DNA of 64,000 nucleotides. Origin: a virus. Taxonomy: Duplodnaviria > Caudoviricetes. The notes beneath the pieces are model-generated. The model had not been told where the DNA came from. It made no database searches and was given only the letters and a program-made list of their open reading frames with translations. The translations under genes were made by a program, and so were the position numbers. This document shows, piece after piece, positions 1 to 64,000 of the stretch. The number at the start of each line of letters is the position of its first letter. The first letter of the stretch is position 1. Location of the stretch: the IMG/VR virus record IMGVR_UViG_3300028844_006787; one strand, 5' to 3'.

Positions 1-480
1 TTGAAGTTCCTGATATTTGCCCCAATGTTGCGAACTAAGTTGATGAACAAGCATATAAGAATTCTCACCAATAAATCGTTGATCACCACATACACTCATA
101 ATGGTACCTGCACTAGCCGCACATCCATCTATATATGTATATATAGGAGTCTTGCTTTGCTTCATATAATCAATGCTTCCAAAAGCAGCGAATACACTAC
201 CTCCATAACTATTAATTTTTAAATGAATTGGAATCGGAACTTTAAGACCAAGTTTCATTGAAATCATTTGCATTTCACGATCTAATCTTGAAATTTCCTT
301 ATTAAGAGTAAAGTTTTCTTTCATAGATACTCCGGCATAAAAGTAAATGATATTATCATCACCTTCTACCGTATCCATAGAACTATCTTTTGCGTTACTC
401 TTTGGTTGTTTTACCACCTTCTTTTTAGTGGGTTTATTTTTTGGAGGAGTGTCTCCTGAATTTATTTCCCAATTATACAT
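1..480 (-). CDS. clpP: ClpP-family (S14) serine protease, 3' end truncated by window edge (missing from ORF track)
   Basis: Manual translation from ATG at 480: ...PIHLKINSYGGSVFAAFGSIDYMKQSKTPIYTYIDGCAASAGTIMSVCGDQRFIGENSYMLVHQLSS...; matches ClpP motifs INSxGG, GxAASAG (catalytic Ser) and MxHQ (catalytic His). Confidence 0.92.
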   Translation of the reverse strand, partial: MYNWEINSGDTPPKNKPTKKKVVKQPKSNAKDSSMDTVEGDDNIIYFYAGVSMKENFTLNKEISRLDREMQMISMKLGLKVPIPIHLKINSYGGSVFAAFGSIDYMKQSKTPIYTYIDGCAASAGTIMSVCGDQRFIGENSYMLVHQLSSQHWGKYQELQ

Positions 481-498
481 AATTTTATTATTTAATGA

Positions 499-705
499 TT
501 AACGAATCTTTTTAGGTTTATCGGTACGAACGATAGAAATCTTGGAAGACGGATCGTGTCGTTTGCAAAGATTAATCCAATATTGGGATTCAGATTTTGC
601 ATCACTTTCATTAAGAAAGTTTTTATCCGAGGTTCTACGATTATCACGTGTAACAACAAAATATGTTTTGGATGTCGTGGTGTGAGTGTCTCTATATGTT
701 TTCAT
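499..705 (-). CDS. small hypothetical phage protein
   Basis: 68-aa ORF co-oriented between rIIB and clpP. Confidence 0.6.
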   Translation of the reverse strand: MKTYRDTHTTTSKTYFVVTRDNRRTSDKNFLNESDAKSESQYWINLCKRHDPSSKISIVRTDKPKKIR

Positions 706-725
706 ATATATATTTATGTATATTT

Positions 726-2327
726 TTAGTTATTGTTTGGAAGAATAATATTATCAGTTTTTTCAATCTTTACAACACTTTCTTCGTTAGATTTTTTAGA
801 GTCTTTGCCGACAACGTCGGAAGAATTTTTTTTCGTGGCATAACATGATGCATCTTGAAACATATCTTCGTCAAAATTCATTTGGTTTGGATGATCTTTA
901 CGGGGTTCACCTTTATAATCAAATCCTTCATATTTCAATTCATCAATAACATCATCAATAATTTGGTAGTAACTAATGTTACCGTGTTCTTTACTATATT
1001 TGTCTTGATGCTTTTCAAAAATATCTTGTGCTTTTGGATGTAAATCTTTGCGTGAGTTTTCGTGAGTTAGCTTATCAACAACTTCCCATTGAGTATTAGA
1101 TATACCATGCCACTCATAAGTAAAACTTTCATTCTTCTTTAATTCCTCACCATGACGTTCAGCAGCCTCTTGTATTGGATGTTTAGTTTCGTCTTGACCG
1201 ACAACGTCGAAAGAATTTTTTTCGGATGGTTGTTCGTTTGCGTAATCGGTGCTATTATACATTGCACTAATCATATCAACATCAATTATGCCATCAATAT
1301 CATAGTGGTCGAAAGAATTTTTTTTCACAGGATTATCGGTGCTTTGACGAATGCAACCCGCAAGAATACTTTCTTTGCGTTCAGGTGCGTCAAAATCAAT
1401 TAAACCTTCTACAGGATTACCACAATCATACGAAGGTGGTGAACATAAAGGACCAGGATCGGAATAAAGATTAGAATCATCGGGTCCTAATTCATCAACA
1501 GATGTCCATTCATCTTCATCCCATGCTTCATCGTCATCGTAATCCCCATCCCCAAATGAATCTTCATCATAATACACAGGTGATTCGTATTTAGGAATCA
1601 AGTCAAATGGATTTTCAATTTCTTCGTGTACAACATAACGATAAACACGAACTTTTTGATGTTCAGAATCTTCAGGTACACTTACTACATCCGATGGATT
1701 CACTTTAACAGTTACTAATCTATCTCCTACGGATTTACCAGATTCATCTAACTTAAATTCTCCGTATTGACGAACATATTCAATACTACCGCAATGAAGA
1801 CCACGTGAACAACCACATTTCGGATCAGCAGTTACTTCATTATATGGCATTTTTACTTTATCACCAACTTTATTTGAAATGGTACCAGTGTATTTGTCGG
1901 TATAATCACAATTAATTGCTTTGTATGCAAGAAAACATCCGTCTTCGGTGATAGGCAAATTTTTATGCTCAAGAAAAGTATATAGTTGGTCTACACTTCC
2001 CTCCGATGGATTATCCATAAGATTAACGAGAAAGTTAATTATAGGTTCTACTTTATCGTTGTTGTGTATCATTTCAATGATTCTTTGAGTAAGAACATTA
2101 TGAATGATACTATCATTGTACATTAGATTATCACCTTCTATTTTAATCAAACCATTAGAGAAAGCTTTAAATCCAGTTTTAACATCAAGAAGTTGTTCAA
2201 CTTCGAAAAAATTTTTTAAGATCAATGCTTTCTTAATCTTGTAAAAGTTTGGATGAGTTTTACCTACAACAGAAGGACCGTTTTTTGTAATTAAAGTAAT
2301 AGTGTGATCGGTGATAATATTTTGCAT
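726..2327 (-). CDS. rIIB: RIIB-like protein (lysis inhibition/Rex exclusion protector) with long acidic C-terminal extension
   Basis: FLxNLMDNPS, QLYTFLEH, LPITEDGCFLAYKA, CSRGLHCGS, VKVNPSDVVSVP motifs of T4 RIIB family; lies next to rIIA. Confidence 0.9.
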   Translation of the reverse strand: MQNIITDHTITLITKNGPSVVGKTHPNFYKIKKALILKNFFEVEQLLDVKTGFKAFSNGLIKIEGDNLMYNDSIIHNVLTQRIIEMIHNNDKVEPIINFLVNLMDNPSEGSVDQLYTFLEHKNLPITEDGCFLAYKAINCDYTDKYTGTISNKVGDKVKMPYNEVTADPKCGCSRGLHCGSIEYVRQYGEFKLDESGKSVGDRLVTVKVNPSDVVSVPEDSEHQKVRVYRYVVHEEIENPFDLIPKYESPVYYDEDSFGDGDYDDDEAWDEDEWTSVDELGPDDSNLYSDPGPLCSPPSYDCGNPVEGLIDFDAPERKESILAGCIRQSTDNPVKKNSFDHYDIDGIIDVDMISAMYNSTDYANEQPSEKNSFDVVGQDETKHPIQEAAERHGEELKKNESFTYEWHGISNTQWEVVDKLTHENSRKDLHPKAQDIFEKHQDKYSKEHGNISYYQIIDDVIDELKYEGFDYKGEPRKDHPNQMNFDEDMFQDASCYATKKNSSDVVGKDSKKSNEESVVKIEKTDNIILPNNN

Positions 2328-2354
2328 AACAATTTTCTTTCTTATTTAGGACGA

Positions 2355-2576
2355 TTATGATTGTTCTTTACCATCTTCTCCGAGTGGTGCTAATCCTTGC
2401 TTTGCTCTTGCTTTATTTTTATTTGCAATTTGTGATCTATTCATTTTAGGAGTTACCATTGTTCCGTAAATTCCTTTTACCAATGGTCCAGAGGTTCGAC
2501 CGGTTTTTTTTGCGACCTTATATAAACTTGGATGTTTATCTTTATTTGGTAGATTAATTCTTGCTTTTTTGCTCAT
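2355..2576 (-). CDS. small basic hypothetical protein
   Basis: 73-aa Lys/Arg-rich ORF; ATG coupled to upstream stop (TAATG). Confidence 0.6.
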   Translation of the reverse strand: MSKKARINLPNKDKHPSLYKVAKKTGRTSGPLVKGIYGTMVTPKMNRSQIANKNKARAKQGLAPLGEDGKEQS

Positions 2577-2716
2577 TATTGAACCTCATGCTCCGATGGA
2601 TTAGATTGTTTAGTTGATTGTACAGTTGAGTATTTGTATTTCTTAGATAGTTTAGATTGTTTACCCATTCCGAATTTCTTTTTAAGACGGTGTTTCCAAT
2701 GTTGTGATGCTTTCAT
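2576..2716 (-). CDS. small basic hypothetical protein (46 aa, below ORF-track cutoff)
   Basis: MKASQHWKHRLKKKFGMGKQSKLSKKYKYST...; TAATG coupling to next ORF; TTGACG-N17-TATTAT promoter at ~2756-2784. Confidence 0.5.
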   Translation of the reverse strand: MKASQHWKHRLKKKFGMGKQSKLSKKYKYSTVQSTKQSNPSEHEVQ

Positions 2717-2848
2717 ATTTATATATATTTGGTTAAAGTTAAATTTAATGTTATAATAATACCTTTTGAATAGTCTTTCGTCAACTTTTTTTTAATTTCT
2801 TCCGAAATCAAAAAAAACTTTCCTTAGACAAATTAGTATCTATTGATA

Positions 2849-5119
2849 TTACTTTTTTGAGTTATTTACTAATTCAATGTAATTGATTAATTCTTGCATA
2901 GGTTCTTTGCTCCAAGATTCGTCGGAAGAGGTGGTTAACGCATGAGACATATATGTTACCATAGGATAGTGATTACGAAGCATTTTTAGCACATCACAGA
3001 GGGTTTTAGAGGCAGTTTGATTAAAGTATTTACTTATGTTATTATCATCTTCAACCCAATTAGTAAATCTTAATAGTGTATTGTAATAGTCTCTATCTTG
3101 TTCATCGAGTGTATTATTAGTTTTTTCGTTGAATAAAACAATTTTGTTTATTTTATTTAATTCTTTTACTAAATTATGATGTTTGCTATTTGAAAGTAAC
3201 ACTACGAGACGTTTAAATAAACGTTTGTTGATTAAGTTACGAGTAAATTTATATGAACCATCGGATTGATGATGCTCGTATTGTTTAGATTTAGAAATCT
3301 TGTATAATCTACTATTTTCATCTTTGAACGAGTATTTAATAAATTCAGTTATATAATCAAATACATTTACAAAGTTTCTTTTGTTTTTAAGTTTCTTGGT
3401 GAATCCGTATTTGATTCCATAAACAACTACTTCGTTTTTTGTTTTACCAAGAACCGATGCTAACAATGTATGAATGTTATTATTAGAATACTCAATATCA
3501 TTGTGTACGATTTTCCAATTCTTGATTGGTACATAATAAGTTCTTTGATTATTATCTAAGTCAAGTAATTCAGCATTATCCCAATTGTTTGCTAATCTCC
3601 AATAACTTCCACCAGTATATTGAAATGCTTCTATTTTATTGTTATTAGAATTTTTGGTACGAGTGGATGTTGGTTTAACGAGAGAAGATGTTTTATGAAG
3701 TTTAAGTGGAAATCCAATTAGTTTTAAATATGCTTTTTCTCGTTTTGAAAAAGATTTAAGTAATACTACAACTTTATTTTCATTGTTGCGGACATAATGA
3801 TTAATACGACCAATATGACCATTCGGTAAATCATTTACAAAGAATTCTACATTGTTGTCAAAAGGAATTACAGAATCTCTTAAACTTCTACGATTAACTC
3901 TATCGGAGTTTGAGGTGTATCTACGAGGAAGACCCAACCAAAAGACTTCATGTTCAATTGACAATGCATACGCATTTTTATCGTTTGTTCCGTGAAAGTT
4001 TTCAAGTAAAGAGTTACCTTTGTAGTTCAATTCAGATTTCCATTTAAAATTAGAAATAACACCATTGCTATGATTGTAAGTGTTTGTATCATCCGAATAT
4101 TCATCGTTCTTGGCAATCATCGCATTGAATAATATACGAGCATCCCAATAAGATTTACATTTATTGATTCGGTCAGTCATAATATCCTTAATTTCATTGG
4201 AAACACGTTCAATGAAATTAACAATATATTCCTTTCCTTCGTTGTTCCATCCAATTTCTTCACGACTTGCAGTAATATCAAGATTACCGATTGGAACACG
4301 AAATACTAAGTTGGACATTAAATTTCTAATTTCGTTTTGCTTTTCCCACGATGGATGTCTACGACGAACAAGTTCATCAATATCATAGTAACTAAGAGGA
4401 TATGTTACATTACCCATTAAAATGACCGAGGAACTATCTCTTTTTTGTTTTTCAACATAATACCAATCTTTACCCTCAAGAATTTTCGTGGGGACATTCA
4501 GAGTATGCTTCGTTGAACCAATGGTAACATTTGGAGTAACATCAAAGTAAGTTAGAATTTCATCAGCAGATTGTTGCATTAAACGATAATGCTCAGAATC
4601 AGTAGGAGTAAACTTGATTTCGGTGCCAGATGCTTCTTTGGTATTTTCTTCGGATACAATAGAAAAATTTGGGACATCTGCATCAAGATAATTAATAACC
4701 GTAGTTTTCTTGCCATTCTTAATGGAAGTAACCGTAAAGGCATCACTAAGAGTAAAAGGAGTTTTACTACCAAGACCCATACAGCCTACAAAGTCGTTGC
4801 TATGAGTTTTATTGCTTTCAAAGTAAGTAGTATAAGTAGTTTCTAATTCTTGCTTGCTCATACCAATGCCATAGTCCCTAATAGAGAACCAAGGCTCTGC
4901 GACAGAGGGCAGATGTACATCAAATGGAGTATGAGTATTACCTTTGGCTACATGAGCATCATATGCGTTAGTAGATAACTCTCGTATAGGAGCAGCTATT
5001 TTATCACTATATAAACCATCACTTAATATCCTAAATGCTTTTGCTGATGCTTTAATTGAATACTGAGTAGTAGCATTAAGATTGTTACTTACTACATTAG
5101 GAGCTGTTTTAAGTTGCAT
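2849..5119 (-). CDS. rIIA: RIIA-like protein with N-terminal GHKL/HATPase_c domain
   Basis: AFRILSDGLYSDK...IRELSTNAYDAH...IRDYGIGMS...STK-like ESNK...GCMGLGSKTPF; SREEI motif; typical of T4 RIIA. Confidence 0.92.
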   Translation of the reverse strand: MQLKTAPNVVSNNLNATTQYSIKASAKAFRILSDGLYSDKIAAPIRELSTNAYDAHVAKGNTHTPFDVHLPSVAEPWFSIRDYGIGMSKQELETTYTTYFESNKTHSNDFVGCMGLGSKTPFTLSDAFTVTSIKNGKKTTVINYLDADVPNFSIVSEENTKEASGTEIKFTPTDSEHYRLMQQSADEILTYFDVTPNVTIGSTKHTLNVPTKILEGKDWYYVEKQKRDSSSVILMGNVTYPLSYYDIDELVRRRHPSWEKQNEIRNLMSNLVFRVPIGNLDITASREEIGWNNEGKEYIVNFIERVSNEIKDIMTDRINKCKSYWDARILFNAMIAKNDEYSDDTNTYNHSNGVISNFKWKSELNYKGNSLLENFHGTNDKNAYALSIEHEVFWLGLPRRYTSNSDRVNRRSLRDSVIPFDNNVEFFVNDLPNGHIGRINHYVRNNENKVVVLLKSFSKREKAYLKLIGFPLKLHKTSSLVKPTSTRTKNSNNNKIEAFQYTGGSYWRLANNWDNAELLDLDNNQRTYYVPIKNWKIVHNDIEYSNNNIHTLLASVLGKTKNEVVVYGIKYGFTKKLKNKRNFVNVFDYITEFIKYSFKDENSRLYKISKSKQYEHHQSDGSYKFTRNLINKRLFKRLVVLLSNSKHHNLVKELNKINKIVLFNEKTNNTLDEQDRDYYNTLLRFTNWVEDDNNISKYFNQTASKTLCDVLKMLRNHYPMVTYMSHALTTSSDESWSKEPMQELINYIELVNNSKK

Positions 5120-5332
5120 AACGGATATTAGTAGATGTATTATATGTTAGTAGATTAATATACTCTGAATAAGAATTACGATTTATTATAGTTATATTAT
5201 AGTTCTTGTGATTATGAATTCAACTTACCATAATACCCCTTAGACGTCAACATCTATTTTTATAATTTTTTTATAATTTACCTATATCGTTAGTAGGTAA
5301 GGATTTACATTCCGCAAAAATTCTATATCAAC

Positions 5333-5587
5333 TTAGTTAGGATACACAGGTTCCATAATCACATTAGCATCAAGAGAAATTTCATATGCGTGTTCTAATG
5401 AGATTTTATCTCCTACACTTACAATCCTAGAATGAGAGTCATTATCATGCTTATCTATTTCAAAGTAAGCTGCTCCTTCTATTTTTGTAATCTCACAACT
5501 TGTACTGGAATTTAACATTGCAGTAGGATGAGTAGATGTGTAACGTTTAATATACACATTAGGAACTGATTTACCATTCTTGAACAT
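5333..5587 (-). CDS. hypothetical protein, paralog 1 of tandem triplet
   Basis: Shares V.I.R...HP...N.S..EI.KIE...V.VGD.IS with 5631..5963; leaderless TTGACT-N16-TATAAT promoter. Confidence 0.7.
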   Translation of the reverse strand: MFKNGKSVPNVYIKRYTSTHPTAMLNSSTSCEITKIEGAAYFEIDKHDNDSHSRIVSVGDKISLEHAYEISLDANVIMEPVYPN

Positions 5588-5630
5588 AATAGGGAATTAT
5601 ACAGATTCCCCAAAAATAGTCAAGAAGGTT

Positions 5631-5963
5631 TTATGCTTCCAAATTAAGAAAAGTAACAATAACTTTATTATGACGAGAAAGTTGTTCAGCAGCTGCTTGA
5701 GATACTCTGTCTCCTACAGTAACTGATATTTGAGGTCCTTCTCCGTCTGGTTGTTTTGCTTGTTTGTTTACTCGTAAAACAACACCATTTTCAATTTTGC
5801 TTATTTCAAAAGGTTTACTTGCATTGATTTGTACAGATGGATGACTACCAAGTAATCTTTGTATATGTACAATTGTTTTTTCTTCTTGTTTAGGTGCTAC
5901 TACTACTTTCTGTTCCATAACAGATTCTCCATTTTCAGTATTTTTAAAATTTAACCAACTCAT
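5631..5963 (-). CDS. hypothetical protein, paralog 2 of tandem triplet
   Basis: Aligned by eye to 5333..5587. Confidence 0.7.
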   Translation of the reverse strand: MSWLNFKNTENGESVMEQKVVVAPKQEEKTIVHIQRLLGSHPSVQINASKPFEISKIENGVVLRVNKQAKQPDGEGPQISVTVGDRVSQAAAEQLSRHNKVIVTFLNLEA

Positions 5964-5967
5964 TTTA

Positions 5968-6294
5968 CTAATCCAATAATACTTCAGGTCCTGATGATTC
6001 TCTTTCTACTATTTCAATACTATCAAATACAGAATTACGACTTCTTGCTTTTTCCACCAAATGTTGTACTTGTTGTTCATTAAGAAATTCTCCTACACGC
6101 ACAACCTTCTCTGAGAAACCAAACGGGTCAATTGAATCGTCCGATTTAAAACTACTGCTTCTTGGAACTTTCAATGATGCTTCGTTTATAAGTTTCTTTA
6201 CCTTATATGGCAAAGTAATGTTCTTAGGACAATATTCTATTGTTACTTTTATTCCTTTTGCTTTTGCTTTACCTAGACCTAGTAGATTAATCAT
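5968..6294 (-). CDS. hypothetical protein, probable divergent paralog 3
   Basis: PYKVKKL...VVRVGEFLNEQQVQHL resembles PFEISKI...VTVGDRVSQAAAEQL. Confidence 0.6.
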   Translation of the reverse strand: MINLLGLGKAKAKGIKVTIEYCPKNITLPYKVKKLINEASLKVPRSSSFKSDDSIDPFGFSEKVVRVGEFLNEQQVQHLVEKARSRNSVFDSIEIVERESSGPEVLLD

Positions 6295-6321
6295 AAATAT
6301 ATATATTAACTAGAAGCATTA

Positions 6322-6729
6322 TTATTTGTTATATTTACTTAAAAAATTATAGAATATAATAGTTCCTTGAGTTTTTAACCAATTTTCATATTTATGAAGA
6401 TCCATTGTTGTTCGTTTCTTAGTTGATAAATGATAATCATTATACGAAACCAAAAGATCCTCTGGAAATATCGAAGTATTGAATCTGTTATCTATAACAC
6501 TCATAGATATAGCAGTTTCATTAGTAAATTCCCACATTAAAGTATTTCTAAATGATTCTATGCCAAAAATTACCATATCTAGTTCTTCTTTAGTACACAA
6601 AAACAAATAATCGTAATTGTATCCATTGTTATCGGGATCAATTACATTATGAATATAGAATATAGATTCTTTTTTAATTTCTTCTATATCTTTTGATTCA
6701 AAATAAGATTTTCCATTAAGTTTTATCAT
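6322..6729 (-). CDS. hypothetical protein
   Basis: 135-aa ORF overlapping upstream ORF. Confidence 0.6.
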   Translation of the reverse strand: MIKLNGKSYFESKDIEEIKKESIFYIHNVIDPDNNGYNYDYLFLCTKEELDMVIFGIESFRNTLMWEFTNETAISMSVIDNRFNTSIFPEDLLVSYNDYHLSTKKRTTMDLHKYENWLKTQGTIIFYNFLSKYNK

Positions 6730-6961
6730 TTTCTAGTCGTGTTAGTATGCCTTTAGATATTAAATCATAGAATTTATAGTCTGAAAGTGCTACTCTGCGT
6801 AGTTTCTGAGTATTTTTATCTTTAATTTTAAGATTAACTATGCGTTTTCCTTCAATTTCGCATATATCTATCGCATGATACACCAAATAAACGTATTGTT
6901 CTTCTACTGGGTTATAGGTAATCATTACATAATCTTGTTTTAAGGATACACTTCTCTCCAT
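6716..6961 (-). CDS. hypothetical protein
   Basis: 81-aa ORF, co-oriented. Confidence 0.55.
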   Translation of the reverse strand: MERSVSLKQDYVMITYNPVEEQYVYLVYHAIDICEIEGKRIVNLKIKDKNTQKLRRVALSDYKFYDLISKGILTRLENDKT

Positions 6962-7476
6962 GTATATACATATTGTTTACTTTTACCTTTTAACCAATAG
7001 TAATTTCCTCATAAAAAAATCTGTCTCCAGGATTTTTTGGATTTTTCGAGAAAAAAAACTTTTATCTACCCACCAAAAATCGATATAAGTAAGATCTGGA
7101 AGAAAAAATGGTCATCCACACAAGAGTAGAGGTGGCCGACCTAAAAATCGGGTTTTGCTTTCCTGGTTACAAAAAAAAGTTATTAGGTATACTAATAGTA
7201 TATTACGAGCAACACATACCAGAGGTAAGAAATGCAACGATATATTTTGCTATTAGTATACCTAATGTGAATATAACTACATTAATTAGGACTTCTATGA
7301 CTTCTTTTGCTTTATTATCCACTGCATAACAAGGAAATTGCGATTACACTTGCTACTATGGCAGCTTTTTTGCCTATTTTAATGCTTTTTTTCTTCGTTT
7401 CTTCTGTTATTATAGGCATTTTTATTCTTTTCATACCTATAAATATTATAAAAAGGGTATTTTTATAATAATATGC

Positions 7477-7893
7477 TTAATTATTTTTATAAAATAATGT
7501 AAAAAATGCGGTTAATCCAAGTAATACTATAAATCCTGAGAAACTATTAAGATTTTCAGTTAAAACATTGATATTTTTAACTACACTATAAAACGGTGTG
7601 TTTTCTCCGAATAGTGCTGATACTACTAAACTTAGTCCTATTACTCCTACTAATAGTATAGTAATGCTTTTTATGAATATCATAAGTGTAGATATACTAT
7701 TACTTATACTGGTATTACTATTATCGGTAGTATTATCTTTATTTGGGATTTCCGCAGGAATTTCGTAGTTGTCCCAATGCTCTTTGGGATCATAGTTTGC
7801 TAGGTCCTGCTGTTTCAGTTCTTCTGGTGTGAATTCCATAGTTTCAGGGTTTTCCTCGGAATTTCTGTTTTTTGATTTTTTTTTCTTGGGCAT
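7477..7893 (-). CDS. hypothetical membrane protein (2 TM helices)
   Basis: Two C-terminal hydrophobic stretches after a charged N-terminus. Confidence 0.65.
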   Translation of the reverse strand: MPKKKKSKNRNSEENPETMEFTPEELKQQDLANYDPKEHWDNYEIPAEIPNKDNTTDNSNTSISNSISTLMIFIKSITILLVGVIGLSLVVSALFGENTPFYSVVKNINVLTENLNSFSGFIVLLGLTAFFTLFYKNN

Positions 7894-8027
7894 AATATTT
7901 TTTGTAAGTGATTGATAATTCAGGACTTATGTAAATAATTTTTTTTATCTACTAAAAAATACCTCCCATATTAATAATGCGAATAATAGTGTGGTAAGAA
8001 GCATGACAAATAAATCAACCATGTATA

Positions 8028-8366
8028 TTAACGATTAGTAAAAGTTACAAGGACCTTTTTATTGTTTGAATCTTCAAACATCATATCACGAACTCCTATT
8101 TCAATATCATATCCACTATGCTCTAGTGTATATCCGGCCTTTTTCATGCCATTGGTAATAGCATCATTCACACAGGGTTTATCAAGAAGTTCTTTGGAAA
8201 CCATTTCCATAACTGCTTCGTTCTCAAGAATCGGAAGTTGGATTTGTAAAAACTTTTTGATTCCGTTGTAAATTTCGTTGCTTAACATATCCCGAGCAGA
8301 AGAACTTTCAAGATTCAATTGAAGTCCACTTACGTTATTTAATACATCATCTATAATTTTCTTCAT
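8028..8366 (-). CDS. hypothetical protein
   Basis: 112-aa ORF with TTGACT-N17-TATAGT promoter 8 nt upstream of ATG. Confidence 0.7.
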   Translation of the reverse strand: MKKIIDDVLNNVSGLQLNLESSSARDMLSNEIYNGIKKFLQIQLPILENEAVMEMVSKELLDKPCVNDAITNGMKKAGYTLEHSGYDIEIGVRDMMFEDSNNKKVLVTFTNR

Positions 8367-8900
8367 ATGATAAAACTATATTATAATTTTGCGGAAAAGT
8401 CAACTCATAAGTTTTTTATACCGGTAACATAAAGATATACTGCTAATGCTATTACCGCAAGATATACTAAGATGATCATATAATCATAAATACATTCTAT
8501 AAAATATTATATGTCGATAAAAATCCATTATATAAACACATTGCATTATATACGTTTAATGTATCAACATATACACATATCATGATACCAGTAAATCAGG
8601 TCAGGTTTTATATCTTCTAATATGCGTTTCAGAACGCATTTTCTTGAAAATAAAAATACATCATTGAAATATCGTTGTGCCCATGTGCTCTATTCTTTTT
8701 TTATATTTTTTAGCACTATTTGTATCGCACCGTTAGTATTCTTTTATATGTGTGATATGTGGGTTCTTTTTGATGTATATTTTCCCAAGAAAAATGAAGT
8801 CTATTTGGGGGTATTCCTGTTCCCCTCCCACCATCCCTTGATGGTACAAAATTTCGCCCGAAAAGTCAAATGCAAATAATGATAATAGTAAGGCTAGTAG

Positions 8901-9700
8901 TATAGGTAATAGTAATATACGCATACATAGTAATAGTAATGATCAATCATCCTTAATTTCCTCATTTTCCCCAGCACCTAGAAAAAATAATTTATAGGTC
9001 TTTTGTAAGTTGTTGCTATTCAGATATTTGCTAGCTAATATTAATTGCATTTTATTTTTTCTAGGTGCTAGGCAAAATAATCAGGTCGTTATATTGGGTG
9101 TTATGGGTATTATCATTAGTAATAGTAATAGATAATGATGCGGTGCGAAAGTGCTTGACAGAGCTAGTGTTTTTTGCTATGGGTAGCTATGGTAAAAAGT
9201 GGTGGTCGTCACGAGAACCCCCTTTATTAAAATGAATGCTTGACTATATCTGGATCCAGCAAACTACTAATAATATAATTATATACGTAAATAAATGTAT
9301 TTGCGTATCAAAGGCTATACCTTGACACCTAGAGTGCCTTTGACACCCATATAAAGGGGTATACAAGGATTTAAAAGGTAATTTGGTGGACATAGCTATA
9401 TTACCCTACTATACATGAAGTCTATATTTGTCTATTCTCTATTACTATTACTATATGGGTATTATCAGGTAACATCAACTATTATCAACTATCATATATT
9501 ATCATCAGCAATATCAATTAAGGTAGATTGGTGGGTGGGGACGACTAGCCTGATGTTATACGCATTTAGCATTTATAGACGGGTTAGACTACGTTCTTAC
9601 TATTTCATTTATATTACTATTACCTATACTATTATGTTTATTACTATTATGCGTTATGCGTATATTATCTACTTTATTACTATTACCTATATTACTATTA
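8901..9700. repeat. polarity-switching AGTAAT/ATTACT repeat field
   Basis: TATAGGTAATAGTAATA at 8901-8917 versus reverse complement TATTACTATTACCTATA at 9612-9628 and 9675-9691; further (AGTAAT)2 at ~8928 and ~9117, (ATTACT)2 at ~9440. Confidence 0.85.
8973..9069. repeat. perfect 18-bp inverted repeat (AGCACCTAGAAAAAATAA) with 61-bp spacer
   Basis: 8973-8990 is the exact reverse complement of 9052-9069. Confidence 0.95.
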
Positions 9701-9864
9701 TCATTATACATTATTTCCGCAAAAATTTTGGGTATTTTTTCAGGCCATATCTAGTCCCCTTTTATGCGTAATTCGGTGGGCAAAAAAAACTAGCTATAAT
9801 CTGATGAAATGAAGAAGAAATCAAATGGTTGCGAAAGCAAGCATTTATTTCTTTTGAATGAAAT

Positions 9865-10497
9865 CTAAGCATCAAAAGCATAATCAAAATTCTTTAAATC
9901 CTTTGAGTATTTTGTGGTAACAATATGATATAATTCACTATTGTAATAGCATCTATAATCATGGTGGAAATTACTATTTTTGCATTTAAGTTGACTACGA
10001 GCAACACCAATATTATCACATATATTATTAAAATCATCCTGAAGATTTTCGTATCTACCGACATAATCAACACAACATTTATCACCGTCATATACATAAT
10101 CTGACATACTTCTTATATGCTGACGAATACTACATTTTCGTTGTGTATCTTCATCCCAAGAACACTTAACAAAATCATCAAATGTGATTTCCGCAAAATC
10201 TTTATGTAAGTTTTTCCTCCAAAAAAATTCCGAAACTAGTCGGTCATATGGATTTCTAACAAAAGTAAAAGTATAGTATTTTTCACGGTAATTTGTGGGA
10301 ATATACTCATACTCAATATACTCATTTATGGTAAAATGTTGACGATATAATTTATGAACTTTATCCCATCCAATAGGAAAAATTTTTCGCCCATTGGATA
10401 GTGAATCGCATATACTACTCGTTGCGGTTTTAGGAATTTGAATGTAAATAAAATTGTTAGCGGAATCAATCATTAAAAAATTTTTCTCGATTTTCAA
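9865..10497 (-). CDS. sulfotransferase family 2 protein
   Basis: FIYIQIPKTATSSI (5'-PSB loop), FTFVRNPYDRLVS (3'-PB), VGRYENLQDDF. Confidence 0.9.
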   Translation of the reverse strand: MKIEKNFLMIDSANNFIYIQIPKTATSSICDSLSNGRKIFPIGWDKVHKLYRQHFTINEYIEYEYIPTNYREKYYTFTFVRNPYDRLVSEFFWRKNLHKDFAEITFDDFVKCSWDEDTQRKCSIRQHIRSMSDYVYDGDKCCVDYVGRYENLQDDFNNICDNIGVARSQLKCKNSNFHHDYRCYYNSELYHIVTTKYSKDLKNFDYAFDA

Positions 10498-11161
10498 ATA
10501 GTTTTAAATGAAAAATATTGGGTCTTTTATATAAAAAAGAATACTCACAAGATTTTCCTTTATTTGCTGAATGTGGTATATTTTCATTGATTTGCACCAT
10601 GTTGTTGATGGTAGATTTTATAGCATCATCGGTATCATATAACTCACATAATGTATTGTGTATTGTAAATAATTTCCACTCATAATCATGGTTCGTGTAT
10701 TTAGATATAAACAAATTCTTCCATGATTTTATTAAATGATCATTCGGATTATTATTGGTAATATACCAACTTGTTGTTTCTTTATTTCCTTTGTCTGTAA
10801 TACTTCTTGGAACAAATCTATATGTAAAAAAATTCGTTTCATTCACTGTATTAAAAAAAATTTCCTCGAATTTTTGATTGCAATACACACTTGCATCTGT
10901 CCAAGTTCCACCATATTTTTCTAGTAAAATCAAACGAAGCAAATCTGATTTTGCCTGAATTCTACGATAAGGAGAGTTGTTTATTATATCATAATACTCG
11001 GGTGCATATTCTTTTATATTATCATCGTGTAATAATATAAAGTTCTTGTGGTGACTATTTTTTAACCAAGAATTATAGCAGATACTATTTTTTGTATCAT
11101 TCATTAAATTGTCAATTCCTTGAAACCAACACATCCATATAATATGATTATCCAAGTTCAT
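10466..11161 (-). CDS. capsular polysaccharide synthesis protein / GT32-like glycosyltransferase
   Basis: IWMCWFQG, KSDLLRLILLEKYGGTWTDA motif. Confidence 0.85.
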   Translation of the reverse strand: MNLDNHIIWMCWFQGIDNLMNDTKNSICYNSWLKNSHHKNFILLHDDNIKEYAPEYYDIINNSPYRRIQAKSDLLRLILLEKYGGTWTDASVYCNQKFEEIFFNTVNETNFFTYRFVPRSITDKGNKETTSWYITNNNPNDHLIKSWKNLFISKYTNHDYEWKLFTIHNTLCELYDTDDAIKSTINNMVQINENIPHSANKGKSCEYSFLYKRPNIFHLKLFENREKFFND

Positions 11162-11690
11162 AACCTAATTTCTTAAAGTCTTTATAGTACATATCACCTA
11201 CAATTTTCATCGTCTCGTTGGTATAATAATCAATATATGATGTATGATTTGTTTTATTGATATGAACATTTGCATTTTGCATATTGAATTTGTTGAGTAA
11301 ATTATTTAAATCATTTTCATAGTTTTCAAGTTTTCCCACAAAATTTATGTCGTTTGGAAAAAGTGTAGATTGCAACCGAATATGTCTATCACACGAATTC
11401 AAATCAAGATTCCTTATTTCATAAATAAATTCTGTAAAACTATTACAATGACGGTACGAATATAATCCACCTTTGGTTTTATTAACAATTTTGTCTATAT
11501 ATGCAGAAAGCAATCTATCAAATGGATTTCTAACAAATGCCCATGAATAGTAACTTTGGTAATTATGAATTATACTTCTAAATTTTACCGGTTGAAACTC
11601 AAAAATATTAAACATACTTCGTGTCGCACATTTAGGCACTATAAAGTAAATAAACTTATTTTGCTCGTTAACTTGGTATAAATATTTCAT
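11148..11690 (-). CDS. sulfotransferase family 2 protein
   Basis: FIVPKCATRSM, AFVRNPFDRLLSAY, DRHIRLQ, VGKLEN. Confidence 0.9.
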   Translation of the reverse strand: MKYLYQVNEQNKFIYFIVPKCATRSMFNIFEFQPVKFRSIIHNYQSYYSWAFVRNPFDRLLSAYIDKIVNKTKGGLYSYRHCNSFTEFIYEIRNLDLNSCDRHIRLQSTLFPNDINFVGKLENYENDLNNLLNKFNMQNANVHINKTNHTSYIDYYTNETMKIVGDMYYKDFKKLGYELG

Positions 11691-12364
11691 AGTAAGTCAA
11701 ATGAAATTCCACCGTTGATACTTACAAGTTCTGAAATTATTTGGGAAAATCCACCAAATGATTGCTTGAAGTATTTTGCGTTTGCCATATAACAGAAATC
11801 TACATCAATGTTTTCGTTGGAAATTATACTATAACTTATATTTTGTTGTTTTATTTGAGTTTCAATATCGTTTAGAATATCCAAACTTTTAATTTTTGCG
11901 TCATCCTCATACAAATATCTATTTCTTGCAACATCATTCCCAAAATGTAATGCAGTTACGATAGTAGCATTATTGATATTATATTCATTAAATAAATCAT
12001 TGCTTATTAAATCGGAATACTTTCTTTTTACACTTTCATAACTAAATTTACTTTTTCTGTGTAATGTATTTCCAACAATATCACCAAGACGAACATGAAC
12101 GACCAATTCATTTTGATGAGGAATTTTTAAGTGGTTTTTGTTGATGTAGGTTTTAATACAATCGTTCAATAAAGTATAATCTTTTTCATTAGACTTATGG
12201 ATTAGATAGTCATACAATATTGTATTTTGATATTTTTTATTATTTAAAATCTCTTCACGATCTTTTTTAAACCTAGGACCGTTGCAAAGAAATATATCTC
12301 CAATGCGATATACAGAATTACTTTTTAATATAGCAATATCGTTCATAAAATATATCTTGATCAA
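11687..12364 (-). CDS. GT11-like (fucosyltransferase-type) glycosyltransferase
   Basis: VVHVRLGD (HxRxGD GDP-fucose motif) and DVDFCYMANAK...GGFS; paralog of 36204..36959. Confidence 0.6.
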   Translation of the reverse strand: MIKIYFMNDIAILKSNSVYRIGDIFLCNGPRFKKDREEILNNKKYQNTILYDYLIHKSNEKDYTLLNDCIKTYINKNHLKIPHQNELVVHVRLGDIVGNTLHRKSKFSYESVKRKYSDLISNDLFNEYNINNATIVTALHFGNDVARNRYLYEDDAKIKSLDILNDIETQIKQQNISYSIISNENIDVDFCYMANAKYFKQSFGGFSQIISELVSINGGISFDLL

Positions 12365-12840
12365 AATATTTTGACCTGTGATGATGTCTTGAATTTAAAA
12401 TTTTCTACAACATGAGAAAAAGTAATAAATATTCCTGAACCATTTTCTGTCATATTATGAATTGCAGGTAAACTTAAAAAATATGGGTATGCGTGTTTAT
12501 CAGTTCCAATTATCATACGATACATTTCAGTTTCATTGATATTTTCTGTGCTATGAGTGAATGTAATAATGTGTCCTTCACTTAAACCAAATGTTGGCAA
12601 CAAATTTAATTTATTTTGCTTTTCTACTCGTTGAACATTTACATCAATTTTGCGTATAAATGGTAAATTATTTGTTGAGGTATGATTAGTATCATATTCA
12701 TCGGAATAATCAAAAGTAAACTCAACCAATAAATCATCAAATTTGGTATTTCCGAGTTTAATTTGAGTAGGACAACAATATGAATTACCAAGTGGATCAA
12801 TGTGTTTTTGAAATTGGCATATAAATATATCATCAAGCAT
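12361..12840 (-). CDS. hypothetical protein
   Basis: 159-aa ORF; TTGCCA-N17-TATTAT 6 nt before ATG. Confidence 0.65.
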   Translation of the reverse strand: MLDDIFICQFQKHIDPLGNSYCCPTQIKLGNTKFDDLLVEFTFDYSDEYDTNHTSTNNLPFIRKIDVNVQRVEKQNKLNLLPTFGLSEGHIITFTHSTENINETEMYRMIIGTDKHAYPYFLSLPAIHNMTENGSGIFITFSHVVENFKFKTSSQVKIF

Positions 12841-12883
12841 GATACTATAATATTACTCAATGAATAAATTGGCAAGTTTATTG

Positions 12884-15091
12884 TTATTTCTTAAAAAAAC
12901 TTAAAATCTTACTATTAAACTTAGATACATCTACTCCATTTTTCAAACAAAGTAAACGGTATTTGAGATTTGAATTAAACCACCCATTATACAAATTATT
13001 TATAGTCATCAGAAATGTTTTTTTCTCTTTGCTAATATATTTTGCTTCCATTGAATTGTGATTTAAATTTTCCACAATAAACAAATTGTTGTTTTTTTCA
13101 TAAGATTCAAAAATTGTTTGTGAGTAGGTGGTTGTCTGTGCAATTTCTAATACTTTTGAATTTTTATTTATGCAATTAAAAAGAAATTGAGGGTTTTCAA
13201 ATTCTGTAAATACTACAATATATTTTGATGTTCCTAGAAAATGCATAAATTTATCTACAAGTTTTCCACTTTCGTTATGTGAAACCACCAAATCAATATT
13301 TTTTTCTTTGCAATATGCTTGAAGATTTTGATGTAATTTAGAAAATGTTTCCTCAAGATATTTACATTCACTATGTGGTTTGAGTATTATCAGTCTTTCG
13401 TGTAAGTTATTTTTATTATTATTTTTACACCGAACTTCTCTTATTTTTTGCAAACCATTTAAATTCATTTCTGATAGAATTGGTGAGCATATTGTCAATT
13501 TAGTATTATCTAATAGCAACTCCTTACCATTTTCTAAAATTTCAAAATGTGAAGGTAATAAATCAGCATAATCCATAAAATGATTAGGTGGATTTACTAA
13601 ATAAATTTTATCAAATTTTCCTTTATTCATAGAAATCATACTCAGTAAATTTGATGTAACTAAATGCAATTTAATCTTCCAAAAAGTCTTAATTGACTCA
13701 ACCGGTACCTGTAAATTATTTCTAATATCATTTTCATTTAGGCAAATTACTAAAACATTTTCCTCGTGTAAAGTATATGAATTTATATCATCCGATTCTT
13801 TTGTTATTAGAATCTTACCATTTATACTTTGAAGTTTACACAATGAATTAAATATATATTCATCGTTGAATTTAGAGTAATCATCATTCTTATTTTTTAC
13901 ACAATCGGCATATTTTTTAATATATTCTTTAGCATATGAATTCCCAAAATAAATCGTTTCGGTATTTAAATTGTTATATTTAATAAAATTAAATAACAAG
14001 GTATCCCATTCTGTTCTAGTTTTGAAGATTTTTTTTGTCTCTTCACTTAAATCATTATAATTTAAGGTTTTTACTTTTTCTTTATTTTTGTTATGTTTTA
14101 GCATATTCTCCCAGTTGACTGGTGCCACATCTTTTATGAAATAATAATTTATTAAAATTTTATTTATCAAAATTTCAATATTGTCTAGTGTTGCTAATTC
14201 AAAATCACTTATTTCATCTAAAAAACTATCAAATATTTTTTTTGTCAGTTTAAACTCCACACCGTCACCTATATTATTAAAATTTCTAAATATCCAATCT
14301 TCCTCAAATTCTTCAGATTTTACATATTCATCAAATGTTTTGGAAATTATACCAAGGTGTGTTTTCTCGTGTATAGATGCGTCTGACTTTAAATAATTAT
14401 ACAAACTTCTATGCCTCTCAAATACATCCCTCACAACCATGAAATTTTTAAATTTAAGATTTTGAGATTCTAAAAATTTATTAAGGTCATTTCTATATAT
14501 AAACCCACTACTACATATCTCTATAAATAATATTTTTACATTTTTTTCTATAAAATTAAAATTTAAAAAGTCTTGAAAACTAATAGTATATTGATAATCA
14601 TATCTTGCATCTCCTATTAGTTTATTCTTAGATTTCAAATTGAAAGTATTTTTTAAAAATTCTACTTTTGTTTTTTTATTTTTATTAATATCATGCAACA
14701 AATTTGCATTATCTTCTAGCACGTTATCAAAACCTTTTCCTTTGTCAGTTTCATTGTATCTCACAAATAATTTTAATTTATCTAAATAAGAATCATCACC
14801 TGCACTGAAATAAATTTTAAATAGTAAATTTGAATTTTCATCTAATACTACTAGTTTATTTTTTTTATATGTATGTTTAAACTCATTTAGATTACTCCCC
14901 TCATCAATTCTCCGCATAGTATAATCTAAGTTTTGATTAATTTTGCTACTAAAATATGTTCCCGCACATTTATGAATATGATAGAAAATTGGTATTATTT
15001 TAATTTTATCCAAGAATGAGTCAATTTTATATTCAAACTTATCAACTAAACTTTTGTTAAAATTAATAATTGGTTCAAATTTGTTTTCCAT
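12884..15091 (-). CDS. large sulfotransferase-domain protein, possibly fused to a glycosyltransferase-like C-terminal half
   Basis: IFYHIHKCAGTY and VVRDVFERHRSLYNY sulfotransferase motifs; C-terminal ...SKVLEI segment resembles GT61-like proteins (weak). Confidence 0.65.
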   Translation of the reverse strand: MENKFEPIINFNKSLVDKFEYKIDSFLDKIKIIPIFYHIHKCAGTYFSSKINQNLDYTMRRIDEGSNLNEFKHTYKKNKLVVLDENSNLLFKIYFSAGDDSYLDKLKLFVRYNETDKGKGFDNVLEDNANLLHDINKNKKTKVEFLKNTFNLKSKNKLIGDARYDYQYTISFQDFLNFNFIEKNVKILFIEICSSGFIYRNDLNKFLESQNLKFKNFMVVRDVFERHRSLYNYLKSDASIHEKTHLGIISKTFDEYVKSEEFEEDWIFRNFNNIGDGVEFKLTKKIFDSFLDEISDFELATLDNIEILINKILINYYFIKDVAPVNWENMLKHNKNKEKVKTLNYNDLSEETKKIFKTRTEWDTLLFNFIKYNNLNTETIYFGNSYAKEYIKKYADCVKNKNDDYSKFNDEYIFNSLCKLQSINGKILITKESDDINSYTLHEENVLVICLNENDIRNNLQVPVESIKTFWKIKLHLVTSNLLSMISMNKGKFDKIYLVNPPNHFMDYADLLPSHFEILENGKELLLDNTKLTICSPILSEMNLNGLQKIREVRCKNNNKNNLHERLIILKPHSECKYLEETFSKLHQNLQAYCKEKNIDLVVSHNESGKLVDKFMHFLGTSKYIVVFTEFENPQFLFNCINKNSKVLEIAQTTTYSQTIFESYEKNNNLFIVENLNHNSMEAKYISKEKKTFLMTINNLYNGWFNSNLKYRLLCLKNGVDVSKFNSKILSFFKK

Positions 15092-15097
15092 AACTAA

Positions 15098-15125
15098 TAT
15101 AAATATTAAATATATTATATTTATA
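15098..15125. promoter_or_regulatory. back-to-back TATTTATA motifs (candidate late promoters) for divergent genes
   Basis: TATTTATA on - strand at 15098-15105 (6 nt before ATG 15091) and on + strand at 15118-15125 (before ATG 15143). Confidence 0.6.
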
Positions 15126-15142
15126 ACTTAGGAGATGTAATA

Positions 15143-15790
15143 ATGAGTGATAAAAAGTTTAAAAATATATGTTGGAGCTGTTTTGCGTTTTTTACGTTGG
15201 CAGTTGGTTCGGTTTTTTTGATGTTTTCATGTAAACCAACCGCAAATGTAAGAGATTTAGTGGAAATTCCAACTATGTCCAAAGAGCAATATGATAAAGA
15301 TCATAAAAATCATTTGGATCGTTATGACATAGGAAGACATTTCAATCATAAGAAATCAAAAAACTGGGTTCCTACCAAAGTTCCTACTGATTTTAAAGTA
15401 GTTATGTTAGATACTCGTTATCGTGTTTCTGATTATTATCATTTTCGCAAATTTAATTCATGGTTCAAGAAACTATTATTTGAAACAGGAATTCAAGCAG
15501 GAGTAGAAAGCAATCATCAAGCACTTGATTGTGATAACTTTGCAATGTTATACAAATCACTTATGGGTGTTAGTGCATATAAAAGTGGTGATGAACTTGA
15601 AATAGGTGTTGCAGTTGTTGTTGTAAAACAAGTCAACGAATTTGGTGGAATACCAGGAACCGGTGGACTTCACATGGTCAATTTGGTATTCACCAACCAA
15701 GGATGGTTTATATTTGAACCACAAACAGGTGACTTTATTTTATTGGAAGATTATCCAAATCAAGAATTCGTTCAATATATGATTCTATAA
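15143..15790 (+). CDS. membrane-anchored/lipoprotein with papain-like (transglutaminase/agglutinin-C type) cysteine protease domain
   Basis: N-terminal hydrophobic segment ending LMFSC; DCDNFA ... HMVN ... EPQ triad pattern; GGAG RBS. Confidence 0.6.
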   Translation: MSDKKFKNICWSCFAFFTLAVGSVFLMFSCKPTANVRDLVEIPTMSKEQYDKDHKNHLDRYDIGRHFNHKKSKNWVPTKVPTDFKVVMLDTRYRVSDYYHFRKFNSWFKKLLFETGIQAGVESNHQALDCDNFAMLYKSLMGVSAYKSGDELEIGVAVVVVKQVNEFGGIPGTGGLHMVNLVFTNQGWFIFEPQTGDFILLEDYPNQEFVQYMIL

Positions 15791-15797
15791 TTTTTTT

Positions 15798-16637
15798 ATG
15801 GGCAAAACTAAACTACTAACTTATGGAAATTGTCAACTTTGTGTTGTTAGTAACTACTTAGAAAAATACTTTTCAAACGAATTTGATATAATATCATGTG
15901 AAGAATGTAATTTAAATTGTTTTTGGAATAAATCTAAAACCTTTTGTGTTTGGAAACCAGGATATAATATTGAAAATCAAAAAAATTATTATGATTGCGT
16001 TCACGAAAAAATTGCTGAAGCAGATGTTTTTCTTTTTCATGATCATAGTGGAAATAGAACCACTGAATATCTAAAAACAGAGTATCTTCAAAACGAAATA
16101 GCAAAAAACAATAATACTGATTGTATCGCAGTTCACAATTATCAGGAAGAAAATATTTATCCAGAACCCAAGTGGATAATAAGTTACGCAGTTTCAAAGG
16201 GTATTACCGATGCAAACGAAATCTATAATTTTCTTCGTGAAAGTAATGATCCTTATTTTGCAGAATATATGAAAGAAAGTTTCGATAAATCAAGAATTAG
16301 AAACAAAGAATGGGAAAATAAAGCAAATGATAATTACGATGAATATATTTCTATGAATGATTTTATTGTGGAAAATTTTAATAAAAAATTGCTAAGTCAC
16401 TCTATGAATCACCCAACTGAACATTATTTTGCGGAATTTATCACTAGAATTTTAAACAAATTTAATTTGAAATTTGATGAAAGCACAATTTGTGAATTTG
16501 ATCAACCAGATAAAATTGGGCATCCGTATGAGTATGAGTTTTTTAACAAAGCATTTCCTAATATCACTGACTCTTGTAAAAGAAATCGTGATCTTACGAT
16601 CAAAGAAATAAATTCTATTTTAGAAGATTTACTCTAA
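15798..16637 (+). CDS. WcbI-like polysaccharide biosynthesis protein
   Basis: YGNCQ N-terminal motif and [10 protein letters not shown]-terminal motif of WcbI family. Confidence 0.75.
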
Positions 16638-16925
16638 ATCACCTTCTTTGTGTGTTTCTACAACACAATCTTCAAGAGGTTTTGCAACGCAACTAAGAAA
16701 ATAACCTTCTGAAATTTGTTCATCATCAAGAAACAATTGATCTTCTTGATCTACACTTCCACTTATTAGTTTGCAGGTGCAACTTGAGCAACTTCCATTT
16801 CTGCACGAATATGGTAAGTTGTGGCCAGCATCTTCTGCTGATTCAAGGATGCTAATATCCTCATCGCATTCAAACTCAGATTCATCTCCTTCTGGAGATT
16901 TAATTGTTATTTTGTATTCTGCCAT
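16629..16925 (-). CDS. petF: plant-type 2Fe-2S ferredoxin
   Basis: [13 protein letters not shown]...LSC cysteine pattern; TACTTATA 4 nt upstream. Confidence 0.95.
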
Positions 16926-16938
16926 AATCTATAAGTAT

Positions 16939-17520
16939 TTATTGCTCAAATTTATAGTGCTTCATTTCTATAACTTCTTTTTCTGAATCAGCAATCTTTT
17001 TTATTAATTCTGGAGTTAATCCTCTACGTATTTCGTCTTTAAAATTTTTTATATATTTATCTTTTCTGGTGCCAATGGGTATATTAATATTTAATTTGTT
17101 TAGAACAAAACTAAGATCTTCTGTGATGTTTTCAATTGAACCAATAAAATCTAATAGTTTACCATCACGATATATGTAATCTTTAAACTGATTTTCCTCA
17201 AGTGTTTTTAGAATACTCTCATCACTATCAACATTTTCCAAATTTTTACCCTTTAAAATATGATTTTTTCTCATATTAACCCATGATATCATTCGTTCCC
17301 ACGGATTTCTAACAAAAGTAAACCAATAATAATCATTGGGGTCTTTGTTTATACTTTTAATGTAGTTGGATGCTTGAGTTGAATTCCAATGTCTTAGTTT
17401 TAAGGATGGGTGAGTTTTAGTTTGAACATCAGCATATTCGGTTAATGTTTTTTCTCTAAATCCTGATCCAGTTTTTGGTGGATTTAGGCAGACGAATTTA
17501 TATTTATGTGATAATATCAT
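16939..17520 (-). CDS. sulfotransferase family 2 protein
   Basis: MILSHKYKFVCLNPPKTGS, FTFVRNPWERMIS. Confidence 0.88.
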   Translation of the reverse strand: MILSHKYKFVCLNPPKTGSGFREKTLTEYADVQTKTHPSLKLRHWNSTQASNYIKSINKDPNDYYWFTFVRNPWERMISWVNMRKNHILKGKNLENVDSDESILKTLEENQFKDYIYRDGKLLDFIGSIENITEDLSFVLNKLNINIPIGTRKDKYIKNFKDEIRRGLTPELIKKIADSEKEVIEMKHYKFEQ

Positions 17521-17585
17521 TTTATGTATTTAAGTTTATATCAAGTAATTATTATTTTAAATCCTGACAACATATAAGTATTAAG

Positions 17586-18041
17586 TTACCAACTACAATT
17601 ATAGTAAACTCTATATTTTTTCTTTAATGCTTCTTTTGCGTTTTCAATAAACTGCAAATCCATTTGCTTGTAATAATAATTTTCTTGAATTTTATCTTGT
17701 GCGTATCCTTCTTCATTCCAAGTGTAAGAATCATTTCCGAAGAAAAATCCTGATGTCTCTGGCATCTCTTGGTTTTTAATTGCTTCTTCAAGATATTCAA
17801 TATCATCTTTTGTAAGTTGCAACTCAATGCCATTGAATCCACTATTATCTGAATAATCATCTTCGTCTTCTTCATCATCTTCTGCATATGGATCGTTTGG
17901 TATAGGACATCCTTTTGCTTCCCATAGTTGCTCCATATATCCTTGTAAACGATTATGCTTCCTCCACTCCTCAAGATGCTCATCCTCGTCAGAATTGCGT
18001 TTTCTAGGAGGTCTACAATATGCCCATTGATCTAGTCCCAT
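17586..18041 (-). CDS. conserved phage hypothetical protein
   Basis: MGLDQWAY...WRKHNRLQGYM...GFFFG...YYNCSW pattern familiar from phage proteins. Confidence 0.75.
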   Translation of the reverse strand: MGLDQWAYCRPPRKRNSDEDEHLEEWRKHNRLQGYMEQLWEAKGCPIPNDPYAEDDEEDEDDYSDNSGFNGIELQLTKDDIEYLEEAIKNQEMPETSGFFFGNDSYTWNEEGYAQDKIQENYYYKQMDLQFIENAKEALKKKYRVYYNCSW

Positions 18042-18062
18042 GATAATTTTCTTTCTATTTTG

Positions 18063-18458
18063 TTAATTGATGTGTAAAAATTCTAAATTGTTTCCTTGTG
18101 CAAATTTCTTGGCAAGAGTAATTACACTCGTTTCGTGTGTTACCTCTGAATTTGTTTTGTAACACCATTTAGTTTCAGGATAAATTTCTTTTGCAGTTTC
18201 TTCGTTGTCATCCCAAATTGTGAATTTAAATTCAAATTCATTTTCTTTTAACCAATCCGCAGGTTTAAAGTTTTTGTAATAATACTCAATTACATCACCG
18301 TGTTGATGATATTCAAAATCCAAGTACCAATCAATGTATGGTCTTGCACTACTTTTGGTTTCAATATATCGTTTGAATCTATACAACAATTCATCTAAAT
18401 CTTCGCAAGTTTCATCAGTCTTTTTATACTGAACCGATACACCTACTTTACAACTCAC
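18063..18458 (-). CDS. hypothetical protein
   Basis: 131-aa ORF with GTG start downstream of a TTGACA promoter. Confidence 0.6.
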   Translation of the reverse strand: MSCKVGVSVQYKKTDETCEDLDELLYRFKRYIETKSSARPYIDWYLDFEYHQHGDVIEYYYKNFKPADWLKENEFEFKFTIWDDNEETAKEIYPETKWCYKTNSEVTHETSVITLAKKFAQGNNLEFLHIN

Positions 18459-18544
18459 CTTTTTATTCTTTCTGCTTAATGTTAAAAGAATATAATATTA
18501 AGAAGATGGGTTTATGTCAATGACTATTTCTTGGTAAACCTCTT

Positions 18545-19300
18545 TCATATTCCTAATAAATTTTTAATAATGCTAATTCTTAAATTATCTGCATCTTCTT
18601 TTTTATACTTCAAATATTTTTCTTGTAAAATTCCAATATTTTCATGCGACACGTGAACAACACCATAGTTTTCGTTTTCAATATATCCAATATTCGGACC
18701 TGCAAGTATTTTGTTTTCTACAGGATCGATATATCCACCAAATTCATCTCGGTTTCGTGTCATTAAAATATTGTAGTGATTTCTTAGTTTTACATATGAT
18801 TCATTATGATTCATAAAATTATATTGAAAAAATTCTTGGTCATGGTAATGATTTGCTTGATTTTTCAAAATTTCTAAACGTTCGTTGCTTACTTCCACAA
18901 ATGCTTTGCATAAATTTTCAAATTGTTTTGGTGTTCCACTTGCAAGAAATGGACAAGCAAAATCCATAAAATGAAGTTTGTCGTTGGGTTCTGTAATTGA
19001 AAAATTAGCATTGATCGCATCATAATCACTTACATAAAATTTTTCATCTGCTTGAGTTGCATATGCCAACCAACGAAACCAACAACTCATTCCGTATTCA
19101 GAAATTTCGTTATTGGTAATTTCTCGGAAGATTCTACGCATTTCTGTGTTCAAAGTTTCAAAATACGAATGTTTTTTCGCATTATTTAAATTTAGCACGA
19201 TTGGTTCGTAACCATGTCGTGACCAACTCTCTTTCCACAAATCTATAAGTTCGTTTTGGGAAGAATGACTTATCTCTTGGTAGTAAGTGTATATTTTCAT
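18545..19300 (-). CDS. putative glycosyltransferase, tandem paralog 3
   Basis: WxxSWSRxGYEPIVL, CWFRWLAY, VSDYDAIN (DxD), HDQ; ATGA coupling. Confidence 0.6.
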   Translation of the reverse strand: MKIYTYYQEISHSSQNELIDLWKESWSRHGYEPIVLNLNNAKKHSYFETLNTEMRRIFREITNNEISEYGMSCWFRWLAYATQADEKFYVSDYDAINANFSITEPNDKLHFMDFACPFLASGTPKQFENLCKAFVEVSNERLEILKNQANHYHDQEFFQYNFMNHNESYVKLRNHYNILMTRNRDEFGGYIDPVENKILAGPNIGYIENENYGVVHVSHENIGILQEKYLKYKKEDADNLRISIIKNLLGI

Positions 19301-20040
19301 ATTCCTAATAAATCTTTTATTAAAAATAACCTTACGTCATTTTTGCAGGAATTCTTATTATTATTCGTACTATTCAAATACATCGTGGTACTAGCATGAG
19401 AAACATGATAAATTCCATAAGTTTTTGGACTTGGATTTTTTTCATGGTTAGGTAAATAGTAGTCCCCAATCCCACCTTCATGTGATCTATCCCGTGTCAT
19501 TAAAATGTTATACTTATCTTTTAATTCTTCAACAGATTCATTATGGTCTGACATAAAATTGTAAATAAAAAATTCTTGGTCATGATAATGATTTGCTTGT
19601 TGTTTTAAAATGTCTATTCGTTCGTTACTTACTTCTACAAATGCTTTGCATAAATTTTCAAATTGAATTGGAGTTCCACTTGCTAAAAATGGACAATCAC
19701 TATCCATCAAATGAAGTTTATCCTCTGGTTCTGTAATTGAAAAATTAGCATTGATTGCATCGTAATCAGAAACATAAAATTTTTCATCTGATTGTGTTGC
19801 ATATGCCAACCAACGAAACCAACAACTCATTCCGTATTCTTCAATTTCTTTGTTTGTAATTTCTCGAAAGATTCTACGCATTTCTGAATTCAATGTTTCA
19901 AAATAAGAATGCTTTTTTGCATCATTTAAATTTAGCACGATTGGTTCGTAACCTTGACGAGACCAACTAAGTTTCCACAAATCTATAAGTTCGTTTTGGG
20001 AAGAATGACTTATGTCTTGATAATAAGTGTAAATTTTCAT
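19297..20040 (-). CDS. putative glycosyltransferase, tandem paralog 2
   Basis: Near-identical N-terminal two thirds to neighbours. Confidence 0.6.
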   Translation of the reverse strand: MKIYTYYQDISHSSQNELIDLWKLSWSRQGYEPIVLNLNDAKKHSYFETLNSEMRRIFREITNKEIEEYGMSCWFRWLAYATQSDEKFYVSDYDAINANFSITEPEDKLHLMDSDCPFLASGTPIQFENLCKAFVEVSNERIDILKQQANHYHDQEFFIYNFMSDHNESVEELKDKYNILMTRDRSHEGGIGDYYLPNHEKNPSPKTYGIYHVSHASTTMYLNSTNNNKNSCKNDVRLFLIKDLLGI

Positions 20041-20783
20041 TTTGGTTTTTCTATTTTTAATATATCACGAATTATCATTACTCTTGCTCGTTTGCCGTAA
20101 GTTTCCTCATACTTAGCATATGATTTATTTTTTGTGAGAGTAACCCCAGTCATATGATGCGATACATGATAAACCAATGAGTTTTCATTTATATCAGAAC
20201 CACCAAATTTCGTTCTATCATGTGTCATTAAAATGTTATGCTTATCTTTTAATTCTTCGGCAGATTCATTATTTCCTGACATAAAATTGTGCATAAAAAA
20301 GTTTTGGTCATGATAATGATTTGCTTGATTTTTCAAAATTTCTAAACGTTCGTTGCTTACTTCCACAAATGCCTTACACAAATTTTCAAATTGTTTCGGT
20401 GTTCCACTTGCAAGAAACGGACAAGCAGAATCCATAAAATGAAGTTTGTCGTTGGGTTCAGTAATCGGAAAATTAACATTAATTGCATCGTAATCAGAAA
20501 CATAAAATTTTTCTTCAGTTTGAGTTGCATATGCCAACCAACGAAACCAACAACTCATTCCGTAGTCAGAAATTTCGTTATTGGTAATTTCTTTGAAGAT
20601 TCTACGCATTTCTGTGTTCAAAGTTTCAAAATACGAATGTTTTTTTGCATCTTCTAAATTAAGCACGATTGGTTCGTAACCATGTCGTGACCAACTTATT
20701 TTCCACAAATCTATAAGTTCGTTTTGAATAGCATCGTTTTGATCAGAATGATTCATATTCTGATAATAAGTGTATATTTTCAT
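20037..20783 (-). CDS. putative glycosyltransferase, tandem paralog 1
   Basis: Same motifs; TATTTATA at 20788-20795. Confidence 0.6.
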   Translation of the reverse strand: MKIYTYYQNMNHSDQNDAIQNELIDLWKISWSRHGYEPIVLNLEDAKKHSYFETLNTEMRRIFKEITNNEISDYGMSCWFRWLAYATQTEEKFYVSDYDAINVNFPITEPNDKLHFMDSACPFLASGTPKQFENLCKAFVEVSNERLEILKNQANHYHDQNFFMHNFMSGNNESAEELKDKHNILMTHDRTKFGGSDINENSLVYHVSHHMTGVTLTKNKSYAKYEETYGKRARVMIIRDILKIEKPK

Positions 20784-20821
20784 AATCTATAAATATGAAA
20801 TAAAGTAATTTTTATAATAAC

Positions 20822-21178
20822 TCAATCATCATCAAATGCTATTTCTTTTACATCGAGTAGTTGATCCGTTACCATCCAATTTAATACATAATTTACCATC
20901 TCTTCAGTAACTTTTTGATCATCTTTCCATTCTTTTACACCGACTTTGCTTCCTTCAAGTAAGTCCCAAATAGTTTCAGCATAATCGTGGTCAACGAAAC
21001 CTTCTATTCTATATTTTGGATCAACTCTATCGTAATAACACTCGGTTATCATATAATCATCGTTATGATGACAACTTGCTACTCCACCATCTGAAAAAAA
21101 GAAAAAAGCAAGTTCACTTCCCACTGCTCCACCATTTGGGTCAGAAGAATTGTAATACTCGATTTCAACCGATGGCAT
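20822..21178 (-). CDS. acidic hypothetical protein
   Basis: 118-aa ORF. Confidence 0.6.
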   Translation of the reverse strand: MPSVEIEYYNSSDPNGGAVGSELAFFFFSDGGVASCHHNDDYMITECYYDRVDPKYRIEGFVDHDYAETIWDLLEGSKVGVKEWKDDQKVTEEMVNYVLNWMVTDQLLDVKEIAFDDD

Positions 21179-21319
21179 TGAATATTGTAGATTTTAATTG
21201 ATTAAAATGGTAATGCCAATCAAAGTCTTCTAGTGTAAAAGAAACTATTCCGATTATTATTGCGATTGATAAAGCAATATAAAATAAAGTAAATAATGTA
21301 TTCTTACAATCAAACATAA

Positions 21320-21562
21320 TTAGTTCTTGACTTCAACTACATCAAATGTCGTACTTCTATATCCATCTATTGATTTATGAAAAGAACCCCCATTTGGTGC
21401 ATTTGTATTATCTTCCCAAATTAAATTATTCTTGGATGCGTACTCTTTAATTTCCTGCATTGTACCCGTCATTACGACTTCAGATACATCTTTGTAGTTT
21501 CCCCATAGTGCATAAGCAATTAGTTGATACAATTTATTTTTACCTTTATTAAACAACTTCAT
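21320..21562 (-). CDS. hypothetical protein
   Basis: 80-aa ORF downstream of a TTGACT promoter at ~21593-21622. Confidence 0.55.
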   Translation of the reverse strand: MKLFNKGKNKLYQLIAYALWGNYKDVSEVVMTGTMQEIKEYASKNNLIWEDNTNAPNGGSFHKSIDGYRSTTFDVVEVKN

Positions 21563-21614
21563 TTATTTTTTCCCATTATTATTTTTTTCCTATATTATCA
21601 TATAGTTTTTCCAC

Positions 21615-21872
21615 CTAGTCAACCAAATTTTTATGCAATGGATAATTATCAAATGAATCATCATCTGGATCAAACGGAGGAAACAACACACTTATTGGTG
21701 CTTCTTCGTTTTTTCTTTCTTGTTTATTTTGCTCAAGCAATGCTTCATAACGAATTTGACCGGCAACCTCGTGCCACAAACCCATTGCCATTATTCGTGA
21801 ATCAAAAATATCATTGAATGTATTATCAATATGATAAGCAACGAATCGTTTACTTCGTTCTCCGATATTCAT
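21615..21872 (-). CDS. hypothetical protein
   Basis: 85-aa ORF in early cassette. Confidence 0.55.
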   Translation of the reverse strand: MNIGERSKRFVAYHIDNTFNDIFDSRIMAMGLWHEVAGQIRYEALLEQNKQERKNEEAPISVLFPPFDPDDDSFDNYPLHKNLVD

Positions 21873-21999
21873 ATTAAAAAGTAATATCAGATACTGAAAG
21901 AATCATAAGTATCATTGCAGAAACGGTTGCTTGTATAATAAGCAACGGAAGAAAGAATTCGATGATGTTATTTATTTCGTTTGATTTCATTTTTTTGTG

Positions 22000-22206
22000 T
22001 TAGTTAGATTTAAAATAATTTTGAACTTGCTTTTCCCAAGCATTTAATCGTTTGTTGGATAATGCGTAACCAATTTTTTTGCTATAAAGACCAATTTCTT
22101 TACCATCAATGAAAACTCTGTTGATGTAAATTTTTCCACCGTATTCTTCTTCTCCGATGAAACGATGATTGATTATTGTAATATCAAATTTTCTTGTTTC
22201 TCTCAT
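22000..22206 (-). CDS. hypothetical protein (MRET- start)
   Basis: TAATG coupling with upstream ORF. Confidence 0.6.
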   Translation of the reverse strand: MRETRKFDITIINHRFIGEEEYGGKIYINRVFIDGKEIGLYSKKIGYALSNKRLNAWEKQVQNYFKSN

Positions 22207-22688
22207 TATGCAAGTTCTACTTCGTATTTGTTGATCAAGTTGGTTTGGTACTCAGTTAATCTGTTGGTTGCTTCTTTTTTAGTCAGTCCCCAAACTCCCA
22301 TATTACGAGTATAGTCTTCAATACGTGCAGACTTGTCGTGAGTATAAGCAAGATGTTCAAGAATCCAATCTAAACGACCTTTAAGGCATCCTGTGCGGGT
22401 CTGATACATACCGAGCAAGTTTGTAAGTCCACCATCTGAATTGAATGCTTTATCTAATCTACGCAATACAAAACGAAGCAAATTCAATTCCTTTTTGGAA
22501 ATGCTATTCCAATAATGCCACTCGGGAATATCTTTGACTACATAATTGGCAAGTGCTTTAGTGCGTTTGGTTTTTGCATACTTGGTAAAAATTTCTTCTG
22601 CAAGATAAATAGTGTCTTTACACCACTCGTGACCCATCATTGTAGGTTGTTTAAACCAATCAGCATTTCTAGTTTTTGTGAATTTCAT
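22206..22688 (-). CDS. hypothetical early protein (start revised to MKFTK at 22688)
   Basis: ORF-track extension runs through promoter and terminator; ATG follows GAGAG tract. Confidence 0.7.
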   Translation of the reverse strand: MKFTKTRNADWFKQPTMMGHEWCKDTIYLAEEIFTKYAKTKRTKALANYVVKDIPEWHYWNSISKKELNLLRFVLRRLDKAFNSDGGLTNLLGMYQTRTGCLKGRLDWILEHLAYTHDKSARIEDYTRNMGVWGLTKKEATNRLTEYQTNLINKYEVELA

Positions 22689-22734
22689 TTTTCTCTCTTT
22701 TTTGTTTTTCTTCTTTCTCACTCTCAATACAAGT

Positions 22735-22763
22735 ATACTACCAAATTTATTATAAAAAGTCAA
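22735..22763 (-). promoter_or_regulatory. conserved early sigma70-type promoter, copy 1
   Basis: TTGACT-TTTTATAATAAATTTGG-TAGTAT. Confidence 0.85.
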
Positions 22764-22772
22764 GCCTATATC

Positions 22773-22807
22773 AAAAAAAAAGGTGAACATTAAATTTAAT
22801 GTTCACC
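22773..22807 (-). terminator. intrinsic terminator directly upstream of early promoter
   Basis: Perfect 26-bp palindrome GGTGAACATTAAATTTAATGTTCACC (22782-22807) followed by T9 on - strand. Confidence 0.85.
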
Positions 22808-22914
22808 CAAGGTCGTTGCCCGCTACGCAGTTAACGTCCTATAAATTTAAATATGATGTTACTTCTTATATTTTAAAAAAAGAAGTATTTTCTCACGTTC
22901 TGTAAGGTTATCAC

Positions 22915-23130
22915 TCACAATGCAATCGGTTTGATTGTAGCAGGAACAGGATTTCTTAATCCAATCATAAACTCGTATTCATTTTGTAATTGATTAAGCA
23001 AGTTCTTAATAGAACTCAATCTATGTGTTTTTTCGTTTGTAGATAATACATTTGTAGTTTGAAGGTATGGAATCGTAATGTTTGTAATAAACTTGATTCT
23101 TTTATATAGATTAATAATAGTAGTATTCAT
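22915..23130 (-). CDS. hypothetical protein
   Basis: 71-aa ORF. Confidence 0.5.
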   Translation of the reverse strand: MNTTIINLYKRIKFITNITIPYLQTTNVLSTNEKTHRLSSIKNLLNQLQNEYEFMIGLRNPVPATIKPIAL

Positions 23131-23147
23131 TTTAGTATTGTTTTAGA

Positions 23148-23591
23148 TTAAGCAACTTTTGCAAGTTCGTTATTGTAGATGTATGGTTTTTCATAGTTAC
23201 CCACTTCAATATCAAGATAATGAGAACAATGAAAATAATCGGTCATAATATCAGTATCATTAAAATACTTTTCACCTTTCATTTCCGCAATAAGTTCCTC
23301 AAGAAAAGCAAGAACTTCACCTGAATAACACTTATCAACACAATACGGATTAACTGAAATAGAAGTAGGTTTTTCGGTTCGACGATTCCAAGGTTCAATT
23401 TGTCCTCGTTCTACTGATTGTGTATAAACATCCCAAAAATTTCCAAGAATATCTAAATCACCACTACGCAATCTAACAACGATAGTGCTATGATTTTGAA
23501 CTCCGATGGTTGCTTTAACGTTATACTTTTTAAGAACCTTCTTGATTCCTACTGATAATTCTTTTTTGTCTTCTTGACTTACGTATGCCAT
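23148..23591 (-). CDS. conserved phage hypothetical protein (start revised to MAYVSQ at 23591)
   Basis: MAYVSQEDKK...DIMTDYFH..HYLDIEVG..EKPY pattern common in marine phages. Confidence 0.75.
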   Translation of the reverse strand: MAYVSQEDKKELSVGIKKVLKKYNVKATIGVQNHSTIVVRLRSGDLDILGNFWDVYTQSVERGQIEPWNRRTEKPTSISVNPYCVDKCYSGEVLAFLEELIAEMKGEKYFNDTDIMTDYFHCSHYLDIEVGNYEKPYIYNNELAKVA

Positions 23592-23613
23592 TTTAATTTC
23601 TCTTCTTTGTTGA

Positions 23614-23823
23614 TTATGAATTGAATGTGATAACAGGAAGCAACTCACCAGAGTTGATGTCTTCTTCTGCATGAAGTCCACTATTTCCATCGGAATTATA
23701 CCGAACCCAATAGTAAGGTTGAACACCACCAGTCACCCAAGACTCGGTATCAACCCTAGTAATGATGGCATCCTCACCATCGACATGAACATTATCACCA
23801 ATATTGTATTGTGCAATCAACAT
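23614..23823 (-). CDS. small SH3/KOW-like hypothetical protein (start revised to 23823)
   Basis: YNIGDNV...; GGAG RBS before ATG; ORF-track start is the TTG of the -35 box. Confidence 0.65.
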   Translation of the reverse strand: MLIAQYNIGDNVHVDGEDAIITRVDTESWVTGGVQPYYWVRYNSDGNSGLHAEEDINSGELLPVITFNS

Positions 23824-23878
23824 ATTTCTCTCCTTTTTTAAATTTTTAACTTTCTCTTTTCTCACTCTCAATATAATA

Positions 23879-23907
23879 ACATTACCAAAATTATTATAAA
23901 AAGTCAA
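23879..23907 (-). promoter_or_regulatory. conserved early promoter, copy 2
   Basis: TTGACT-TTTTATAATAATTTTGG-TAATGT. Confidence 0.85.
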
Positions 23908-23924
23908 GCCCTAAGGCAGAAAAA

Positions 23925-24230
23925 CTAAAGTTTTTTATTAAAAAGAATGCTTGGAACATTGATAATATAAGGATTTTTTTGCTTTTGAGCAGATTTACCA
24001 CTAAATACTCGTTCGTTTTCTTTTGCAGAGTTACGATAAGCACGAATTTGAGCATCAAGAGCAGATGCGTGTTTGCTTGCACGATACATCTTAACGACAT
24101 CAGTTTGCTTCATTTTACGCAATTGAGGTACTCCACCACCTGAGTTGTATCGTTCAAGAATACTTGAACCAAAAGCAACGGAAGATGCAAATAAAAAGAA
24201 TGCGATTGATATGGTTTTTATTATTTTCAT
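23925..24230 (-). CDS. secreted hypothetical protein
   Basis: Sec-type signal MKIIKTISIAFFLFASSVAFG; promoter 24237-24265 lies 6 nt before ATG. Confidence 0.7.
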   Translation of the reverse strand: MKIIKTISIAFFLFASSVAFGSSILERYNSGGGVPQLRKMKQTDVVKMYRASKHASALDAQIRAYRNSAKENERVFSGKSAQKQKNPYIINVPSILFNKKL

Positions 24231-24268
24231 GTTACCAACATAATCTAATTATTATAAAAAGTCAAGTC

Positions 24269-24706
24269 CTAAGTTTCACCTTGTTCGTAGAAATCAACCT
24301 TAAATTTAAATCGTTTCCACCGAAAGTTATCTGCATCAATATGTTCTGACAATAAATGCACGGCAGATAATCTATGAGAACCATCACAAAATCCACCATT
24401 TACTATAATCATCGGTTCAAGGGCAAGAAGGGTGCTAGGATTGTCTTTAAGTTTATATGCTAACTTAGTGACATTTTGAGTTACCAAGTCGTTTTTGATG
24501 CCTTTACGAACATTACTTAATACCCTATGATAATATGGTACAATTTTATAGTAGATTCCTGTGGCATTTTCATTATGCTCATTGTGTATCTGACCATCGT
24601 ATTCTGATACCAAATCAAATATACATTGTTTATTTAGAAATTTACGATACAGAAATCTTGTATTTTCTAAATTTGGAGTTCCACCTGTTGAACTCCGATT
24701 GTCCAT
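24269..24706 (-). CDS. ParB/sulfiredoxin-like domain protein
   Basis: LEPMIIV...DGSHRLSA motif. Confidence 0.55.
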   Translation of the reverse strand: MDNRSSTGGTPNLENTRFLYRKFLNKQCIFDLVSEYDGQIHNEHNENATGIYYKIVPYYHRVLSNVRKGIKNDLVTQNVTKLAYKLKDNPSTLLALEPMIIVNGGFCDGSHRLSAVHLLSEHIDADNFRWKRFKFKVDFYEQGET

Positions 24707-24984
24707 TAATACTTCTTGCTAGTAAACTTGTCGTAGTTGGTATAAGGAGGTACATCTCCATTTTGGTCAATCTTTTCGTCTTCGTAAGGAGCAACCATTC
24801 TGCGATATATTTCTAACTTTGCATTTTCTAATGCTCCAGTTATGTCGTTAAATGTTTGATAACATTTTCCGTTTTGCTCTATGTAATCGTTAATTAACTG
24901 ATTAACTGCGTAATTCAAAATTCCACAATGCTCAAGTTTATTGGCATCGTACTTTGTTTGATCGTTTTTATCTATGTAAGGCAT
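24706..24984 (-). CDS. conserved phage protein (MPYI...APYEDxKI..NGDV family)
   Basis: GxLNY...GALENAKLEIYRRMVAPYEDEKIDQNGDV. Confidence 0.75.
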   Translation of the reverse strand: MPYIDKNDQTKYDANKLEHCGILNYAVNQLINDYIEQNGKCYQTFNDITGALENAKLEIYRRMVAPYEDEKIDQNGDVPPYTNYDKFTSKKY

Positions 24985-25075
24985 AATAACATTATATTAT
25001 CATTCCACCGAAAAATAGTCAATATTTTTTGTGAACTATTTTTGATTTGTTTTCGTTATACTTATATAATCCACA

Positions 25076-25114
25076 ATGCTTTCAAAGAACATCCTTATGT
25101 TACTTGACTGGTGA
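25076..25114 (+). CDS. candidate 12-aa micropeptide MLSKNILMLLDW (or short ncRNA)
   Basis: TACTTATA at 25059-25066, ATG 9 nt later, stop immediately followed by terminator. Confidence 0.4.
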   Translation: MLSKNILMLLDW

Positions 25115-25115
25115 T

Positions 25116-25145
25116 AAGGCAAGAGAATTTCTCTTGCCTTTTTTT
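25116..25145 (+). terminator. intrinsic terminator
   Basis: AAGGCAAGAG-AATTT-CTCTTGCCTT followed by T-run. Confidence 0.85.
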
Positions 25146-25167
25146 ATGAAATTGATTAATTATAGTT

Positions 25168-25257
25168 GTGAATACATTTTCAATAATACTTACTTGTTCA
25201 ATTAGTGTGGTTGTGGTATCTATTTGGATGTATTTTTGTTTGTTTTTTGCTATTTAA
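25168..25257 (+). CDS. candidate 29-aa single-TM peptide
   Basis: GTG start, MNTFSIILTCSISVVVVSIWMYFCLFFAI; TAATTATA 3 nt upstream. Confidence 0.35.
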   Translation: MNTFSIILTCSISVVVVSIWMYFCLFFAI

Positions 25258-25675
25258 TTTTCTCCCAACGATTATCATAATTTAATCTGAAAGTACCTAC
25301 GTAATTGTCGTATCCACCAACACGTTCATTAGGAGCAAACAATGAAATAGTATGCTTGTGTGTTGCATTGTGCTTGGTGTATAAATGATACTCGTTGCCT
25401 ATAACAGGTTTCAAACGAAATTCTGCATTGAACATAATATCATTCCATTTAAAGTCTTCCGCAAGTTCTTCAAATTGCTTTTTAAGTGCTTCAAATTTGT
25501 CTGTGTAATGTTTGTTTGCTGAATGAACTGCTCCGTGTTTCCAACCTGTTAATGAGTGATCAGGTTTAATTACAGGTGCGACCAAATCACTTGCATAAGG
25601 CAATGAGTTCGGATGTGGAACTACATTATCAGGAATCTTTTTCTCGGAATTTATTTCTTCTTCTCGGTCTTCCAT
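25250..25675 (-). CDS. DUF2452-like protein
   Basis: LPYASD..AP.I.P...YNAEF-like FNAEFRLKPVIGNEYHLY...ISLFAPNE...GTFRLNYDNRW. Confidence 0.75.
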   Translation of the reverse strand: MEDREEEINSEKKIPDNVVPHPNSLPYASDLVAPVIKPDHSLTGWKHGAVHSANKHYTDKFEALKKQFEELAEDFKWNDIMFNAEFRLKPVIGNEYHLYTKHNATHKHTISLFAPNERVGGYDNYVGTFRLNYDNRWEKIK

Positions 25676-25989
25676 TTACCACCTGCATCTTTATACATCT
25701 TGGCAGCCCATCCGTTTGCATAAGCAGAAGGATAAACATCAAACTTCTTTTTTGCTTGTCCTACCCAATATGCCCATTTGCTAGGAGAGGTTGGAACATT
25801 CTTTTCAAGAAATAATTGCATTCTTTCTTCTAATGTTTTTCTTTCCATTTCTTCTTTCACTGGTTTTGATTTTGTATCTTTTCCTGCTTGTCGTTTTTTA
25901 CGACCTGCACAATGTGCTTTTTGACTAAATCCTTTGGGTTTGCTACAATCTATTTTCTTTTTGTAGTCGTTGCTCCACTCTTCGTTCAT
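25651..25989 (-). CDS. two-module basic protein (candidate head cargo)
   Basis: EWSNDYKKKIDCSKPKGFSQKAHC module + KFDVYPSAYANGW module joined by VKE/FLE sites. Confidence 0.7.
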   Translation of the reverse strand: MNEEWSNDYKKKIDCSKPKGFSQKAHCAGRKKRQAGKDTKSKPVKEEMERKTLEERMQLFLEKNVPTSPSKWAYWVGQAKKKFDVYPSAYANGWAAKMYKDAGGKWKTEKKK

Positions 25990-26336
25990 GAACCTTTTCC
26001 TGTTCCACTTTTTTTACCACTTTTCTGTGTGTAGGTGCTAACATTGATTGGTTTCTTTCCGTTTCTTCCTGCGGATTCTTTTCCACCTCGGTCTGCATCA
26101 TTTTGGGCTGCTCGTTTTCTACGAGTTGCACTTTCTTTTTCTTTGTCAGACATTTTGCTTGCAGTTGCTTGTGGAACGCATTTAGCATATCCTCGTTTGT
26201 CACCACTTGTACCACACGGAGGATGCTTTCCATCATCATCTTTTTTACCGATGTTCACCCACTTACTTTTAAACCAATTACGTAAATCTTCGTCAATAAT
26301 TTCACGAATGATTTGTTTTAGTTCTGATTTCTTCAT
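25986..26336 (-). CDS. leader-bearing basic protein (start revised to MKKSELKQIIRE)
   Basis: Leader then LRNWFKSKWVNIG...PCG...YAKCVP module. Confidence 0.75.
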   Translation of the reverse strand: MKKSELKQIIREIIDEDLRNWFKSKWVNIGKKDDDGKHPPCGTSGDKRGYAKCVPQATASKMSDKEKESATRRKRAAQNDADRGGKESAGRNGKKPINVSTYTQKSGKKSGTGKGS

Positions 26337-26788
26337 TAAAGATTTCCCCAAAGTTCCTTCCAGTTATCATAATCTTTTGATATATATTTTCTTAAATCTT
26401 TGTCTAAATCTGAACGAACTTGTTCTGCTCCTTTTGGTGTGTGACCCATCGCATCTCGCAAAGCAATTAAAGCAAGATATGCTTTACGATGTTTTTCATA
26501 ACCAGCCTTTTTTGCGATAAAAAGACGTGCTTCCAAATGTTGATTGCGACCAGTCATTCGGGCAATCTTTTTTAATTCTTTATCAGAATATTGTCCGTTC
26601 CTACGTATAGATGCCTCACCTCTTTTTGTGGATAAAACTTCGGAAAGTTCTGTTTGTAAAAATTCTTTAATTTCTGATTTTTTCATTGTAGTATTTTTTG
26701 TTGTTCCTGTTGATTTTATTTCAACATCTTTATTCCAATCTTCTACAAGAATATCTTGAATTAACTTTTTAAGTTCACTTAGTTTCAT
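26336..26788 (-). CDS. leader-bearing protein (start revised to MKLSELKKLIQD)
   Basis: TATTTATA at 26792-26799; second internal leader MKKSEIKEFLQTELSE. Confidence 0.75.
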   Translation of the reverse strand: MKLSELKKLIQDILVEDWNKDVEIKSTGTTKNTTMKKSEIKEFLQTELSEVLSTKRGEASIRRNGQYSDKELKKIARMTGRNQHLEARLFIAKKAGYEKHRKAYLALIALRDAMGHTPKGAEQVRSDLDKDLRKYISKDYDNWKELWGNL

Positions 26789-26831
26789 GCATATAAATAT
26801 ATATAAAACTAAATATTTGACAACAAATAAA

Positions 26832-27104
26832 CTACTCAATAAACGGAGCAATGAATTTTTTCAACTCAACAAGTTCATAAGCAACACGTTGCTCTCCACT
26901 TTCATTCTCAATATGAAACATCAATGAAGAAATTCTTTCGTTTAATTCGGATATAAGTTCTATGCTATCTTCGTCACCACCATCTGCTTCTTCACAAATT
27001 TTTGAGAATGTATCGGTTGATACCCATTTATCAAGAAACTCAAGATGGTTTTCGTTGGCAGAGAAATCTCCGTATAAGTGATCGTGATTATTTTCGTTGT
27101 TCAT
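26832..27104 (-). CDS. acidic hypothetical protein
   Basis: TTGACT-N17-TATTAT 7 nt before ATG. Confidence 0.7.
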   Translation of the reverse strand: MNNENNHDHLYGDFSANENHLEFLDKWVSTDTFSKICEEADGGDEDSIELISELNERISSLMFHIENESGEQRVAYELVELKKFIAPFIE

Positions 27105-27153
27105 GGTTTATATAATATAATTTCCACGAAGTTAAGTCAAATCAAATGTTTAT

Positions 27154-27222
27154 AAAAAAAGAGTTGTTACCAAGATAAACTCGATAACAACTCTGGGAGA
27201 TGATGGTGATATAAAGATATAT
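27154..27222 (-). ncRNA. candidate ~70-nt small RNA with own promoter and terminator
   Basis: TTGACT(27252-27257)-N17-TAATAT(27229-27234); no ATG in transcript; hairpin AGAGTTGTTA...TAACAACTCT + U-run at 27154-27194. Confidence 0.6.
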
Positions 27223-27273
27223 ATATGTATATTATGATTTTATTTCAAAAAAGTCAATTTTTTTTATTTTTTT

Positions 27274-27606
27274 TTACGAAACATAAGCATTTAATTCAAA
27301 ATTACCACTTTCCATGCCATAAACTTGGAAATGAAGATGCTTACGTTGAGGTTTTCCGTTCTTGGTTAATGCAACACTAAACGAATTGCTTTTGCCTACA
27401 CTTGGTCTTGCTCTTCTGTATTTTCCACCAAATGCAACCTCGGTTGTCCAATTTTCTTCGTCTATTTCAAATCCTTTTTTCTCTGCAACTTTTCGTGCTT
27501 CTTCAGCCGCAGACGTAAAAGACTTGTGATAAAGTTTATATTTGTATTCTTTAAGAAGTTTCTGAAACTCTTCTTCTATAACTTGTTTTAATTGTGTTTT
27601 GTTCAT
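27274..27606 (-). CDS. leader-bearing protein
   Basis: MNKTQLKQVIEEEFQKLLKE leader + YHKSFTSA...RPSVGK...LHFQVYGMESGNFELNAY module. Confidence 0.75.
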   Translation of the reverse strand: MNKTQLKQVIEEEFQKLLKEYKYKLYHKSFTSAAEEARKVAEKKGFEIDEENWTTEVAFGGKYRRARPSVGKSNSFSVALTKNGKPQRKHLHFQVYGMESGNFELNAYVS

Positions 27607-28091
27607 TAGAATCCTATTGAAATAACTTCTCCGTCAAATTCAATCCAACGATACTTAGGAGCACCACCTTTGCTTAAATACGCAATGGTATCGGATGTAT
27701 GTCGTTCTGATGATGCTTCTATAACTGCTATAAGTCCGTGTATTCCATCAAACGCAGTTTGTGGTCTGCCTTTAAATAACTTTGTCCAATACTTAATAGA
27801 AAGTTGTGCTTTTTTATCCATTGACTTGATGTCAACTTCACTTGCTTCTGTGATTTCTTTAGTCTTGGGACTTCTATCTTCACCAACAATTTCCCAATCT
27901 TCAATTCCAAGTTTCTTCATTTCCTTACGAAGTTCTTGGTTTATCTTTTTGACTTCAGGTGAATCTGCTCCGTGTTTATCACGTGCTTGAAGTTTTGCCA
28001 AAAGCAAATTGCTATACTTTAAATACTTGGATTTTTCGGTAAGAGTTTCACTTTCCGCAATGATTTTTTCAAATGCTTTGTTGATGTCCAT
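27606..28091 (-). CDS. two-module protein (start revised to MDINK)
   Basis: Tandem TATTTATA at 28095-28112; LTE/ITE junctions. Confidence 0.7.
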   Translation of the reverse strand: MDINKAFEKIIAESETLTEKSKYLKYSNLLLAKLQARDKHGADSPEVKKINQELRKEMKKLGIEDWEIVGEDRSPKTKEITEASEVDIKSMDKKAQLSIKYWTKLFKGRPQTAFDGIHGLIAVIEASSERHTSDTIAYLSKGGAPKYRWIEFDGEVISIGF

Positions 28092-28214
28092 AACTATAAA
28101 TATATATAAATACAAAAAAACTACTCTTCATCGTCTATATTCATTAGAAGTCCGAATATGAATAATAGCAAGGTAAAACCCATACCAACATACAATAGTA
28201 TTTCGTACCACATA

Positions 28215-28649
28215 TTACTCGTCAATAGTAACACTAAATGTGTCACCCTGACGAATGCTAGGAATCAATTCAATTCCTTCAGTAACCTTTCCAAAACAAG
28301 TATGAAGTCCATCAAGATGAGCAGTTGCTTGACGTGAATGAACAATAAAGAATTGTGAACCACCTGTATTGGGTCCTGCGTGTGCCATACTTAATACTCC
28401 TGTGTCGTGATGTTGATTGTCACCATTAACTTCACAATCAATTTGGTATCCTGGTCCACCACTTCCTGTTCCATGTGGACATCCACCTTGTGCTACGAAT
28501 CCGTCAATTACTCTATGAAAGTTTAATCCTTCGTAGAATCCTTTGTTTGCTAAATCGCAAAAGTTCTTCACCGTATTGGGTGCATCGTTATCATAAAACT
28601 CTACTTTGAGAGTGCCTGCATTTGTTGTAATTGTTCCTGTTGTACTCAT
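28215..28649 (-). CDS. ppiB: cyclophilin-type peptidyl-prolyl cis-trans isomerase
   Basis: APNTVKNF...GFYEGLNFHRVIDGFVAQGG...GVLSMAHAGPNTGGSQFFI...HLDGLHTCFGKV. Confidence 0.97.
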   Translation of the reverse strand: MSTTGTITTNAGTLKVEFYDNDAPNTVKNFCDLANKGFYEGLNFHRVIDGFVAQGGCPHGTGSGGPGYQIDCEVNGDNQHHDTGVLSMAHAGPNTGGSQFFIVHSRQATAHLDGLHTCFGKVTEGIELIPSIRQGDTFSVTIDE

Positions 28650-28694
28650 AATAATTGAAATATATTACACAAATAATATACCAATTGCAACTTT

Positions 28695-28958
28695 TTAATT
28701 ACATTTTACGATTCTAAGAGTGCAATCGTTTGAACCTTTAATGATTCTATGAAATGAATTTTTTGGAATAGATATTTTTTGATTCAAAGAAATTGGAAGT
28801 TGATCATCAAATTGAAACTTCCAATCCGTTTCGTGCAATGCTTCTATTTCACGGTCTTCACGATCAAGATGCCATACTAAATCTGTTTCGGGTGTATTTT
28901 CGGAGAATGTACGAATATAAATGTTTTGCCAAATTTTATGTTCTATATATGGTTTCAT
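28695..28958 (-). CDS. cupin-like conserved phage protein
   Basis: LVWHLDREDR...WKFQFDDQLP...IPKNSFHRIIKG. Confidence 0.65.
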   Translation of the reverse strand: MKPYIEHKIWQNIYIRTFSENTPETDLVWHLDREDREIEALHETDWKFQFDDQLPISLNQKISIPKNSFHRIIKGSNDCTLRIVKCN

Positions 28959-29479
28959 AATAATTTTGTAACGGTTCTTGCAAGAGCATGAACTTTTGTT
29001 CCACCAACCGCAGTTCTTAATGAATTAACTGAACTTTGCATAAACTCTGAATCTTTAATTAAATCAAATACTTCTATTCCAGCATTGAATGCCATAAGTA
29101 ACACAACTAGTGCAAACAGAATATGAGTTACTTTATTGATTTGCTTTTCATCTTTGGTAAATAAACCCACTGCTTTGCGAATCGGAAACATAAATCGTTT
29201 ATCGTTTGCTTTAACAAAGTTTTCAATTTTCTCTGCAGCTGCTTGCCCTTTACCAAATTCGTATTTTTTGCTTATGCGTTTTACAAGTTTGCTTAATAGT
29301 CCCATGATACCATTGCTTAACATTACATAAGCAACGATACTTAATACTACTTCGTTTAGTTGTTCTTGATTTTCAAGTTCGTCTTTTAATTCTTTTGCAA
29401 GTTCGTCCGCAATATCAACAAACTCATTTCCAAGTTTGCTTTCTAATTGTATTTCGGAAACTAAACTACCAAGTTTCAT
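28955..29479 (-). CDS. hypothetical protein with hydrophobic helices after an LNE site
   Basis: MKLGSLVSEIQLE leader, QLNE, two hydrophobic segments. Confidence 0.65.
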   Translation of the reverse strand: MKLGSLVSEIQLESKLGNEFVDIADELAKELKDELENQEQLNEVVLSIVAYVMLSNGIMGLLSKLVKRISKKYEFGKGQAAAEKIENFVKANDKRFMFPIRKAVGLFTKDEKQINKVTHILFALVVLLMAFNAGIEVFDLIKDSEFMQSSVNSLRTAVGGTKVHALARTVTKLL

Positions 29480-30073
29480 TTACCAATAGGTATTTTGATT
29501 ATCACCCATTCCAAGTTGCTTTGCATATCGTGGAAGATTGCAAGACCAATATCCAGGAGAGGTTCTATCTTTCTTGGTTGAACATTTATGACGGTCTGCA
29601 AATGCTTTGCGTCTTTCTGGATCTTTGAACTTCACACTAAGACCTGTGGTATCTCCAAAAGAAACTTTACGAACATTACCACTTTTTGGGTCTTTAACAT
29701 AAACATAAAACTTTTTATCTCCACCACGTTTTGGTTTATTAAGTTCAACATCTTTGCCTTGGTATTCAACTTCGTGAATTTGAAATGGACAATCCAATGG
29801 AACTCGTTTTCCTTCATATTCACCCCATGTTCCAATATCAGTATTTTCAATTAAATGTTTATCAACTTCACTCAACTGAATTTTATTTTTAGCATTAAGT
29901 TTTCTTGCTTCTTCAAATAAATCAATATATGAATCTGAACCATAACGAAATACTCCTTCTACTAGAGTAGAATGATTATCAAGATGAAATTGAAGATGCT
30001 TGGATGTTGATTGAATATTAAGAAGATTGTGAATTTCTTCTTTAATAACTGATTTTAGTTTTGCGATTTTCAT
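29480..30073 (-). CDS. leader-bearing two-module protein
   Basis: MKIAKLKSVIKEEI leader; C-terminal EYQGKDVELNKPKRGG...KVSFGD...RRKAFADRHKC...GYWSC module. Confidence 0.8.
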   Translation of the reverse strand: MKIAKLKSVIKEEIHNLLNIQSTSKHLQFHLDNHSTLVEGVFRYGSDSYIDLFEEARKLNAKNKIQLSEVDKHLIENTDIGTWGEYEGKRVPLDCPFQIHEVEYQGKDVELNKPKRGGDKKFYVYVKDPKSGNVRKVSFGDTTGLSVKFKDPERRKAFADRHKCSTKKDRTSPGYWSCNLPRYAKQLGMGDNQNTYW

Positions 30074-30145
30074 GTGAATATATATATTTTGTTGAGTTAC
30101 TTTTATATCACCTACCTGTGTATTTTACAATATAAGTTTTCATTT

Positions 30146-30616
30146 TCAATCTACATTTACAAAGTCTAATGCTTTTGCAACATTTACATCAAGAATTCGT
30201 GTGATTTTATTATCGTTGATGCTTACACATTGTTTACCAGGTCGTCCTGAAATTTCACAAGTACGACTTGACCAAGTTTCCACAAGATTTTTGAGTTCTT
30301 TTAATCTTGATTGTAAGTCATTTTCAACTTTTTCATTTGGATTTGCACCAACCCACTCAACATCAAATTCGAGTGTTAAACGACCACCCCACTCTTGACG
30401 AAGCATTTTGGAAATGCTAACTTTGCATTCCATTTTGCCATCTTCTGTATGATTATATCCCCAATGAATAATGTTTATGCGATCTTTAATATGATAACAA
30501 ATCGTATCAATAATAACAAACCATCCATCATCCACGGGTAATCCCGATGGAAAATCATTTTTATTTAATACTGCAAAATGTTCTTGGAATAACTTATTCT
30601 CAAGAGTTTTATTCAT
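30146..30616 (-). CDS. conserved phage hypothetical protein
   Basis: DGWF.II..IC...GGRL...TCEISGRPG. Confidence 0.65.
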   Translation of the reverse strand: MNKTLENKLFQEHFAVLNKNDFPSGLPVDDGWFVIIDTICYHIKDRINIIHWGYNHTEDGKMECKVSISKMLRQEWGGRLTLEFDVEWVGANPNEKVENDLQSRLKELKNLVETWSSRTCEISGRPGKQCVSINDNKITRILDVNVAKALDFVNVD

Positions 30617-31036
30617 TTGCTAGTAACACAACTCCAATTCAATGGTTCGTTGTTACCCAAATCACAAGCAATTTCAATGTTGCTGATATGATGCCATGCT
30701 TCTTCTGCTACACCTGTGGTTTTCTTGAATTCATCGTCAAGAAAACTTTTTTTAATAAAATTAGCAATAACTGAGATGTCTTCTTGAATACACTCTAGTC
30801 TATGCAGATATTCTGTCTCTTTGGTTTTCATCTATTTTATATTTTTTTCTAAGTGCTTCGTAAGCATCCCACATTTTCAAATAACGAAATTTGTGCATTT
30901 CAATTACACCAATAAGCATATTCATTAATTGATCTTCCGTTGGTGTAACTTTACAATCTCCGATGCTATACAAAATAGTTTCAAGTTCATCTTGTAAAGC
31001 AGCCATATCTGCCATATCTGCTTCAAGTTGTTCCAT
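30613..31036 (-). CDS. two small hypothetical proteins (30613..30831, 30800..31036)
   Basis: Overlapping coupled ORFs in one operon. Confidence 0.55.
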
Positions 31037-31319
31037 TTCGTTTTATTGCCTCTTTTACTGCTGTTTCTGCTAACTCATTGAAACTCATATTGTTTTCGTG
31101 AGCATATTTCAAATACTTTACATAATCTTCTTCGTCAAGTTCAAGTTCAACCGTTTGATATTTTACTTTACGACAAAGCACACCATTTTCAGTTTCTTCC
31201 CATTTTAAATCGTCACCTGGTTTCCATCCAAGATTTTTCATTAAAACATCAGGTAGTTCAAAAAAGAATTCATCAGTTTCTGAATCTTTTTGTATTGGTA
31301 TTTCATATAGATTACTCAT
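31023..31319 (-). CDS. AbrB/MazE/SpoVT-like DNA-binding protein
   Basis: FFELPDVLMKNLGWKPGDDLKWE motif; possible RHH-like C-terminus. Confidence 0.7.
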   Translation of the reverse strand: MSNLYEIPIQKDSETDEFFFELPDVLMKNLGWKPGDDLKWEETENGVLCRKVKYQTVELELDEEDYVKYLKYAHENNMSFNELAETAVKEAIKRNGTT

Positions 31320-32065
31320 CGTGCATATCTTTTGTTATGTGTTTATTGTCTTCGTTTAATACAAAACTTTCATCTTCCCAACGATTTGAATATTTGTTGA
31401 ACTTTTCTACTTTCAGAATCTCAAATTCCCATTTACGATGCTTTGCCATTTCAATCTGAAATTCTATTGCTTGATTTGCATCTTCACACATATAATAATG
31501 ATAACTAGGAATTGTAGCATTCTTGGTAAGATATTTTATCCGATACTCGTGTATCGGTATTTGACTATATCTTTTTTTATTCACTTTTTTTCTCTTGAAA
31601 CTATTTTTACGGTAATGTGGTGATCATCAACTTCCTTTGATACCTCAAGAGTTACTTTATTGTAACTTCTTTTGTCAGACCAAAATAATCCATTGATGAT
31701 ATGCGATATACTACTTGGATGTAATCCTGAATGAATTACATTCTCCATATATGGATCTTCAGCAACTCTTGCTATAACTTCTTCTACTTTGATATTCGTA
31801 AAAGTACCGTCCTCGTTTTCTGATTCGTAATTCATGCTTCTTGCACTAAATTTCTAATTTCGTTTAATGCTTCAGATACTGCCTCGGAACGTTGATATAA
31901 TACTTCATATTCGTTCTTTTCGGAATTAAGCATATCTGCACGACCCTCGTGGTTTGCACGTTTAAGTGCTTCGGTTAGAAATCTACCTGCTTCATCATCC
32001 AAACGAGTAGCAATATTTTCTAGTTTTTTAATAACTGACTTTTGTGTTTCACTTTGAATAATCAT
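31312..32065 (-). CDS. three small hypothetical proteins (31312..31584, 31581..31835, 31832..32065)
   Basis: ATGA-coupled ORFs downstream of TTGACA-N17-TATTAT. Confidence 0.6.
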
Positions 32066-32105
32066 AATATAATATAATAAATTTAAAAAAAGGTCTTGTC
32101 AAGAT

Positions 32106-33266
32106 TTATTCATAATCACGAAAAGCAATCGCATAAGGAAATCTTGGAATTCCATCGGGTGTTAATTCAAAGTATTTAATAGTTGCTTGTTTACCAATAT
32201 ACTTTTCTTTGTTTTCAAGAATTTCCGCAAGATACTCATGCGTTCCTTTAATGTTACTATTGAAAATCTTACCTGTCGTTTCATCTTTGCAAACAAGATG
32301 CTTTGCAGTTCCAATGCGATTTCCGTCACCTTCGTGAATATCAATTACAAGATACTCTGAATCAGTGAAGTCTTTTCGTTTAAGCAACAACTTGCTTCGT
32401 TTGTTTTCATACGCACCATTCACACGAACAATTTGCCCTTCGTATCCGAATTCCATGTAAGTGTCGTAATGCTCATCAAGTTCTTTTTCACTTCCAACAA
32501 TTGCAGTTTTAACAATTACGCAACTTTCTGTCTGTGGAAATTCACAACCAAAAAACCTTGTATGAAAATCATCAGTTTCTTTGAACACTCCGTTGCGTGG
32601 AACATCATAAATCCAATACTGAATTTTAGATTTTGCTTCTGCAAGTGCTTCTGTGAACTTCTCTTGTTTCTTTGCGAAAGTTTTGTCGGTATCTTTTTCA
32701 CTACGAACTGGTTTCATTTTACGAACCAACGAAATGATTTTGTTAAAGTCATTTTTATAGTCGTGATTATACAATTCACCATCAAGTATTGTATTTGGAT
32801 TTTCATCAAACACAGGTTGCAACTCTGCTAAAATGTGAGGAACTGTATCAATGGGTTTTCCTTGACGAGACTTAGCAACCAATTCTCCGTCCTGCATATA
32901 CACAATACAACGCACTCCGTCTAACTTTGGTTGTGAATACAAAGGATAATTTAACCCACTTACTCTATCTTCGTATTTCTGAGCAAGCATTGGGTTATAC
33001 AATGTAATTTTATCTACATCCTCAATGTTTTCCACATAACCTTTATCAAGATACTTGGTGTACTTTGCTTTTGCTTCTAGTATTGCTTGTTCAGTGGCAG
33101 TTGTTGCATTTGCACGACCTTCATTCTTGGGAGTCGTGGTAGTGGGTTTGTTAACGACAATTTTACCACCTACTTGTCCTTGTTCAGTCCAAAAGGTATT
33201 ATCTTTTACTCTGATCGTCCATTGACGAATTTTACCTGTTGTATCTAATTTATATAGAGTTTGCAT
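32106..33266 (-). CDS. lig: ATP-dependent DNA ligase
   Basis: QPKLDGVRC (motif I), LDGELY (III), YDV, GYEGQIVR (IV), LLKRKDF (V), GIPRFP (VI). Confidence 0.96.
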   Translation of the reverse strand: MQTLYKLDTTGKIRQWTIRVKDNTFWTEQGQVGGKIVVNKPTTTTPKNEGRANATTATEQAILEAKAKYTKYLDKGYVENIEDVDKITLYNPMLAQKYEDRVSGLNYPLYSQPKLDGVRCIVYMQDGELVAKSRQGKPIDTVPHILAELQPVFDENPNTILDGELYNHDYKNDFNKIISLVRKMKPVRSEKDTDKTFAKKQEKFTEALAEAKSKIQYWIYDVPRNGVFKETDDFHTRFFGCEFPQTESCVIVKTAIVGSEKELDEHYDTYMEFGYEGQIVRVNGAYENKRSKLLLKRKDFTDSEYLVIDIHEGDGNRIGTAKHLVCKDETTGKIFNSNIKGTHEYLAEILENKEKYIGKQATIKYFELTPDGIPRFPYAIAFRDYE

Positions 33267-33637
33267 CTTTTTTATTATCTTTGTTTTTTACTATTTTGAA
33301 ATTGCTTGTTCCGACATTTTTAAAATGAACCTGATAACCATCATGCCATATTGTAATTTGGTCACCCTTTTTTAGTTCAATCGTTAAATTGCGTAGAACT
33401 CGGTGAAGTTTATTATTTGGTTTCGTTTGTGACATTTATTATCTCCGTTTCCCAATATCTGCACGGGAGATATCCCAAGTCAGATTGTTTCCATTTGTTA
33501 ATCACCTCATGTGGGTATCCATTTTCAATTAACCATTCGGTAACATCCTTACCTTCAAGTTCGTTTGGTAGTATCTTTGGAAATCCATATTTCCACCCTC
33601 CATCAGGATCAATCATTGTTACTTTTTTCATAAACAT
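33250..33637 (-). CDS. two small hypothetical proteins (33250..33435, 33413..33637)
   Basis: Coupled ORFs; IDPDGGWKYGFPK motif in the second. Confidence 0.55.
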
Positions 33638-33658
33638 ATTAAATCAAAATTTGTTTAC

Positions 33659-33997
33659 CTACGCAAGACCAAGTTTAATATCTTCTTTGTAATTTAGTAT
33701 ACCAAACAATGTTTGCCTACCTAGTGAAAACGAATTACTTTCGGCATTATGAAAAGTATTCTCTGTAATAAATTGCTCGGTATCAAGACACAGATTAGGA
33801 TACTCGTTTGCAGTCGCAATAGTTTCTTCTCCGTTTCTTGCTTGGTTTACATCAATTTCATACACAAGCAACTCTCCGTGGATTCTGTGGGCATTAGATG
33901 CCAACCAACGATAACAAGCACTTTTATCACCGTAAGAAGGGGATTTCGCAGTTTTACGAACTCCCTTAAAAGTTGCTTTGTAAAGTTTTTCAGACAT
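33659..33997 (-). CDS. hypothetical protein, paralog of 33990..34373
   Basis: SPSYGDKSAC...HRIHGELLVYEID versus SPIFKTKQAA...HRVVEDLQLLEID. Confidence 0.65.
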   Translation of the reverse strand: MSEKLYKATFKGVRKTAKSPSYGDKSACYRWLASNAHRIHGELLVYEIDVNQARNGEETIATANEYPNLCLDTEQFITENTFHNAESNSFSLGRQTLFGILNYKEDIKLGLA

Positions 33998-34373
33998 TTG
34001 CCATGTTGGTCAGATTAGCAATCTTGGTAAATGGAATACTAAACGCATTCATAGAATAAAAAGAGTTTTCTTCACGATCACTTTGACCGATTGAGTTGAA
34101 TACATACTCGTTAGGGTCTTCACCTTCAGTCATACGAAATCCTACTTTTGCAGTATCAATATAAAGTCGTTGTACAACTGCATTTTCGTTGTTAACAATT
34201 CTATCTAAATCAATTTCAAGAAGTTGTAAATCTTCAACAACACGATGACCTTCACGAACAACGTAGTTTGCGGCTGCTTGTTTAGTTTTAAAAATTGGTG
34301 AATTTACATGAGTTCTAGTTCCCCAAAACTGAACGATATATGCTTTTCGTGTTTCTACCATTTCCATTGTCAT
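33990..34373 (-). CDS. hypothetical protein
   Basis: First gene after early promoter 34407-34435. Confidence 0.65.
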   Translation of the reverse strand: MTMEMVETRKAYIVQFWGTRTHVNSPIFKTKQAAANYVVREGHRVVEDLQLLEIDLDRIVNNENAVVQRLYIDTAKVGFRMTEGEDPNEYVFNSIGQSDREENSFYSMNAFSIPFTKIANLTNMANV

Positions 34374-34406
34374 TTTTATTTCTCTCGTAATTTATCTTAT
34401 AGAAAT

Positions 34407-34435
34407 ACCCTACCAAAATTATTATAATAAGTCAA
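34407..34435 (-). promoter_or_regulatory. conserved early promoter copy
   Basis: TTGACT-TATTATAATAATTTTGG-TAGGGT. Confidence 0.8.
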
Positions 34436-34438
34436 GTA

Positions 34439-35087
34439 TTATTTGCGTTTAAGTTTACTTCTAATGGAATTTAGTTCTTTAAAATTATTGGATATAATCA
34501 AAATCAATGATTCAGCAACTTTATAGTGATTTTGTGCAATTGCGTTTTGTAATCTGTAATTAGATAACTGAATTATATTCTTTAACTGCCGAATACGTTG
34601 TCGTGCTTGCGTTTTGTTTCTATTCATTACTTAATAGTTTTGTATTTGCGTTTTCCACCATAATAGTATTCAGTTTGAATATTGGTGAAATTCATATCAT
34701 CGGCAATTCTAAGAGCAAGTGCTTCTGCTTCTTTGCGAGTATAACCAAACAAAGCATTATCGTTTGCGTCATACATAAGTCCTTTGTTTTCGTTGGTAAG
34801 AACCCAAGTGGAACTTCCTGTTTGAACGAAATGTTTGATAGTTACATTCATTAATTATTGATTGCAGTAAATCCAACCGACTCAAGAATATCACGAACTC
34901 GTTCACGATCAAATGAATCACCAACAAACTCAACATCAGTTCGTCTTGCAACTAAATTACAAGCATGAACAAAGTCAAGATGAGATACATTTTTCAAAGG
35001 ATAAATCGCATCATCTCCAAAATAGAAACCCTTGCAATAATTAATAAACTCATTTAATATTTTTTCACTCATATTTGTTTCTCTCAT
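34439..35087 (-). CDS. three small early hypothetical proteins (34439..34627, 34627..34851, 34851..35087)
   Basis: TAATG-coupled cassette beginning MRET-. Confidence 0.6.
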
Positions 35088-35096
35088 TATTTGTAT

Positions 35097-35125
35097 AGAT
35101 TACCAAAAATATTATAAAAAGTCAA
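35097..35125 (-). promoter_or_regulatory. conserved early promoter copy
   Basis: TTGACT-TTTTATAATATTTTTGG-TAATCT, ATG 9 nt downstream. Confidence 0.85.
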
Positions 35126-35961
35126 GCATTAAATTCCTCAACATTTCTTAATTCAAGGATTTTTTCCAACTTGTTTCCATCGGGTTCTGTATTCAATTCA
35201 AGTATCCAATTCTTGGTTCCTGTGATAGGTTCAAATGACTCATCCCAATATTCTTGAACAAATCCAAGTGAATCTGCTTCAAGTATTTTAAATATTCTAA
35301 CATATGATCCATGATACTGATTGTTGTACCTTACGGTTCTTGGTTTGTGATTTTTAATTAGTAGTTTCATATGTGATTTAGAATCCAATCTACGATGTCG
35401 TAGTTGCTACGATATGCTTCTGCACTATTGTGATGTGTTATGTGACCATCGTTACCACGAATCGTAAGAATAGTAGCAGAACGAGTTGCTCCATCAATGC
35501 AGTATCTACCGGTGCGTGTGCTTGATGTGTGGTAACTACTGCGAACGTTGGCAGTATATCCATCAATAAACTCATTGATGATACTCGCAAGAGTTTTAAG
35601 TCTTGGACATCTTATCGTTTTGGTGGAATCCCATTTTTGGGAACGAGCAGAATTTAATTTTTTTAATACTTCATCTCTCTCAAGCATACCTATATTCAAT
35701 CATAGATATTATAAAAAGTCAAGCAATTAAAGCAGTCTTCTGATTATTTTCTTCTATTATTTCCACCGAATTCGCAAATCCACGCATAACGCAATGTGGT
35801 TGCGATTTCTGAGTATGAGATTCTATCGGTACATTTATCTTCAAATGATTTACAGGTATACAAGAGTTCTTCCAATGCACCGTTAGTACATTGCGATTTT
35901 GTTTACGACTTTCAGGTTTATTATAGTGAAAGAAAAATCTTTTAGGTTTCTTCGTTTCCAT
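35122..35961 (-). CDS. three small hypothetical proteins (35122..~35370, 35367..~35688, 35719..35961)
   Basis: Co-oriented ORFs; FFFHYNKPES..LTVHWK motif in the last. Confidence 0.55.
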
Positions 35962-36203
35962 CGTTATTTAAAGTCGGCAAATATTCAGGTAGTTGCTCGT
36001 CTAATAGTTTTTTGACTTTCTTTAAATCTTCGTGTTTTAACATTCTAGAAAGTGAATCTTCATTGAGATTATTCACAACTCTTAGTGCATTTGAGACTTC
36101 TATATATAAATTCATTACTAAATAACCATAAATTTAATTTTGTATTTTGTCAAATTTAATTTTAATAAGTGCTTCTTTAAAAGTTTGTATTGCCACGAAG
36201 TCA

Positions 36204-36959
36204 TCATAATTTATTTTTATTATAAAATTCATATCCTTTTATCAAATACTTCCTAAGAGGTTTGTATTCCCACGGAAACTTGGGAGGATTCTGAATATCC
36301 CAAATAACCTCGTTTGGATTAATACTTGCAGCCAAGAAACCGAATCCTTTGTATCCAGCAACATAACATTTGGCAGTTGCAAGACTAATGAAATCTTCAT
36401 CTACACCCCTAGATACAAATTTACAAGTAAGATTCAGTTCCTCTATTTTATTTTTTAATGTTTCTAAATAATTATTTGATTTATCAATGAGATCAGTTTT
36501 AATAAAACTTTTATGATTTCCATAAAATAACAAGCAATTTTTAAATCGTGTGTGAAGATTATATTTTTTTATTATTTTTATAAAAGTATCCAAATCAGGA
36601 GTACCTTTTTGGTTTATTGCATCAAAGACTCTAATATGAATAGCAAAAGTATCTTCATCTGCGATCCGTGAGCATCTTTTTTTAACAATATCAAGTAAGC
36701 ATTTGTAGTCAATTTCACACGGGTCTACTTCAAATGTTTTCGCACATTTTAGTGGATTGGAGATATTTGGATATTGCTCTGACAATTGTTTGTGCCACCC
36801 TTTAAAAAATCTTTTTTTATGAGGTAAGATGTAGTATGGAGGACCTTGTTTGACTAGGTATTCATATCCTATTGTGCCTTTCAAGTTTAAGTTGAGTCCA
36901 TGAATTTGTTTAAATCTTATCATATCACCTAAATTATACATATCATTCTCCAAATTCAT
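36204..36959 (-). CDS. GT11-like glycosyltransferase, paralog of 11687..12364
   Basis: YNLGD, AIHIRVFD, DEDFISLATAKCYV..GF. Confidence 0.55.
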   Translation of the reverse strand: MNLENDMYNLGDMIRFKQIHGLNLNLKGTIGYEYLVKQGPPYYILPHKKRFFKGWHKQLSEQYPNISNPLKCAKTFEVDPCEIDYKCLLDIVKKRCSRIADEDTFAIHIRVFDAINQKGTPDLDTFIKIIKKYNLHTRFKNCLLFYGNHKSFIKTDLIDKSNNYLETLKNKIEELNLTCKFVSRGVDEDFISLATAKCYVAGYKGFGFLAASINPNEVIWDIQNPPKFPWEYKPLRKYLIKGYEFYNKNKL

Positions 36960-37636
36960 GCACCTTTTAAAAATTTATTGACATTGTATCTGCTATGTAA
37001 AATTATACTATTCTCGTCAATATCATTTCTCCAATTAAAAGTTTTTTTTATTTTTTGGAATTTAATTTTCATCGTATACAAACAATATCTAAATGCTCCT
37101 TGGTCAAGATGATTTTCGTAATTTTTAACAAAAAAGTTTAACCATCGTTTCATCAATCTTAATACTGTTTCGTTGGTATTTAAATATAATACTCCTGTGT
37201 TTAATTCCGTAAAATTTTTTGGTATTTTAACAAATTTACCAATGGAATCTATCTCACGTGAACTTGGACCGTATGGTACATTTGCTTGAACTCCTACTAC
37301 ATCAAATTCAGTCAGCATATCAAACGGAATCATAAAATCGTTTTTTAATATCACTGCGTCACTATCAATAAACAAAATCTTTTCATATTTTTTGTTTTTT
37401 AACAAAGTAATGATTCCATGTATTTTATATGCATGACCCTTTTTCTTTGAATAATTATTTGCCTCAACAACGACATCGTCAAATACTTTTTCTTTATTTT
37501 TATACTCAGCATCTGTATGCAATATCAGATCGCATTGTTTAGGAATAAATTGTTTGGAATACGTCGCACAACGCTCTGCTAAGTTGACGAACCCACGACC
37601 ATGTGCTGAATATAATATACAAATCTTTTTTTTCAT
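36956..37636 (-). CDS. nucleotide-diphospho-sugar transferase (GT-A fold, GT8/GT77-like)
   Basis: ILFIDSDA (DxD), ELNTGVLY, DQGAFR, FNWR. Confidence 0.8.
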   Translation of the reverse strand: MKKKICILYSAHGRGFVNLAERCATYSKQFIPKQCDLILHTDAEYKNKEKVFDDVVVEANNYSKKKGHAYKIHGIITLLKNKKYEKILFIDSDAVILKNDFMIPFDMLTEFDVVGVQANVPYGPSSREIDSIGKFVKIPKNFTELNTGVLYLNTNETVLRLMKRWLNFFVKNYENHLDQGAFRYCLYTMKIKFQKIKKTFNWRNDIDENSIILHSRYNVNKFLKGA

Positions 37637-37779
37637 ATTTTATTTTTTGTTAATTAAAAATTTAGTTTATATAAAAATAGCAAAACGATTTTCGTAAATA
37701 GCATGATCTACATCCCCATAGATAAATATTTAGGAACGGAGTTTTTTTATAAAAAAGAAGCTTCCTTATATTTATATCA

Positions 37780-38619
37780 ATGAGAAGTGAAGATGTCACA
37801 ATCACACTACCTAATAATGGTTTTTTTGCGAATTGTGCTCGTAGACTCATTTATATTATTGAATACTTTAACATAGCAAAAAAACTACCGAATAATGTTT
37901 TTGGCAAAACACAATTTAAAAGATTTAAAGATAGTCCCGAATTAGTAAATAAAGATATTACATTTAAGTATTTTACTCACTACAATGAAATAAAAACTGA
38001 TATTAAATTTAGTGAAGATATTGTATTCAATCACCGAACACAGTGGAACGATTATGATGAAATTAATTTTAATTTACTTTACCCATTCATTAAAAAATAC
38101 TTTTCATTGTCAACGGAGATATATAACGAATACAAAAAACTTCAGAATGAATATGCAATAGATTTTAAAAACACTTGTGTATTATTATACCGAGGCAATG
38201 ACAAAAAACGTGAAACAAACATCTGTTCGTATGAAGATTTTTTATCAAGAGCAAACGAAATTTATATGAAAAATAATAATGTTAAATTTTTGCTTCAAAG
38301 TGATGAAACTGAGTTTATTGATTTTTTCTCAGAAAAGTTTCCAAATAATAGTTTTTACTTTAAAGATAAAATTAGACACATCTCAAAATCAGACAAAAAA
38401 AATAATGTCGAACGAAATAATCCAGTTGGTTCTAATTTTATTTTTTCAAAATATTATTTAGCAATTACGTATCTTATGTCAAAATGTAAATATATGATAT
38501 GTCAAAGTGGCAACACTTCATTGTGGGTTCTTTTTTACAGAAATCATTTGAAAAATTTGTATGTTTTTTACGGAAGATACAACGGAGACCGTAAAATTCA
38601 GTTATGGAAAAAATATTAG
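37780..38619 (+). CDS. NodZ/GT23-like fucosyltransferase
   Basis: NGFFANC, YRGNDK (H/YxRGxDK), LLQSDE, MSKCKYMICQSGNTS; TATTTATA 3 nt upstream. Confidence 0.65.
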   Translation: MRSEDVTITLPNNGFFANCARRLIYIIEYFNIAKKLPNNVFGKTQFKRFKDSPELVNKDITFKYFTHYNEIKTDIKFSEDIVFNHRTQWNDYDEINFNLLYPFIKKYFSLSTEIYNEYKKLQNEYAIDFKNTCVLLYRGNDKKRETNICSYEDFLSRANEIYMKNNNVKFLLQSDETEFIDFFSEKFPNNSFYFKDKIRHISKSDKKNNVERNNPVGSNFIFSKYYLAITYLMSKCKYMICQSGNTSLWVLFYRNHLKNLYVFYGRYNGDRKIQLWKKY

Positions 38620-38654
38620 TATTTTTTAATAATGTTTGAGTATATCATAAAAAT

Positions 38655-39359
38655 CTATTTTTTTATAACAAGAAGCTTTCCTGTATTTGGTGCTTTGTGC
38701 CTCATGCAGGAAGTAAAAAACATAACATAACTAGCTTCTTTTTTTATTTTCTTCATCATTTCTACTGAAAGTAAATCGCTTCCGATATAACGATGTCCAT
38801 TATTAAAATATTCATTAAAGAGATCGAAGGTTTTTGGTTGATTGGGCACACCAAAGTTTATATTGCCTGGTTGCCAATGAAGATCTTCCACAATAAATAA
38901 ACCTCCTTGAGATAATTTTTCCCATAAATGTTTGATTGCGTTTTGCTGATGATAGGAGTTATGAGAGCCATCTTCTAGAATAATGTCATAGCTACTTCTA
39001 AAATCTGAAAGTCTTTGCATATCCTTATCTGAACCACTATCCCCCATAATGAAATCAAATTTTTCGTTTACTTGATGAGAAAAGTCTGAAATGTCAAATC
39101 CGACGAGATCAACCTCCCCAAAATATTCTTGCCACATCTGAACGGAGGGAGAATCTCCTCTTTTTGTTCCTCCAGGATTGCCGTGTTCGGGTCCACCTAT
39201 TTTTAGTCCAATTTCAAGAAAAGTGGGATTTTTGTCTCTAAATGGCCTGAGGAGGTCATCATAAAGCAAAGTGTAACCATGCTTACCTCTAAAAGTAGTA
39301 CCTTTATCGGAGATATATTTATTTGCTAATTGAGTTAAATTGAGTTTACATTCGTTCAT
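38655..39359 (-). CDS. class I SAM-dependent (sugar O-)methyltransferase
   Basis: SDKGT..HGYT..Y, FLEIG, GFDI, YDIILEDGSH, GGLFIVEDL. Confidence 0.85.
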   Translation of the reverse strand: MNECKLNLTQLANKYISDKGTTFRGKHGYTLLYDDLLRPFRDKNPTFLEIGLKIGGPEHGNPGGTKRGDSPSVQMWQEYFGEVDLVGFDISDFSHQVNEKFDFIMGDSGSDKDMQRLSDFRSSYDIILEDGSHNSYHQQNAIKHLWEKLSQGGLFIVEDLHWQPGNINFGVPNQPKTFDLFNEYFNNGHRYIGSDLLSVEMMKKIKKEASYVMFFTSCMRHKAPNTGKLLVIKK

Positions 39360-39368
39360 ATTGATATT

Positions 39369-39962
39369 TTATTCTCCGAATTTATAACCAAAATACTCAA
39401 TGTCTTTTGCGTATTTTTCCGCAACGATTTGTTTTGTTTCGTCATCATAGTATTCGGTATAATGTTTGTGTTTTGTTGCATTTTCGTGTGGAAGTTTTTG
39501 ATGTGGAATTCCAATTTTATCACACACAATATTAAAGTCTTCTTGGAGATTTTCAAAACGACCAATGAAATCAACTCCTATATTATCGTATTCGTCAGTA
39601 ATCCAATCAAGTTGATTAAAGTAACTAAGTTTATCATCATCAGTTTTAATCATGCTTAAATATTTTTTAAAAGATAAATACTCACAATTATTTCGTGTAG
39701 CAAATTTATACGCAGATACACTTCTATCATAAGGATTTCTTACAAATGTAAATTTGAAATAATCAAAGGGATTTCCGTTGCATTGTGAAAATAAGTTAAT
39801 TTGTCGTTTATTACTGAATCCATCGTACGGTAAAATTTTATGAAGCATTTCATGTTGTTGATCATCTTCACTATCGGAATATTTTTGCAATGCAGTTTCA
39901 ATACTTGTTCCTGCAGTTTTATTTATATGCACGAAAATAAATTTATGTGAATGACTTATCAT
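39369..39962 (-). CDS. sulfotransferase family 2 protein
   Basis: MISHSHKFIFVHINKTAGTSI, FTFVRNPYDRSVS, IGRFENLQEDF. Confidence 0.92.
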   Translation of the reverse strand: MISHSHKFIFVHINKTAGTSIETALQKYSDSEDDQQHEMLHKILPYDGFSNKRQINLFSQCNGNPFDYFKFTFVRNPYDRSVSAYKFATRNNCEYLSFKKYLSMIKTDDDKLSYFNQLDWITDEYDNIGVDFIGRFENLQEDFNIVCDKIGIPHQKLPHENATKHKHYTEYYDDETKQIVAEKYAKDIEYFGYKFGE

Positions 39963-39982
39963 AATATTAATATAAATATTAT

Positions 39983-41737
39983 TTAGAACGAATAATGCTT
40001 TTTATCAAACCACGTTTTCCACATCTTGATTACTTTCATACTTTCACAATTACAATGCTTAGTAATTTCTCCGACTCCTTGAATGATTGTATGATTACCA
40101 CACCAAACATCTCCTTCAACGACCAAGTCCAAAAATTTTCCATTGTCGTATCCAATTGTAATCATTCGTGATGTTTTACCAAACTTTCGTAAAGTACGAC
40201 TATTAGCAATTATACCACGAAACATATAAACATTCGGTTCATCTTCGTATGATTCAAGAAAACATCCAGGTAAAAACTCTTCACCTGTCCACCATCCTTG
40301 TTTAAGAAATTGATCTTTGCTACTCATAAAATGGTTTTTGTTCGGAACAAATACACCTGCTACTTGTGCTTCACGAATATGAACCCATTTACGATAACTG
40401 CTTTGATTGTTTTTCAAAGTGCTTTCCCAAAACTTTTCTGCGTGATAATGTTTGTTGTATGCTAATGCCCATACAAGTTGACCATACGCAAGAGCATGAC
40501 CTTTGCAAAACGAGTATTTATCTAGTTCATTAAGTTGATTATATTGTGTTTTGTCGTTGAATGTTCCTGATGTATTGGTAAGCATATTTGCATCGTAGGT
40601 TTTTTGAAACTCTTCTATGCGTGTTATTTCGTTTCGTTTGAATGCTCTGCGATAAGCATCAGCAGTTCCATAATCACATCCAAGAACTTCCGCAATATAA
40701 TAAATGCTATCATCGTCATATATCAACATACGATTTTTATTACCAGATGTATAATCTTCAAAGTAATTCTTTTTGCGTTTGTTATCAGCAGCCGCAGGAC
40801 GAATTATAGCAAGACACAATGCAAGGTCTTTGTAACTTTTAGGTTGAATTGCCATAACGCATTTACGCATCGTTCTTGATTCTGCTTGTGTTAATCCAAT
40901 AACATCTCCGTTTCTGAATAACTCTTCTACATTTTCATCGTTAACAGGATATTCGTGTACTAATTTTTTATCTATATCCCACAACTGACTTAATCCACGG
41001 TTACAAAGCAAATCTATTTTAATTAAATTTTGTTTCTCTACATCGTATTTTGTAAGTTTGATTTGATTGTCTTTGAGAATATCCTTTTCAGGCACTTTAT
41101 CATCATATACAATGATTCCACCACAATGCAAAGACCAATGACAATGTTCTCCGATCAATTTATCTGCTTCTGCATAAATCTTGGCAACATCATTTGGATC
41201 AAGAAAATAATGCTCCACTTTAAAATTTTTCGGAAGTTGTTTACGAAATCCGTATTTACGCATTACTTCTCGCAACGCAGTTTTCTCGGAATACTTTACA
41301 TCGTTGCTGATTCTTGCAACACGATTCGGATACTTTTCATATAAATGCTTTAATATTTCATCACGATAATAATGTGGAACATCTAAATCAATATCAGGTT
41401 GATCGTCACGATGAAAATTCATAAATCGTGCTAATGCCATATTCTCTTTCACAGGATCAATAGATGTAATACCAAGCAAATAACAAACTAAACTACAAGC
41501 ACCACTTCCACGCAAAACGTGCGGAATATTCTGTGAACGCATATAACCAACAATATAAGTTACTTGCTCGAAGCATTGAATAAAGTTCTTTTGCTGAATA
41601 ATATCAAATTCTTCACACAAACGATTTTCGTAAGTTTCGTCCCACTTTACTTCATTTACAAAATGCTCACACAAAGCACGAATATGTTCATCGTAATTCT
41701 CTACACAAGAATTTACAGTTTTAGGAAGAATAAGCAT
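39983..41737 (-). CDS. dnaE: family C DNA polymerase (DnaE alpha-like), lacking PHP domain
   Basis: RGSGACSLVCYLLGITSIDPV, PDIDLDV, HCGGIIV, KIDLL, IRPA, YSFCKGHA. Confidence 0.92.
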   Translation of the reverse strand: MLILPKTVNSCVENYDEHIRALCEHFVNEVKWDETYENRLCEEFDIIQQKNFIQCFEQVTYIVGYMRSQNIPHVLRGSGACSLVCYLLGITSIDPVKENMALARFMNFHRDDQPDIDLDVPHYYRDEILKHLYEKYPNRVARISNDVKYSEKTALREVMRKYGFRKQLPKNFKVEHYFLDPNDVAKIYAEADKLIGEHCHWSLHCGGIIVYDDKVPEKDILKDNQIKLTKYDVEKQNLIKIDLLCNRGLSQLWDIDKKLVHEYPVNDENVEELFRNGDVIGLTQAESRTMRKCVMAIQPKSYKDLALCLAIIRPAAADNKRKKNYFEDYTSGNKNRMLIYDDDSIYYIAEVLGCDYGTADAYRRAFKRNEITRIEEFQKTYDANMLTNTSGTFNDKTQYNQLNELDKYSFCKGHALAYGQLVWALAYNKHYHAEKFWESTLKNNQSSYRKWVHIREAQVAGVFVPNKNHFMSSKDQFLKQGWWTGEEFLPGCFLESYEDEPNVYMFRGIIANSRTLRKFGKTSRMITIGYDNGKFLDLVVEGDVWCGNHTIIQGVGEITKHCNCESMKVIKMWKTWFDKKHYSF

Positions 41738-41786
41738 AAAAATAACATTTTAACAAATTCTATTTAATTTATCAACACCTTTATAA

Positions 41787-41822
41787 ACAAAATGTACCCC
41801 AGACCATAAGGAAAGGGGTACA
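41787..41822 (-). terminator. probable intrinsic terminator
   Basis: TGTACCCC...GGGGTACA stem followed by T-rich tract on - strand. Confidence 0.65.
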
Positions 41823-41871
41823 AAACTACAGCCGGATTAAATTAATAACCAGACATATTCGTTGACTAATG

Positions 41872-42105
41872 TTACTCTTTTGAATCAGCAACAAGAGCAA
41901 GAATAACTACAAGAGTAATAACTCCTGCAAGACTTGCTCCAGCACCAACGAAACCATCAACCAATGCTTGAAGGTTTCCAATAACGTTAAGTCCAACTGC
42001 ATCACCAAGTACGATTTGCCCAGCAACTCCAAGACCAACTACGCCCAAGAGTACACCCGTCAATCCCTTGACGAATCCATTTACTTTTTCGAATATTGCT
42101 TTCAT
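41872..42105 (-). CDS. small Gly/Val-rich membrane protein
   Basis: 77 aa, almost wholly hydrophobic; TAAGGA RBS; 5' hairpin; own terminator. Confidence 0.8.
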   Translation of the reverse strand: MKAIFEKVNGFVKGLTGVLLGVVGLGVAGQIVLGDAVGLNVIGNLQALVDGFVGAGASLAGVITLVVILALVADSKE

Positions 42106-42478
42106 TTTGTTGTTTCCTTATGTTCTATGTTTTCTTAATTGAAAACTTGCCTTCTTTATGAAGGACTTTTTATAATTATAATAAATACAATAAATTTATT
42201 ATAATAATTAGCACTTTTTATAAAAAATGCCGAAAAAAGACACCCTAAATAAAAGTACCAAGGCATACTTCATAGAAATATGCATTGCGTTTACTCGTTT
42301 TTTTACTTCATGTGCTTGTAGACGACCCAAATCCTCCCCACAGTTTTCCACGAAATCAATGGATTTGGAACTTCCGCAAGTCCTCCTCGCAAGCACTTGA
42401 ATGGTTTTTTTGATTTTCACGAGTAAAATAATAGATGTTATTTACTTTATTGTCAACTTCAATGTTTATTGTAATATT

Positions 42479-43450
42479 TTACAATTTTTTATCGAATCCT
42501 TTCAAGTTTAAAATTTCGGTAGATATAAATTTATCATCAATTTTATTTATATCAAAATCATTTTTATATATTTCCACAAGTTTTGCCAACAAAAATTCCG
42601 AAAAACCATATTTTACATTATGTTTGAAAAACATATCATGAAATCTACGAATATTATTCTTCATAAATAATACACGTTCTTTGTCTTTTAATAACAATAA
42701 AACCTGTTGATGTATGTAATCCATGCTATGTTCTCTTAAATCAAATCTTAGCATATAATCATCAACGTTTTGAAATATATTTTCCCATCCATAGTCATTC
42801 ATAGAATTGATCATAATCGGAATACATCCACATCTTATAACATCAAAAAATGTATTGACCCAAATTCTATCTCCTCGTAATATATAAACTACATCTGATT
42901 TGGATAAGTTGTTCAGATAAGTTTCATAAGTTTCCGTTTTAAGACCGTCTTTATAAATTCTTTGATCAAAAAGAGAGACATTGAATCTTTCGTCATTTAT
43001 TGTGTTGTAAAAATACAAAAAATCTTTTCTTGTTGAGTGTGTTATTGCCCCCGACCAAAAAACTTTATTATTGAAAGTTTCGTTTTTAATTGTTTTTTTA
43101 TCAATAGTTCCGTCAATTGCTGGACCAAATGGACTAGGTATTATATAAGGAAAATCACACAAATCATTTGTTGTAAAGCAAAAATTATTAATATTTAGAT
43201 TGGGAAGAATTTTATTATCAACACAAAATCCATGCCGTGCATTAACTTTTCCCCAATCCACACCCAGACGGATATTTTTCATCAAAATAATATGATTAGG
43301 TTTTGTTGTATTGAAGTCAAACTTATTAATATCATCCATTGTGAAATGTACATCAGATTCCTCATTTAAACCTACAAAACTTATTTGTTCTGAAAAAGAA
43401 TCACTCAAATAAATATCTTTTAATTTTGGTCTAATGGATATTTTTATCAT
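42479..43450 (-). CDS. exostosin (GT47)-like glycosyltransferase
   Basis: VFWSGAITHSTR...Y...LSKS...LRGD..W..FFDVIRCGCIPIMI. Confidence 0.75.
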   Translation of the reverse strand: MIKISIRPKLKDIYLSDSFSEQISFVGLNEESDVHFTMDDINKFDFNTTKPNHIILMKNIRLGVDWGKVNARHGFCVDNKILPNLNINNFCFTTNDLCDFPYIIPSPFGPAIDGTIDKKTIKNETFNNKVFWSGAITHSTRKDFLYFYNTINDERFNVSLFDQRIYKDGLKTETYETYLNNLSKSDVVYILRGDRIWVNTFFDVIRCGCIPIMINSMNDYGWENIFQNVDDYMLRFDLREHSMDYIHQQVLLLLKDKERVLFMKNNIRRFHDMFFKHNVKYGFSEFLLAKLVEIYKNDFDINKIDDKFISTEILNLKGFDKKL

Positions 43451-43652
43451 TAAATTACCTATTCAAACGAGCATTTCTGTCTTGAATTCGTTTTCTTTCT
43501 GCATCATCTGCTTCAATTCTTTTATTGAGTTCTCTCATTTGAATTAAATACATTGGATATGTAATTGGTAATAGTGCGTATTGCAAAAACACTATGAATA
43601 CATTTAATACTTTATCCCACACAAATTATAAATATTATTCAAAATAGATTTT

Positions 43653-44018
43653 TTATAATACTAAATAATCGTTGGAATTAAAGTTGTTGATTTTGTGAAT
43701 TCGTTTTGTTCGTTCTTTGCTGATATTAACTAATCCTGGTGTTTTAGTCGTTTTGACAAACTTCAAAGGACACATAGTAATTTGATTGTTTTTACCATTC
43801 TCGTTGCTTAACGATAACAAAATATTACCAATTATATTGATTTCAATGTTACTTAGAGAATCTTCCGACAAATAAAATCCATGACTACTACTACGATTCG
43901 TTAAATGAAACCAAGTAGCATCTTCGTGTTGCTTTTGAAATACTGATACTAAATGACTATTTTCTCGTGCATTACTTCCAAAGTAAACTATTTTATCGTT
44001 TATCTTAAACGTTTTCAT
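43653..44018 (-). CDS. NFACT RNA-binding domain (DUF814-like) protein
   Basis: GSNARENSHL...DATWFHL..SSSHGF...KTTKTPGLV. Confidence 0.75.
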   Translation of the reverse strand: MKTFKINDKIVYFGSNARENSHLVSVFQKQHEDATWFHLTNRSSSHGFYLSEDSLSNIEINIIGNILLSLSNENGKNNQITMCPLKFVKTTKTPGLVNISKERTKRIHKINNFNSNDYLVL

Positions 44019-44673
44019 GTAGTTTCAACATTCTTTCACGTAGAATTTTCTTTCTAGCAGAAGTTTGCGGAATTCTATTACGATACTTAACATTAAAGTT
44101 TTTGTATCCATTTTTAAGAATATCATACGAACATTCTCCCATAAACTTTTTAACCATTTCTAAATAAATAAAAGCAAACATTCGTCCGTGTGTAGAATAA
44201 CTTTTACACATATTAACTACAAACGATAATCTATCAACGATGATATGACTTAACTCATGTAAAATAATAGGAACATTGCACATATGATAAGGAATGCTGA
44301 TAATATCAGTTCCATAAGCATATGCCATATTTTGATTACGAGGAGCATTCTCGATTTTAAGTTCTGTATCTGAAAATAATCTTCCGAACTTTTTACGAAA
44401 CCATGTATCGTTTATTACTTCCGCAATTTTTAATATTACTTCATCAAACGGAAGATTATCTTCTGCACCACTTGGAATCAAAGAATACTCCGCATCATAT
44501 AATTTCTGCATTTGTGAATCTCTTAAACCATTATCATAACGATTCTTTAGCATTTCCCAAGTAGAAACATTTTTATTCCACTTACAATTATCATGCTTGC
44601 TTTTTACAAAGGTCATTATTACACCTTTGTTGTATTCCTCTATTGCAGTTTTAGGAATCTTTGTTTCTCTCAT
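44005..44673 (-). CDS. HExxH zinc metallopeptidase-like (SprT-type) protein
   Basis: ILHELSHII...HGRMF; leaderless after early promoter. Confidence 0.7.
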   Translation of the reverse strand: MRETKIPKTAIEEYNKGVIMTFVKSKHDNCKWNKNVSTWEMLKNRYDNGLRDSQMQKLYDAEYSLIPSGAEDNLPFDEVILKIAEVINDTWFRKKFGRLFSDTELKIENAPRNQNMAYAYGTDIISIPYHMCNVPIILHELSHIIVDRLSFVVNMCKSYSTHGRMFAFIYLEMVKKFMGECSYDILKNGYKNFNVKYRNRIPQTSARKKILRERMLKLHENV

Positions 44674-44682
44674 TATTCATAT

Positions 44683-44711
44683 ATACTACCAAAAATATTA
44701 TAAAAAGTCAA
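44683..44711 (-). promoter_or_regulatory. conserved early promoter copy
   Basis: TTGACT-TTTTATAATATTTTTGG-TAGTAT. Confidence 0.85.
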
Positions 44712-44755
44712 TACTAAATTTTACATTCTATTTTTAGTTCTGCATATTTATATAC

Positions 44756-46135
44756 ATGGCATTTAATTTTAGACCCAAAAATAAAAAAGAAATAGTTTCC
44801 AAGAAAAAAAAGTTTTCACATCAAGTTGCTGAAGTATACGAGCATATAAACAAATCCTACGCAGAAACTATTGTATTAGACCCTACATCCACATTCTCTA
44901 AAGTTAAAATACCTCGTATTATTTCCGACAAAAAAAATATAAATCAAATCAAAAATGAACTTGCAAAGGTATCAAACATAAAAGGTCTTTCTATTGAGTT
45001 TGGTGATGGTTCGGGTGCAGGTGGCAGTAACATCAATGCAGCCGAAACTGCATTTCAAGAAAATGCAAGCAGAATGGTATGTGAATTCTATATTTCCAAC
45101 GGAAGAATGCCAAATGTTTGTGATATAAAAAAGATATATAAAAAATGCGATGATGATTGGTACGGAACATTCTATAAACAAGCAATAGCATCTAAAAAGT
45201 TTTTGTCGGGTAAAGGATACAAATTTTCTCGTGATACTGGTATTATGCCGTTTCTTGAAAAAACTGCTATGCAAAAGTGTGGTGTTACTAAAAAAGACTC
45301 GTGGAATCCTGCGGATATTTATGCAGTTAAATCAAGTCAAGAGAATACAATACGAAACAAAATAAAAGAAATAGGTGATCTAAGATGTGATGTAAATGAA
45401 AAACTCGATATATTAAATGAAGCAATGCGTGTGTGGTTTAAAAGTCGTGAACTTGTTGGAATTTCCTTAAAGAAAATTGCACCAAATAAAACTCAAGCAT
45501 CTCTTGAAGAAACAAATGCAAAAAGTAATAAAGATGTTGTTATTAATAACATCAAAATAGATGGAAAAGTAAATTGTAATCTTGATCTTAACAATAAAGG
45601 TGAATTTTCAACAGGTGAACTTATGTTTAAACTAAATGTTGAAGGAAACAGTGTAACCGTTCAAATTAGAGCATTTTCCGGTGGACAACGTGAAAACACT
45701 CAAATGGATATGTCAGAAGCAGGTGCGGCTGCTAAACTTGGTAAAGTTTCTTTAACACAAGCAATTGATCCTTATCTTGCTTCTAAACCAATTAAAAGAT
45801 TAATGGCAAATACTCTGCCTAAAGTCGGCAATTGGACAGAATCAGATATTAAGAAATACATTACTGAATATAAATCAGTTCGTAGTTTAAAAATTGGTGA
45901 TAGTGCTATTGACTTTGGAAACGATGATTGGGAAAATACACTAAGAAAAGCAATTGAAATTGAGACATCAAATGCAAGAACTGCATCTCAGTTAAGCACC
46001 AAATTGCAATGCTTTCAATGGATTAGGATTTTTAATCAATTCAAAGGTAACGAATTTAATAAATTCATTACAGTATTGTACTTCGGTGCTAAAAAGCAAT
46101 ATGCAAGTGCAGGACCGTTTGTTAAAATAAGTTAA
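44756..46135 (+). CDS. putative PD-(D/E)xK-fold endonuclease
   Basis: TAFQE...KDSWNPADIY...LVGISLKK catalytic-like pattern; TATTTATA 3 nt upstream. Confidence 0.6.
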   Translation: MAFNFRPKNKKEIVSKKKKFSHQVAEVYEHINKSYAETIVLDPTSTFSKVKIPRIISDKKNINQIKNELAKVSNIKGLSIEFGDGSGAGGSNINAAETAFQENASRMVCEFYISNGRMPNVCDIKKIYKKCDDDWYGTFYKQAIASKKFLSGKGYKFSRDTGIMPFLEKTAMQKCGVTKKDSWNPADIYAVKSSQENTIRNKIKEIGDLRCDVNEKLDILNEAMRVWFKSRELVGISLKKIAPNKTQASLEETNAKSNKDVVINNIKIDGKVNCNLDLNNKGEFSTGELMFKLNVEGNSVTVQIRAFSGGQRENTQMDMSEAGAAAKLGKVSLTQAIDPYLASKPIKRLMANTLPKVGNWTESDIKKYITEYKSVRSLKIGDSAIDFGNDDWENTLRKAIEIETSNARTASQLSTKLQCFQWIRIFNQFKGNEFNKFITVLYFGAKKQYASAGPFVKIS

Positions 46136-47124
46136 ATAAGAATTGAATCGTTTTGAGTTTGATATTCAGTAAGCAACTGACAAATAGCATAATCTTTTGC
46201 TTTTACTTCACACTCCCACTTAATTTCTCTAGTAGATTCAGGTGGAAAATAGTTGCTTGAAAAGTAATCACGATGTGAACGTGGTTTGTCGGGTATACCT
46301 TGCGACCAATGAAATACAGGTGTTACATTCTTAGGCCATGTTTTTACACAAAGGTTCATGTTGGTTTCTATATCGTTACCACAATCATTTTTGCATTCAT
46401 CGTGTAGATTGTCATAGCAAATAGGAATGCTTACATTGTATTTGCTTTTAAGATACTTGTGAAATCTAAGTATATTTTGTACACTAAAAAATCCTTTATC
46501 TTCATTTTCTATTGTTAAACGATTTCGCACAGATTCTGAACAACGACTAAATCCTTGATAAAATCTATCACCTAGTTCTTGTATTTGCTCGGATATTGAA
46601 GCATTTTTATTTTTGGGACTAGCATTTACATGAATATTAACAGGACAATTTAGATTGTTAGGCAATCGCATATAATCAAGTATGCTACTTTGAAAGTTAA
46701 GTTCTTCTATGGTTTTATCTACTGCATCGGTATTCAACGAAGCAAGTACATTGAACTGATCAGGATGACTACCGATACTTACATTGCTTTTTTGTATTTG
46801 CTTGCCAAGCAAATTGAGTTCTAGTTTGATATTCTCGGGGTCATGTAATTTATTAAACGATAAATCTAAAGTTGGATCTGTAATAAGAGGAAAACCTGCA
46901 CAAGTTAATCGGTAGTGTGCGATTCCTTTTTCTTCACAATGTTTAATTACAAGAGAAGTAACCTCAATGTTTGTAAGTATTCTATTCGTTAACTCTTTGA
47001 TAGCATACTCACGATTATGTAATTTTACAAGATCGTTGAATCTTTTGCGTGTCATAGTTTTGAACGCAATTTCTTTATTAATAGTTTTTAGTTGCTCTGA
47101 TATACAAACAAGTCCTAGTTTCAT
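46132..47124 (-). CDS. uvsE: UV damage endonuclease
   Basis: LGLVCIS, HYRL, HPDQFNVLAS, RLTIENEDK, DNLH, FHWSQ, RSHRDY, CEVKAKDYAI. Confidence 0.93.
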   Translation of the reverse strand: MKLGLVCISEQLKTINKEIAFKTMTRKRFNDLVKLHNREYAIKELTNRILTNIEVTSLVIKHCEEKGIAHYRLTCAGFPLITDPTLDLSFNKLHDPENIKLELNLLGKQIQKSNVSIGSHPDQFNVLASLNTDAVDKTIEELNFQSSILDYMRLPNNLNCPVNIHVNASPKNKNASISEQIQELGDRFYQGFSRCSESVRNRLTIENEDKGFFSVQNILRFHKYLKSKYNVSIPICYDNLHDECKNDCGNDIETNMNLCVKTWPKNVTPVFHWSQGIPDKPRSHRDYFSSNYFPPESTREIKWECEVKAKDYAICQLLTEYQTQNDSILI

Positions 47125-47169
47125 ATTGATTATAGTATAGTTTAATTATAATAAGTCAATTATATTTTT

Positions 47170-47589
47170 TTAGGAATTTTTCCATTCATCACCTGTCATT
47201 TCATCATCATCCTCATCATCATTTTCCACAAAATCTTCATCATATATTTCATCAAACTCACCCAACGAATCTAATACCTTGCTTTCTTCCGCAGTAAAAT
47301 GATTTATATCGTGCAAATAAATGTGTCCATCAAAGGTTGGAAATTGCTCACGGAAATTTTTTTCAAAGTCCATAAATTTTTCAATTGTAAGTGTTTCATA
47401 TGGAAAGTCGATGCAGGCCTCGACATCTTCTCCGAATGTTCCTCCAGCAGAACCTTTGAATTTTTCTACAAAAGCAAGAATCTCATCAACACGTTTATCT
47501 ATTTCTTTGTTGGATATACCAAGAAATCCGTATTCTTTACCTCGTATAGATATTCCGTGCTTTACCTCAAATAAATTTAAGTCGTCCAT
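47170..47589 (-). CDS. acidic hypothetical protein
   Basis: 139 aa; TATTTATA at 47597-47604. Confidence 0.65.
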   Translation of the reverse strand: MDDLNLFEVKHGISIRGKEYGFLGISNKEIDKRVDEILAFVEKFKGSAGGTFGEDVEACIDFPYETLTIEKFMDFEKNFREQFPTFDGHIYLHDINHFTAEESKVLDSLGEFDEIYDEDFVENDDEDDDEMTGDEWKNS

Positions 47590-47777
47590 TCGTATATATA
47601 AATATCACGAATAAAACGATTTACGACTTTTTTTAGAGTATCCTTGTATTAGTAAGCAATTACATTCGTTTCTTTCAGAAACGACATCAAACTCTCAAGA
47701 GTTTTTACACGAAGGTTATTCTTAAGATCAGTAACTCTTTTGTAATATGTTATGAATTCGTATTTATTGTTCATTTT

Positions 47778-47800
47778 GTAGTAGTAGTAGTAGTAGTAGT
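47778..47800. repeat. (GTA)7 microsatellite in 5' region of a 37-aa ORF (47661..47774, -)
   Basis: Seen directly. Confidence 0.9.
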
Positions 47801-47935
47801 TTGTAGTTTGTTTATAGATAAAAGAATCTATTCCAAGGAAGTTCTCCGATGATACAATATAATAAATTGATCATCAACAATGCTCCGTATAAGGTCAACG
47901 CAACATATAAAGTGTTCTTGATGAAATTGAGTATT

Positions 47936-48416
47936 TTATGCTTCATTTATTTTTTGTTTCATTGCTTCAATTACTTCTTCACGACTACCTTCTGTAATCG
48001 TTCCGAAACCTTTGGTAAAAGCAGCCCAAGGCCACATAGAGCATGAACTTTCCATATAGCAAGTTTCTATGATATGACCCTTATACGTTATATTTTGATG
48101 ACTTGAAGTAGCATTGTATTCATCCAAATCAATTCCACTTTCCATTGCACATTCGTTTAAGTGTGACATAATATTATATTGTTGCGATTTCTCTTTGTAA
48201 AGACCTCAAATCGTGAATGATGTCTTCAAGTGCTTCTTCTGCTGATGTAATGCAGTAACCTTCTTTTCCGGCATATGCATTTGCTTCCCATCCATGAAAC
48301 TTACTTGTATTCACATTATCTTTGGGATCAGCAAAACGAATATTCTCGTTGACGATTTCCTTGATTTTATTTCGTATTTCTGCTTGATTCATATTTTCTC
48401 TCTTTGTTTCTCTCAA
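47936..48416 (-). CDS. two small early hypothetical proteins (47936..48169, 48174..~48392/48416)
   Basis: Downstream of early promoter 48429-48457. Confidence 0.6.
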
Positions 48417-48428
48417 TCTTATACCTAA

Positions 48429-48457
48429 AGACTACCAAAATTATTATAAAAAGTCAA
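48429..48457 (-). promoter_or_regulatory. conserved early promoter copy
   Basis: TTGACT-TTTTATAATAATTTTGG-TAGTCT. Confidence 0.85.
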
Positions 48458-48469
48458 GTACTAATTTTG

Positions 48470-48861
48470 CTAAAACCATGCCTCTATACCAAGTTCATTG
48501 CATCTTTTTCGTGCTTTATTGTATCGTTCTGAGTAATCGTCAGAAGCATCATCATACACCCTCAGATACGAGGAACGATGCTTACAAACGACCACACGAC
48601 ACTTGATATTAAACAACCTAAAAATTCTAGCAGCCTTGTTTGCTTCGGTTACTTCCCAAGGAATCATTACTTACGGAAATTCTTGATATTCCGATTTAAA
48701 TTTCTTAACTCATTCAGCAAAAATTCAGCACCATCATAATTTCCAACAGACCTCATTTCCTTGATTTCCTTGGTAACTTCCTTACGACGTGCAATTTTCT
48801 CTGCTAATATATCACTCTTTTTAACGAACTCGTTCATATTTTTAATTTGGTTATCCCTCAT
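48470..48861 (-). CDS. two small early hypothetical proteins (48470..48667, 48667..48837/48861)
   Basis: TAATG-coupled; ORF-track start 48903 is the -35 TTG. Confidence 0.6.
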
Positions 48862-48874
48862 TCTCAATACAAGT

Positions 48875-48903
48875 ATATTACCAAAATTATTATAAAAAGT
48901 CAA
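48875..48903 (-). promoter_or_regulatory. conserved early promoter copy
   Basis: TTGACT-TTTTATAATAATTTTGG-TAATAT. Confidence 0.85.
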
Positions 48904-48979
48904 GCATTATTTTATTTATTATAATGAAAGATAAACTTAAATTTATACCAAAATTTTTTTACCTATTTTTGCTTGTTAT

Positions 48980-49061
48980 ATCATGCAAAATGTGTGTTTT
49001 CGGAAAAAATATAACCAATATAGAATTAAAACAAGTTTTTTGCATGATAGATCATGCAAAA
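48980..49061. repeat. ATCATGCAAAA three copies, two forming a palindrome
   Basis: TTTTGCATGAT-AG-ATCATGCAAAA at 49038-49061 plus half-site at 48980-48990. Confidence 0.85.
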
Positions 49062-49067
49062 TGTATA

Positions 49068-49754
49068 TCATTGAAACTTACTTCCTTTCAGATTTCTTAA
49101 ACCAACATAGTGACCTTCATAGTGACCTTGAAATCCACTTACATCTATTGTTTTAAAACTTAGTTTCTGAAAGTTTTGTATTAAAGTACCGTTTTTTACA
49201 TCAAACCACTTTGCACTAAACGATATATCGTCTTTATCACCCGTGGTGGATTCTTCATCGTAAACACACCTAACACTTGAATGCCATAACTGAAAGAAAC
49301 CAATTGGTATTTTGTTGCGTGACGGACGAAATTTCATTTTACGATTAGAACTCATTTCAATTCTTGCTGATGAACGATGTCCATATTCCATAGTTTTCCC
49401 ACGAGTTGTAACTCTATCGCATTTATACATTTTACTTTTATCTTTACACTCAGTTTCACATATTTCACGAAAATTAAATGGAAGTAATTGATCTGCATCT
49501 ATATGAAGCAACCAATCGTTTTTATCAAGAACTTTAAGAGCATCGTTTATTGCACGACCTTTAGCAAACTGAGCATTATCAAATACTCGTTCACTTAAAA
49601 TATAATTAATATCGTTATTCTCACAAACTTTGATTGTTTCTGTATCACTTTCGTGGGTTGCAATTACCCAATTATCAAGTCTTTGATTGTTTGTTACTAT
49701 CTTTTTAAGTTTGTCGGCAAAATCTATACAAACGGTTACTGCTTCAATCTTCAT
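49068..49754 (-). CDS. GT2-like (GT-A) glycosyltransferase (start revised to MKIEAV)
   Basis: AVTVCIDFAD, FAKGRAIN, WLLHIDAD (DxD), GFFQLWH. Confidence 0.75.
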   Translation of the reverse strand: MKIEAVTVCIDFADKLKKIVTNNQRLDNWVIATHESDTETIKVCENNDINYILSERVFDNAQFAKGRAINDALKVLDKNDWLLHIDADQLLPFNFREICETECKDKSKMYKCDRVTTRGKTMEYGHRSSARIEMSSNRKMKFRPSRNKIPIGFFQLWHSSVRCVYDEESTTGDKDDISFSAKWFDVKNGTLIQNFQKLSFKTIDVSGFQGHYEGHYVGLRNLKGSKFQ

Positions 49755-51306
49755 TTGCAATCTCCGAAATTGCAACTAAATCAAGTTTACCTGAAGCAAG
49801 CACAGGAATTTTATCTATAAGTTTATGTATTTTTGGTGTCCATAGATTACCAAACTTTTCTGATAATGATTTGCTAATATGCTCAAGAGAGATTGGTGAT
49901 GATGTAATAACCACAAGTTGCTCACCTTTGCTTTCGTGTGGAATACCTGTAACTGCAACTTTAATATCATCTTCTTCGTTCCAATTCATTAAATTGATTA
50001 TTTCATGCTCAATCGTTTCGTGTGGAATCATTTCTCCACCTATTTTACTGAATCTTGATAAACGACCTTCTATATGCAAATATCCACCTTCATCTATGCG
50101 ACCTATGTCACCTGTAATCAACCATCCGTCTTTTAATACTTCTTGTGTTTTTTCTCTATCATTTAAATACCCACCGAATATATTAGGACCACGAAAGCAC
50201 AATAATCCTGCATCTAGTCTTTTTAATGGTTCACCGGTTTCTGGTGATATTGTTTTTACAAAAATGTCAGGTAACAATCTTCCTACACTTCCGTGCTTTA
50301 CTTTGTATTTAGGAGAGTTTATAGATATTACAGGTGATGCTTCGGTAAGACCATATCCTTCAAGATACACGCAACTTGCGATATTCTCCCAATGCGATAT
50401 AAATTCTAGTTTACTTTTTTCTGCTCCTGCAATTACATACTCTAAACTATTCAATTTACGACTTGAACCTTTTTTTAGATATCCTCTTAAAAATGTAGGA
50501 GTTCCAAGAAGCACCGTTACCGATTCGTTTTCTATTGCAAGAAGTGTTTTGTTTATTTCCAATGGACTTGGTACTGTAACTATTTTAATGTTGTTTAGTA
50601 TGCTAAACCACATAGTAATCGTAAATCCAAAACTATGAAACAATGGTAAATTCGCAAGTATCTTGGAATGCTCAGGAAATTCGTGTATTTGTGATATTCC
50701 TTTTATGTTACTTCGTATATTATCGTGACTAAGCATTACACCTTTTGGTTTGCCACTGCTTCCACTTGTAAATAACAATGCAAGTTCTTCGTTGGTAGCA
50801 TACTGAGGAATATTCAATAGATATTTTGATATGTTTTTTGGTAGCGAATGAATAAACGCATATTTTAAACACAATAGTTTATTTGCTTTATATGATTTAA
50901 GTAGTGTATCAATATTAATGGCATTTTCCCACGGAAAATCTCCAAACTTTTCTCGCATCTTTGAAACGGTTAATATGCATCTTGTTCCTGAAAGTTGTAT
51001 ACAATGCTGATTGATTTCCGAAGACAACGAAAAGTTCATATTAACAGGAATCTTATTCGCAAGAACAACTGCAATATTTGCAATCATTCCAATGCCACTA
51101 CTCGGAATTGCAATGCCAATGCGTTCACACGTTTCTTTTTTAAGTCTTTTAGCAAGAGCAGATGCCATTACTAGCATTTGAAACTTGTTTATTCGTATAG
51201 GTTTATCAAGACTATAATCAACTAAATACTCGGATTTAGCATCATTTCTCAACGAATCATATACATCATTGGCAAAGTGTTTCACACTTATAACTGTATT
51301 GTACAT
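49744..51306 (-). CDS. aas: Aas-type acyl-[ACP] synthetase / AMP-binding domain, without acyltransferase domain
   Basis: LLFTSGSSGKPKGV, LPLFHSFG, GTPTFL, EGYGLTEASP, TGDIG, GRLSRFSKIGGEM, SGKLD. Confidence 0.85.
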   Translation of the reverse strand: MYNTVISVKHFANDVYDSLRNDAKSEYLVDYSLDKPIRINKFQMLVMASALAKRLKKETCERIGIAIPSSGIGMIANIAVVLANKIPVNMNFSLSSEINQHCIQLSGTRCILTVSKMREKFGDFPWENAINIDTLLKSYKANKLLCLKYAFIHSLPKNISKYLLNIPQYATNEELALLFTSGSSGKPKGVMLSHDNIRSNIKGISQIHEFPEHSKILANLPLFHSFGFTITMWFSILNNIKIVTVPSPLEINKTLLAIENESVTVLLGTPTFLRGYLKKGSSRKLNSLEYVIAGAEKSKLEFISHWENIASCVYLEGYGLTEASPVISINSPKYKVKHGSVGRLLPDIFVKTISPETGEPLKRLDAGLLCFRGPNIFGGYLNDREKTQEVLKDGWLITGDIGRIDEGGYLHIEGRLSRFSKIGGEMIPHETIEHEIINLMNWNEEDDIKVAVTGIPHESKGEQLVVITSSPISLEHISKSLSEKFGNLWTPKIHKLIDKIPVLASGKLDLVAISEIANED

Positions 51307-51332
51307 AAGAAAAACGCAGTTTTTGCTTTATA

Positions 51333-52616
51333 TTAAGCAAGTATCTTATTGATTATTTTACCATCGTGGGCAACCTTGAACGGACGACCACTTGGTGAAT
51401 AATGAGTTTTTTCTAATCTTAAACCAAGAGTATGAGCAATCGTCGCATTAAGGTCTTCTACGGATGCTCCTTCTTCTTCTATATAGTGTGCCCGTTTATC
51501 ACTAACTCCATATACACTTCCACCTTTAATGCCCCCTCCTGCAAGCAATGCACTAAATGCAGTAGGATGATGATCACGACCTACACGACCTGCTTTAACT
51601 TCAGGTGTTCTTCCGAATTCACTAGCAACAACAACCATTGTATCGTTTAGTTTGCCCCGTCTATCTAAATCCAATAATAATGCTGATAATCCTTGGTCAA
51701 GTGTAGCACCACGTGTTGCCATTCCACCGAATACATCATTGTGCATATCCCAACCACCAAGTTGTACTTCAACGAAACGTACACCGGTTTCCACCAAACG
51801 ACGTGCAAGCAAGCATCCTTGTCCAAAGTTATTGTCTCCATACAACTCACGTGTTGCTTCAGTTTCTTCACTTAAATCAAATGCTTTTAGATCGTTGCTA
51901 CTCATTAATTTTACAGCATCGTTATATAAATCAGTATAAGCACGAACTTGCTTTTGTGAATATTCATTCAAAAACATTTTGTTGAACTCTTTTGCAGTTG
52001 TTAAACGATCATCATAAAGATTCTGCTCAAGATAATCTGCTACACGTGAGTTTTGAATTCCACTACCAGGACGACCGATGGGAAGTGGTCCATGTTTGCT
52101 TTCAAGAAATCCTGCACCAAGAACATCACTTCCTCCGTTGATGCGTACATGAGCAGGAAGAGTTGCATTTAATTTACCTGATAAATGACTTACCCAACTA
52201 CCTAAAGTTGGATGTTTGATTGTTCCTCTGCGTTGATATGATGTATGAAGCAAGTAATTTGCTTGTTGGTGTGCTCCTTGATTACTTGTTAAACTACGAA
52301 TCAAAGAAGCATTGTGCATTTGCTTTGCAGTATTCGGCAACCAATGTCCTAATTGAATTCCATCGGCACTTGTTGAAATCGCAGTTGTTTCACCCATTAC
52401 ATCAGGATTCTCAGGTTTAGGATCAAATGTATCTACATGAGTCATTCCACCTGACATATACAAAAAGATTACATGACGAGCAGTAGGTACTTTTCCAGGT
52501 ACCTCAAACGCAAGTAAATCTTCCGTACTTAAAATAGCACCAACTCCTAAACAAGTTTTTGCTATTCCTTTAATAAAACTTCTTCTTGATAATTCGTCTT
52601 TTAATAGATTTTCCAT
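51333..52616 (-). CDS. DUF1501 family protein with Tat signal
   Basis: SRRSFIK twin-Arg; IFLYMSGGMTHVDTFDPK, FGQGCLLARRLVETGVRFVEV, GWDMH, EFGRTP, GRDH. Confidence 0.93.
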   Translation of the reverse strand: MENLLKDELSRRSFIKGIAKTCLGVGAILSTEDLLAFEVPGKVPTARHVIFLYMSGGMTHVDTFDPKPENPDVMGETTAISTSADGIQLGHWLPNTAKQMHNASLIRSLTSNQGAHQQANYLLHTSYQRRGTIKHPTLGSWVSHLSGKLNATLPAHVRINGGSDVLGAGFLESKHGPLPIGRPGSGIQNSRVADYLEQNLYDDRLTTAKEFNKMFLNEYSQKQVRAYTDLYNDAVKLMSSNDLKAFDLSEETEATRELYGDNNFGQGCLLARRLVETGVRFVEVQLGGWDMHNDVFGGMATRGATLDQGLSALLLDLDRRGKLNDTMVVVASEFGRTPEVKAGRVGRDHHPTAFSALLAGGGIKGGSVYGVSDKRAHYIEEEGASVEDLNATIAHTLGLRLEKTHYSPSGRPFKVAHDGKIINKILA

Positions 52617-52640
52617 GATATTTCTTTCTTTATAAGTATT

Positions 52641-54764
52641 TTATCGTATAAAAATGAATTCGTGTGAGTTCATAAGAATCCACGCAACGTGTCTTGCTCC
52701 GTTTGGTTCATCTATATACTTTTTGAGTAAACGCAGTTCGGCACTATTTGGTTTGCGATTTAGTATACTCATAAAAATGTCCTCAATTTTTCCTGTTTCA
52801 CGTTTTTCTTGTGCCATTTGTTTCATAAAGTCTGCGTTTTTGTTATTGATAATACGTTTTTCCACGAAACCATTCAGCAGATTAAGAACCTGTGGTGTTG
52901 TTGCTTCAAAGTTTGAGTTTTCAATAAGTGCTTTGTCACTTCCACCAAACTGACGAATAAGATGCCCACCAGGAGCAGGATAACCCACATAACTGCTTCT
53001 TATTAAATCACGATCTTTTAATTTCTTTGCTTCGTATTTACCTTCTGCTTCATTTAATTGCTGAACCACATCCGCAAGATTACGACTTGGTTTTTCTGTG
53101 TTTGCTAGATACTCTTTAAGTTCCGCAAAAATGTCACTTGCGTTTTGATCTTTGTAACGATCATAAACTGCTTGATACTTTTCATCGTAATTGCTCGGAA
53201 ATCGTTCAGGTGAATCAATATCATTATATACCAATGTTACCAATGAATCCCAAATTTGTTCTCCTGTCATTCTTTGAAGAGGAGGTCCTGCAAAGTAAAA
53301 TGTTTCGGGACTTGCATAATCATCTTTAACACTATCACGTGTAAATAAATCCATGCTATAAAGAACCCTCATAAATTCTTTTACATCATAATCAACCGAT
53401 GCCATAATTTTCTCAAGATAACTAAGTAGTTTCGGATTGCTTGACTCGGTGTTGTCGTTCATATCATCCACGGGTTCAATCAATCCAATTCCAAATGCTC
53501 GTTTCCATAAACGATTCACAATAACAGTAGTAAATCGTGGATTTGCTTCTGATGTAATCCATTCCGCAAATTGTTTGCGACTTTTAGGTAAATCAGTTCC
53601 TTGCTCAATTTTCAATGGTGGTGCAAATATTGCTTTCGCATGAAGTGTATCACCAGGTTTAGCATCATCTTCCATAAACGAATCATTAAGTTTGATTGTT
53701 CCTTTTCCAAGTTCATCGTCTAGTCCGTATCCAAGAATATCACGAATATAATTTCGATATTGTTGTAGTGTGTTATTTTCCGGTGATGTATCTTGACGAA
53801 CAAGACGATTAAATTCATTTACCAATTTAGAGTTTTCTTTGTATTGAACACGACTAACTCCGTCTGTGAATGCGGCCATTTCATAAAACTGCTTTTGTGT
53901 CCATTTATCAAATGGATGATTATGACACATAGCACATTCTAAACGAGTTCCAAGAAACACTTGTACCGTGTTTGCAAGGTTATCTAATGGCATACCACGA
54001 TCACGAAGATAAAAACCTATTGCTTCGTTGCCTGGTTCATAATAAGCACCTTCTGATGCAATTAGTTTTTGCACGAACTCATCAAACGGAGTATTATTGC
54101 GAATTTCATTGCGAACAAACTCACGATAACGAAATCCACTATTAATGTTTGTATCATTAAGTTTGTTTTGAATACGAAGAATATCACTATAATAATTCAA
54201 CTGATGACTAATATAACCTTCACTATTCAACAACTTATTGATTAGTTTGAGTTTATTTCCACGCATTTCATTTTTAAATTCATCTATTTCAGATTTACCA
54301 GGAATCCTACCTATTATTTTAAGATATGCTCTACGCATAAATGTATAATCATCAGTATCACGAGTTGGTCTTTGACGTTCACTACGAAGTTTCTCAAGAA
54401 CCAACGCATCTGCATAAGCCGCAAACTGCTTGATTTGCTTTTCTTTTAGTGGTCTTTCTAATTTAGGCACATTGTAATCTGCCGTCATATAATCATCTTT
54501 GATCATGCGTTGCGAAACTAAAGCAAGAGCATTTACATTTAAACGAAACAACTGCAAATCACCTTCTCGTTGAAACAATACAGATTCTCCGTCAAACTCG
54601 ATAACTTTACCGGTTTGCTCCTTTCCGTTGGCACTAATAATCGTAACTATCTTTCTTTCCTGAGATAGTTCATCAAGTTTATCTTTGTCAATTCTACTAC
54701 CCGACTCTGAATATACTGGAACACAAATCAATAGCAATGTTGCTATAAACGTAATATATTTCAT
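52641..54764 (-). CDS. DUF1549 (PSCyt2) + DUF1553 (PSD1) protein, secreted, with N-terminal SHD1-like domain
   Basis: FMRRAYLKIIGRIP, FLGTRLECAMCHNHPFDKWTQKQFY (CxxCH), NRLWKRAFGIGLIEPVDD, RMTGEQIWDS, W.LMNSHEF. Confidence 0.93.
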   Translation of the reverse strand: MKYITFIATLLLICVPVYSESGSRIDKDKLDELSQERKIVTIISANGKEQTGKVIEFDGESVLFQREGDLQLFRLNVNALALVSQRMIKDDYMTADYNVPKLERPLKEKQIKQFAAYADALVLEKLRSERQRPTRDTDDYTFMRRAYLKIIGRIPGKSEIDEFKNEMRGNKLKLINKLLNSEGYISHQLNYYSDILRIQNKLNDTNINSGFRYREFVRNEIRNNTPFDEFVQKLIASEGAYYEPGNEAIGFYLRDRGMPLDNLANTVQVFLGTRLECAMCHNHPFDKWTQKQFYEMAAFTDGVSRVQYKENSKLVNEFNRLVRQDTSPENNTLQQYRNYIRDILGYGLDDELGKGTIKLNDSFMEDDAKPGDTLHAKAIFAPPLKIEQGTDLPKSRKQFAEWITSEANPRFTTVIVNRLWKRAFGIGLIEPVDDMNDNTESSNPKLLSYLEKIMASVDYDVKEFMRVLYSMDLFTRDSVKDDYASPETFYFAGPPLQRMTGEQIWDSLVTLVYNDIDSPERFPSNYDEKYQAVYDRYKDQNASDIFAELKEYLANTEKPSRNLADVVQQLNEAEGKYEAKKLKDRDLIRSSYVGYPAPGGHLIRQFGGSDKALIENSNFEATTPQVLNLLNGFVEKRIINNKNADFMKQMAQEKRETGKIEDIFMSILNRKPNSAELRLLKKYIDEPNGARHVAWILMNSHEFIFIR

Positions 54765-54840
54765 CTTAATAAGTTATAATACCATAAATATATACAATTA
54801 TGACTTATTTTGCAACTTTTTTTGTTGCGTTACGACATTT

Positions 54841-55902
54841 TTACTTGAATTCTTTTTTAATTTTTGCTTCAGATGGATTTCTTAACTTTTTTCCGTTCGG
54901 TAAAACTACATTATGAAATGTCGTGGGATACCGATAAAAAGGTTTTCCATAAACACTATAACTTAATACAATAGAATTCTGAATAGTGAACTTACTTCCA
55001 TCTTCAAACTCAAATGACATTGTGTTGCGATTATGATTTCCGTCAACATTTACACCAATGCCACGACCACCAACAATCACACTAAGTTTCATTTTCATTT
55101 TGTAAACAAACTTTTCAACACCTTCTTTGGCATTTTGTTTTGCAGTATCTTTTAATATCTTTTTGTAATCTGATTTAAGTGTATACGCATATCCACCTCG
55201 TTCGTTACTATCATACTTGTTATCAAGAAAACGATTTAATATTTTGTTAAGATGATAATTTGATTTAGATTTATATAAATCGTAAGTGCTTGTGACTTTA
55301 TGCTTTTTTGCATCTTTTTGATATTGATCAATGATCATTTCATAATAATCTTCAAAGTTTTCTTGCAACTCTTTTTCAAATCCTTTACCGATTTTTTCAA
55401 GTTCTTCTTCAATTTCTTTGCTAATAGCACCTTTAGGTATACTTGGTTTATTTGATCCCACACCAATCTGACGTTTAACAACATCATTTTTCATTGCTTT
55501 TAAAGTAATCGCAATTTTTTCCCAAGGTTCACACGCAGTCATTGCATCTTTAACCATCTTACTTGCTCTAGGACCTCTGATTGTTCTTTTAAGTTGCTTT
55601 GCAGTTCTTTTAAGATATCCGGGAACATGAAGAACACTATTCGGAAAAGAATATTTGTATTCTTCTGTTTCACCTGCTTCTTTTTGTGCATTCCAAACCG
55701 TAAATTCGTTTGCTCCACTTAACCTAGATCCATTCGTTGCAATATCAAATGCACGTGAAACATCACTTTTGATTTTCTGAAATTGTGGATTTGGAATTTT
55801 TTGTCCTGATTTCCAATTCTGAACAAACTCTATCGAGTCTTTGTGTTTTGCATCAACCGTTTGAGATAATCGTATCTCGTTAACTATTCTCATGTATCTC
55901 AT
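54841..55902 (-). CDS. hypothetical early protein (353 aa)
   Basis: Leaderless after promoter 55912-55940; no motif recognised with confidence. Confidence 0.75.
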   Translation of the reverse strand: MRYMRIVNEIRLSQTVDAKHKDSIEFVQNWKSGQKIPNPQFQKIKSDVSRAFDIATNGSRLSGANEFTVWNAQKEAGETEEYKYSFPNSVLHVPGYLKRTAKQLKRTIRGPRASKMVKDAMTACEPWEKIAITLKAMKNDVVKRQIGVGSNKPSIPKGAISKEIEEELEKIGKGFEKELQENFEDYYEMIIDQYQKDAKKHKVTSTYDLYKSKSNYHLNKILNRFLDNKYDSNERGGYAYTLKSDYKKILKDTAKQNAKEGVEKFVYKMKMKLSVIVGGRGIGVNVDGNHNRNTMSFEFEDGSKFTIQNSIVLSYSVYGKPFYRYPTTFHNVVLPNGKKLRNPSEAKIKKEFK

Positions 55903-55911
55903 TCTTTATAT

Positions 55912-55940
55912 AATCTAGCAAAATTATTATAAAAAGTCAA
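55912..55940 (-). promoter_or_regulatory. conserved early promoter copy
   Basis: TTGACT-TTTTATAATAATTTTGC-TAGATT. Confidence 0.85.
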
Positions 55941-55945
55941 GATAA

Positions 55946-56089
55946 TTATTTGCATTTACAATCAGAGCAATTTATTTTACAAGGTTCGCAATAGCAGTAA
56001 TTATCTCCGTTACATTTCTTAAGAGTTCTTACATTAGAAGTATTGCAACCCAATAAAAATAAAGAAAATATAGCAATTAAGTATTTCAT
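55946..56089 (-). CDS. 47-aa Cys-rich lipoprotein (missing from ORF track)
   Basis: MKYLIAIFSLFLLGC-NTSNVRTLKKCNGDNYCYCEPCKINCSDCKCK; lipobox LLGC; ATGA overlap with upstream gene. Confidence 0.75.
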   Translation of the reverse strand: MKYLIAIFSLFLLGCNTSNVRTLKKCNGDNYCYCEPCKINCSDCKCK

Positions 56090-56802
56090 TTTTTATTAAG
56101 AAGTTTTTCGGAGTTCCATAAATCAGCAGGATTCTGTGCAAGATCAAGAACTTGAATTCTTGCTTTTGTAACTCCATGTTTATCAGTTAAAATTTTTACA
56201 ATCTTTTTTGCTTCTGCGTGAGATTTTGCTTTGGTGTAAAGTAACTCTTCACGTTTTGCTCCTGGTGGTATTCCCCAAATTGGAAACTCTTTTTCAGATT
56301 CGTGTATTCCTCCTGCAGGATTTACATCTAGATCATTAGTCATATCAGAGGCAAGATAATCACGAGCAATATTAAGATAGTCCGCAGATTTGCTTACTTT
56401 ATCCATTAACCAATTTGGTATATCTTCATCGTCATTCATATTCGCAAGCATTTGTAATATGTTTTCTGAATCTTCACACGCAAGTTTAAGTTTTCTTCTA
56501 AGATAAGAAGCATCTCCTTTACCTGAATGATCTTCATTTATATCCTCGGAAAAACTTACTTTTTTATCTTTTGCATTTACAACATAAGTTGTTTGTTTTG
56601 CATTGTGCTTTTTAGCACTTTTTATTGCATCTTTTTGATTTGAAAACTTTTTACGATTGTCATAATCTGTGAACTTATTGTTGTCCCCAAGATACATTTC
56701 ATCGTTTTGTGCATTTGGACGTTTAACAAAAAATTCTGCTTCTGTTAATGCAGATAATTCTTCTCGGACAATTTCTTTGAGTTTTTGCTTTGTAATTTTC
56801 AT
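56086..56802 (-). CDS. leader-bearing three-module protein
   Basis: MKITKQKLKEIVREELSALTE leader; INE and IHE junctions. Confidence 0.8.
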   Translation of the reverse strand: MKITKQKLKEIVREELSALTEAEFFVKRPNAQNDEMYLGDNNKFTDYDNRKKFSNQKDAIKSAKKHNAKQTTYVVNAKDKKVSFSEDINEDHSGKGDASYLRRKLKLACEDSENILQMLANMNDDEDIPNWLMDKVSKSADYLNIARDYLASDMTNDLDVNPAGGIHESEKEFPIWGIPPGAKREELLYTKAKSHAEAKKIVKILTDKHGVTKARIQVLDLAQNPADLWNSEKLLNKK

Positions 56803-57101
56803 TATTTAATTCCATGTTTCACAAGAAACTTTTTTGCAAGAATCACACCACTATGAGGTGTTTCCATTTTGTATCTTTCGGTATTACTTAACTTTTGATA
56901 TGCTCTAAAAACATTTTTAAGTTTATCTACATCATATGAAGTTTCTTTTGATAAATGATCAACAAATTTTTTTTCATTACTATATCGTCTCATATCAAAT
57001 GAAATCTGATTGATAATGAATTGAAAGTCGGTCAATTGCTCATTTAGAACTGCAAATTCCTCTCGGACAATTTGCTTGATTCTGTTTTTGGAAATTTTCA
57101 T
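56802..57101 (-). CDS. leader-bearing single-module protein
   Basis: MKISKNRIKQIVREEFAVLNE; module homologous to C-terminus of 58880..59782. Confidence 0.8.
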   Translation of the reverse strand: MKISKNRIKQIVREEFAVLNEQLTDFQFIINQISFDMRRYSNEKKFVDHLSKETSYDVDKLKNVFRAYQKLSNTERYKMETPHSGVILAKKFLVKHGIK

Positions 57102-57685
57102 CAATGATCTCTTGCTTTCTTACGAAGACGTTTAAGTGCATTAAATACTTCTCCAATTGCAAGACGATCTTGTTCTACAAAATACAATAAATCACAAACT
57201 GCGTGAGTAACTTCACCAGCATATCCTTTTAGTTTATTGTTTTTTGATACTTTGCGGATTGCAGTATGCATATCAAAATACAGTGATTGAAACTCTTTAA
57301 ATTCTGATTTACCGTTTGCTGAACTTTCATCAACGTCTGCTTCACTTATATTAAGTTTTGCTTTGATTGCTTTTTTAAGAATTGTATCACGTTGAGCATC
57401 GTTTTGTGACATCCATACACTATCGTATGTATTGCCATCTCCGTTGTCGTACAAATCTGTATTAAGTTTTTTTGGAAGAATTTTATGAAATAGACGATTG
57501 TTGTAACTATCTTTTCCACCTGCAATTTTAGCAAATACCATACGCAGAGTATTTTTAACAGTTTTGAAATCTGTATCTTTATCAACAAGATTTGCTTTTT
57601 TCATATTATCAAGAATCACAAGTGCGTCTTTTAAAAACTGCTTTTTGTGTTCAGGTGATACTTTTACTTCATTTACTTTTTTCAT
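57101..57685 (-). CDS. two-module protein
   Basis: MKKVNE start; ISE/VDE junction. Confidence 0.75.
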   Translation of the reverse strand: MKKVNEVKVSPEHKKQFLKDALVILDNMKKANLVDKDTDFKTVKNTLRMVFAKIAGGKDSYNNRLFHKILPKKLNTDLYDNGDGNTYDSVWMSQNDAQRDTILKKAIKAKLNISEADVDESSANGKSEFKEFQSLYFDMHTAIRKVSKNNKLKGYAGEVTHAVCDLLYFVEQDRLAIGEVFNALKRLRKKARDH

Positions 57686-57978
57686 TTGTCATCGGGTCCT
57701 ATTGCTAAATGATTTTTGAATATTCCGAAGATTTCATTGCTAGGAATATATCCAGGAAGAAGTTTGCTTAAATCAGTTGCAGACATTCTTTTTTTCTTTT
57801 TTAAATCTTTTTCAAGTTGTTTCATTCCTTTTGAACCAAGATACTCATCTTCCCAATCAAGATTCTTTTTGATGGTGTCAAGAATAGTTTGTGTTGGTAA
57901 GTCCTTGGAAGTATGAGGACGCATTTCGTTGAGTTCCTCACGAACGATTTGTTTAAGTTGTTCTTTTGTAATTTTCAT
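57682..57978 (-). CDS. leader-bearing protein
   Basis: MKITKEQLKQIVREELNE. Confidence 0.8.
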   Translation of the reverse strand: MKITKEQLKQIVREELNEMRPHTSKDLPTQTILDTIKKNLDWEDEYLGSKGMKQLEKDLKKKKRMSATDLSKLLPGYIPSNEIFGIFKNHLAIGPDDK

Positions 57979-57984
57979 TTTAAA

Positions 57985-58342
57985 TTATTTTTTTAAAATA
58001 CTTTCTATTTTGTTGATATAAGTTTTAAGTGTTTTTAAATAAATTTTTGAATCAGTAACTATATTACCTGTTGGTTTAAATTTAAAAGTTTTACTGAAAA
58101 CTACATTACCATCTTCATCGTTTACTTGAATTGGTATTACTTCTTGTCCGTCCCATCCTAGTGTGGCATAAATTGTACAATCAGGAAACTTTGGATTTTC
58201 CCATGCCCAACTTCCACTCATTCCTTCTACTTCGAGTTTCCAACCCATAAGATTTACTCGTTTTTGTAAAAGAAATTTTTTAAGATTTACATTATCTACT
58301 TCTTCACGAATAATTTCTTTTAATCTGTTTTTTGAAATTTTC
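57985..58342 (-). CDS. leader-bearing protein (ORF track 57985..58344)
   Basis: MKISKNRLKEIIREEV. Confidence 0.75.
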
Positions 58343-58883
58343 ATAACGAAGTTCTAAGACCTGTATGTTGTTCAAACGCATCACGAAGCATATCCGCATA
58401 AATTCCTTTTGCCTTGCTTTTTACTTTTTCTTTGTAGTTTCTTACCGAAAGAAATTCAACATCGTAAGTGTCCATGCTATTCAAATTAATACGAACATAA
58501 TTTACACCTTTTGAATTTCTTCCGATTTTAAATACAACTCCTTTTGGTCCCAAAAAGAAATCTTTTGCTCCAGTCATTGCAATGAAACGACCACCACCTA
58601 GTTGTTTAATAACTTCAGCACCTTGTCGTTTATCCATTCCTTCTGTTATGGATTTCAATTCTTCCTTAATAATTTCTTTGAGTTTTTCTTTGATGTCACT
58701 TATAGGAATAATATCTTCTTCACCCGAAGATGGTTTTACTTTTACAAAGTTGTGTGCGAAACCTTTTCCTTTTCCACCGAGTTTAAGCACTTTTGCTTTT
58801 TTATTATTTTTAAGAGTTACAGTATCTCCGACTTTTAATTCTTCACGAATTATTTCTTTTAGTTTTTGTTTTGTGATTTTCAT
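58341..58883 (-). CDS. double-leader two-module protein
   Basis: MKITKQKLKEIIREE + SH3/KOW-like LKVGDTV; internal KLKEIIKEELKSITE + QLGGGRFIAMTGAK module. Confidence 0.8.
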   Translation of the reverse strand: MKITKQKLKEIIREELKVGDTVTLKNNKKAKVLKLGGKGKGFAHNFVKVKPSSGEEDIIPISDIKEKLKEIIKEELKSITEGMDKRQGAEVIKQLGGGRFIAMTGAKDFFLGPKGVVFKIGRNSKGVNYVRINLNSMDTYDVEFLSVRNYKEKVKSKAKGIYADMLRDAFEQHTGLRTSL

Positions 58884-59782
58884 TTTTTGATTCCTAACTT
58901 TGCAAGAAACTTTTTCATTTTACCTACATCAGTTTGCAGTTCAAATCTATCTTTAGCATTTACTTTCCAATATGCTTTAAACAACTTGATAAGTGTTTTT
59001 TCATCGTATTGAGTATCATCTGACATAAATTTAGCAAAATCACGTTCGGTGTAGTGATCCATTGCATTACTAAGTTGATCAATTAGAAAATCATAATCGG
59101 ACATTGCTTCCGTTACAAAATCTTCTTTAAGTGATGCTTGTAGTTTTTTTAAAATCTTAGCAATGTGTTTTTTAACATCACCTCTAAGTCTACTTTTGTT
59201 TTTTGCAACAATGTCGGCAAGATAATCTACTTTGAAATACTTTAATCCTTTTGTAGTTGCCATAGGATGTGATTCATATCCAAGTGCGTTGATTAAACCA
59301 ACTGCAAGTTGTTGCTCAAGTGAAGATAAAGCACTTGCGTCTATATTTGCTCCACCTTCTTCTGAAATGCCTTCACGTCTCATGCGTTTTCCACGTTTAT
59401 TGGTTTTTCCACCACGTTCATCCCAAACAGAACCCTTGCATTGTTTCATTGCCTCGGAATAAGAATAACCCATTCCCATGTAATCTTGAATGCAGTCGTG
59501 CATTTCTTCGTTGATTGCTTCTGCAAGACGAACTTCACGTTTGTCTCCACCATAAAGTGTTACAGTTGAAGTGCGACCTTTTTTTTGTACATCAACGTGA
59601 CCTTTTAGTTTTCCACTATCATGCACCTTAACAACAACTCCATCGTGGTTACCATTAAATTTTACTTCATCACCAACTTTAAACTTTTGGTTTTCATTAA
59701 CAAGTTCTAATAACACTTCACGAATAATATCTTTAATCTTGTGATGTGATTCTGTTTCATTTGTTTCCTGTGAATTTTCCAT
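58880..59782 (-). CDS. four-module protein (start revised to MENSQ)
   Basis: KIKDIIREVLLELVNE leader; INE, ISE, VTE junctions; TATTTATT 3 nt upstream. Confidence 0.8.
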   Translation of the reverse strand: MENSQETNETESHHKIKDIIREVLLELVNENQKFKVGDEVKFNGNHDGVVVKVHDSGKLKGHVDVQKKGRTSTVTLYGGDKREVRLAEAINEEMHDCIQDYMGMGYSYSEAMKQCKGSVWDERGGKTNKRGKRMRREGISEEGGANIDASALSSLEQQLAVGLINALGYESHPMATTKGLKYFKVDYLADIVAKNKSRLRGDVKKHIAKILKKLQASLKEDFVTEAMSDYDFLIDQLSNAMDHYTERDFAKFMSDDTQYDEKTLIKLFKAYWKVNAKDRFELQTDVGKMKKFLAKLGIKK

Positions 59783-59841
59783 AACAATAAATATATATTT
59801 GTTTGATAAAGAATTCAACCAAATATAGTGAATTATGGATA

Positions 59842-60411
59842 TTATTCGTTCATTTCAGGAATATCTAAGTATAATTTGGTAGTTGGATTGCCATTGGCAT
59901 CTTTATCAACTACTTTGATTATCTTACACTTCTTTGGATTTGCTACAAATTTCTTTGGTTCTCCATCTGAATCAAGTAATCTATGTAGTCCTGGTTTTGG
60001 GTTGATTTCAACACACTCTAATAAGTCTTTTCCATTGTGTTCACCTGCATCATATGAATGAGGATATAATCCTTCTTCTTGATTTAAGTAACCAATTATT
60101 CGTCCGTATTTTAATGTACTTCCAATTTTATACGAAACATACTTACCAACATCAAATGTTTCTTTTTTAAATAGATTTCTTCTTGGTGTATATCGTTTTA
60201 GTTTGCTTCGTTTTGTTTTGAATCTTTTTAATTGAGAAGATGCAGTTTCAATTTGCTCAAGTGTTTTGGGATCAATCTCAATACACTCTATCGTTGGATC
60301 ACTTGGATCGTCTGATAATATTGCTACAATTTCTCCGATTCTTTTTTTACCTTTTACGGATACGGTTTCTTTTATCGTATCTCCGATTTTCAATGATCTC
60401 TTTTTAGTCAT
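59842..60411 (-). CDS. hypothetical protein with two tandem SH3/KOW-like repeats
   Basis: LKIGDTI...GEIV..ECIEIDPK repeated as FDVGKYV...GRII..ECVEINPK. Confidence 0.7.
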   Translation of the reverse strand: MTKKRSLKIGDTIKETVSVKGKKRIGEIVAILSDDPSDPTIECIEIDPKTLEQIETASSQLKRFKTKRSKLKRYTPRRNLFKKETFDVGKYVSYKIGSTLKYGRIIGYLNQEEGLYPHSYDAGEHNGKDLLECVEINPKPGLHRLLDSDGEPKKFVANPKKCKIIKVVDKDANGNPTTKLYLDIPEMNE

Positions 60412-60429
60412 GCTATTCTTTCTTTAATA

Positions 60430-63400
60430 TTATTCAGTAACTACATCAAACTCAGTCCATGTTTGAGTTGCAAAGTTGTAGTACATTTCAGGTGTAACAT
60501 ACAACCAATTATTTTCGTGTGGAAGATACACATAAGGAAAATAAGCACTACTTGTCCAAATCCACCCTAGTGTATCTTGGTACAACCAAAAGGAATCAAA
60601 TGAAGTAGTCCAATCAGCATACATCCATCCTAAATCAACTTGATAAATCCAACTTGAGGAAGTCTCCTTGAAGTAATAACCGAACCACTCTGTGTAGTAC
60701 CAATTGTTTCCTACGGAAGTAGCAGTTTCCCACGCACTCTTAACAACAGGAGGAGCATCAGGAGCAACTGAATAATCATAGGTTACATTCTCTACAATAG
60801 TTTCTTCTTGAGTACCATTTACATCCTCACCATAGAATTCTTCTTGAGTATCTTCTTCATACACGGTGGTGTTAGCATCTTCATAAACCTCTTCGGTAGT
60901 ATCTTCGTAAGTAGAATTATCTTCTTCAAAATAAATCTCTTCGGTGGTAATAACCACAACCGAATCACTTGAATTCATTTCATAGGTATCTTCTTCGTTG
61001 GTGTATAGTGTTACGTTATCATCAACAATAATTACTACATTATCATCGGTAGTGTAAGTAACATTATCTTCATCAAACTCATATACACTTTCTGTATTCT
61101 CAATGATAATAACATTAGTTTCAGTATTAACGATAGTGGTATTATCTTCGGTGATTGCAACATCAACAACGTTATCAATTACTACCACCGAATTTTCAGT
61201 TTCAATTTGAATAGTCTCAGGAATCTCTGAAGTGTAATTAGCAAGATTCAATTCAAAACCACCCACATAATCAATGAACTCGGAAGTTTCATTAGAGTAT
61301 TCCAAGAACTTTCCGTGCAATACTTCAGTTCCAAGCAGATTGTGGTCTGCAAAAATTAAGTCTGTTTTGCCTTCGGAATGACCACCATAAATAAGTTGCT
61401 CACCGGCATTATCAAGTGCAAGATAATAAGTAGAAGTATCAGAAGTATTCCATGAGATTTCAATTCCACCTTCAATCGTATTAAAGTAAACTCCGAAAAG
61501 TGGTTGTTCTTCAGTTTCTTCAATTACTTCATTGTTTACATCTTCATAAACATATTCTTCTTCAGTTGTTTCAAAACTTGCGTTATCGTCTTCGTAAACA
61601 TACTCGGTTGCAGAACCATTGTCATCGGTAGCAACAGGATCAACACCAATTCCAATCGTACCAACTCCAACAAATGCTTCTACTTCACCTTGAGTTTCGT
61701 ATAAATCCTCAATTCCGTTGAAGTTTTTGTCTATAATAAGAAACGATTGATGACGAACTCCATCGTTGGTTCCTGCGTTTAATGCAGTTCTAACATAATT
61801 GTGAGTAGTTTCTCCGTTGGTAACCGAAACAACAAACATTCCTTCAAAGTTTGATGGAAAATGATTTAGTTCAAACACCGCACAATTGTTTTGAGCAGTT
61901 GCCATGTGCATTTCATTGTTGATTACCAAAGTAACATCAGTTTGATATGGAGTATCAATTCCAACAAAGATAGAATAATCATCAGCAGACTGATAATGAT
62001 TCTTGTAACCAAAGAAATAATAATCTTCGGTATAACGACTTGTGTGTTGCTTGTATTGTGGGAATTGCAAAGTTTGCTTGTATAATCCAATATCAAACCT
62101 TGAGGAACTTAAATCATTTGAAGTACCCAACGCAATATTGCTTGGACTTCCATCACCATAGGATCCTGCTTCAAGAGTACCACTAATAGTTTTAACGTGT
62201 TCTCCTGTAACCTTGCTTACAATAACATCATAGTTAACTCCACGATTGTCGGTATAATAATAACCATCACTTCCAAGATGCTTACCAAACCAAGATGGAA
62301 TTCCAAAACTATCTACACTATGCTTACGAATAGGACTTGACCACCAAAACTCTCCTTTGTTGTTGTCAGCAAAAGCACAAAACACCTTGCTAGTTCCACG
62401 AAACCTTGAGTCGTTTACAAGAACTGCATAAAACTCGTTTGCAAGTTGCTCACCATTCATAAACGGAAGAGCATCTATATAACTACGAGTAGGAATTCCG
62501 TTTACCTCAGGAACAACTGAAGCATATAAATCAATTAGATTATCACGACTAGGACGAAACTCAGAATCTGCTTCGATTTTATCATAGTAACTTGCAAGCA
62601 CCTTCTTGATAAAGTTTTCATCGTGCTTTTGTAAGATTTGTTGTAATACCGCAGAAGCATTGTATCTATCATAGGTAGTAATATTATCAACCCAAAAACT
62701 ACCACCACCAAGAAACCTTTGGTGCTTTGATAAATCAAAAGTAGAAGTCTTAGAAGACCAATTAACCCAAGAACCACCCTCTACAATATCTTCGGATAAT
62801 TCATCACTTGGATATGCTTCTACATAGTCGTGTAGAATTTCATAAGCAAGACCTTCAGCACCTTCTTCAAATCCATAAAGTTCTTCTGAGAATCTCCAAT
62901 AATAATCGTTACTTGCGAAGTCGTATTTACCCTTCCACACATGAACAAGTTCGTGAACAAGCAATCGTGGATTCCATGAATTATCACATAGCATTCTGCG
63001 ACCTTGTTCAGTACACATCCAAGAACCATAGTTACCACCACGATTATAGAATTCACATACAAATGTTTCCGCAGGATTTCCAAGAGTATTCCGAATAATA
63101 GGAATAATCTTTTTTAGAAACTCACTTGTTCTATAAATCTCGTAACTAGTAAAATTAGTAAACTTAAAATAAACAACATCGTTATCAGAACCGATTTCAG
63201 CATCGTCTTCAATCAACATACTTGAAGAAACAACATACGTTTCTGTTGGAAGACTATTAGAATCGTTGGGATCAAATCCGTAACGAAGTTCTGCAACATC
63301 AGTCATTCCATCGTTATCACTATCAGTAAAGTCACCGATATAATTCTGAAGATAACTTAGATTTGTAGTAGAATTTGCAAACGCATTAAACGCAAACAAA

Positions 63401-63432
63401 ATTCCAATTAGGGTGTAGTTTATTATTTTCAT
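60430..63432 (-). CDS. large secreted gluzincin-like metallopeptidase with acidic stalk and Trp-rich C-terminal domain (start revised)
   Basis: Signal MKIINYTLIGILFAFNAFA; DSDNDGMTD Ca-binding repeat; LVHELVH...FEEG; D/E/T/V-rich linker; WYYTEWFGY...WIYQVDLGW...LGWIWT..FPY. Confidence 0.8.
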   Translation of the reverse strand: MKIINYTLIGILFAFNAFANSTTNLSYLQNYIGDFTDSDNDGMTDVAELRYGFDPNDSNSLPTETYVVSSSMLIEDDAEIGSDNDVVYFKFTNFTSYEIYRTSEFLKKIIPIIRNTLGNPAETFVCEFYNRGGNYGSWMCTEQGRRMLCDNSWNPRLLVHELVHVWKGKYDFASNDYYWRFSEELYGFEEGAEGLAYEILHDYVEAYPSDELSEDIVEGGSWVNWSSKTSTFDLSKHQRFLGGGSFWVDNITTYDRYNASAVLQQILQKHDENFIKKVLASYYDKIEADSEFRPSRDNLIDLYASVVPEVNGIPTRSYIDALPFMNGEQLANEFYAVLVNDSRFRGTSKVFCAFADNNKGEFWWSSPIRKHSVDSFGIPSWFGKHLGSDGYYYTDNRGVNYDVIVSKVTGEHVKTISGTLEAGSYGDGSPSNIALGTSNDLSSSRFDIGLYKQTLQFPQYKQHTSRYTEDYYFFGYKNHYQSADDYSIFVGIDTPYQTDVTLVINNEMHMATAQNNCAVFELNHFPSNFEGMFVVSVTNGETTHNYVRTALNAGTNDGVRHQSFLIIDKNFNGIEDLYETQGEVEAFVGVGTIGIGVDPVATDDNGSATEYVYEDDNASFETTEEEYVYEDVNNEVIEETEEQPLFGVYFNTIEGGIEISWNTSDTSTYYLALDNAGEQLIYGGHSEGKTDLIFADHNLLGTEVLHGKFLEYSNETSEFIDYVGGFELNLANYTSEIPETIQIETENSVVVIDNVVDVAITEDNTTIVNTETNVIIIENTESVYEFDEDNVTYTTDDNVVIIVDDNVTLYTNEEDTYEMNSSDSVVVITTEEIYFEEDNSTYEDTTEEVYEDANTTVYEEDTQEEFYGEDVNGTQEETIVENVTYDYSVAPDAPPVVKSAWETATSVGNNWYYTEWFGYYFKETSSSWIYQVDLGWMYADWTTSFDSFWLYQDTLGWIWTSSAYFPYVYLPHENNWLYVTPEMYYNFATQTWTEFDVVTE

Positions 63433-63475
63433 ATCTCTCATTTTTAATTCTCTAATAATCATTCTCAATACAAGT

Positions 63476-63504
63476 ACTGTACCAAAAATATTATAAAAAG
63501 TCAA
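63476..63504 (-). promoter_or_regulatory. conserved early promoter copy
   Basis: TTGACT-TTTTATAATATTTTTGG-TACAGT. Confidence 0.85.
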
Positions 63505-63512
63505 GCATTATT

Positions 63513-63824
63513 TTAACTCTCAATAATTTCTTCAATAGCATAATATGCCATTTTAGATTTTGCTCCAACATTCCAATTTAGAATCTCTACAGGATTTTTA
63601 CCCTTGTTTCCAAGATAAGCATTTCCGTTTTTCCAATTGTAGATTGTAGCAACTTTTCCATCGGATAATTCAATGTGCCATTCACAATCTACTTTTTTAT
63701 CAGGTGAAGCACCAAGTGGTGTTCCGAATGTTTTTAATAAATGTTCAAATGTAACAGATAACTCACCTTGAAGTGAAGTTCCGTTTACATTAATTTTTTT
63801 GTCGTTGTGTGTAAAAAAATTCAT
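63513..63824 (-). CDS. conserved phage hypothetical protein
   Basis: GTSLQG...FGTP...KVDCEW...ATIYNWK...WNVG. Confidence 0.75.
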   Translation of the reverse strand: MNFFTHNDKKINVNGTSLQGELSVTFEHLLKTFGTPLGASPDKKVDCEWHIELSDGKVATIYNWKNGNAYLGNKGKNPVEILNWNVGAKSKMAYYAIEEIIES

Positions 63825-64000
63825 TATGAATTTGCTACAAGTTCATCAAAGTGCTTATCATAATCAATCCAATATGCAGTAAATTCTTCCGCAAGAAATT
63901 CTCTTGCCCAACTTGGACTTTGATTATCAAAAGTAGGAAACCATCCTGCATCGTTTTTTACTTGATTATTGATCATCCACAATTTAACGGTTGTTGGAAC
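63824..64000 (-). CDS. partial hypothetical protein (5' end outside window)
   Basis: Open frame ...VPTTVKLWMINNQVKNDAGWFPTFD...ELVANS* with TAATG coupling. Confidence 0.55.
   Translation of the reverse strand, partial: VPTTVKLWMINNQVKNDAGWFPTFDNQSPSWAREFLAEEFTAYWIDYDKHFDELVANS

Follow-up and report, generated by a model that had tools for sequence, protein, structure and literature searches.

Introduction

In phage T4 the prohead protease gp21 cleaves after L/I-x-E, and in the capsid-targeting sequence (CTS) that it processes residues 4 and 7 serve targeting and residues 8 and 10 processing (PMC9026906); the N-terminus of both IPII and IPIII reads MKTYQEFIAE. The phiKZ-like giant phages (201phi2-1, SPN3US) possess a diverged gp21 homologue that processes many head proteins after Glu, with a minimal motif (PMC9026906). 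Here we describe a gene cluster within a 64,000-nucleotide stretch of viral DNA (IMG/VR record IMGVR_UViG_3300028844_006787), all of which was analysed and is called the window below. The DNA belongs to an uncultured marine giant phage related to T4, with the T4-type genes rIIA and rIIB in the window. We propose, with a probability of roughly 55%, that the leader found on several proteins of the cluster is a capsid-targeting propeptide and that the tagged basic proteins would be packaged with the DNA.

Results and Discussion

All peptides quoted in a preliminary description of this region, including the internal KKSEIKEFLQTELSE and the Cys motifs, are present, and every one of them lies on a minus-strand ORF (Table 1). 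The cluster mixes tagged genes with untagged ones (PPIase, acidic 90-aa gene, 87-aa gene), and the leader arrays sit amid non-structural genes (ligase, DnaE fragment, rII). As had been described, the tagged proteins have a basic character (pI 9.2-10.0, K+R 18-26%) and three cluster proteins hold 2-3 Cys each; the Cys motifs are DCSKPKGFSQKAHC in 25651-25989, PCG..KC in 25986-26336 and RHKC..YWSC at the end of the conserved domain of 29480-30073.

Table 1: Genes and other features of the cluster, with the reference leader array of the same window.
Feature	Position	Strand	Remarks
197-aa basic protein gene	29480..30073	-	leader MKIAKLKSVIKEEI, then ~175-aa two-part domain, phrog_7595
174-aa protein gene, two TM-like segments	28955..29479	-	N-terminus MKLGSLVSEIQLE, at best a degenerate leader
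87-aa gene, untagged	28695..28958	-	conserved neighbour of the 197-aa family
Cyclophilin-type peptidyl-prolyl isomerase (PPIase), untagged, inside cluster	28215..28649	-	Pfam Pro_isomerase, E 3.7e-40
161-aa protein gene	27606..28091	-	starts MDINKAFEKIIAE; leader-family membership unsupported
110-aa basic protein gene	27274..27606	-	leader MNKTQLKQVIEEEF, 13.5 bits
Regulatory gap	27112..27257	-	two sigma-70-like promoter matches around a terminator-like hairpin
Acidic 90-aa gene, pI 4.3, untagged	26832..27104	-	first gene past promoter-like site
150-aa basic protein gene	26336..26788	-	leader MKLSELKKLIQDILVE, then conserved DWNKDVEIKSTG stretch
116-aa basic protein gene	25986..26336	-	leader MKKSELKQIIREIIDE, conserved core, disordered Gly/Lys tail
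112-aa basic gene, untagged, no leader	25651..25989	-	modules 1 and 2; overlaps the 25986..26336 gene by ATGA
Reference leader array	56086..59782	-	five genes start MKI[TS]K..[LI]K.I[VI]REE

An HMM built from only the five leaders of the 56-60 kb array was run on 995 six-frame segments of the window. Its top non-training matches included the gene starts at 26336 (9.1 bits), 27606 (8.8 bits) and 30073 (5.4 bits), with two further sites at 59740 (7.1 bits) and 48371 (6.6 bits) scoring in the same range and all others at 3.3 bits or below. A stricter HMM made from 79 non-redundant metagenomic leaders, with the consensus MKITKxQLKQIIREEL, gave 18.1 bits for 30073, 17.4 for 26336 and 13.5 for 27606, compared with a maximum of 9.8 bits among 5,400 composition-matched shuffles and at most 5.8 bits for the other N-termini of the window outside the 56-60 kb array. 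The leader at 26788 reached 16.9 bits, but only with a broader, partly circular HMM that contains its own homologues. MKLGSLVSEIQLE and MDINKAFEKIIAE were at noise level with the 79-leader HMM (-0.9 and -1.8 bits, respectively) and with the broad one. From the six leaders that the preliminary description had placed in the family of the 56-60 kb array, three stand above the shuffles and one is recovered by the broad HMM only, MKLGSLVSEIQLE falls to noise and MDINKAFEKIIAE is not supported. Between 25.9 and 30.1 kb, at least four genes bear a 12-16-residue amphipathic helical leader of the pattern MK-x(2-4)-L-K-x-[IV]-I-x-E at their extreme N-terminus, and the parts downstream of it are mutually unrelated. 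Candidate L/I-x-E sites ending the cluster leaders are IRE and IDE, LVE, IEE and IKE; because the motif is short such an end says little by itself, and [LIV]-x-E is frequent, with several internal copies within the cluster proteins.

The leader is a modular, N-terminal and widely distributed sequence element, and the cluster leaders are members of this very large marine family. It was found on 400 proteins (E<=0.1) with unrelated downstream sequence, at residue 1 in nearly all of them, the pattern has at least 594 matches in IMG/VR, and as many as about 10 tagged genes can follow one another in a tandem array. All 79 leaders have I or V at position 12 and 77 of them have E at position 14, giving [IV]-x-E. 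Synonymous codons differ between leader copies, showing that conservation acts at the protein level, and the DNA around the leader is not conserved. A published description of this leader was not found in the literature.

Conservation of the cargo modules of the cluster (DUF5872-like core, phrog_7595 domain, CSKPKGF and YPSAYAN modules) is far higher than that of typical array members, in line with what had been suspected. The core of the 25986-26336 protein, EDLRNWFKSKWVNIGKK..HPPCGTSG..YAKCVP..ATRRKRAAQN, matches phrog_23735 (E 1.3e-17) and has 785 homologues, 63-88% identical in an aligned sample; with DUF5872 (PF19197) it scores 15.3 bits and its podophage homologue 21, both under the gathering cut-off of 27.5. 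These 785 homologues carry at least five different N-terminal extensions; the leaders MKKSELKQIIRE, MKLQDIIDEIFEE, MIKLKDLLDE or MKLNDILNEILEE precede the invariant core, which elsewhere has almost no extension. In the 25651-25989 protein a linker holding VKE and LEE sites connects module 1 (CSKPKGFSQKAHC), 79.5% identical to gp122 of cyanophage Bellamy, to module 2 (YPSAYANGWAAK), which matches phrog_27331. Bellamy gp122 starts MKSFKQFQE and is flanked by the genes for the small and the large terminase subunit. One homologue (P0218) has both modules fused behind a 25986-type core in a single protein. T4-like starts, MKSFKQFQE or MKKFSEIIEA, occur on cargo homologues in Bellamy, Melnitz and many metagenomic proteins, and T4-CTS-like leaders are seen on those of cultured Kyanoviridae. 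Other lineages swap leaders, fuse modules or, in two protease-less podophage genomes, encode the modules leaderless.

The leader of 29480-30073 comprises the first ~14 codons (30032-30073), and its domain, found in 3,941 cluster representatives, is C-terminal in every one; the phrog_7595 profile matches residues 103-179 (E 8.1e-14). Many members of this 197-aa family start MKKFSE..., MQKFFEFMEA... or similar, as do Melnitz genes 17 and 18. The AF2 model of the protein (mean pLDDT 85.5) shows the leader as a helix of residues 2-22, and a fold search with this model gave no significant match. Basic composition and conserved Cys/His are all that speaks for the DNA-condensing or Zn-binding role proposed earlier, which we do not uphold. 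The neighbouring 28955-29479 protein, which had been thought to release a membrane-inserting piece, does have hydrophobic segments at residues ~44-62 and ~117-138 (19-residue Kyte-Doolittle mean >2.0). Its ortholog in Flavobacterium phage immuto, gene 175 (BLASTP E 4e-27), begins with MKKSELVKLIKEEL; MKLGSLVSEIQLE may count as a leader, at best a degenerate one, only via this ortholog, whose leader is clear. Genes like 28695-28958 come after a family member in immuto (gene 172) and Melnitz (gene 19), a likeness judged by eye from conserved WH.D..DRE and HR.IKG motifs; Pfam and PHROG family searches gave no match for 28695-28958. The cyclophilin passes PF00160 with 138 bits against a gathering cut-off of 21.7.

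In MDINKAFEKIIAE only the h-x-x-h-I-x-E pattern recalls T4 FIAE, and comparison of 27606-28091 with immuto gene 176 revealed no homologue. Orthologs of 27274-27606 start MKHSDLKQIIREEL or contain MNKSDLKQVIREEL, nearer the consensus leader. A second stretch resembling the leader, KKSEIKEFLQTELSE, occupies residues 56-71 (about 26576-26623) of the 26336-26788 protein, whose first ~30 residues are common to three homologues (P0022, P0037, P0039), in one of which (P0039) the internal Met is replaced by Thr.

The TATTTATA motifs reported at 26792 and 28095 are real and lie 4 nt before ATG on the coding strand, reading TATAAATA on the + strand. The T4 late-promoter consensus is TATAAATA. The coding strand does not read as this consensus. 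We rejected TATTTATA as a sign of late promoters, since non-structural genes also have the motif upstream. Sigma-70-like matches at 27257-27229 and 27140-27112, based on the consensus only, flank a terminator-like hairpin (27194-27160, 15-bp stem), and one of them is located directly upstream of 27104; early transcription of the 27104-25651 unit from these sites is possible.

Of 12 large contigs with the leader, 10 encode Peptidase_S77, the gp21-type protease family, a raw count for which the T4-like base rate could account as large marine contigs are mostly T4-like; completeness of the other two is 29% and 45%. Peptidase_S77 was also found in immuto, which has four leader-like N-termini (10-29 bits), in Melnitz and in HTVC008M. 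The full genomes of the podophages HTVC027P and HTVC106P contain no Peptidase_S77 and none of their N-termini is leader-like (maximum 6.1 bits), though the same cargo modules are encoded. A syntenic relative (G013; rIIB 66% identical, 17 syntenic proteins) encodes an S77 protease (E 6.9e-29), and its genes lying between the protease and the putative scaffold and MCP start MKKSELKKLIEDVISEE, MNKQQIKNLVQKQILE and MKITRTELKKIIKEVISE, the MKKSELKKLIEDVISEE gene adjoining the protease. In G004 a leader-like gene with MKVTREHLQQIIREEIAKLDE likewise adjoins the protease. In about 100 kb of a near-identical contig, covering the window and both flanks, neither an S77 protease nor a head module was seen.

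Four lines of comparative evidence, namely the S77 co-occurrence, the leader-like genes flanking the protease, the leaderless podophage copies and the T4-CTS-like leaders of Kyanoviridae, make capsid targeting and protease release plausible. We infer targeting, cleavage and packaging as follows: the leader would act as the T4 CTS does and dock the protein on the prohead scaffold/core, a gp21-type (Peptidase_S77) prohead protease would cut it off after [IV]-x-E, and the small basic mature protein would stay in the head with the DNA, possibly being delivered on infection. Against packaging stand the promoter-like sites that suggest early transcription, the internal [LIV]-x-E copies and the untagged genes within the cluster; the 28955-29479/immuto gene 175 family also looks membrane-type and would be an odd head cargo. 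A broader version, which we advance only tentatively, is a general cargo-loading system of the T4-related phages of the sea, in which interchangeable lineage-specific leaders (MKITKxQLKQIIREEL, MKKSELKQIIRE, MIKLKDLLDE, MKLQDIIDEIFEE, T4-like MKxFxEF) would route hundreds of proteins into the prohead. The conserved basic modules (DUF5872-like core, phrog_7595 domain, YPSAYAN) would in that case be widespread DNA-associated virion proteins that also occur in podophages and even in archaeal viruses, with packaging achieved differently from lineage to lineage.

It is unlikely that the leader is instead a shared structural or oligomerisation helix that recombination has spread among hyperplastic small genes, never removed and having no role in capsid loading, with the T4-like link reflecting phylogeny. 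For residues 2-22 and 3-25 AF2 predicts a helix continuous with the domain's first helix, so the leader might be part of the fold, but the invariant core has at least five unrelated extensions, or almost none, or is leaderless as in the podophages, and the helix is therefore dispensable for folding. The location of the arrays among non-structural genes and a base-rate origin of the S77 co-occurrence would suit such a helix; the unconserved DNA around the leader and its differing synonymous codons do not, and it would not explain why the I-[IV]-[RK]-E-E end is nearly invariant or why genes beside the protease have leader-like starts.

We give still less credit to the leader being a tag for phage proteostasis machinery (ClpXP degron or chaperone handle) by which early proteins would be folded, or turned over at a set time. 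ClpP occurs in 5 of the 12 leader-bearing contigs, the two most complete included, yet immuto, Melnitz, Bellamy and T4, all with N-termini of the leader-like or CTS-like kind, lack it. Near the window, the near-identical contig encodes two ClpP homologues, a ClpX-like AAA_2 ATPase, DnaK and DnaJ, a cyclophilin lies inside the cluster and the upstream promoter-like sites look early; the ClpP genes, however, are far from the arrays, whereas in G004 and G013 it is the S77 protease that leader-like genes adjoin. To our knowledge, ClpX N-degrons are shorter and none is a 16-residue amphipathic helix, which also counts against such a tag.

That MKLGSLVSEIQLE, MDINKAFEKIIAE and perhaps the whole cluster are chance likenesses, being ordinary N-termini of an AT-rich phage with an MK start and rich in K, E, I and L, is very improbable, for although these two are at noise with both HMMs and same-composition shuffles get as high as stated above, the remaining three or four N-termini beat all shuffles and the 28955-29479 ortholog has a clear leader at the same position.

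Conclusion

Should the leader prove to be a capsid-targeting signal, what looks in T4 like a curiosity of three proteins would be a major trait of ocean phages, with dozens of proteins per genome riding in the capsid and entering the host with the DNA, and the widespread DUF5872-like, phrog_7595 and phrog_27331 families would gain a first functional handle. The cluster offers a natural comparison separating tag from cargo, which is found with different leaders, in a fused protein or leaderless, and the idea is directly testable in the cultured carriers Flavobacterium phage immuto, Methylophilales phage Melnitz and Synechococcus phage Bellamy.

Podophage proteins (HTVC027P gp49, gp50 and gp52; HTVC106P gp25, gp26 and gp30; DSL-LC04), assigned to DUF5872, DUF6321, phrog_23735, phrog_7595 and phrog_27331, are homologous to the predicted mature 25986-26336, 25651-25989 and 29480-30073 proteins and are likewise clustered together, in DSL-LC04 with the MCP/cement genes on one side and the adaptor gene on the other, but they have no leader and the HTVC027P and HTVC106P genomes no S77 protease. 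The phiKZ-like phages cut S/A-x-E and no shared leader is given for them in the review (PMC9026906), whereas the marine leader is one conserved family with I/V-x-E. Compared with T4, the marine leader is longer and of another sequence family (MK..LKxIIxEE versus MKTYQEFIAE), having only a pattern in common with the CTS (MKTYQEFIAE / MKTFKEF...), and homology is not demonstrable; in its tandem arrays it tags hundreds of proteins, not three, its cargoes here are highly conserved and not hypervariable, and their packaging and cleavage are predictions. As with the gp21-removed CTS of IPI, IPII, IPIII and Alt, however, it would be an N-terminal propeptide that is 10-19 residues long, ends in hydrophobic-x-Glu and is carried by mostly basic proteins with no other relationship, with hydrophobic spacing as at T4 positions 4, 7, 8 and 10 (Y4-F7-I8-E10 in T4, L8-I11-I12-E14 in the marine leader, L6-I9-I10-E12 in MKKSELKQIIRE), and as in T4 the carrier lineage encodes Peptidase_S77 and has its tagged genes outside the head module, like the T4 ip genes.

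The leader family

All peptides quoted for the cluster at 25651-30073 in the preliminary description were found on minus-strand ORFs (see table), and the observation of leader-tagged basic proteins made there is largely real. An HMM trained only on the five leaders of the 56-60 kb array was scored against 995 six-frame segments, the check proposed there, and placed the N-termini at 26336, 27606 and 30073 among its best non-training matches; two other sites scored in their range, and the remainder reached at most 3.3 bits. A search across 5.8 billion proteins, with the aligned N-termini as query, gave 400 proteins of 85 to 653 residues at E ≤ 0.1, nearly all of them with a MKITKxQLKQIIREEL-like start followed by wholly divergent sequence. 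From these, 79 non-redundant canonical leaders were used for a stricter HMM with 5,400 composition-matched shuffles as background (maximum 9.8 bits), under which the same three N-termini exceeded the shuffles and all remaining window N-termini outside the array stayed at or below 5.8 bits. The N-terminus MKLSELKKLIQDILVE reached 16.9 bits only under a broader HMM whose training set held MKLSELKKLIQDILVE homologues, and MKLGSLVSEIQLE and MDINKAFEKIIAE scored at noise level.

Features of the window, of its flanks (L075, L076) and of related loci (L002, L062), with leader HMM scores as array HMM / 79-leader HMM
Location	Strand	Feature	Score (bits)
25651-25989	minus	partner of the 116-aa protein; no leader; ATGA overlap at 25986-25989
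25986-26336	minus	116-aa protein with conserved core	9.1 / 17.4
26336-26788	minus	protein beginning with MKLSELKKLIQDILVE
27274-27606	minus	leader protein; orthologs carry DLKQIIREEL	8.8 / 13.5
27606-28091	minus	weak N-terminus; unrelated to immuto gene 176
28121-28246	minus	GTG-started 41-codon ORF, very hydrophobic peptide, between PPIase gene and 28091
28215-28649		cyclophilin
28955-29479	minus	weak N-terminus; two TM-like segments; ortholog of immuto gene 175 (E 4e-27)
29480-30073	minus	197-aa protein with phrog_7595 domain	5.4 / 18.1
59740		other site in range of array HMM	7.1 /
48371		other site in range of array HMM	6.6 /
26792, 28095, 15098, 20788, 39971, 47597		among the window sites of ATATTTAT(A)
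27274-27104		gap with two sigma-70-like sites and strong hairpin (consensus matches)
L075:5566-6183, 10001-11197; L076:11848-12492, 12804-13895, 18479-20401		two ClpP homologues, ClpX-like AAA_2 ATPase, DnaJ, DnaK (HSP70)
L062:10131-11219		G004, 362-aa protein with DGHHR motif (ParB-like, by eye), leader-like start MKTKLKELVKDLQILNE, between protease and MCP
L062:9475-9708		G004, 77-aa very basic protein within head module, presumably bS21-like (ribosomal protein; by eye)
L002:1205-3546		Melnitz genes 17 and 18

The 79 leaders open with MKI[TS]K at positions 1-5 and have L or I at position 8 and I at position 11. Position 12 is invariably I or V, position 13 is R or K in 74 leaders, and 77 have E at positions 14 and 15. 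With I/V at position 12 and E at position 14 the leaders thus terminate in [IV]-x-E, and a second L-x-E often follows a few residues on. Synonymous codons vary among the copies and no upstream DNA is common to them, so the conservation is at the protein level. IMG/VR holds at least 594 matches to the pattern, and in the 40 loci fetched the arrays comprise up to about 10 consecutive genes tagged N-terminally. The immuto ortholog of 28955-29479 starts with MKKSELVKLIKEEL. A tblastn search of cultured phages with a 30-residue consensus leader gave nothing useful, the query being too short, none of the atlas neighbours had a function, and no description of the leader was found in the literature on the leader, on capsid targeting sequences (CTS) in marine phages and on pelagimyophage hypervariable regions. 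The best-supported explanation, which we draw wholly from comparative evidence, is that the leader would serve as a capsid-targeting signal (probability roughly 55%).

The proposed cargo

It is the cargo that sets this cluster apart from the array at 56-60 kb. The tagged proteins have a basic pI (9.2-10.0), and the DNA-condensing or Zn-binding role put forward in the preliminary description would be a hypothetical one. The core of the 116-aa protein has 785 homologues, and an aligned sample (n = 39, 63-88% identity to the core) contains 36 invariant columns, among them H38, C41 and the stretch ATRRKRAAQN. The extensions preceding this core vary by protein: they read MKKSELKQIIRE, MKLQDIIDEIFEE, MIKLKDLLDE or MKLNDILNEILEE, consist of leaders plus an extra CxxCG, or are almost absent. 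One contig carries a MKLEDIIEEIFNE-tagged copy of the core whose upstream neighbour begins with MIKLKDILNE, a sign that related types of leader may go with the cargo inside one lineage. That the leader is a structural helix which spread through recombination is unlikely, as copies of the core exist leaderless or with different tags. In the podophages HTVC027P, HTVC106P and DSL-LC04 the core and the YPSAYAN module are found as tiny Lys-rich proteins without leader; HTVC106P additionally encodes the phrog_7595 module, and in DSL-LC04 the leaderless cargo genes have the MCP/cement genes on one side and the adaptor gene on the other.

Many homologues of the 116-aa protein (P0125, P0131, P0151 and others) have an additional C-x-x-C-G just N-terminal of the core, making four cysteines with the two of the core. 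This CxxC is missing from the protein of the window, in which H38, C41 and C53 remain, and any metal site would therefore not be universal in the family. The AF2 model of the 116-aa protein is poor (mean pLDDT 59.6). In other phages the two genes correspond to one fused, leader-tagged protein, with core + CSNPKGF + YPSAYAN in P0218 and core + YPSAYAN in P0195, and the two window genes may be linked by translational coupling or co-assembly. The first module of the partner is 79.5% identical to gp122 of cyanophage Bellamy, which starts with MKSFKQFQE and is encoded between the genes for the small and large terminase subunits. In 25651-25989 the VKE and LEE sites lie in the linker, near the position where the Bellamy protein stops.

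The domain of the 197-aa protein was recovered in 3,941 cluster representatives, in every case C-terminally, in proteins of 147-1409 residues. Its AF2 model is good (pLDDT 85.5) and had no Foldseek match in the PDB at E ≤ 0.001 (E > 0.5), the best VIA-align Z being 3.6. Likeness of the model to Sso7d/Cren7 and winged-helix proteins appeared in weak rows and was discounted as evidence. For 28955-29479 the release of a membrane-inserting piece had been suggested, which is reasonable given the two TM-like segments, and a membrane protein would be an uneasy head cargo. The ORF 28121-28246 may encode a small membrane protein or be no gene at all.

Genome context and the prohead protease

The window is AT-rich (GC about 31%), carries almost all of its genes on the minus strand and encodes rIIA, rIIB, a DnaE-type polymerase fragment, an ATP-dependent ligase and a PSCyt2/PSD1 + DUF1501 pair. 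Its DNA and protein matches are marine T4-related myophages, namely Methylophilales phage Melnitz, Pelagibacter phage HTVC008M, cyanomyophages and Flavobacterium phage immuto. The gene order AAA ATPase, array, PSCyt2/PSD1, DUF1501 recurs in an ENA contig of 528,892 bp (L068), in which DUF1501 is in pieces; being more than twice as long as the 222-kb contig of the window's phage, this contig could represent a far larger relative, or else a concatemeric assembly. The flanks were read in 20-kb steps from a near-identical 205-kb JGI contig, and in the roughly 100 kb of window and both flanks no head genes, head module or protease were seen. With immuto gp21 as query, a protein search gave close immuto relatives alone and no protease of the window's phage.

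Among 12 large leader-bearing IMG/VR contigs Peptidase_S77, the gp21-type prohead protease, is present in 10, and the other two are 29% and 45% complete. Immuto, Melnitz and HTVC008M encode it too, and the podophages HTVC027P and HTVC106P lack it; neither of these two has a leader-like N-terminus (at most 6.1 bits), and immuto has four (10-29 bits). Candidate carriers among cultured phages are immuto (genes at 102250, 102836, 113144 and 81481), Melnitz (genes 17 and 18) and Bellamy (gp122). The IMG/VR contig G013, a true relative of the window's phage (rIIB 66% identical, 17 window proteins syntenic), encodes Peptidase_S77, and the three genes that separate the protease from a putative scaffold and the MCP begin with MKKSELKKLIEDVISEE, MNKQQIKNLVQKQILE and MKITRTELKKIIKEVISE, the first almost the same as the window's MKLSELKKLIQDILVE. 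In a second IMG/VR contig, G004, the gene immediately after the protease begins with MKVTREHLQQIIREEIAKLDE. Next come the DGHHR-motif protein and one of 136 aa, which both start in a leader-like manner; all three lie between portal and MCP. The 136-aa protein had no match among isolates, and the DGHHR protein is a candidate for a packaged nuclease-like protein.

The flanks on the near-identical contig encode sulfotransferases, glycosyltransferases and the proteostasis set listed in the table, accompanied by an IF1-like protein and two glutamate dehydrogenases. A role as a tag for ClpXP or chaperones that the phage itself encodes would fit the two ClpP, the ClpX-like ATPase, DnaK, DnaJ and cyclophilin of this contig and the occurrence of ClpP in five of 12 leader contigs, but it is quite improbable as an explanation of the leader, ClpP being absent from immuto, Melnitz, Bellamy and T4. 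Chance could credibly account for the resemblance in the two weak N-termini alone.

Upstream motif and possible timing

On the coding strand TATTTATA is located 4 nt 5' of the ATGs at 26788 and 28091. The related 7-mer TATTTAT has 13 sites within 40 nt upstream of 12 of the 108 genes (expected 1.4), nine of them 4-9 nt ahead of the ATG. ATATTTAT(A) stands on the coding strand at nine genes, 4-9 nt upstream of the ATG, a spacing that excludes room for a Shine-Dalgarno sequence, and it may be a promoter of leaderless mRNAs or a translation-initiation signal. The ATATTTATA motif was rejected as a late-gene marker, since in G013 it is found ahead of DnaJ-like and epimerase-like genes as well. In that contig (L081-L089) the TATTTAT-type motif is likewise upstream of many genes, structural and non-structural alike, and is therefore uninformative on timing; the PHROG annotation of other ATATTTATA-bearing genes gave no hint of expression timing either. 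Because of the sigma-70-like sites and the hairpin between 27274 and 27104, early transcription of the unit 27104-25651 is possible.

Comparison with the capsid targeting sequence of T4

The internal proteins of T4 are directed to the prohead core by N-terminal propeptides of 10-19 residues, gp21 cleaves after L/I-x-E, and in the CTS of IPIII residues 4 and 7 are important in targeting and residues 8 and 10 in processing (PMC9026906). According to the T4 sequence record IPII and IPIII begin with MKTYQEFIAE and IPI with MKTFKEFTSTTTPVSTITE. The spacing of Y4, F7, I8 and E10 in T4 equals that of L8, I11, I12 and E14 in the marine leader and of L6, I9, I10 and E12 in MKKSELKQIIRE, which we read as a likeness of pattern in which homology is not demonstrable. 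Many longer proteins with the phrog_7595 domain show a nucleotidyltransferase-like GRFNPPT.GH stretch near the N-terminus and start with MKKFSEIREA, MQKFFEFMEA or MKTFKNLIEA; Melnitz gene 18, with a cytidylyltransferase-like Pfam match, starts with MKKFSEIIEA, and all four starts come close to the T4 CTS. In T4-like marine phages, cultured and metagenomic, large proteins whose N-terminal part is nucleotidyltransferase-like (Melnitz genes 17 and 18, P0382, P0450, P0501 and others) have starts such as MKKFSEIIEA, MQKFFEFMEA and MKKFSELTSELIE, closely similar to the CTS of IPII/IPIII and IPI, and such large proteins may be packaged enzymes like T4 Alt.

Follow-up and report, generated by a model that had tools for sequence, protein, structure and literature searches.

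Two adjacent genes on the minus strand, lying between positions 51333 and 54764 of the 64,000-nucleotide stretch of viral DNA analysed here (the window; IMG/VR record IMGVR_UViG_3300028844_006787, Caudoviricetes), encode a pair of exported proteins, and the same window codes for rIIA (370 bits), rIIB (235 bits), a ligase and a DnaE-like polymerase. The upstream gene (52641..54764) specifies a protein of 707 aa, P0002, in which Pfam recognizes PSCyt2 (DUF1549; 136 bits) and PSD1 (DUF1553; 126 bits), and the downstream gene (51333..52616) a protein of 427 aa, P0001, which matches Pfam DUF1501 (PF07394) with 373.6 bits over profile positions 1-390 of 390. As read by eye, P0002 and all of its phage homologues begin with a Sec-type leader, a hydrophobic segment preceded by a basic residue. 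P0001 carries the twin-arginine (Tat) motif S-R-R-S-F-I-K (residues 10-16; 52569..52589, minus strand) ahead of a hydrophobic stretch, and within its S10-R11-R12-S13-F14 segment R11, R12 and F14 are at least 90% conserved among the phage copies. A CAMCH (CxxCH) motif occupies residues 277-281 of P0002 (53922..53936, minus strand); C277, C280 and H281 are invariant in alignment A4, and CA[MQR]CH is found in 28 of 28 phage rows and in all but three of the 67 cellular rows. A preliminary description of this DNA had reported an intact, adjacent pair of exported genes on phage DNA, one product with a Sec leader and CAMCH and the other with a Tat leader, and all of these points were borne out: both ORFs are full length at the coordinates it gave, and the Pfam matches, the leaders and the accompanying phage genes agree with it. 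The pair is a genuine auxiliary module of two exported proteins inside a large uncultured marine phage.

Many cellular members of the PSCyt2/PSD1 family carry an extra cytochrome domain, PSCyt1, with a second CxxCH. Pfam gave no PSCyt1 match in P0002, which has a single CxxCH; this is no bar to membership of the module, because the nearest cellular relatives are likewise without PSCyt1. PHROGs has no family for either protein, PADLOC returned no defence-system match for P0001, P0002 or the 353-aa ORF upstream of them, and NCBIfam gave nothing for the two proteins except a weak Hfq-like match. Four Sulfotransfer_2 genes and a capsule-type GT gene are also present in the window.

The pair is followed, 26 nt downstream of the DUF1501 gene and in the same orientation, by a gene for an acyl-ACP synthetase (Aas)-like AMP-binding enzyme (49744..51306, minus strand; Pfam AMP-binding, and the C-terminal part of NCBIfam PRK08633 with 462 bits). 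A GT2-like gene (49068..49775, minus strand; weak Pfam match to Glyco_tranf_2_4) overlaps the end of the Aas-like gene and closes the co-oriented block, and a terminator-like hairpin, with a 10-bp stem and then a T-run, stands directly 3' of its stop codon (49038..49061, minus strand). On the other side, a conserved 353-aa ORF (54841..55902, minus strand) serves as a synteny anchor, its homologues being 74-91% identical and in the same position in the related phage loci L028 and L030-34; having neither a leader nor a family, it was rejected as a part of the module. The Aas-like gene was rejected as a core part as well, since it adjoins the pair only in the window and L030-32, the window's own sub-clade. 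The homologue of the GT2-like gene adjoins a second pair in L034/L035. In some phage relatives an exported CPSC HMA metal-binding protein is encoded next to the pair; found in six phage loci only, in none of the cellular loci and not in the window, it too was discarded as a core part. Across the phage clade these three neighbours vary and the pair alone is constant.

The preliminary description took a TAYTTAT motif upstream of each gene as a sign of phage control. Both sites are present (52632-52638 and 54784-54790), but the whole window contains 61 matches against 66.9 ± 8.1 expected by chance, and because the motif occurs at chance frequency it carries no weight and was dropped as a control element. 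A longer conserved form, TATATATTTA, is not enriched either (37 matches versus 29 ± 5.9). The 76-nt spacer before the PSCyt2/PSD1 gene contains a candidate sigma-70-like promoter, TTGCAA-N17-TATATT (54787..54815, minus strand), which agrees with the consensus in 9 of 12 positions, a quality of match reached at chance frequency in this AT-rich region; it is kept in the close relatives L028, L030 and L033. As the gap before the DUF1501 gene is 24 nt, this gene is more likely co-transcribed than served by a separate promoter, and one promoter ahead of the PSCyt2/PSD1 gene probably drives the pair together with the Aas-like and GT2-like genes.

A search of IMG/VR for further viral copies, which had been suggested along with the first description, led to at least 27 phage loci with the pair being examined (20+7 IMG/VR loci), and at least 120 metagenome proteins of 70-97% identity were among the matches listed. 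In some of the phage relatives the DUF1501 gene is duplicated or a second pair has been acquired. Neither the DNA nor the proteins of the pair matched any GenBank/INPHARED phage record, and a literature search found no paper describing a phage copy. If the contig were a chimera, or the genes a host fragment picked up recently and now in decay, the pair would be an artefact or a neutral passenger, and the only observation pointing that way is its slightly higher GC (36.4%, against 31.5% for the phage). The pair with the same neighbours recurs, however, in independent JGI, ENA/TARA and NCBI assemblies, which reproduce the genes at the junctions and thus speak against a chimera. The ORFs are full length, and dN/dS among the phage copies is 0.11-0.15 at dS 0.8-1.0, values that indicate strong purifying selection across a large phage clade. 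GC at third codon positions (GC3) is 0.19 and 0.23 in the pair, 0.21-0.26 in rIIA, rIIB, ligase and the DnaE-like gene and 0.37-0.75 in cellular homologues: both genes are fully AT-ameliorated to the composition of the phage, as had been noticed at the outset, and the phage copies are monophyletic, with no cellular sequence among them. We therefore give next to no credence to an artefact or passenger, and the earlier view that the phage retains the pair holds. Host-derived, conserved among related phages and under purifying selection, the two genes have the origin and the conservation of auxiliary metabolic genes.

The first description had left it to phylogeny whether the closest homologues lie outside PVC bacteria. 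They do not. In the DUF1501 tree the phage clade (100% support) is nested in a clade of 61 rows composed of Verrucomicrobiota and Planctomycetota only (99%), and the placement is unchanged under a mixture model with extra representatives. In the PSCyt2/PSD1 tree the phage clade, again with 100% support, is sister (92%) to a Verrucomicrobiales group. The Aas-like neighbour finds its best match in Verrucomicrobiota (467 bits and 47% in 201 genomes, versus 264 bits and 34% in 301 Bacteroidota genomes), and since both trees and this neighbour agree, a PVC origin is supported. The cellular pairs lie in unrelated gene contexts, and the PVC loci L036-L070 and L136 share the gene order PSCyt2/PSD1 then DUF1501. 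Gene order and trees thus support capture of the pair as a unit, in the cellular order, from a PVC bacterium, most likely a member of the Verrucomicrobiota. The best cellular match to the phage pair is 49-53% identical and the stem of the phage clade is long (0.43 substitutions per site), so the capture must be old; the full amelioration and the phage-only clade indicate the same.

The preliminary description went one step further and read the pair as an indication of a PVC host. The trees sustain this for the donor; for the present host they do not suffice, because an old capture on a long stem points to where the genes came from, and most candidate donors, at 46-60%, are much richer in GC than the phage (31.5%). 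Neither CRISPR nor prophage nor tRNA evidence ties the phage to a host. A gene of PVC origin in a phage that now infects something else, for example a low-GC marine member of the Flavobacteriaceae, would fit this difference in GC and the long stem, and a near relative (83% identity) has been deposited in the MAG 'Flavobacteriaceae bacterium TMED42'. Mis-binning is the simpler reading of that record, because the contig is 11.5 kb long and shows pure phage synteny, and Bacteroidota copies of DUF1501 are only 33-34% identical and belong to a distant clade; on these two grounds Flavobacteriaceae were ruled out as the source of the genes. Against a host outside PVC there are, in addition, the Verrucomicrobial affinity of the Aas-like gene, a second and independent capture (a DUF1501 paralogue in phage relatives that again groups with Verrucomicrobiales, 95%) and the closest cellular copy, which is carried by a marine cell lineage of 39% GC with a PVC-type gene context. 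A comparison of this closest copy with 401 sampled Verrucomicrobiota genomes gave no match at E <= 1e-170, a result that says nothing for or against its belonging there. Moreover, a large phage may far exceed its host in AT content, as phiKZ does. We consider a non-PVC host rather improbable, and a PVC host for the phage likely on the present gene comparisons.

The AF2 model of P0001 (pLDDT 88.2) shows the core of the alkaline-phosphatase/NPP/sulfatase superfamily. Foldseek matched it to sulfatases, LtaS and AP, with ENPP7 also among the top structural neighbours, and VIA-align gave Z values of 20.7 for ENPP6, 20.4 for PafA and about 19 for S1 sulfatases, the core alpha/beta fold being shared at Z 18-21 over about 245-277 residues. 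DUF1501 thus models as a member of this group, and the resemblance to alkaline phosphatases and sulfatases remarked on earlier is confirmed on the predicted structure at Z of about 20; the Z values are tied, so that phosphodiesterase, phosphatase and sulfatase are not separable by this fold search. At the profile level, P0001 matches the sulfatase metal-site region (E = 5e-4; hhalign 93% over 104 columns), with confident alignment in the C-terminal third only. Pfam gave no Sulfatase or Phosphodiest match in P0001, and the formylglycine motif C/S-x-P-x-R, present in Verrucomicrobial sulfatase controls, is absent from it; global hhalign places G-A-H at that site with low confidence, near the invariant His116, and the sulfatase S-D-[HN]-G is aligned with E-F-G-R. 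Residues D62, D65, H116, D290, H292, D348 and H349, looked at as possible counterparts of the bimetal Asp/His ligands of NPP and alkaline phosphatase, are conserved in DUF1501 at the sequence level. The ESM Atlas offered a weak lead from DUF1501 to DUF1552/HXXSHH (score 0.82), and nothing for P0002.

The model of P0002 (pLDDT 87.2, pTM 0.87) contains an N-terminal small beta-barrel of the SHD1/Sm-like type (residues 27-92; 54489..54686, minus strand), for which VIA-align gave Z 7.3 to SHD1 (2hbp) and 5.6 to Hfq, and Foldseek gave Hfq rows. Pfam SHD1 matches occur in 6 of 42 family members, and according to the occupancy table every phage copy has the barrel, whereas the cellular copies closest to them do not. 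When the 707-aa model was searched whole with Foldseek and VIA-align, the helical body had no convincing PDB match, which for a search with so long a model is no proof of a new fold, and no cytochrome fold was detected for the CxxCH region.

Taken with the two leaders, these models suggest that the pair is most likely a periplasmic two-protein ester-hydrolase module, and we hold this reading with somewhat more confidence than doubt. DUF1501 would be exported folded through Tat, probably loaded with metal beforehand, and the 707-aa partner unfolded through Sec, as would be required if haem c is attached to its CxxCH in the periplasm, where the two proteins would act together. DUF1501, with its metallo-hydrolase fold and conserved Asp/His/Arg but no formylglycine, would be the catalytic subunit; the helical CxxCH partner may bind or present the substrate, or provide a haem or metal centre. 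In the periplasm of the infected cell the module would split a phospho- or sulfo-ester of some organic compound, and the payoff could be a limiting nutrient for a very large phage genome or the processing of envelope or imported glycans. Sulfate abounds in seawater, which makes its scavenging an unlikely benefit.

A Tat enzyme with a CxxCH partner is also compatible with a redox enzyme. The pair might be a periplasmic oxidoreductase in which the Tat-exported DUF1501 is catalytic and the Sec-exported protein is a c-type cytochrome that exchanges electrons with the respiratory chain of the host and so boosts the energy supply of the host. A Tat-plus-Sec division of labour is known from two-subunit periplasmic dehydrogenases, and the invariant CxxCH resembles them too. 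The second CxxCH that many cellular members gain with PSCyt1 and the HMA protein adjacent in some phage relatives would fit as well, and electron transport was proposed for the module by Kamneva et al. 2012 (PMC3542564). The DUF1501 fold, however, is that of metallo-hydrolases and transferases and has no known redox cofactor site, PSCyt1 is absent from the phage copies and from the cellular copies closest to them, and the search of the whole P0002 model detected no cytochrome fold; we regard an oxidoreductase as unlikely. Somewhat less probable still is that the pair edits the envelope or receptors of the infected cell, trimming lipid head groups, or surface glycans that carry sulfate or phosphate, for superinfection exclusion or virion release within the phage's own sulfated-glycan programme. 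The sulfotransferase-type and capsule-type GT genes of the window would suit such a role, as would the lipid head-group enzymes ENPP6, ENPP7 and LtaS among the top structural neighbours and the Aas-like lipid-recycling and GT2-like genes in the same block. Yet only the pair itself is constant among the phages, its cellular counterparts occur in unrelated contexts, and DUF1501 has no sulfatase nucleophile motif.

The ester-hydrolase reading can be extended, though only tentatively: a cosmopolitan clade of very large marine phages may use a minimal complex of a haem or metal protein and a DUF1501 hydrolase to reprogramme the periplasmic digestion and scavenging of Verrucomicrobia, or to strip sulfated or phosphorylated surface glycans, with the SHD1-like barrel retargeting the complex. 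We think this a good deal less probable than its contrary; were it true, the DUF1501/PSCyt family, an orphan of about twenty years that fills PVC genomes, would gain its first assignable function and, in the phage copy, a tractable expression construct. The phage pair is a small, single-copy version of this large bacterial family. That strong selection maintains just one pair suggests that the two proteins form a self-sufficient unit which pays off within one infection cycle. As a minimal construct the pair lends itself to heterologous expression, activity screening and co-structure studies; it represents a new class of exported auxiliary genes in abundant marine large phages and, with the Aas-like gene, hints at Verrucomicrobiota as hosts of a phage clade from which nothing has been cultured.

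In Planctomycetota, Verrucomicrobiota and Lentisphaerota, DUF1501 and PSCyt1/PSCyt2/PSD1 have been described as a 'conserved genetic module' (Kamneva et al. 2012, PMC3542564; He et al. 2017, PMC5615132), and these families, which have stood without a known function since 2004-2012, rank with the most strongly expanded of Planctomycetota and Verrucomicrobiota, a single genome having dozens of copies (PMC3542564, PMC5615132). The phage pair has the same Pfam domains in the same order, the same Tat leader on DUF1501 and Sec leader on the partner and the conserved CxxCH, and its copies nest inside those of PVC bacteria. It differs in being encoded by phages, whose copies are fully AT-ameliorated and make up a clade without cellular members at the end of a long stem, and in copy number: one copy (two in some relatives), whereas one Verrucomicrobial genome has 63 DUF1501 candidates (4 scored). 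Unlike many cellular members it is without PSCyt1, and its N-terminal SHD1/Sm-like barrel is missing from the nearest cellular copies. With the alkaline-phosphatase superfamily (NPP/ENPP, PafA-type, S1 sulfatases, LtaS/EptA) DUF1501 shares the core alpha/beta fold and, in the case of S1 sulfatases, a profile-level match to the C-terminal metal-site region; it differs from the latter in the lack of C/S-x-P-x-R and in the replacement of D-[HN]-G by E-F-G. Among phages, the nearest parallel is with pstS and phoA of cyanophages, which are auxiliary metabolic genes for nutrient acquisition. There, as here, a host-derived exported protein is under selection in marine phages and the plausible benefit is nutrient supply during infection; however, the family and the host group are different, and the present case is a two-protein module.

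The PSCyt2/PSD1 gene (52641-54764, minus strand; 707 aa; PSCyt2 136 bits, PSD1 126 bits) is followed, after a gap of 24 nt, by the DUF1501 gene (51333-52616, minus strand; 427 aa; an end-to-end match of 373.6 bits). As read from the sequence, the 707-aa partner starts with a basic residue that precedes a hydrophobic leader, and its CAMCH motif spans residues 277-281, while the DUF1501 protein has an N-terminal twin-arginine motif (S-R-R-S-F-I-K) with a hydrophobic stretch next to it. The exported pair was thus found where the preliminary description had placed it, with ORFs, domains, leaders and CAMCH all present. The GC content of the window is 31.5%, and rIIA (phrog_612, 370 bits), rIIB, an ATP-dependent ligase, UvdE, a methyltransferase and a short DnaE-like polymerase (584 aa; 39983-41737, minus strand) are also encoded. 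The top GenBank phage match of the polymerase is LR756508.1, an uncultured 484-kb phage (43.5% identity); the runners-up are actinophage DnaE-like genes (26-27%).

The model of the DUF1501 protein is confident (pLDDT 88). A Foldseek search with it recovered S1 sulfatases, LtaS and alkaline phosphatases, and VIA-align gave tied values over 245-277 residues (Z = 20.7 for ENPP6, 20.4 for PafA and Xac NPP, and about 19 for sulfatases). The family profile matched the C-terminal metal-site region of sulfatases (E = 5e-4), and hhalign against Verrucomicrobial sulfatases reached 93%. A canonical sulfatase was rejected, because E-F-G-R stands opposite the sulfatase S-D-N-G and C/S-x-P-x-R is absent from the protein (G-A-H116 takes its place in a global alignment of low confidence). 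Since the fold is of the sulfatase/alkaline phosphatase type and the formylglycine motif is lacking, the protein is a diverged member of the alkaline phosphatase superfamily. Its invariant or nearly invariant residues (H60, D62, D65, K67, H116, D290, H292, E333, R336, R347, D348 and H349) resemble a site that binds metal and ester. The model of the partner (pLDDT 87, pTM 0.87) is nearly all-helical, and its body matched no solved structure in Foldseek or VIA-align; as all 707 residues were searched as one undivided model, a new fold is not thereby proven. The C-terminal part is weakly similar to DUF4214 and phycobilisome-linker repeats, and residues 27-92 fold into a small barrel of the SHD1/Sm-like type (Z = 7.3 against 2hbp and 5.6 against Hfq), which exists in all phage copies and is missing from the nearest cellular ones. 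CxxCH is invariant in the phage copies and kept in nearly all cellular copies.

Among the best 80 loci from a DUF1501 scan in which each prokaryote species was represented by one genome, the top matches were from Verrucomicrobiota and Planctomycetota (45-52% identity), and those from Bacteroidota reached 33-34% at most. The DUF1501 tree unites the 29 phage rows in a single clade (100%), nested in a 61-row clade (99%) whose remaining members are solely Verrucomicrobiota and Planctomycetota. A second tree, built under a mixture model with the nearest representatives out of 1.84 billion proteins added, agrees with the first and places the phages on a stem of 0.43, without a settled exact sister. 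The phage rows are again one clade (100%) in the partner tree, where the sister (92%) is a Verrucomicrobiales group including Roseibacillus and Akkermansiaceae UBA4145. Both trees and the top matches thus put the closest cellular homologues in the Planctomycetota/Verrucomicrobiota (PVC) group, as the "PVC signature" of the preliminary description implied, and show a PVC donor. Because the gene order of the cellular loci is that of the phage loci, the pair was transferred as a unit. The stand-alone, acyl-ACP-synthetase-like (Aas-like) AMP-binding gene 26 nt after the pair (49744-51306, minus strand) points the same way, with a best match of 467 bits (47%) in 201 Verrucomicrobiota genomes versus 264 bits (34%) in 301 Bacteroidota genomes.

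In IMG/VR, 20 loci have DUF1501 at 64-72% identity and seven more were recovered with the partner as query (48-52%), all on viral contigs, which reach 222 kb; a large protein collection contained at least 120 proteins at 70-97% identity. The contigs with those relatives, from JGI, ENA/TARA, Logan and NCBI, have the common order 350-aa ORF, PSCyt2/PSD1, DUF1501 in phage-like surroundings, and the PSCyt2/PSD1 gene is 5' of DUF1501 in all fetched viral loci. The ORF directly 5' of the pair in the window (353 aa; 54841-55902, minus strand) is 74-91% identical across the window's sub-clade, and searches of Pfam, PHROGs, NCBIfam and PADLOC assigned it to no family. As the junction neighbourhood is the same in contigs of all four sources, the pair is not chimeric. 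Among close relatives (dS 0.8-1.0), DUF1501 has a dN/dS of 0.11-0.13 and the partner one of 0.14-0.15. GC3 of the pair (0.19 and 0.23) is on a par with the 0.21-0.26 of rIIA, rIIB, ligase and polymerase; the cellular homologues have 0.37-0.75. In short, the pair is neither an assembly chimera nor a passenger.

Only the pair is constant across the phage loci; the HMA, Aas-like and GT2-like neighbours vary, and the Aas-like gene is also found downstream in L030-32. Copy number also differs among the phage lineages. At L011:6628-11272 (and likewise in L018), one PSCyt2/PSD1 gene precedes two tandem DUF1501 genes (425 and 423 aa). In three loci of close phage relatives (L033:9106-12913, L034:6088-10314 and L035:3470-7792), a second, distant pair (DUF1501, 456-488 aa; PSCyt2/PSD1, 851 aa) comes straight after the first, and next to it is encoded an exported HMA protein of 92 aa that contains CPSC. 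This second DUF1501 paralogue falls on the other main branch of the tree with Verrucomicrobiales (95%), which indicates an independent capture. The typical contigs of the clade are 200-260 kb, far below those of near relatives at 85-88% identity (569,543 bp for L028, ENA ERZ28548097; 566, 493, 398 and 318 kb for others), which may represent either phage genomes of very large size or concatemers from long-read assembly.

Within the probable transcription unit, a GT2-like gene overlaps the Aas-like gene and is followed by a 10-bp hairpin plus T-run (49061-49038). The 76-nt spacer 5' of PSCyt2/PSD1 contains TTGCAA-N17-TATATT, conserved among the nearest relatives; it stays a candidate promoter, because the AT-rich DNA of this region yields such promoter-like matches as densely as expected by chance. 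TAYTTAT, proposed earlier as a phage-control motif, does exist upstream of both genes, but with 61 occurrences in the window against 66.9 expected it is uninformative. The top matches of the Aas-like gene (47% identity) come from Verrucomicrobiota whose genomes are small, at about 2 Mb, and the gene hints at fatty-acid recycling in the infected cell.

The PVC host claimed from the pair is upheld as far as the donor is concerned; a Verrucomicrobial present host is likely on these comparisons but not proven by them, since the capture is old, any cellular copy being at most 53% identical. Candidate donors are mostly of 46-60% GC. The nearest non-phage DUF1501 (49% identity) is on 39%-GC marine contigs of up to 686 kb (L136, ENA ERZ28548078, 686,334 bp; also L137), from an organism that 279 blocks of the collection record, 10 of them with contigs above 1 Mb. 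There the pair is flanked by PVC-type genes (PSCyt1 [PSCyt1-LRR], DUF7133 and DUF1080-type); with the 39% GC, this shows that there is a marine PVC lineage of lower GC, which is a candidate host. L034 (NHCV02000064.1, GCA_002168005.2; 11.5 kb), filed as 'Flavobacteriaceae bacterium TMED42', has phage-clade synteny and is probably mis-binned phage DNA.

We have high confidence in a phage module of two exported proteins that was captured as a unit, is maintained by selection and combines a hydrolase-type fold with a conserved CxxCH, and low confidence in its specific chemistry. The two genes would be co-transcribed, the partner exported via Sec and loaded with haem or metal in the periplasm, and the folded DUF1501 protein exported via Tat; a periplasmic complex of both may then cleave a phospho- or sulfo-ester. 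The phage could benefit from nutrients towards its very large genome, or from the processing of glycans, whether imported or of the envelope. Electron transport was proposed for the DUF1501/PSCyt module by Kamneva et al. (PMC3542564), and a redox enzyme with a cytochrome subunit is the main rival to ester cleavage, though we consider it improbable. Somewhat less probable still is a module tied to the phage's own sulfated-glycan genes, in favor of which four Sulfotransfer_2-family genes (9865-10497, 11148-11690, 16939-17520 and 39369-39962) and a capsule-type (Caps_synth) glycosyltransferase (10466-11161) are dispersed over the window.

No match to the pair was found in GenBank phages, and we found no mention of a phage copy of the DUF1501 and PSCyt/PSD1 module in the searchable literature. 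The phage pair belongs to this module of PVC bacteria (PMC3542564, PMC5615132). Compared with the bacterial module, the phage copy is single-copy, is without PSCyt1, and has an SHD1-like barrel added.

Follow-up and report, generated by a model that had tools for sequence, protein, structure and literature searches.

The window, that is, the entire 64-kb stretch of DNA that was analysed, derives from an uncultured marine phage with a genome of ~205 kb. The consecutive, translationally coupled array of seven genes proposed for it in an earlier sequence-only reading is confirmed as minus-strand ORFs P7-P1 spanning 59782-56086 (Table 1). The P7/P6, P6/P5 and P4/P3 junctions are ATGA overlaps, those between P3 and P2 and between P2 and P1 are one-base overlaps (TGATG/TAATG), and P5 and P4 are separated by a 6-nt gap. 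The 47-aa ORF adjoining P1 lacks the leader described below; it combines a lipoprotein-type signal (LLGC) with a Cys-rich tail, and probably closes the array transcription unit rather than contributing cargo.

Table 1. Coordinates of the array genes and associated features in the window
Feature	Coordinates	Strand	Description
Promoter-like motif TATATTTATT	59786..59795	-	3 nt upstream of the P7 ATG
P7	59782-58880	-	300 aa, candidate polyprotein
P6	58883-58341	-	180 aa
P5	58344-57985	-	119 aa
P4	57978-57682	-	98 aa
P3	57685-57101	-	194 aa
P2	57101-56802	-	99 aa
P1	56802-56086	-	238 aa, candidate polyprotein
47-aa ORF	55946..56089	-	ATGA overlap with the P1 stop; gene call in the ENA copy

The motif said to head the operon is indeed found immediately before P7, and TATATTTATT occupies the same position, 3 nt before the start codon, in two operons of a second leader cluster (28104 and 26801); TATATTTAT[AT] has seven copies in the window where 2.9 would be expected. 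The promoter-like motif ahead of P7 may be of the late type. The array is flanked by sigma70-like CTTGACTTTTTATAATA promoters at 63504 and 55940, which are unlike TATATTTATT. Its surroundings are accessory genes and not head genes: comparison of 55 window ORFs with PHROGs returned only rIIA and rIIB, both of which the phage possesses, sulfotransferases and ferredoxin, with no head genes, and the 64-kb window lacks genes for an S77 protease, capsid or portal. No close relatives were found in IMG/VR with PolIII alpha, P3 or the P7 alignment, or among GenBank phages by DNA or by P7.

Five of the proteins (P6, P5, P4, P2 and P1) share the N-terminal leader MKI[TS]Kxx[LI]K[EQ]I[IV]REE, as had been claimed, and its reported internal recurrence also holds, with degenerate copies at residues 67-81 of P6 and 14-30 of P7; a third degenerate copy, at ~205-225 of P7, aligns with the leader of P2. 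AlphaFold models the leader as a helix. Third-codon identity among the five array leaders is only 0.59, with codon sharing of 60% at identical residues, indicating conservation at the protein level, since codons differ at synonymous sites. A DNA-level recombination cassette was considered and rejected, as DNA conservation is not seen among these leaders. Within the 64-kb window the strict and core leader motifs are confined to the array, and the second leader cluster, at 25651-30073, is headed by looser variants.

The leader is virus-specific and not a product of chance: its back-translated pattern was found in 48 IMG/VR contigs and in none of 32.2 million bacterial and archaeal contigs (596 Gb). 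A search with a 30-column profile of the leader matched no fewer than 4,279 protein clusters (E ≤ 1e-3), in most of them from residue 1. The term “portable” applied to the leader is therefore apt, since it heads thousands of unrelated proteins; among 43 non-redundant proteins from IMG/VR and the window, the sequence downstream of it is likewise unrelated. Where the leader is internal in proteins outside the array, its first residue is retained as Met, Val or Leu in 52 of 54 cases, which could reflect internal translation starts rather than processing. A pattern scan of five cultured marine T4-like phages (Syn9, S-PM2, P-SSM2, P-SSM4 and HTVC008M) gave no leader matches, and neither did tblastn of the 21-aa consensus in cultured phages, for which the query is too short. 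Ten tagged IMG/VR proteins fell into no PHROGs family, and we found nothing on the motif in the literature.

The leader usually ends in [LIVM]-x-E. Of the 43 non-redundant leaders, 17 have the Glu of this motif at position 21 (P~1e-19) and five have it at position 18 (P = 6e-4), the background frequency being 1.6% for any one position; in the profile search, such a site falls within positions 17-23 in 118 of 175 leaders. A gp21-type processing motif, with a hydrophobic P3 and Glu at P1, is therefore found at the leader end, although not universally: in 16 of the 43, positions 16-23 contain no site, and the only candidate sites in P5, LKE-10 and IRE-14, are both within the leader, with none beyond IRE-14.

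Behind the leaders, the proteins resolve into modules. P7 has an acidic N-terminus, its leader-like helix ends in VNE, and there follow a beta-barrel module (31-92, ending INE), a two-helix Cys-containing module (93-141, ending ISE), a helical module (142-225, ending VTE) and a P2-like helical module (226-300). Its 77 homologues range in length from 178 to 515 aa and differ from one another in entire modules. In P6, the leader (1-16) is followed by a small beta-barrel-like module (17-66, ending IKE), the internal leader KLKEIIKEELKSITE and a phrog_9437 module (82-180). The latter exists as a free-standing protein of ~95-110 aa in many phages, where homology to P6 begins within a few residues of SITE|G; in cultured phages such free-standing homologues carry no tag. 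P5 consists of the leader (1-16) and an unrelated module, and P4 of a leader ending REELNE (site Glu18) and an unrelated basic module. P3 has no long leader, only MKKVNE (site Glu6), before modules P3N (7-115, ending ISE) and P3C (116-194), and it weakly matches phrog_308, “internal virion protein” (E 0.003). In relatives, P3N is found behind a canonical MKITK leader (...LAE|AKISPADKKQF) and fused to P1 modules, and P3C is behind a leader in P0275. P2 combines a leader (1-21, ending LNE) with a helical module paralogous to the C-terminal module of P7 (34% identity over 93 aa, E 2e-14), and [IV]xE precedes this type of module in 42 of 42 contexts. In P1, the leader (1-21, ending LTE) is followed by module A (22-90, ending INE), an acidic helical module B (91-168, ending IHE) and module C (169-238). 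The combinations B+C, P3N+B+C, P3N+C, P3C+C and C+kinase are represented among 57 P1 homologues, whose alignment has just two invariant columns, one of them Glu168; the kinase, in one relative, is a zeta-toxin/AAA_33 module.

The description of these modules as mostly unrelated and basic is largely borne out. The exceptions to the former are the P2 and P7 C-terminal modules and the related beta-barrels of P6 and P7; as to the latter, 14 of the 15 predicted mature products, which are small (49-108 aa), have a pI of 8.1-9.9, leaving one that does not fit. Searches of Pfam, PHROGs, PDB sequences and the ESM Atlas with the modules returned only phrog_9437, of unknown function, and weak matches, while Foldseek and VIA returned nothing more specific than an SH3/KOW/Tudor-like barrel (DUF4314-like) and helical hairpins, both generic. 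Thus, the proposal that the modules are anti-defence or host-takeover effectors found no backing, as neither sequence nor structure searches assigned a recognisable function of this kind to any module.

That the modules are joined at [ILV]-x-E sites, as had been suggested, is supported by the comparison of homologues. Of 262 distinct contexts in the P7 and P1 families, 256 have [LIVM]-x-E ahead of the module anchor at a constant spacing, although conservation of a joint inside one family is partly inheritance; the motif precedes each of the ten module types for which an anchor was usable. Whole modules have been gained, lost and swapped among the homologues of both proteins, and homology breakpoints fall near sites (P = 0.0002 and 0.026); these breakpoint and anchor analyses were used after HSP-based indel calling had yielded too few events. 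The joints also coincide with low-confidence linkers in the AlphaFold models, at all four joints of P7 (low-pLDDT stretches 20-32, 80-90, 123-143 and 220-226) and all three of P1. Module interiors, whose limits were set at sites but are backed by homology, contain one [LIVM]xE in 1,033 residues versus 11.0 expected (P = 5e-5), while [LIVM]xD, xQ, xK and xN were not depleted, and 196 other cargo segments exhibit the same avoidance trend in weaker form. Enrichment in the total count of [LIVM]xE per protein was rejected, being only slightly above shuffle expectation; the signal is positional and not one of total number. Independent folded modules, conserved sites in flexible linkers and avoidance of those sites inside modules give the array proteins the features of protease-processed polyproteins, cleavage being predicted here.

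Head genes come into view in other phages that bear the tag. T4-type head genes are present in 11 of 15 other tag-bearing contigs: ten, including all five contigs of 105-194 kb, encode an S77 protease, and one further contig has only a T4 portal, at its cut end. None of the 15 encodes an HK97-type S78 protease. The tagged genes are located 1-15 kb from the S77 protease gene and on the same strand. In contigs G004 and G005 they are found in the interval from portal to protease, which is the position of core genes 67/68 in T4, and the gp22 position, from protease to capsid gene, is occupied by modular, site-rich proteins; the capsid proteins of these two contigs have LLDE|V and LLRE|S where the delta-domain is removed in T4. 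Tagged proteins have no detectable sequence similarity to the T4 core proteins gp22, gp67 and gp68. The GenBank phage closest to the window phage by PolIII alpha also encodes an S77 protease.

We assign a probability of roughly 60% to the reading that the array encodes head-internal cargo and is a larger form of the T4 capsid targeting sequence (CTS)/gp21 system, extended to polyproteins. Because the shared tag and the joints fit a T4-type head protease, the proteins are probably loaded into the head and cut there. The tag, a ~21-residue amphipathic helix MKI[TS]Kxx[LI]KxI[IV]REE[LI]xx[LIV]xE, would act like the T4 CTS and dock the protein in the prohead scaffolding core; a prohead protease of the T4 gp21 type (Peptidase S77), cutting after Glu in [LIVM]-x-E, would then remove the tag and sever the module joints in P7, P6, P1 and probably P3. 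This would free about 15 small, mostly basic folded domains, which would remain beside the DNA inside the head and probably follow it into the host; fusion of genes, and exchange of cassettes at the tag or at a joint, would supply new cargo. Targeting, cleavage, retention, injection and the roles of the modules are what we infer from sequence and analogy. The interpretation offered by the sequence-only reading is thus supported in part, by the portable leader, the site-bearing joints and the S77 linkage elsewhere, and finds no support on effector function.

The same targeting and cutting could instead serve the prohead core, in which case the tagged proteins would be scaffold that, like gp22, gp67 and gp68, takes part in head building and sizing and is then degraded or expelled. 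We regard this as unlikely. In its favour, the gp67/gp68 and gp22 positions are occupied in G004 and G005 by tagged and by modular, site-rich proteins, respectively, T4 gp21 degrades gp22, gp67 and gp68 to peptides (PMC9958956), and no module has an effector-like match. Against it, the folded domains that make up the modules are conserved, and sites occur in the linkers but are strongly avoided within the domains, a pattern that fits products meant to survive the protease. Moreover, the array is far from head genes, its content varies among relatives as that of T4 internal-protein loci does, and a zeta-toxin/AAA_33 kinase module is present in one relative.

It is more doubtful still that the leader is never cleaved and constitutes an oligomerisation or partner-binding handle on cytoplasmic, non-virion proteins, with [LIVM]xE being part of a helix and linker grammar. 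Such an arrangement leaves unexplained why depletion inside modules is specific to [LIVM]xE as opposed to xD, xQ, xK or xN, why an invariant Glu precedes ten unrelated module types, and why the leader is restricted to viruses and physically linked to S77 head modules, even if it accommodates the location of the array among accessory genes, the fact that no protease of the window phage was found within the 64 kb, the leaders without a terminal site, and the start-codon residue kept in internal leaders, which is expected if modules are also made separately. Chance, an annotation artefact or a nucleic-acid element, such as a repeated translation-initiation region or a peptide-coding recombination site, might be suspected in an AT-rich genome with Lys-rich N-termini and tight gene coupling, but is effectively refuted, to the point of being negligible, by the codon comparison (0.59 and 60%) and the absence from cellular genomes (48 viral contigs versus none in 596 Gb), in addition to the 4,279 profile matches and the in-frame internal leader copies.

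If the cargo reading is extended to the whole set, the tag would define a general plug-in system for virion cargo in uncultured T4-related phages, with at least 4,279 clusters being injected and P7 and P1 acting as swappable “cartridges”; gaining an MKITK...[LIV]xE tag, or fusion behind an [LIVM]-x-E joint, would suffice for loading, release and delivery. We give this extension slightly less than even odds. Should head-internal packaging be true, thousands of dark-matter phage proteins would be recognisable from a sequence tag alone as packaged in the virion and delivered to the host, a class which in T4 includes anti-restriction and host-takeover factors, and cargo would evolve by cassette exchange at protease joints; the tag may also serve as a rule, taken from nature, for designing foreign proteins that load into large phage heads. 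If the reading fails, there would still be a virus-specific 21-residue helix on thousands of proteins to account for.

The giant phages phiKZ, 201phi2-1 and SPN3US process many of the proteins inside their heads, among them inner-body and ejection proteins, with a gp21-related protease that cuts after Glu (Thomas et al.; PMC5694885, PMC10052503, PMC7411985). The array would resemble them in that one protein can have several sites and in that the processed proteins belong to families of paralogues and leave the head together with the DNA. The phiKZ/SPN3US-type motif, however, has a small P3 residue, A/S/G-x-E (PMC5694885), and does not describe the array, because its joints have I/V/L/M at P3, being [LIVM]-x-E in those 256 of 262 contexts; furthermore, the propeptides of these phages often exceed 100 residues and are discarded, whereas the pieces between sites in the array are conserved folded modules behind a short common leader. 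The tagged proteins of G004 and G005, between portal and protease, recall gp22, gp67 and gp68 of T4 as would-be substrates of the same protease, but the T4 core proteins are degraded to peptides, and the window array lies outside any head cluster. In T4, the CTS is carried by IPI, IPII, IPIII and Alt and removed by the prohead protease gp21 (Mullaney & Black 1996; PMC9026906, PMC3012670, PMC9958956). The likeness to this system consists in a short, putative N-terminal propeptide which is the sole common part of unrelated, mostly basic small proteins and ends in a hydrophobic-x-Glu site, in loci that vary among relatives with genes away from the head cluster, and in an S77 protease encoded by tag-bearing relatives. 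The T4 CTS has 10 residues (PMC9026906) and the tag ~21, so that the two are not the same peptide and the analogy is a functional one only; the tag, moreover, heads thousands of families. Finally, T4 internal proteins are not polyproteins, whereas the array has multi-module cargo, internal joints and internal copies of the tag.

The sequence-only reading had described seven consecutive, translationally coupled genes, five of which begin with a shared leader, and ORF calls, gene junctions and a six-frame scan of the window all bore this out. Adjacent genes from P7 to P1 overlap at ATGA, share one base (TGATG/TAATG) or stand 6 nt apart, with no clear Shine-Dalgarno sequence seen at any junction. 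The leader, MKI[TS]Kxx[LI]K[EQ]I[IV]REE, heads P6, P5, P4, P2 and P1 and, as that reading had also stated, recurs inside P6 (KLKEIIKEELKSITE) and P7 (KIKDIIREVLLELVNE); the six-frame scan found the motif nowhere else in the window. BLAST comparison of the array with itself matched P7 residues 213-299 to P2 residues 7-99 (34% identity, E 2e-14), and, because this alignment extends through the P2 leader, P7 gains a third, decayed leader copy before its P2-like module. P6 and P7 also match each other over the leader plus beta-barrel module. The leader is conserved at the level of the peptide: third-position identity across the five leader-coding stretches is 0.59, and synonymous sites vary freely. 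The array ends in a small ORF that overlaps the P1 stop codon; its product, which combines a Cys-rich tail with a lipoprotein signal (LLGC), could be a spanin-like or exclusion lipoprotein.

Array genes and other features of the window (window positions)
Feature	Position	Strand	Size or remark
P7	59782-58880	minus	300 aa
P6	58883-58341	minus	180 aa
P5	58344-57985	minus	119 aa
P4	57978-57682	minus	98 aa
P3	57685-57101	minus	194 aa
P2	57101-56802	minus	99 aa
P1	56802-56086	minus	238 aa
ORF at array end	55946-56089	minus	47 aa
DUF1501 and DUF1549/DUF1553 pair	51333-54764		
Second leader cluster	25651-30073		
Sigma70-like promoter CTTGACTTTTTATAATA(A/T)TTTTGGTA	63504, 55940, 48903, 48457, 44711, 35722, 35125, 24265, 23907, 22763	minus	ten highly conserved copies

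The leader is portable over unrelated proteins. Its back-translated pattern matched 48 IMG/VR contigs but had no match in 596 Gb of bacterial and archaeal sequence (32.2 million contigs), and the proteins it heads are unrelated beyond about residue 22. Among 43 non-redundant leader proteins, the Glu of an [LIVM]-x-E site falls at position 21 in 17 (P~1e-19) and at position 18 in five (P~6e-4), against a background of 1.6% per position, and the region with this site lay outside the search pattern. The profile scan that had been proposed as a check, run with a 30-column leader profile, retrieved 4,279 (E<=1e-3) of 1.84 billion cluster representatives. The best 150 of these 4,279 matches (P0078-P0227) contain 121 N-terminal and 54 internal leaders; [LIVM]-x-E is present at positions 17-23 in 118 of the 175, and another such site lies 2-6 residues upstream of 24 of the 54 internal ones. 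Within the same best 150, internal leaders start with Met in 45 cases and with Val, Leu or Ile in eight (Met, Val or Leu in 52/54), and such start-codon-type residues could be internal translation starts. Proteins with 2-4 leaders are common in this set, the internal leaders often being preceded by x-E-[NS]-K; they may be recent fusions, or tandem genes that lack stops but keep their start codons and possibly use them. The leader is absent from the five cultured marine T4-like phages Syn9, S-PM2, P-SSM2, P-SSM4 and HTVC008M, and a literature search did not find the motif.

P7 has 77 homologues, which are 178-515 aa long and encoded on contigs as large as 594 kb, and P1 has 57; in both families, relatives differ from each other by whole modules. 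In the P7 family, for which MENSKSIVE is a common N-terminus, the P2-like helical module is present one to three times, and the N-terminal, Cys and C-terminal modules are optional; in two proteins from outside the array, P0071 and P0072, the canonical MKITK leader stands directly before the barrel module. Modules B and C of P1 and the P3N and P3C modules of P3 are combined in the P1 family as leader+B+C, leader+P3N+B+C, leader+P3N+C, leader+P3C+C and other orders, and, since P3N and P3C are tagged or fused in relatives, P3 of the window consists of two modules. In the 412-aa P1 homologue P0284, module C is followed by LFE/G and then by a zeta-toxin/AAA_33-type P-loop kinase domain; therefore, enzyme domains can belong to jointed proteins.

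To locate the sites joining the modules, a word that lacks the motif was taken from the interior of each module type as an anchor. In 256 of 262 distinct contexts, representing ten unrelated module types, this anchor is preceded at a fixed distance by [LIVM]-x-E, and for most of these types the distance is constant within one residue. At the joints, subsite P1 is Glu throughout, P3 is taken by I, V, L or M, and P1' in most cases by N, E, D, G, S or A; in the alignment of the P1 protein with its homologues, Glu168 and one other column are invariant. Homology breakpoints cluster at [LIVM]-x-E sites in both families (P=0.0002 for P7, 0.026 for P1). The internal low-confidence stretches in the AlphaFold model of P7 (20-32, 80-90, 123-143 and 220-226) are its four joints, and the three joints of P1 also fall into such stretches in a model that is poor overall. 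With boundaries placed at the [LIVM]-x-E sites themselves, and supported by homology, the array's module interiors total 1,033 residues; [LIVM]-x-E is found there once, versus 11.0 +/- 2.8 by shuffling (P=5e-5), and none of [LIVM]-x-D, -Q, -K and -N falls below expectation. A further 196 cargo segments show slight depletion of [LIVM]-x-E (z=-2.2), the controls being enriched (z=+4 to +8). The total count of [LIVM]-x-E per protein is only a little above chance.

The modules had also been described as basic, which applies to 14 of the 15 predicted products. The C-terminal module of P6 is phrog_9437, a free-standing protein of about 100 aa with no known function in many phages, and the barrel modules resemble, with weak scores only, SH3/KOW/Tudor-like barrels and DUF4314 proteins; sequence and structure searches gave no match for the remaining array modules. 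Because the modules lack functional matches, their action in anti-defence or host takeover is a conjecture.

The sequence TATATTTATT lies 3 nt upstream of the P7 ATG, and two operons of the second leader cluster have the same motif (TATATTTATA) at this distance from their first ATG. This cluster carries the looser leader variants MKKSELKQIIREIIDE and MKLSELKKLIQDILVE plus internal MKKSEIKEFLQTELSE, MNKTQLKQVIEEEF and MKIAKLKSVIKEEIHNLL. TATATTTAT[AT] occurs seven times in the window versus 2.9 expected. This motif, which may be a "late" promoter, is distinct from the sigma70-like promoter, two copies of which flank the array and which probably represents the early promoter class of the phage; the leader operons plausibly share a separate, co-regulated class. 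In-frame reading of the sigma70-like sequence yields spurious "MTFYNNFG" ORF starts.

The window, which is of phage origin, spans positions 15088-79087 of a metagenomic contig of 205,483 bp (JGI 3300028829, Ga0309783_1000079; in ENA, the 155-kb contig ERZ27295583 k141_411269). It encodes rIIA, rIIB, a split PolIII alpha, ligase and UvdE, as well as many glycosyl- and sulfotransferases and a DUF1501/DUF1549/DUF1553 set. The DUF1501 and DUF1549/DUF1553 (PSCyt2/PSD1) pair adjoins an AMP-binding enzyme; it is typical of Planctomycetota and Verrucomicrobiota, and its presence in a phage may hint at the host. No near relative was found among GenBank phages, and PolIII alpha is nearest to that of the 484-kb uncultured phage LR756508.1 (43.5%), which encodes an intein-containing Peptidase_S77 (T4 gp21-type) prohead protease. 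The S77 gene of LR756508.1 (L059 1474-3198) is split by an intein-like insert of ~370 aa, between GELDHPD/C and N/SSVVNL.

No head genes were found within the 64-kb window, and the head-gene search covered the fifteen largest tag-bearing contigs. Peptidase_S77 is encoded by ten of these, including all five of 105-194 kb, and an eleventh, truncated contig carries a T4-type portal at the cut end; the remaining four, which have neither gene, are fragments with an estimated completeness of 35-71%, and no HK97-type S78 protease was found in them. In every contig with both tag and S77, a tagged gene lies on the protease strand, 1-15 kb away. In contigs G004 and G005, several small genes separate the portal gene from the protease gene, and further small genes separate the latter from the gene for the major capsid protein. 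The first group, which includes the genes for a tagged protein of 125 aa and for one of 218 aa that begins MKRSRLNEIIKEEVQNFLLNE, takes the place that core genes 67 and 68 have in T4; the second group, modular and [LIVM]-x-E-rich, takes that of T4 scaffold gene 22. Upstream of a conserved VRR motif, the G005 and G001 capsid proteins have LLDE/V and LLRE/S, roughly where T4 gp23 loses its N-terminal part. In T4, the N-terminal 65 residues of gp23 are removed (PMC9958956). Between portal and protease, G005 (L021 7919-8392) has a second, different shared N-terminus on two adjacent small proteins; both N-terminal sequences, MDKKTWNKILNENTLNE and MDKKTWNKILNENTLVSE, end in a hydrophobic-x-E site. 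Contig G015 (IMG/VR 3300007770_000522; 37 kb, CheckV 97% complete) has two tagged genes and an S77 protease, its T4-type portal match sits inside a 1,440-aa open frame, and the genome is unusually small for T4-type head genes.

Sequence comparison gives good support to two parts of the proposal that the array is a capsid-targeted, protease-released cargo library, namely the tag-plus-joint architecture and its link with T4-type head modules. Packaging, injection and function of the array proteins, and their cutting by a putative protease of the phage itself, are inferred. T4 loads IPI, IPII, IPIII and Alt into the prohead core via a capsid targeting sequence (CTS) of ~10 residues, which gp21 cuts off after Glu; the CTS is the sole conserved part of these diverse proteins, and reviews have already suggested it as a general cargo-recruiting route (PMC9026906, PMC3012670, PMC9958956). 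We put the probability that the tag and joints would work like the T4 CTS/gp21 system at about 0.6. In comparison with the CTS, the tag is longer and different and heads a very large number of families, and, unlike the T4 internal proteins, the folded modules are joined into shuffled polyproteins. In giant phages, phiKZ and SPN3US among them, many head proteins are processed at A/S/G-x-E (PMC5694885); the P3 preference at the joints described here is T4-like rather than phiKZ-like.
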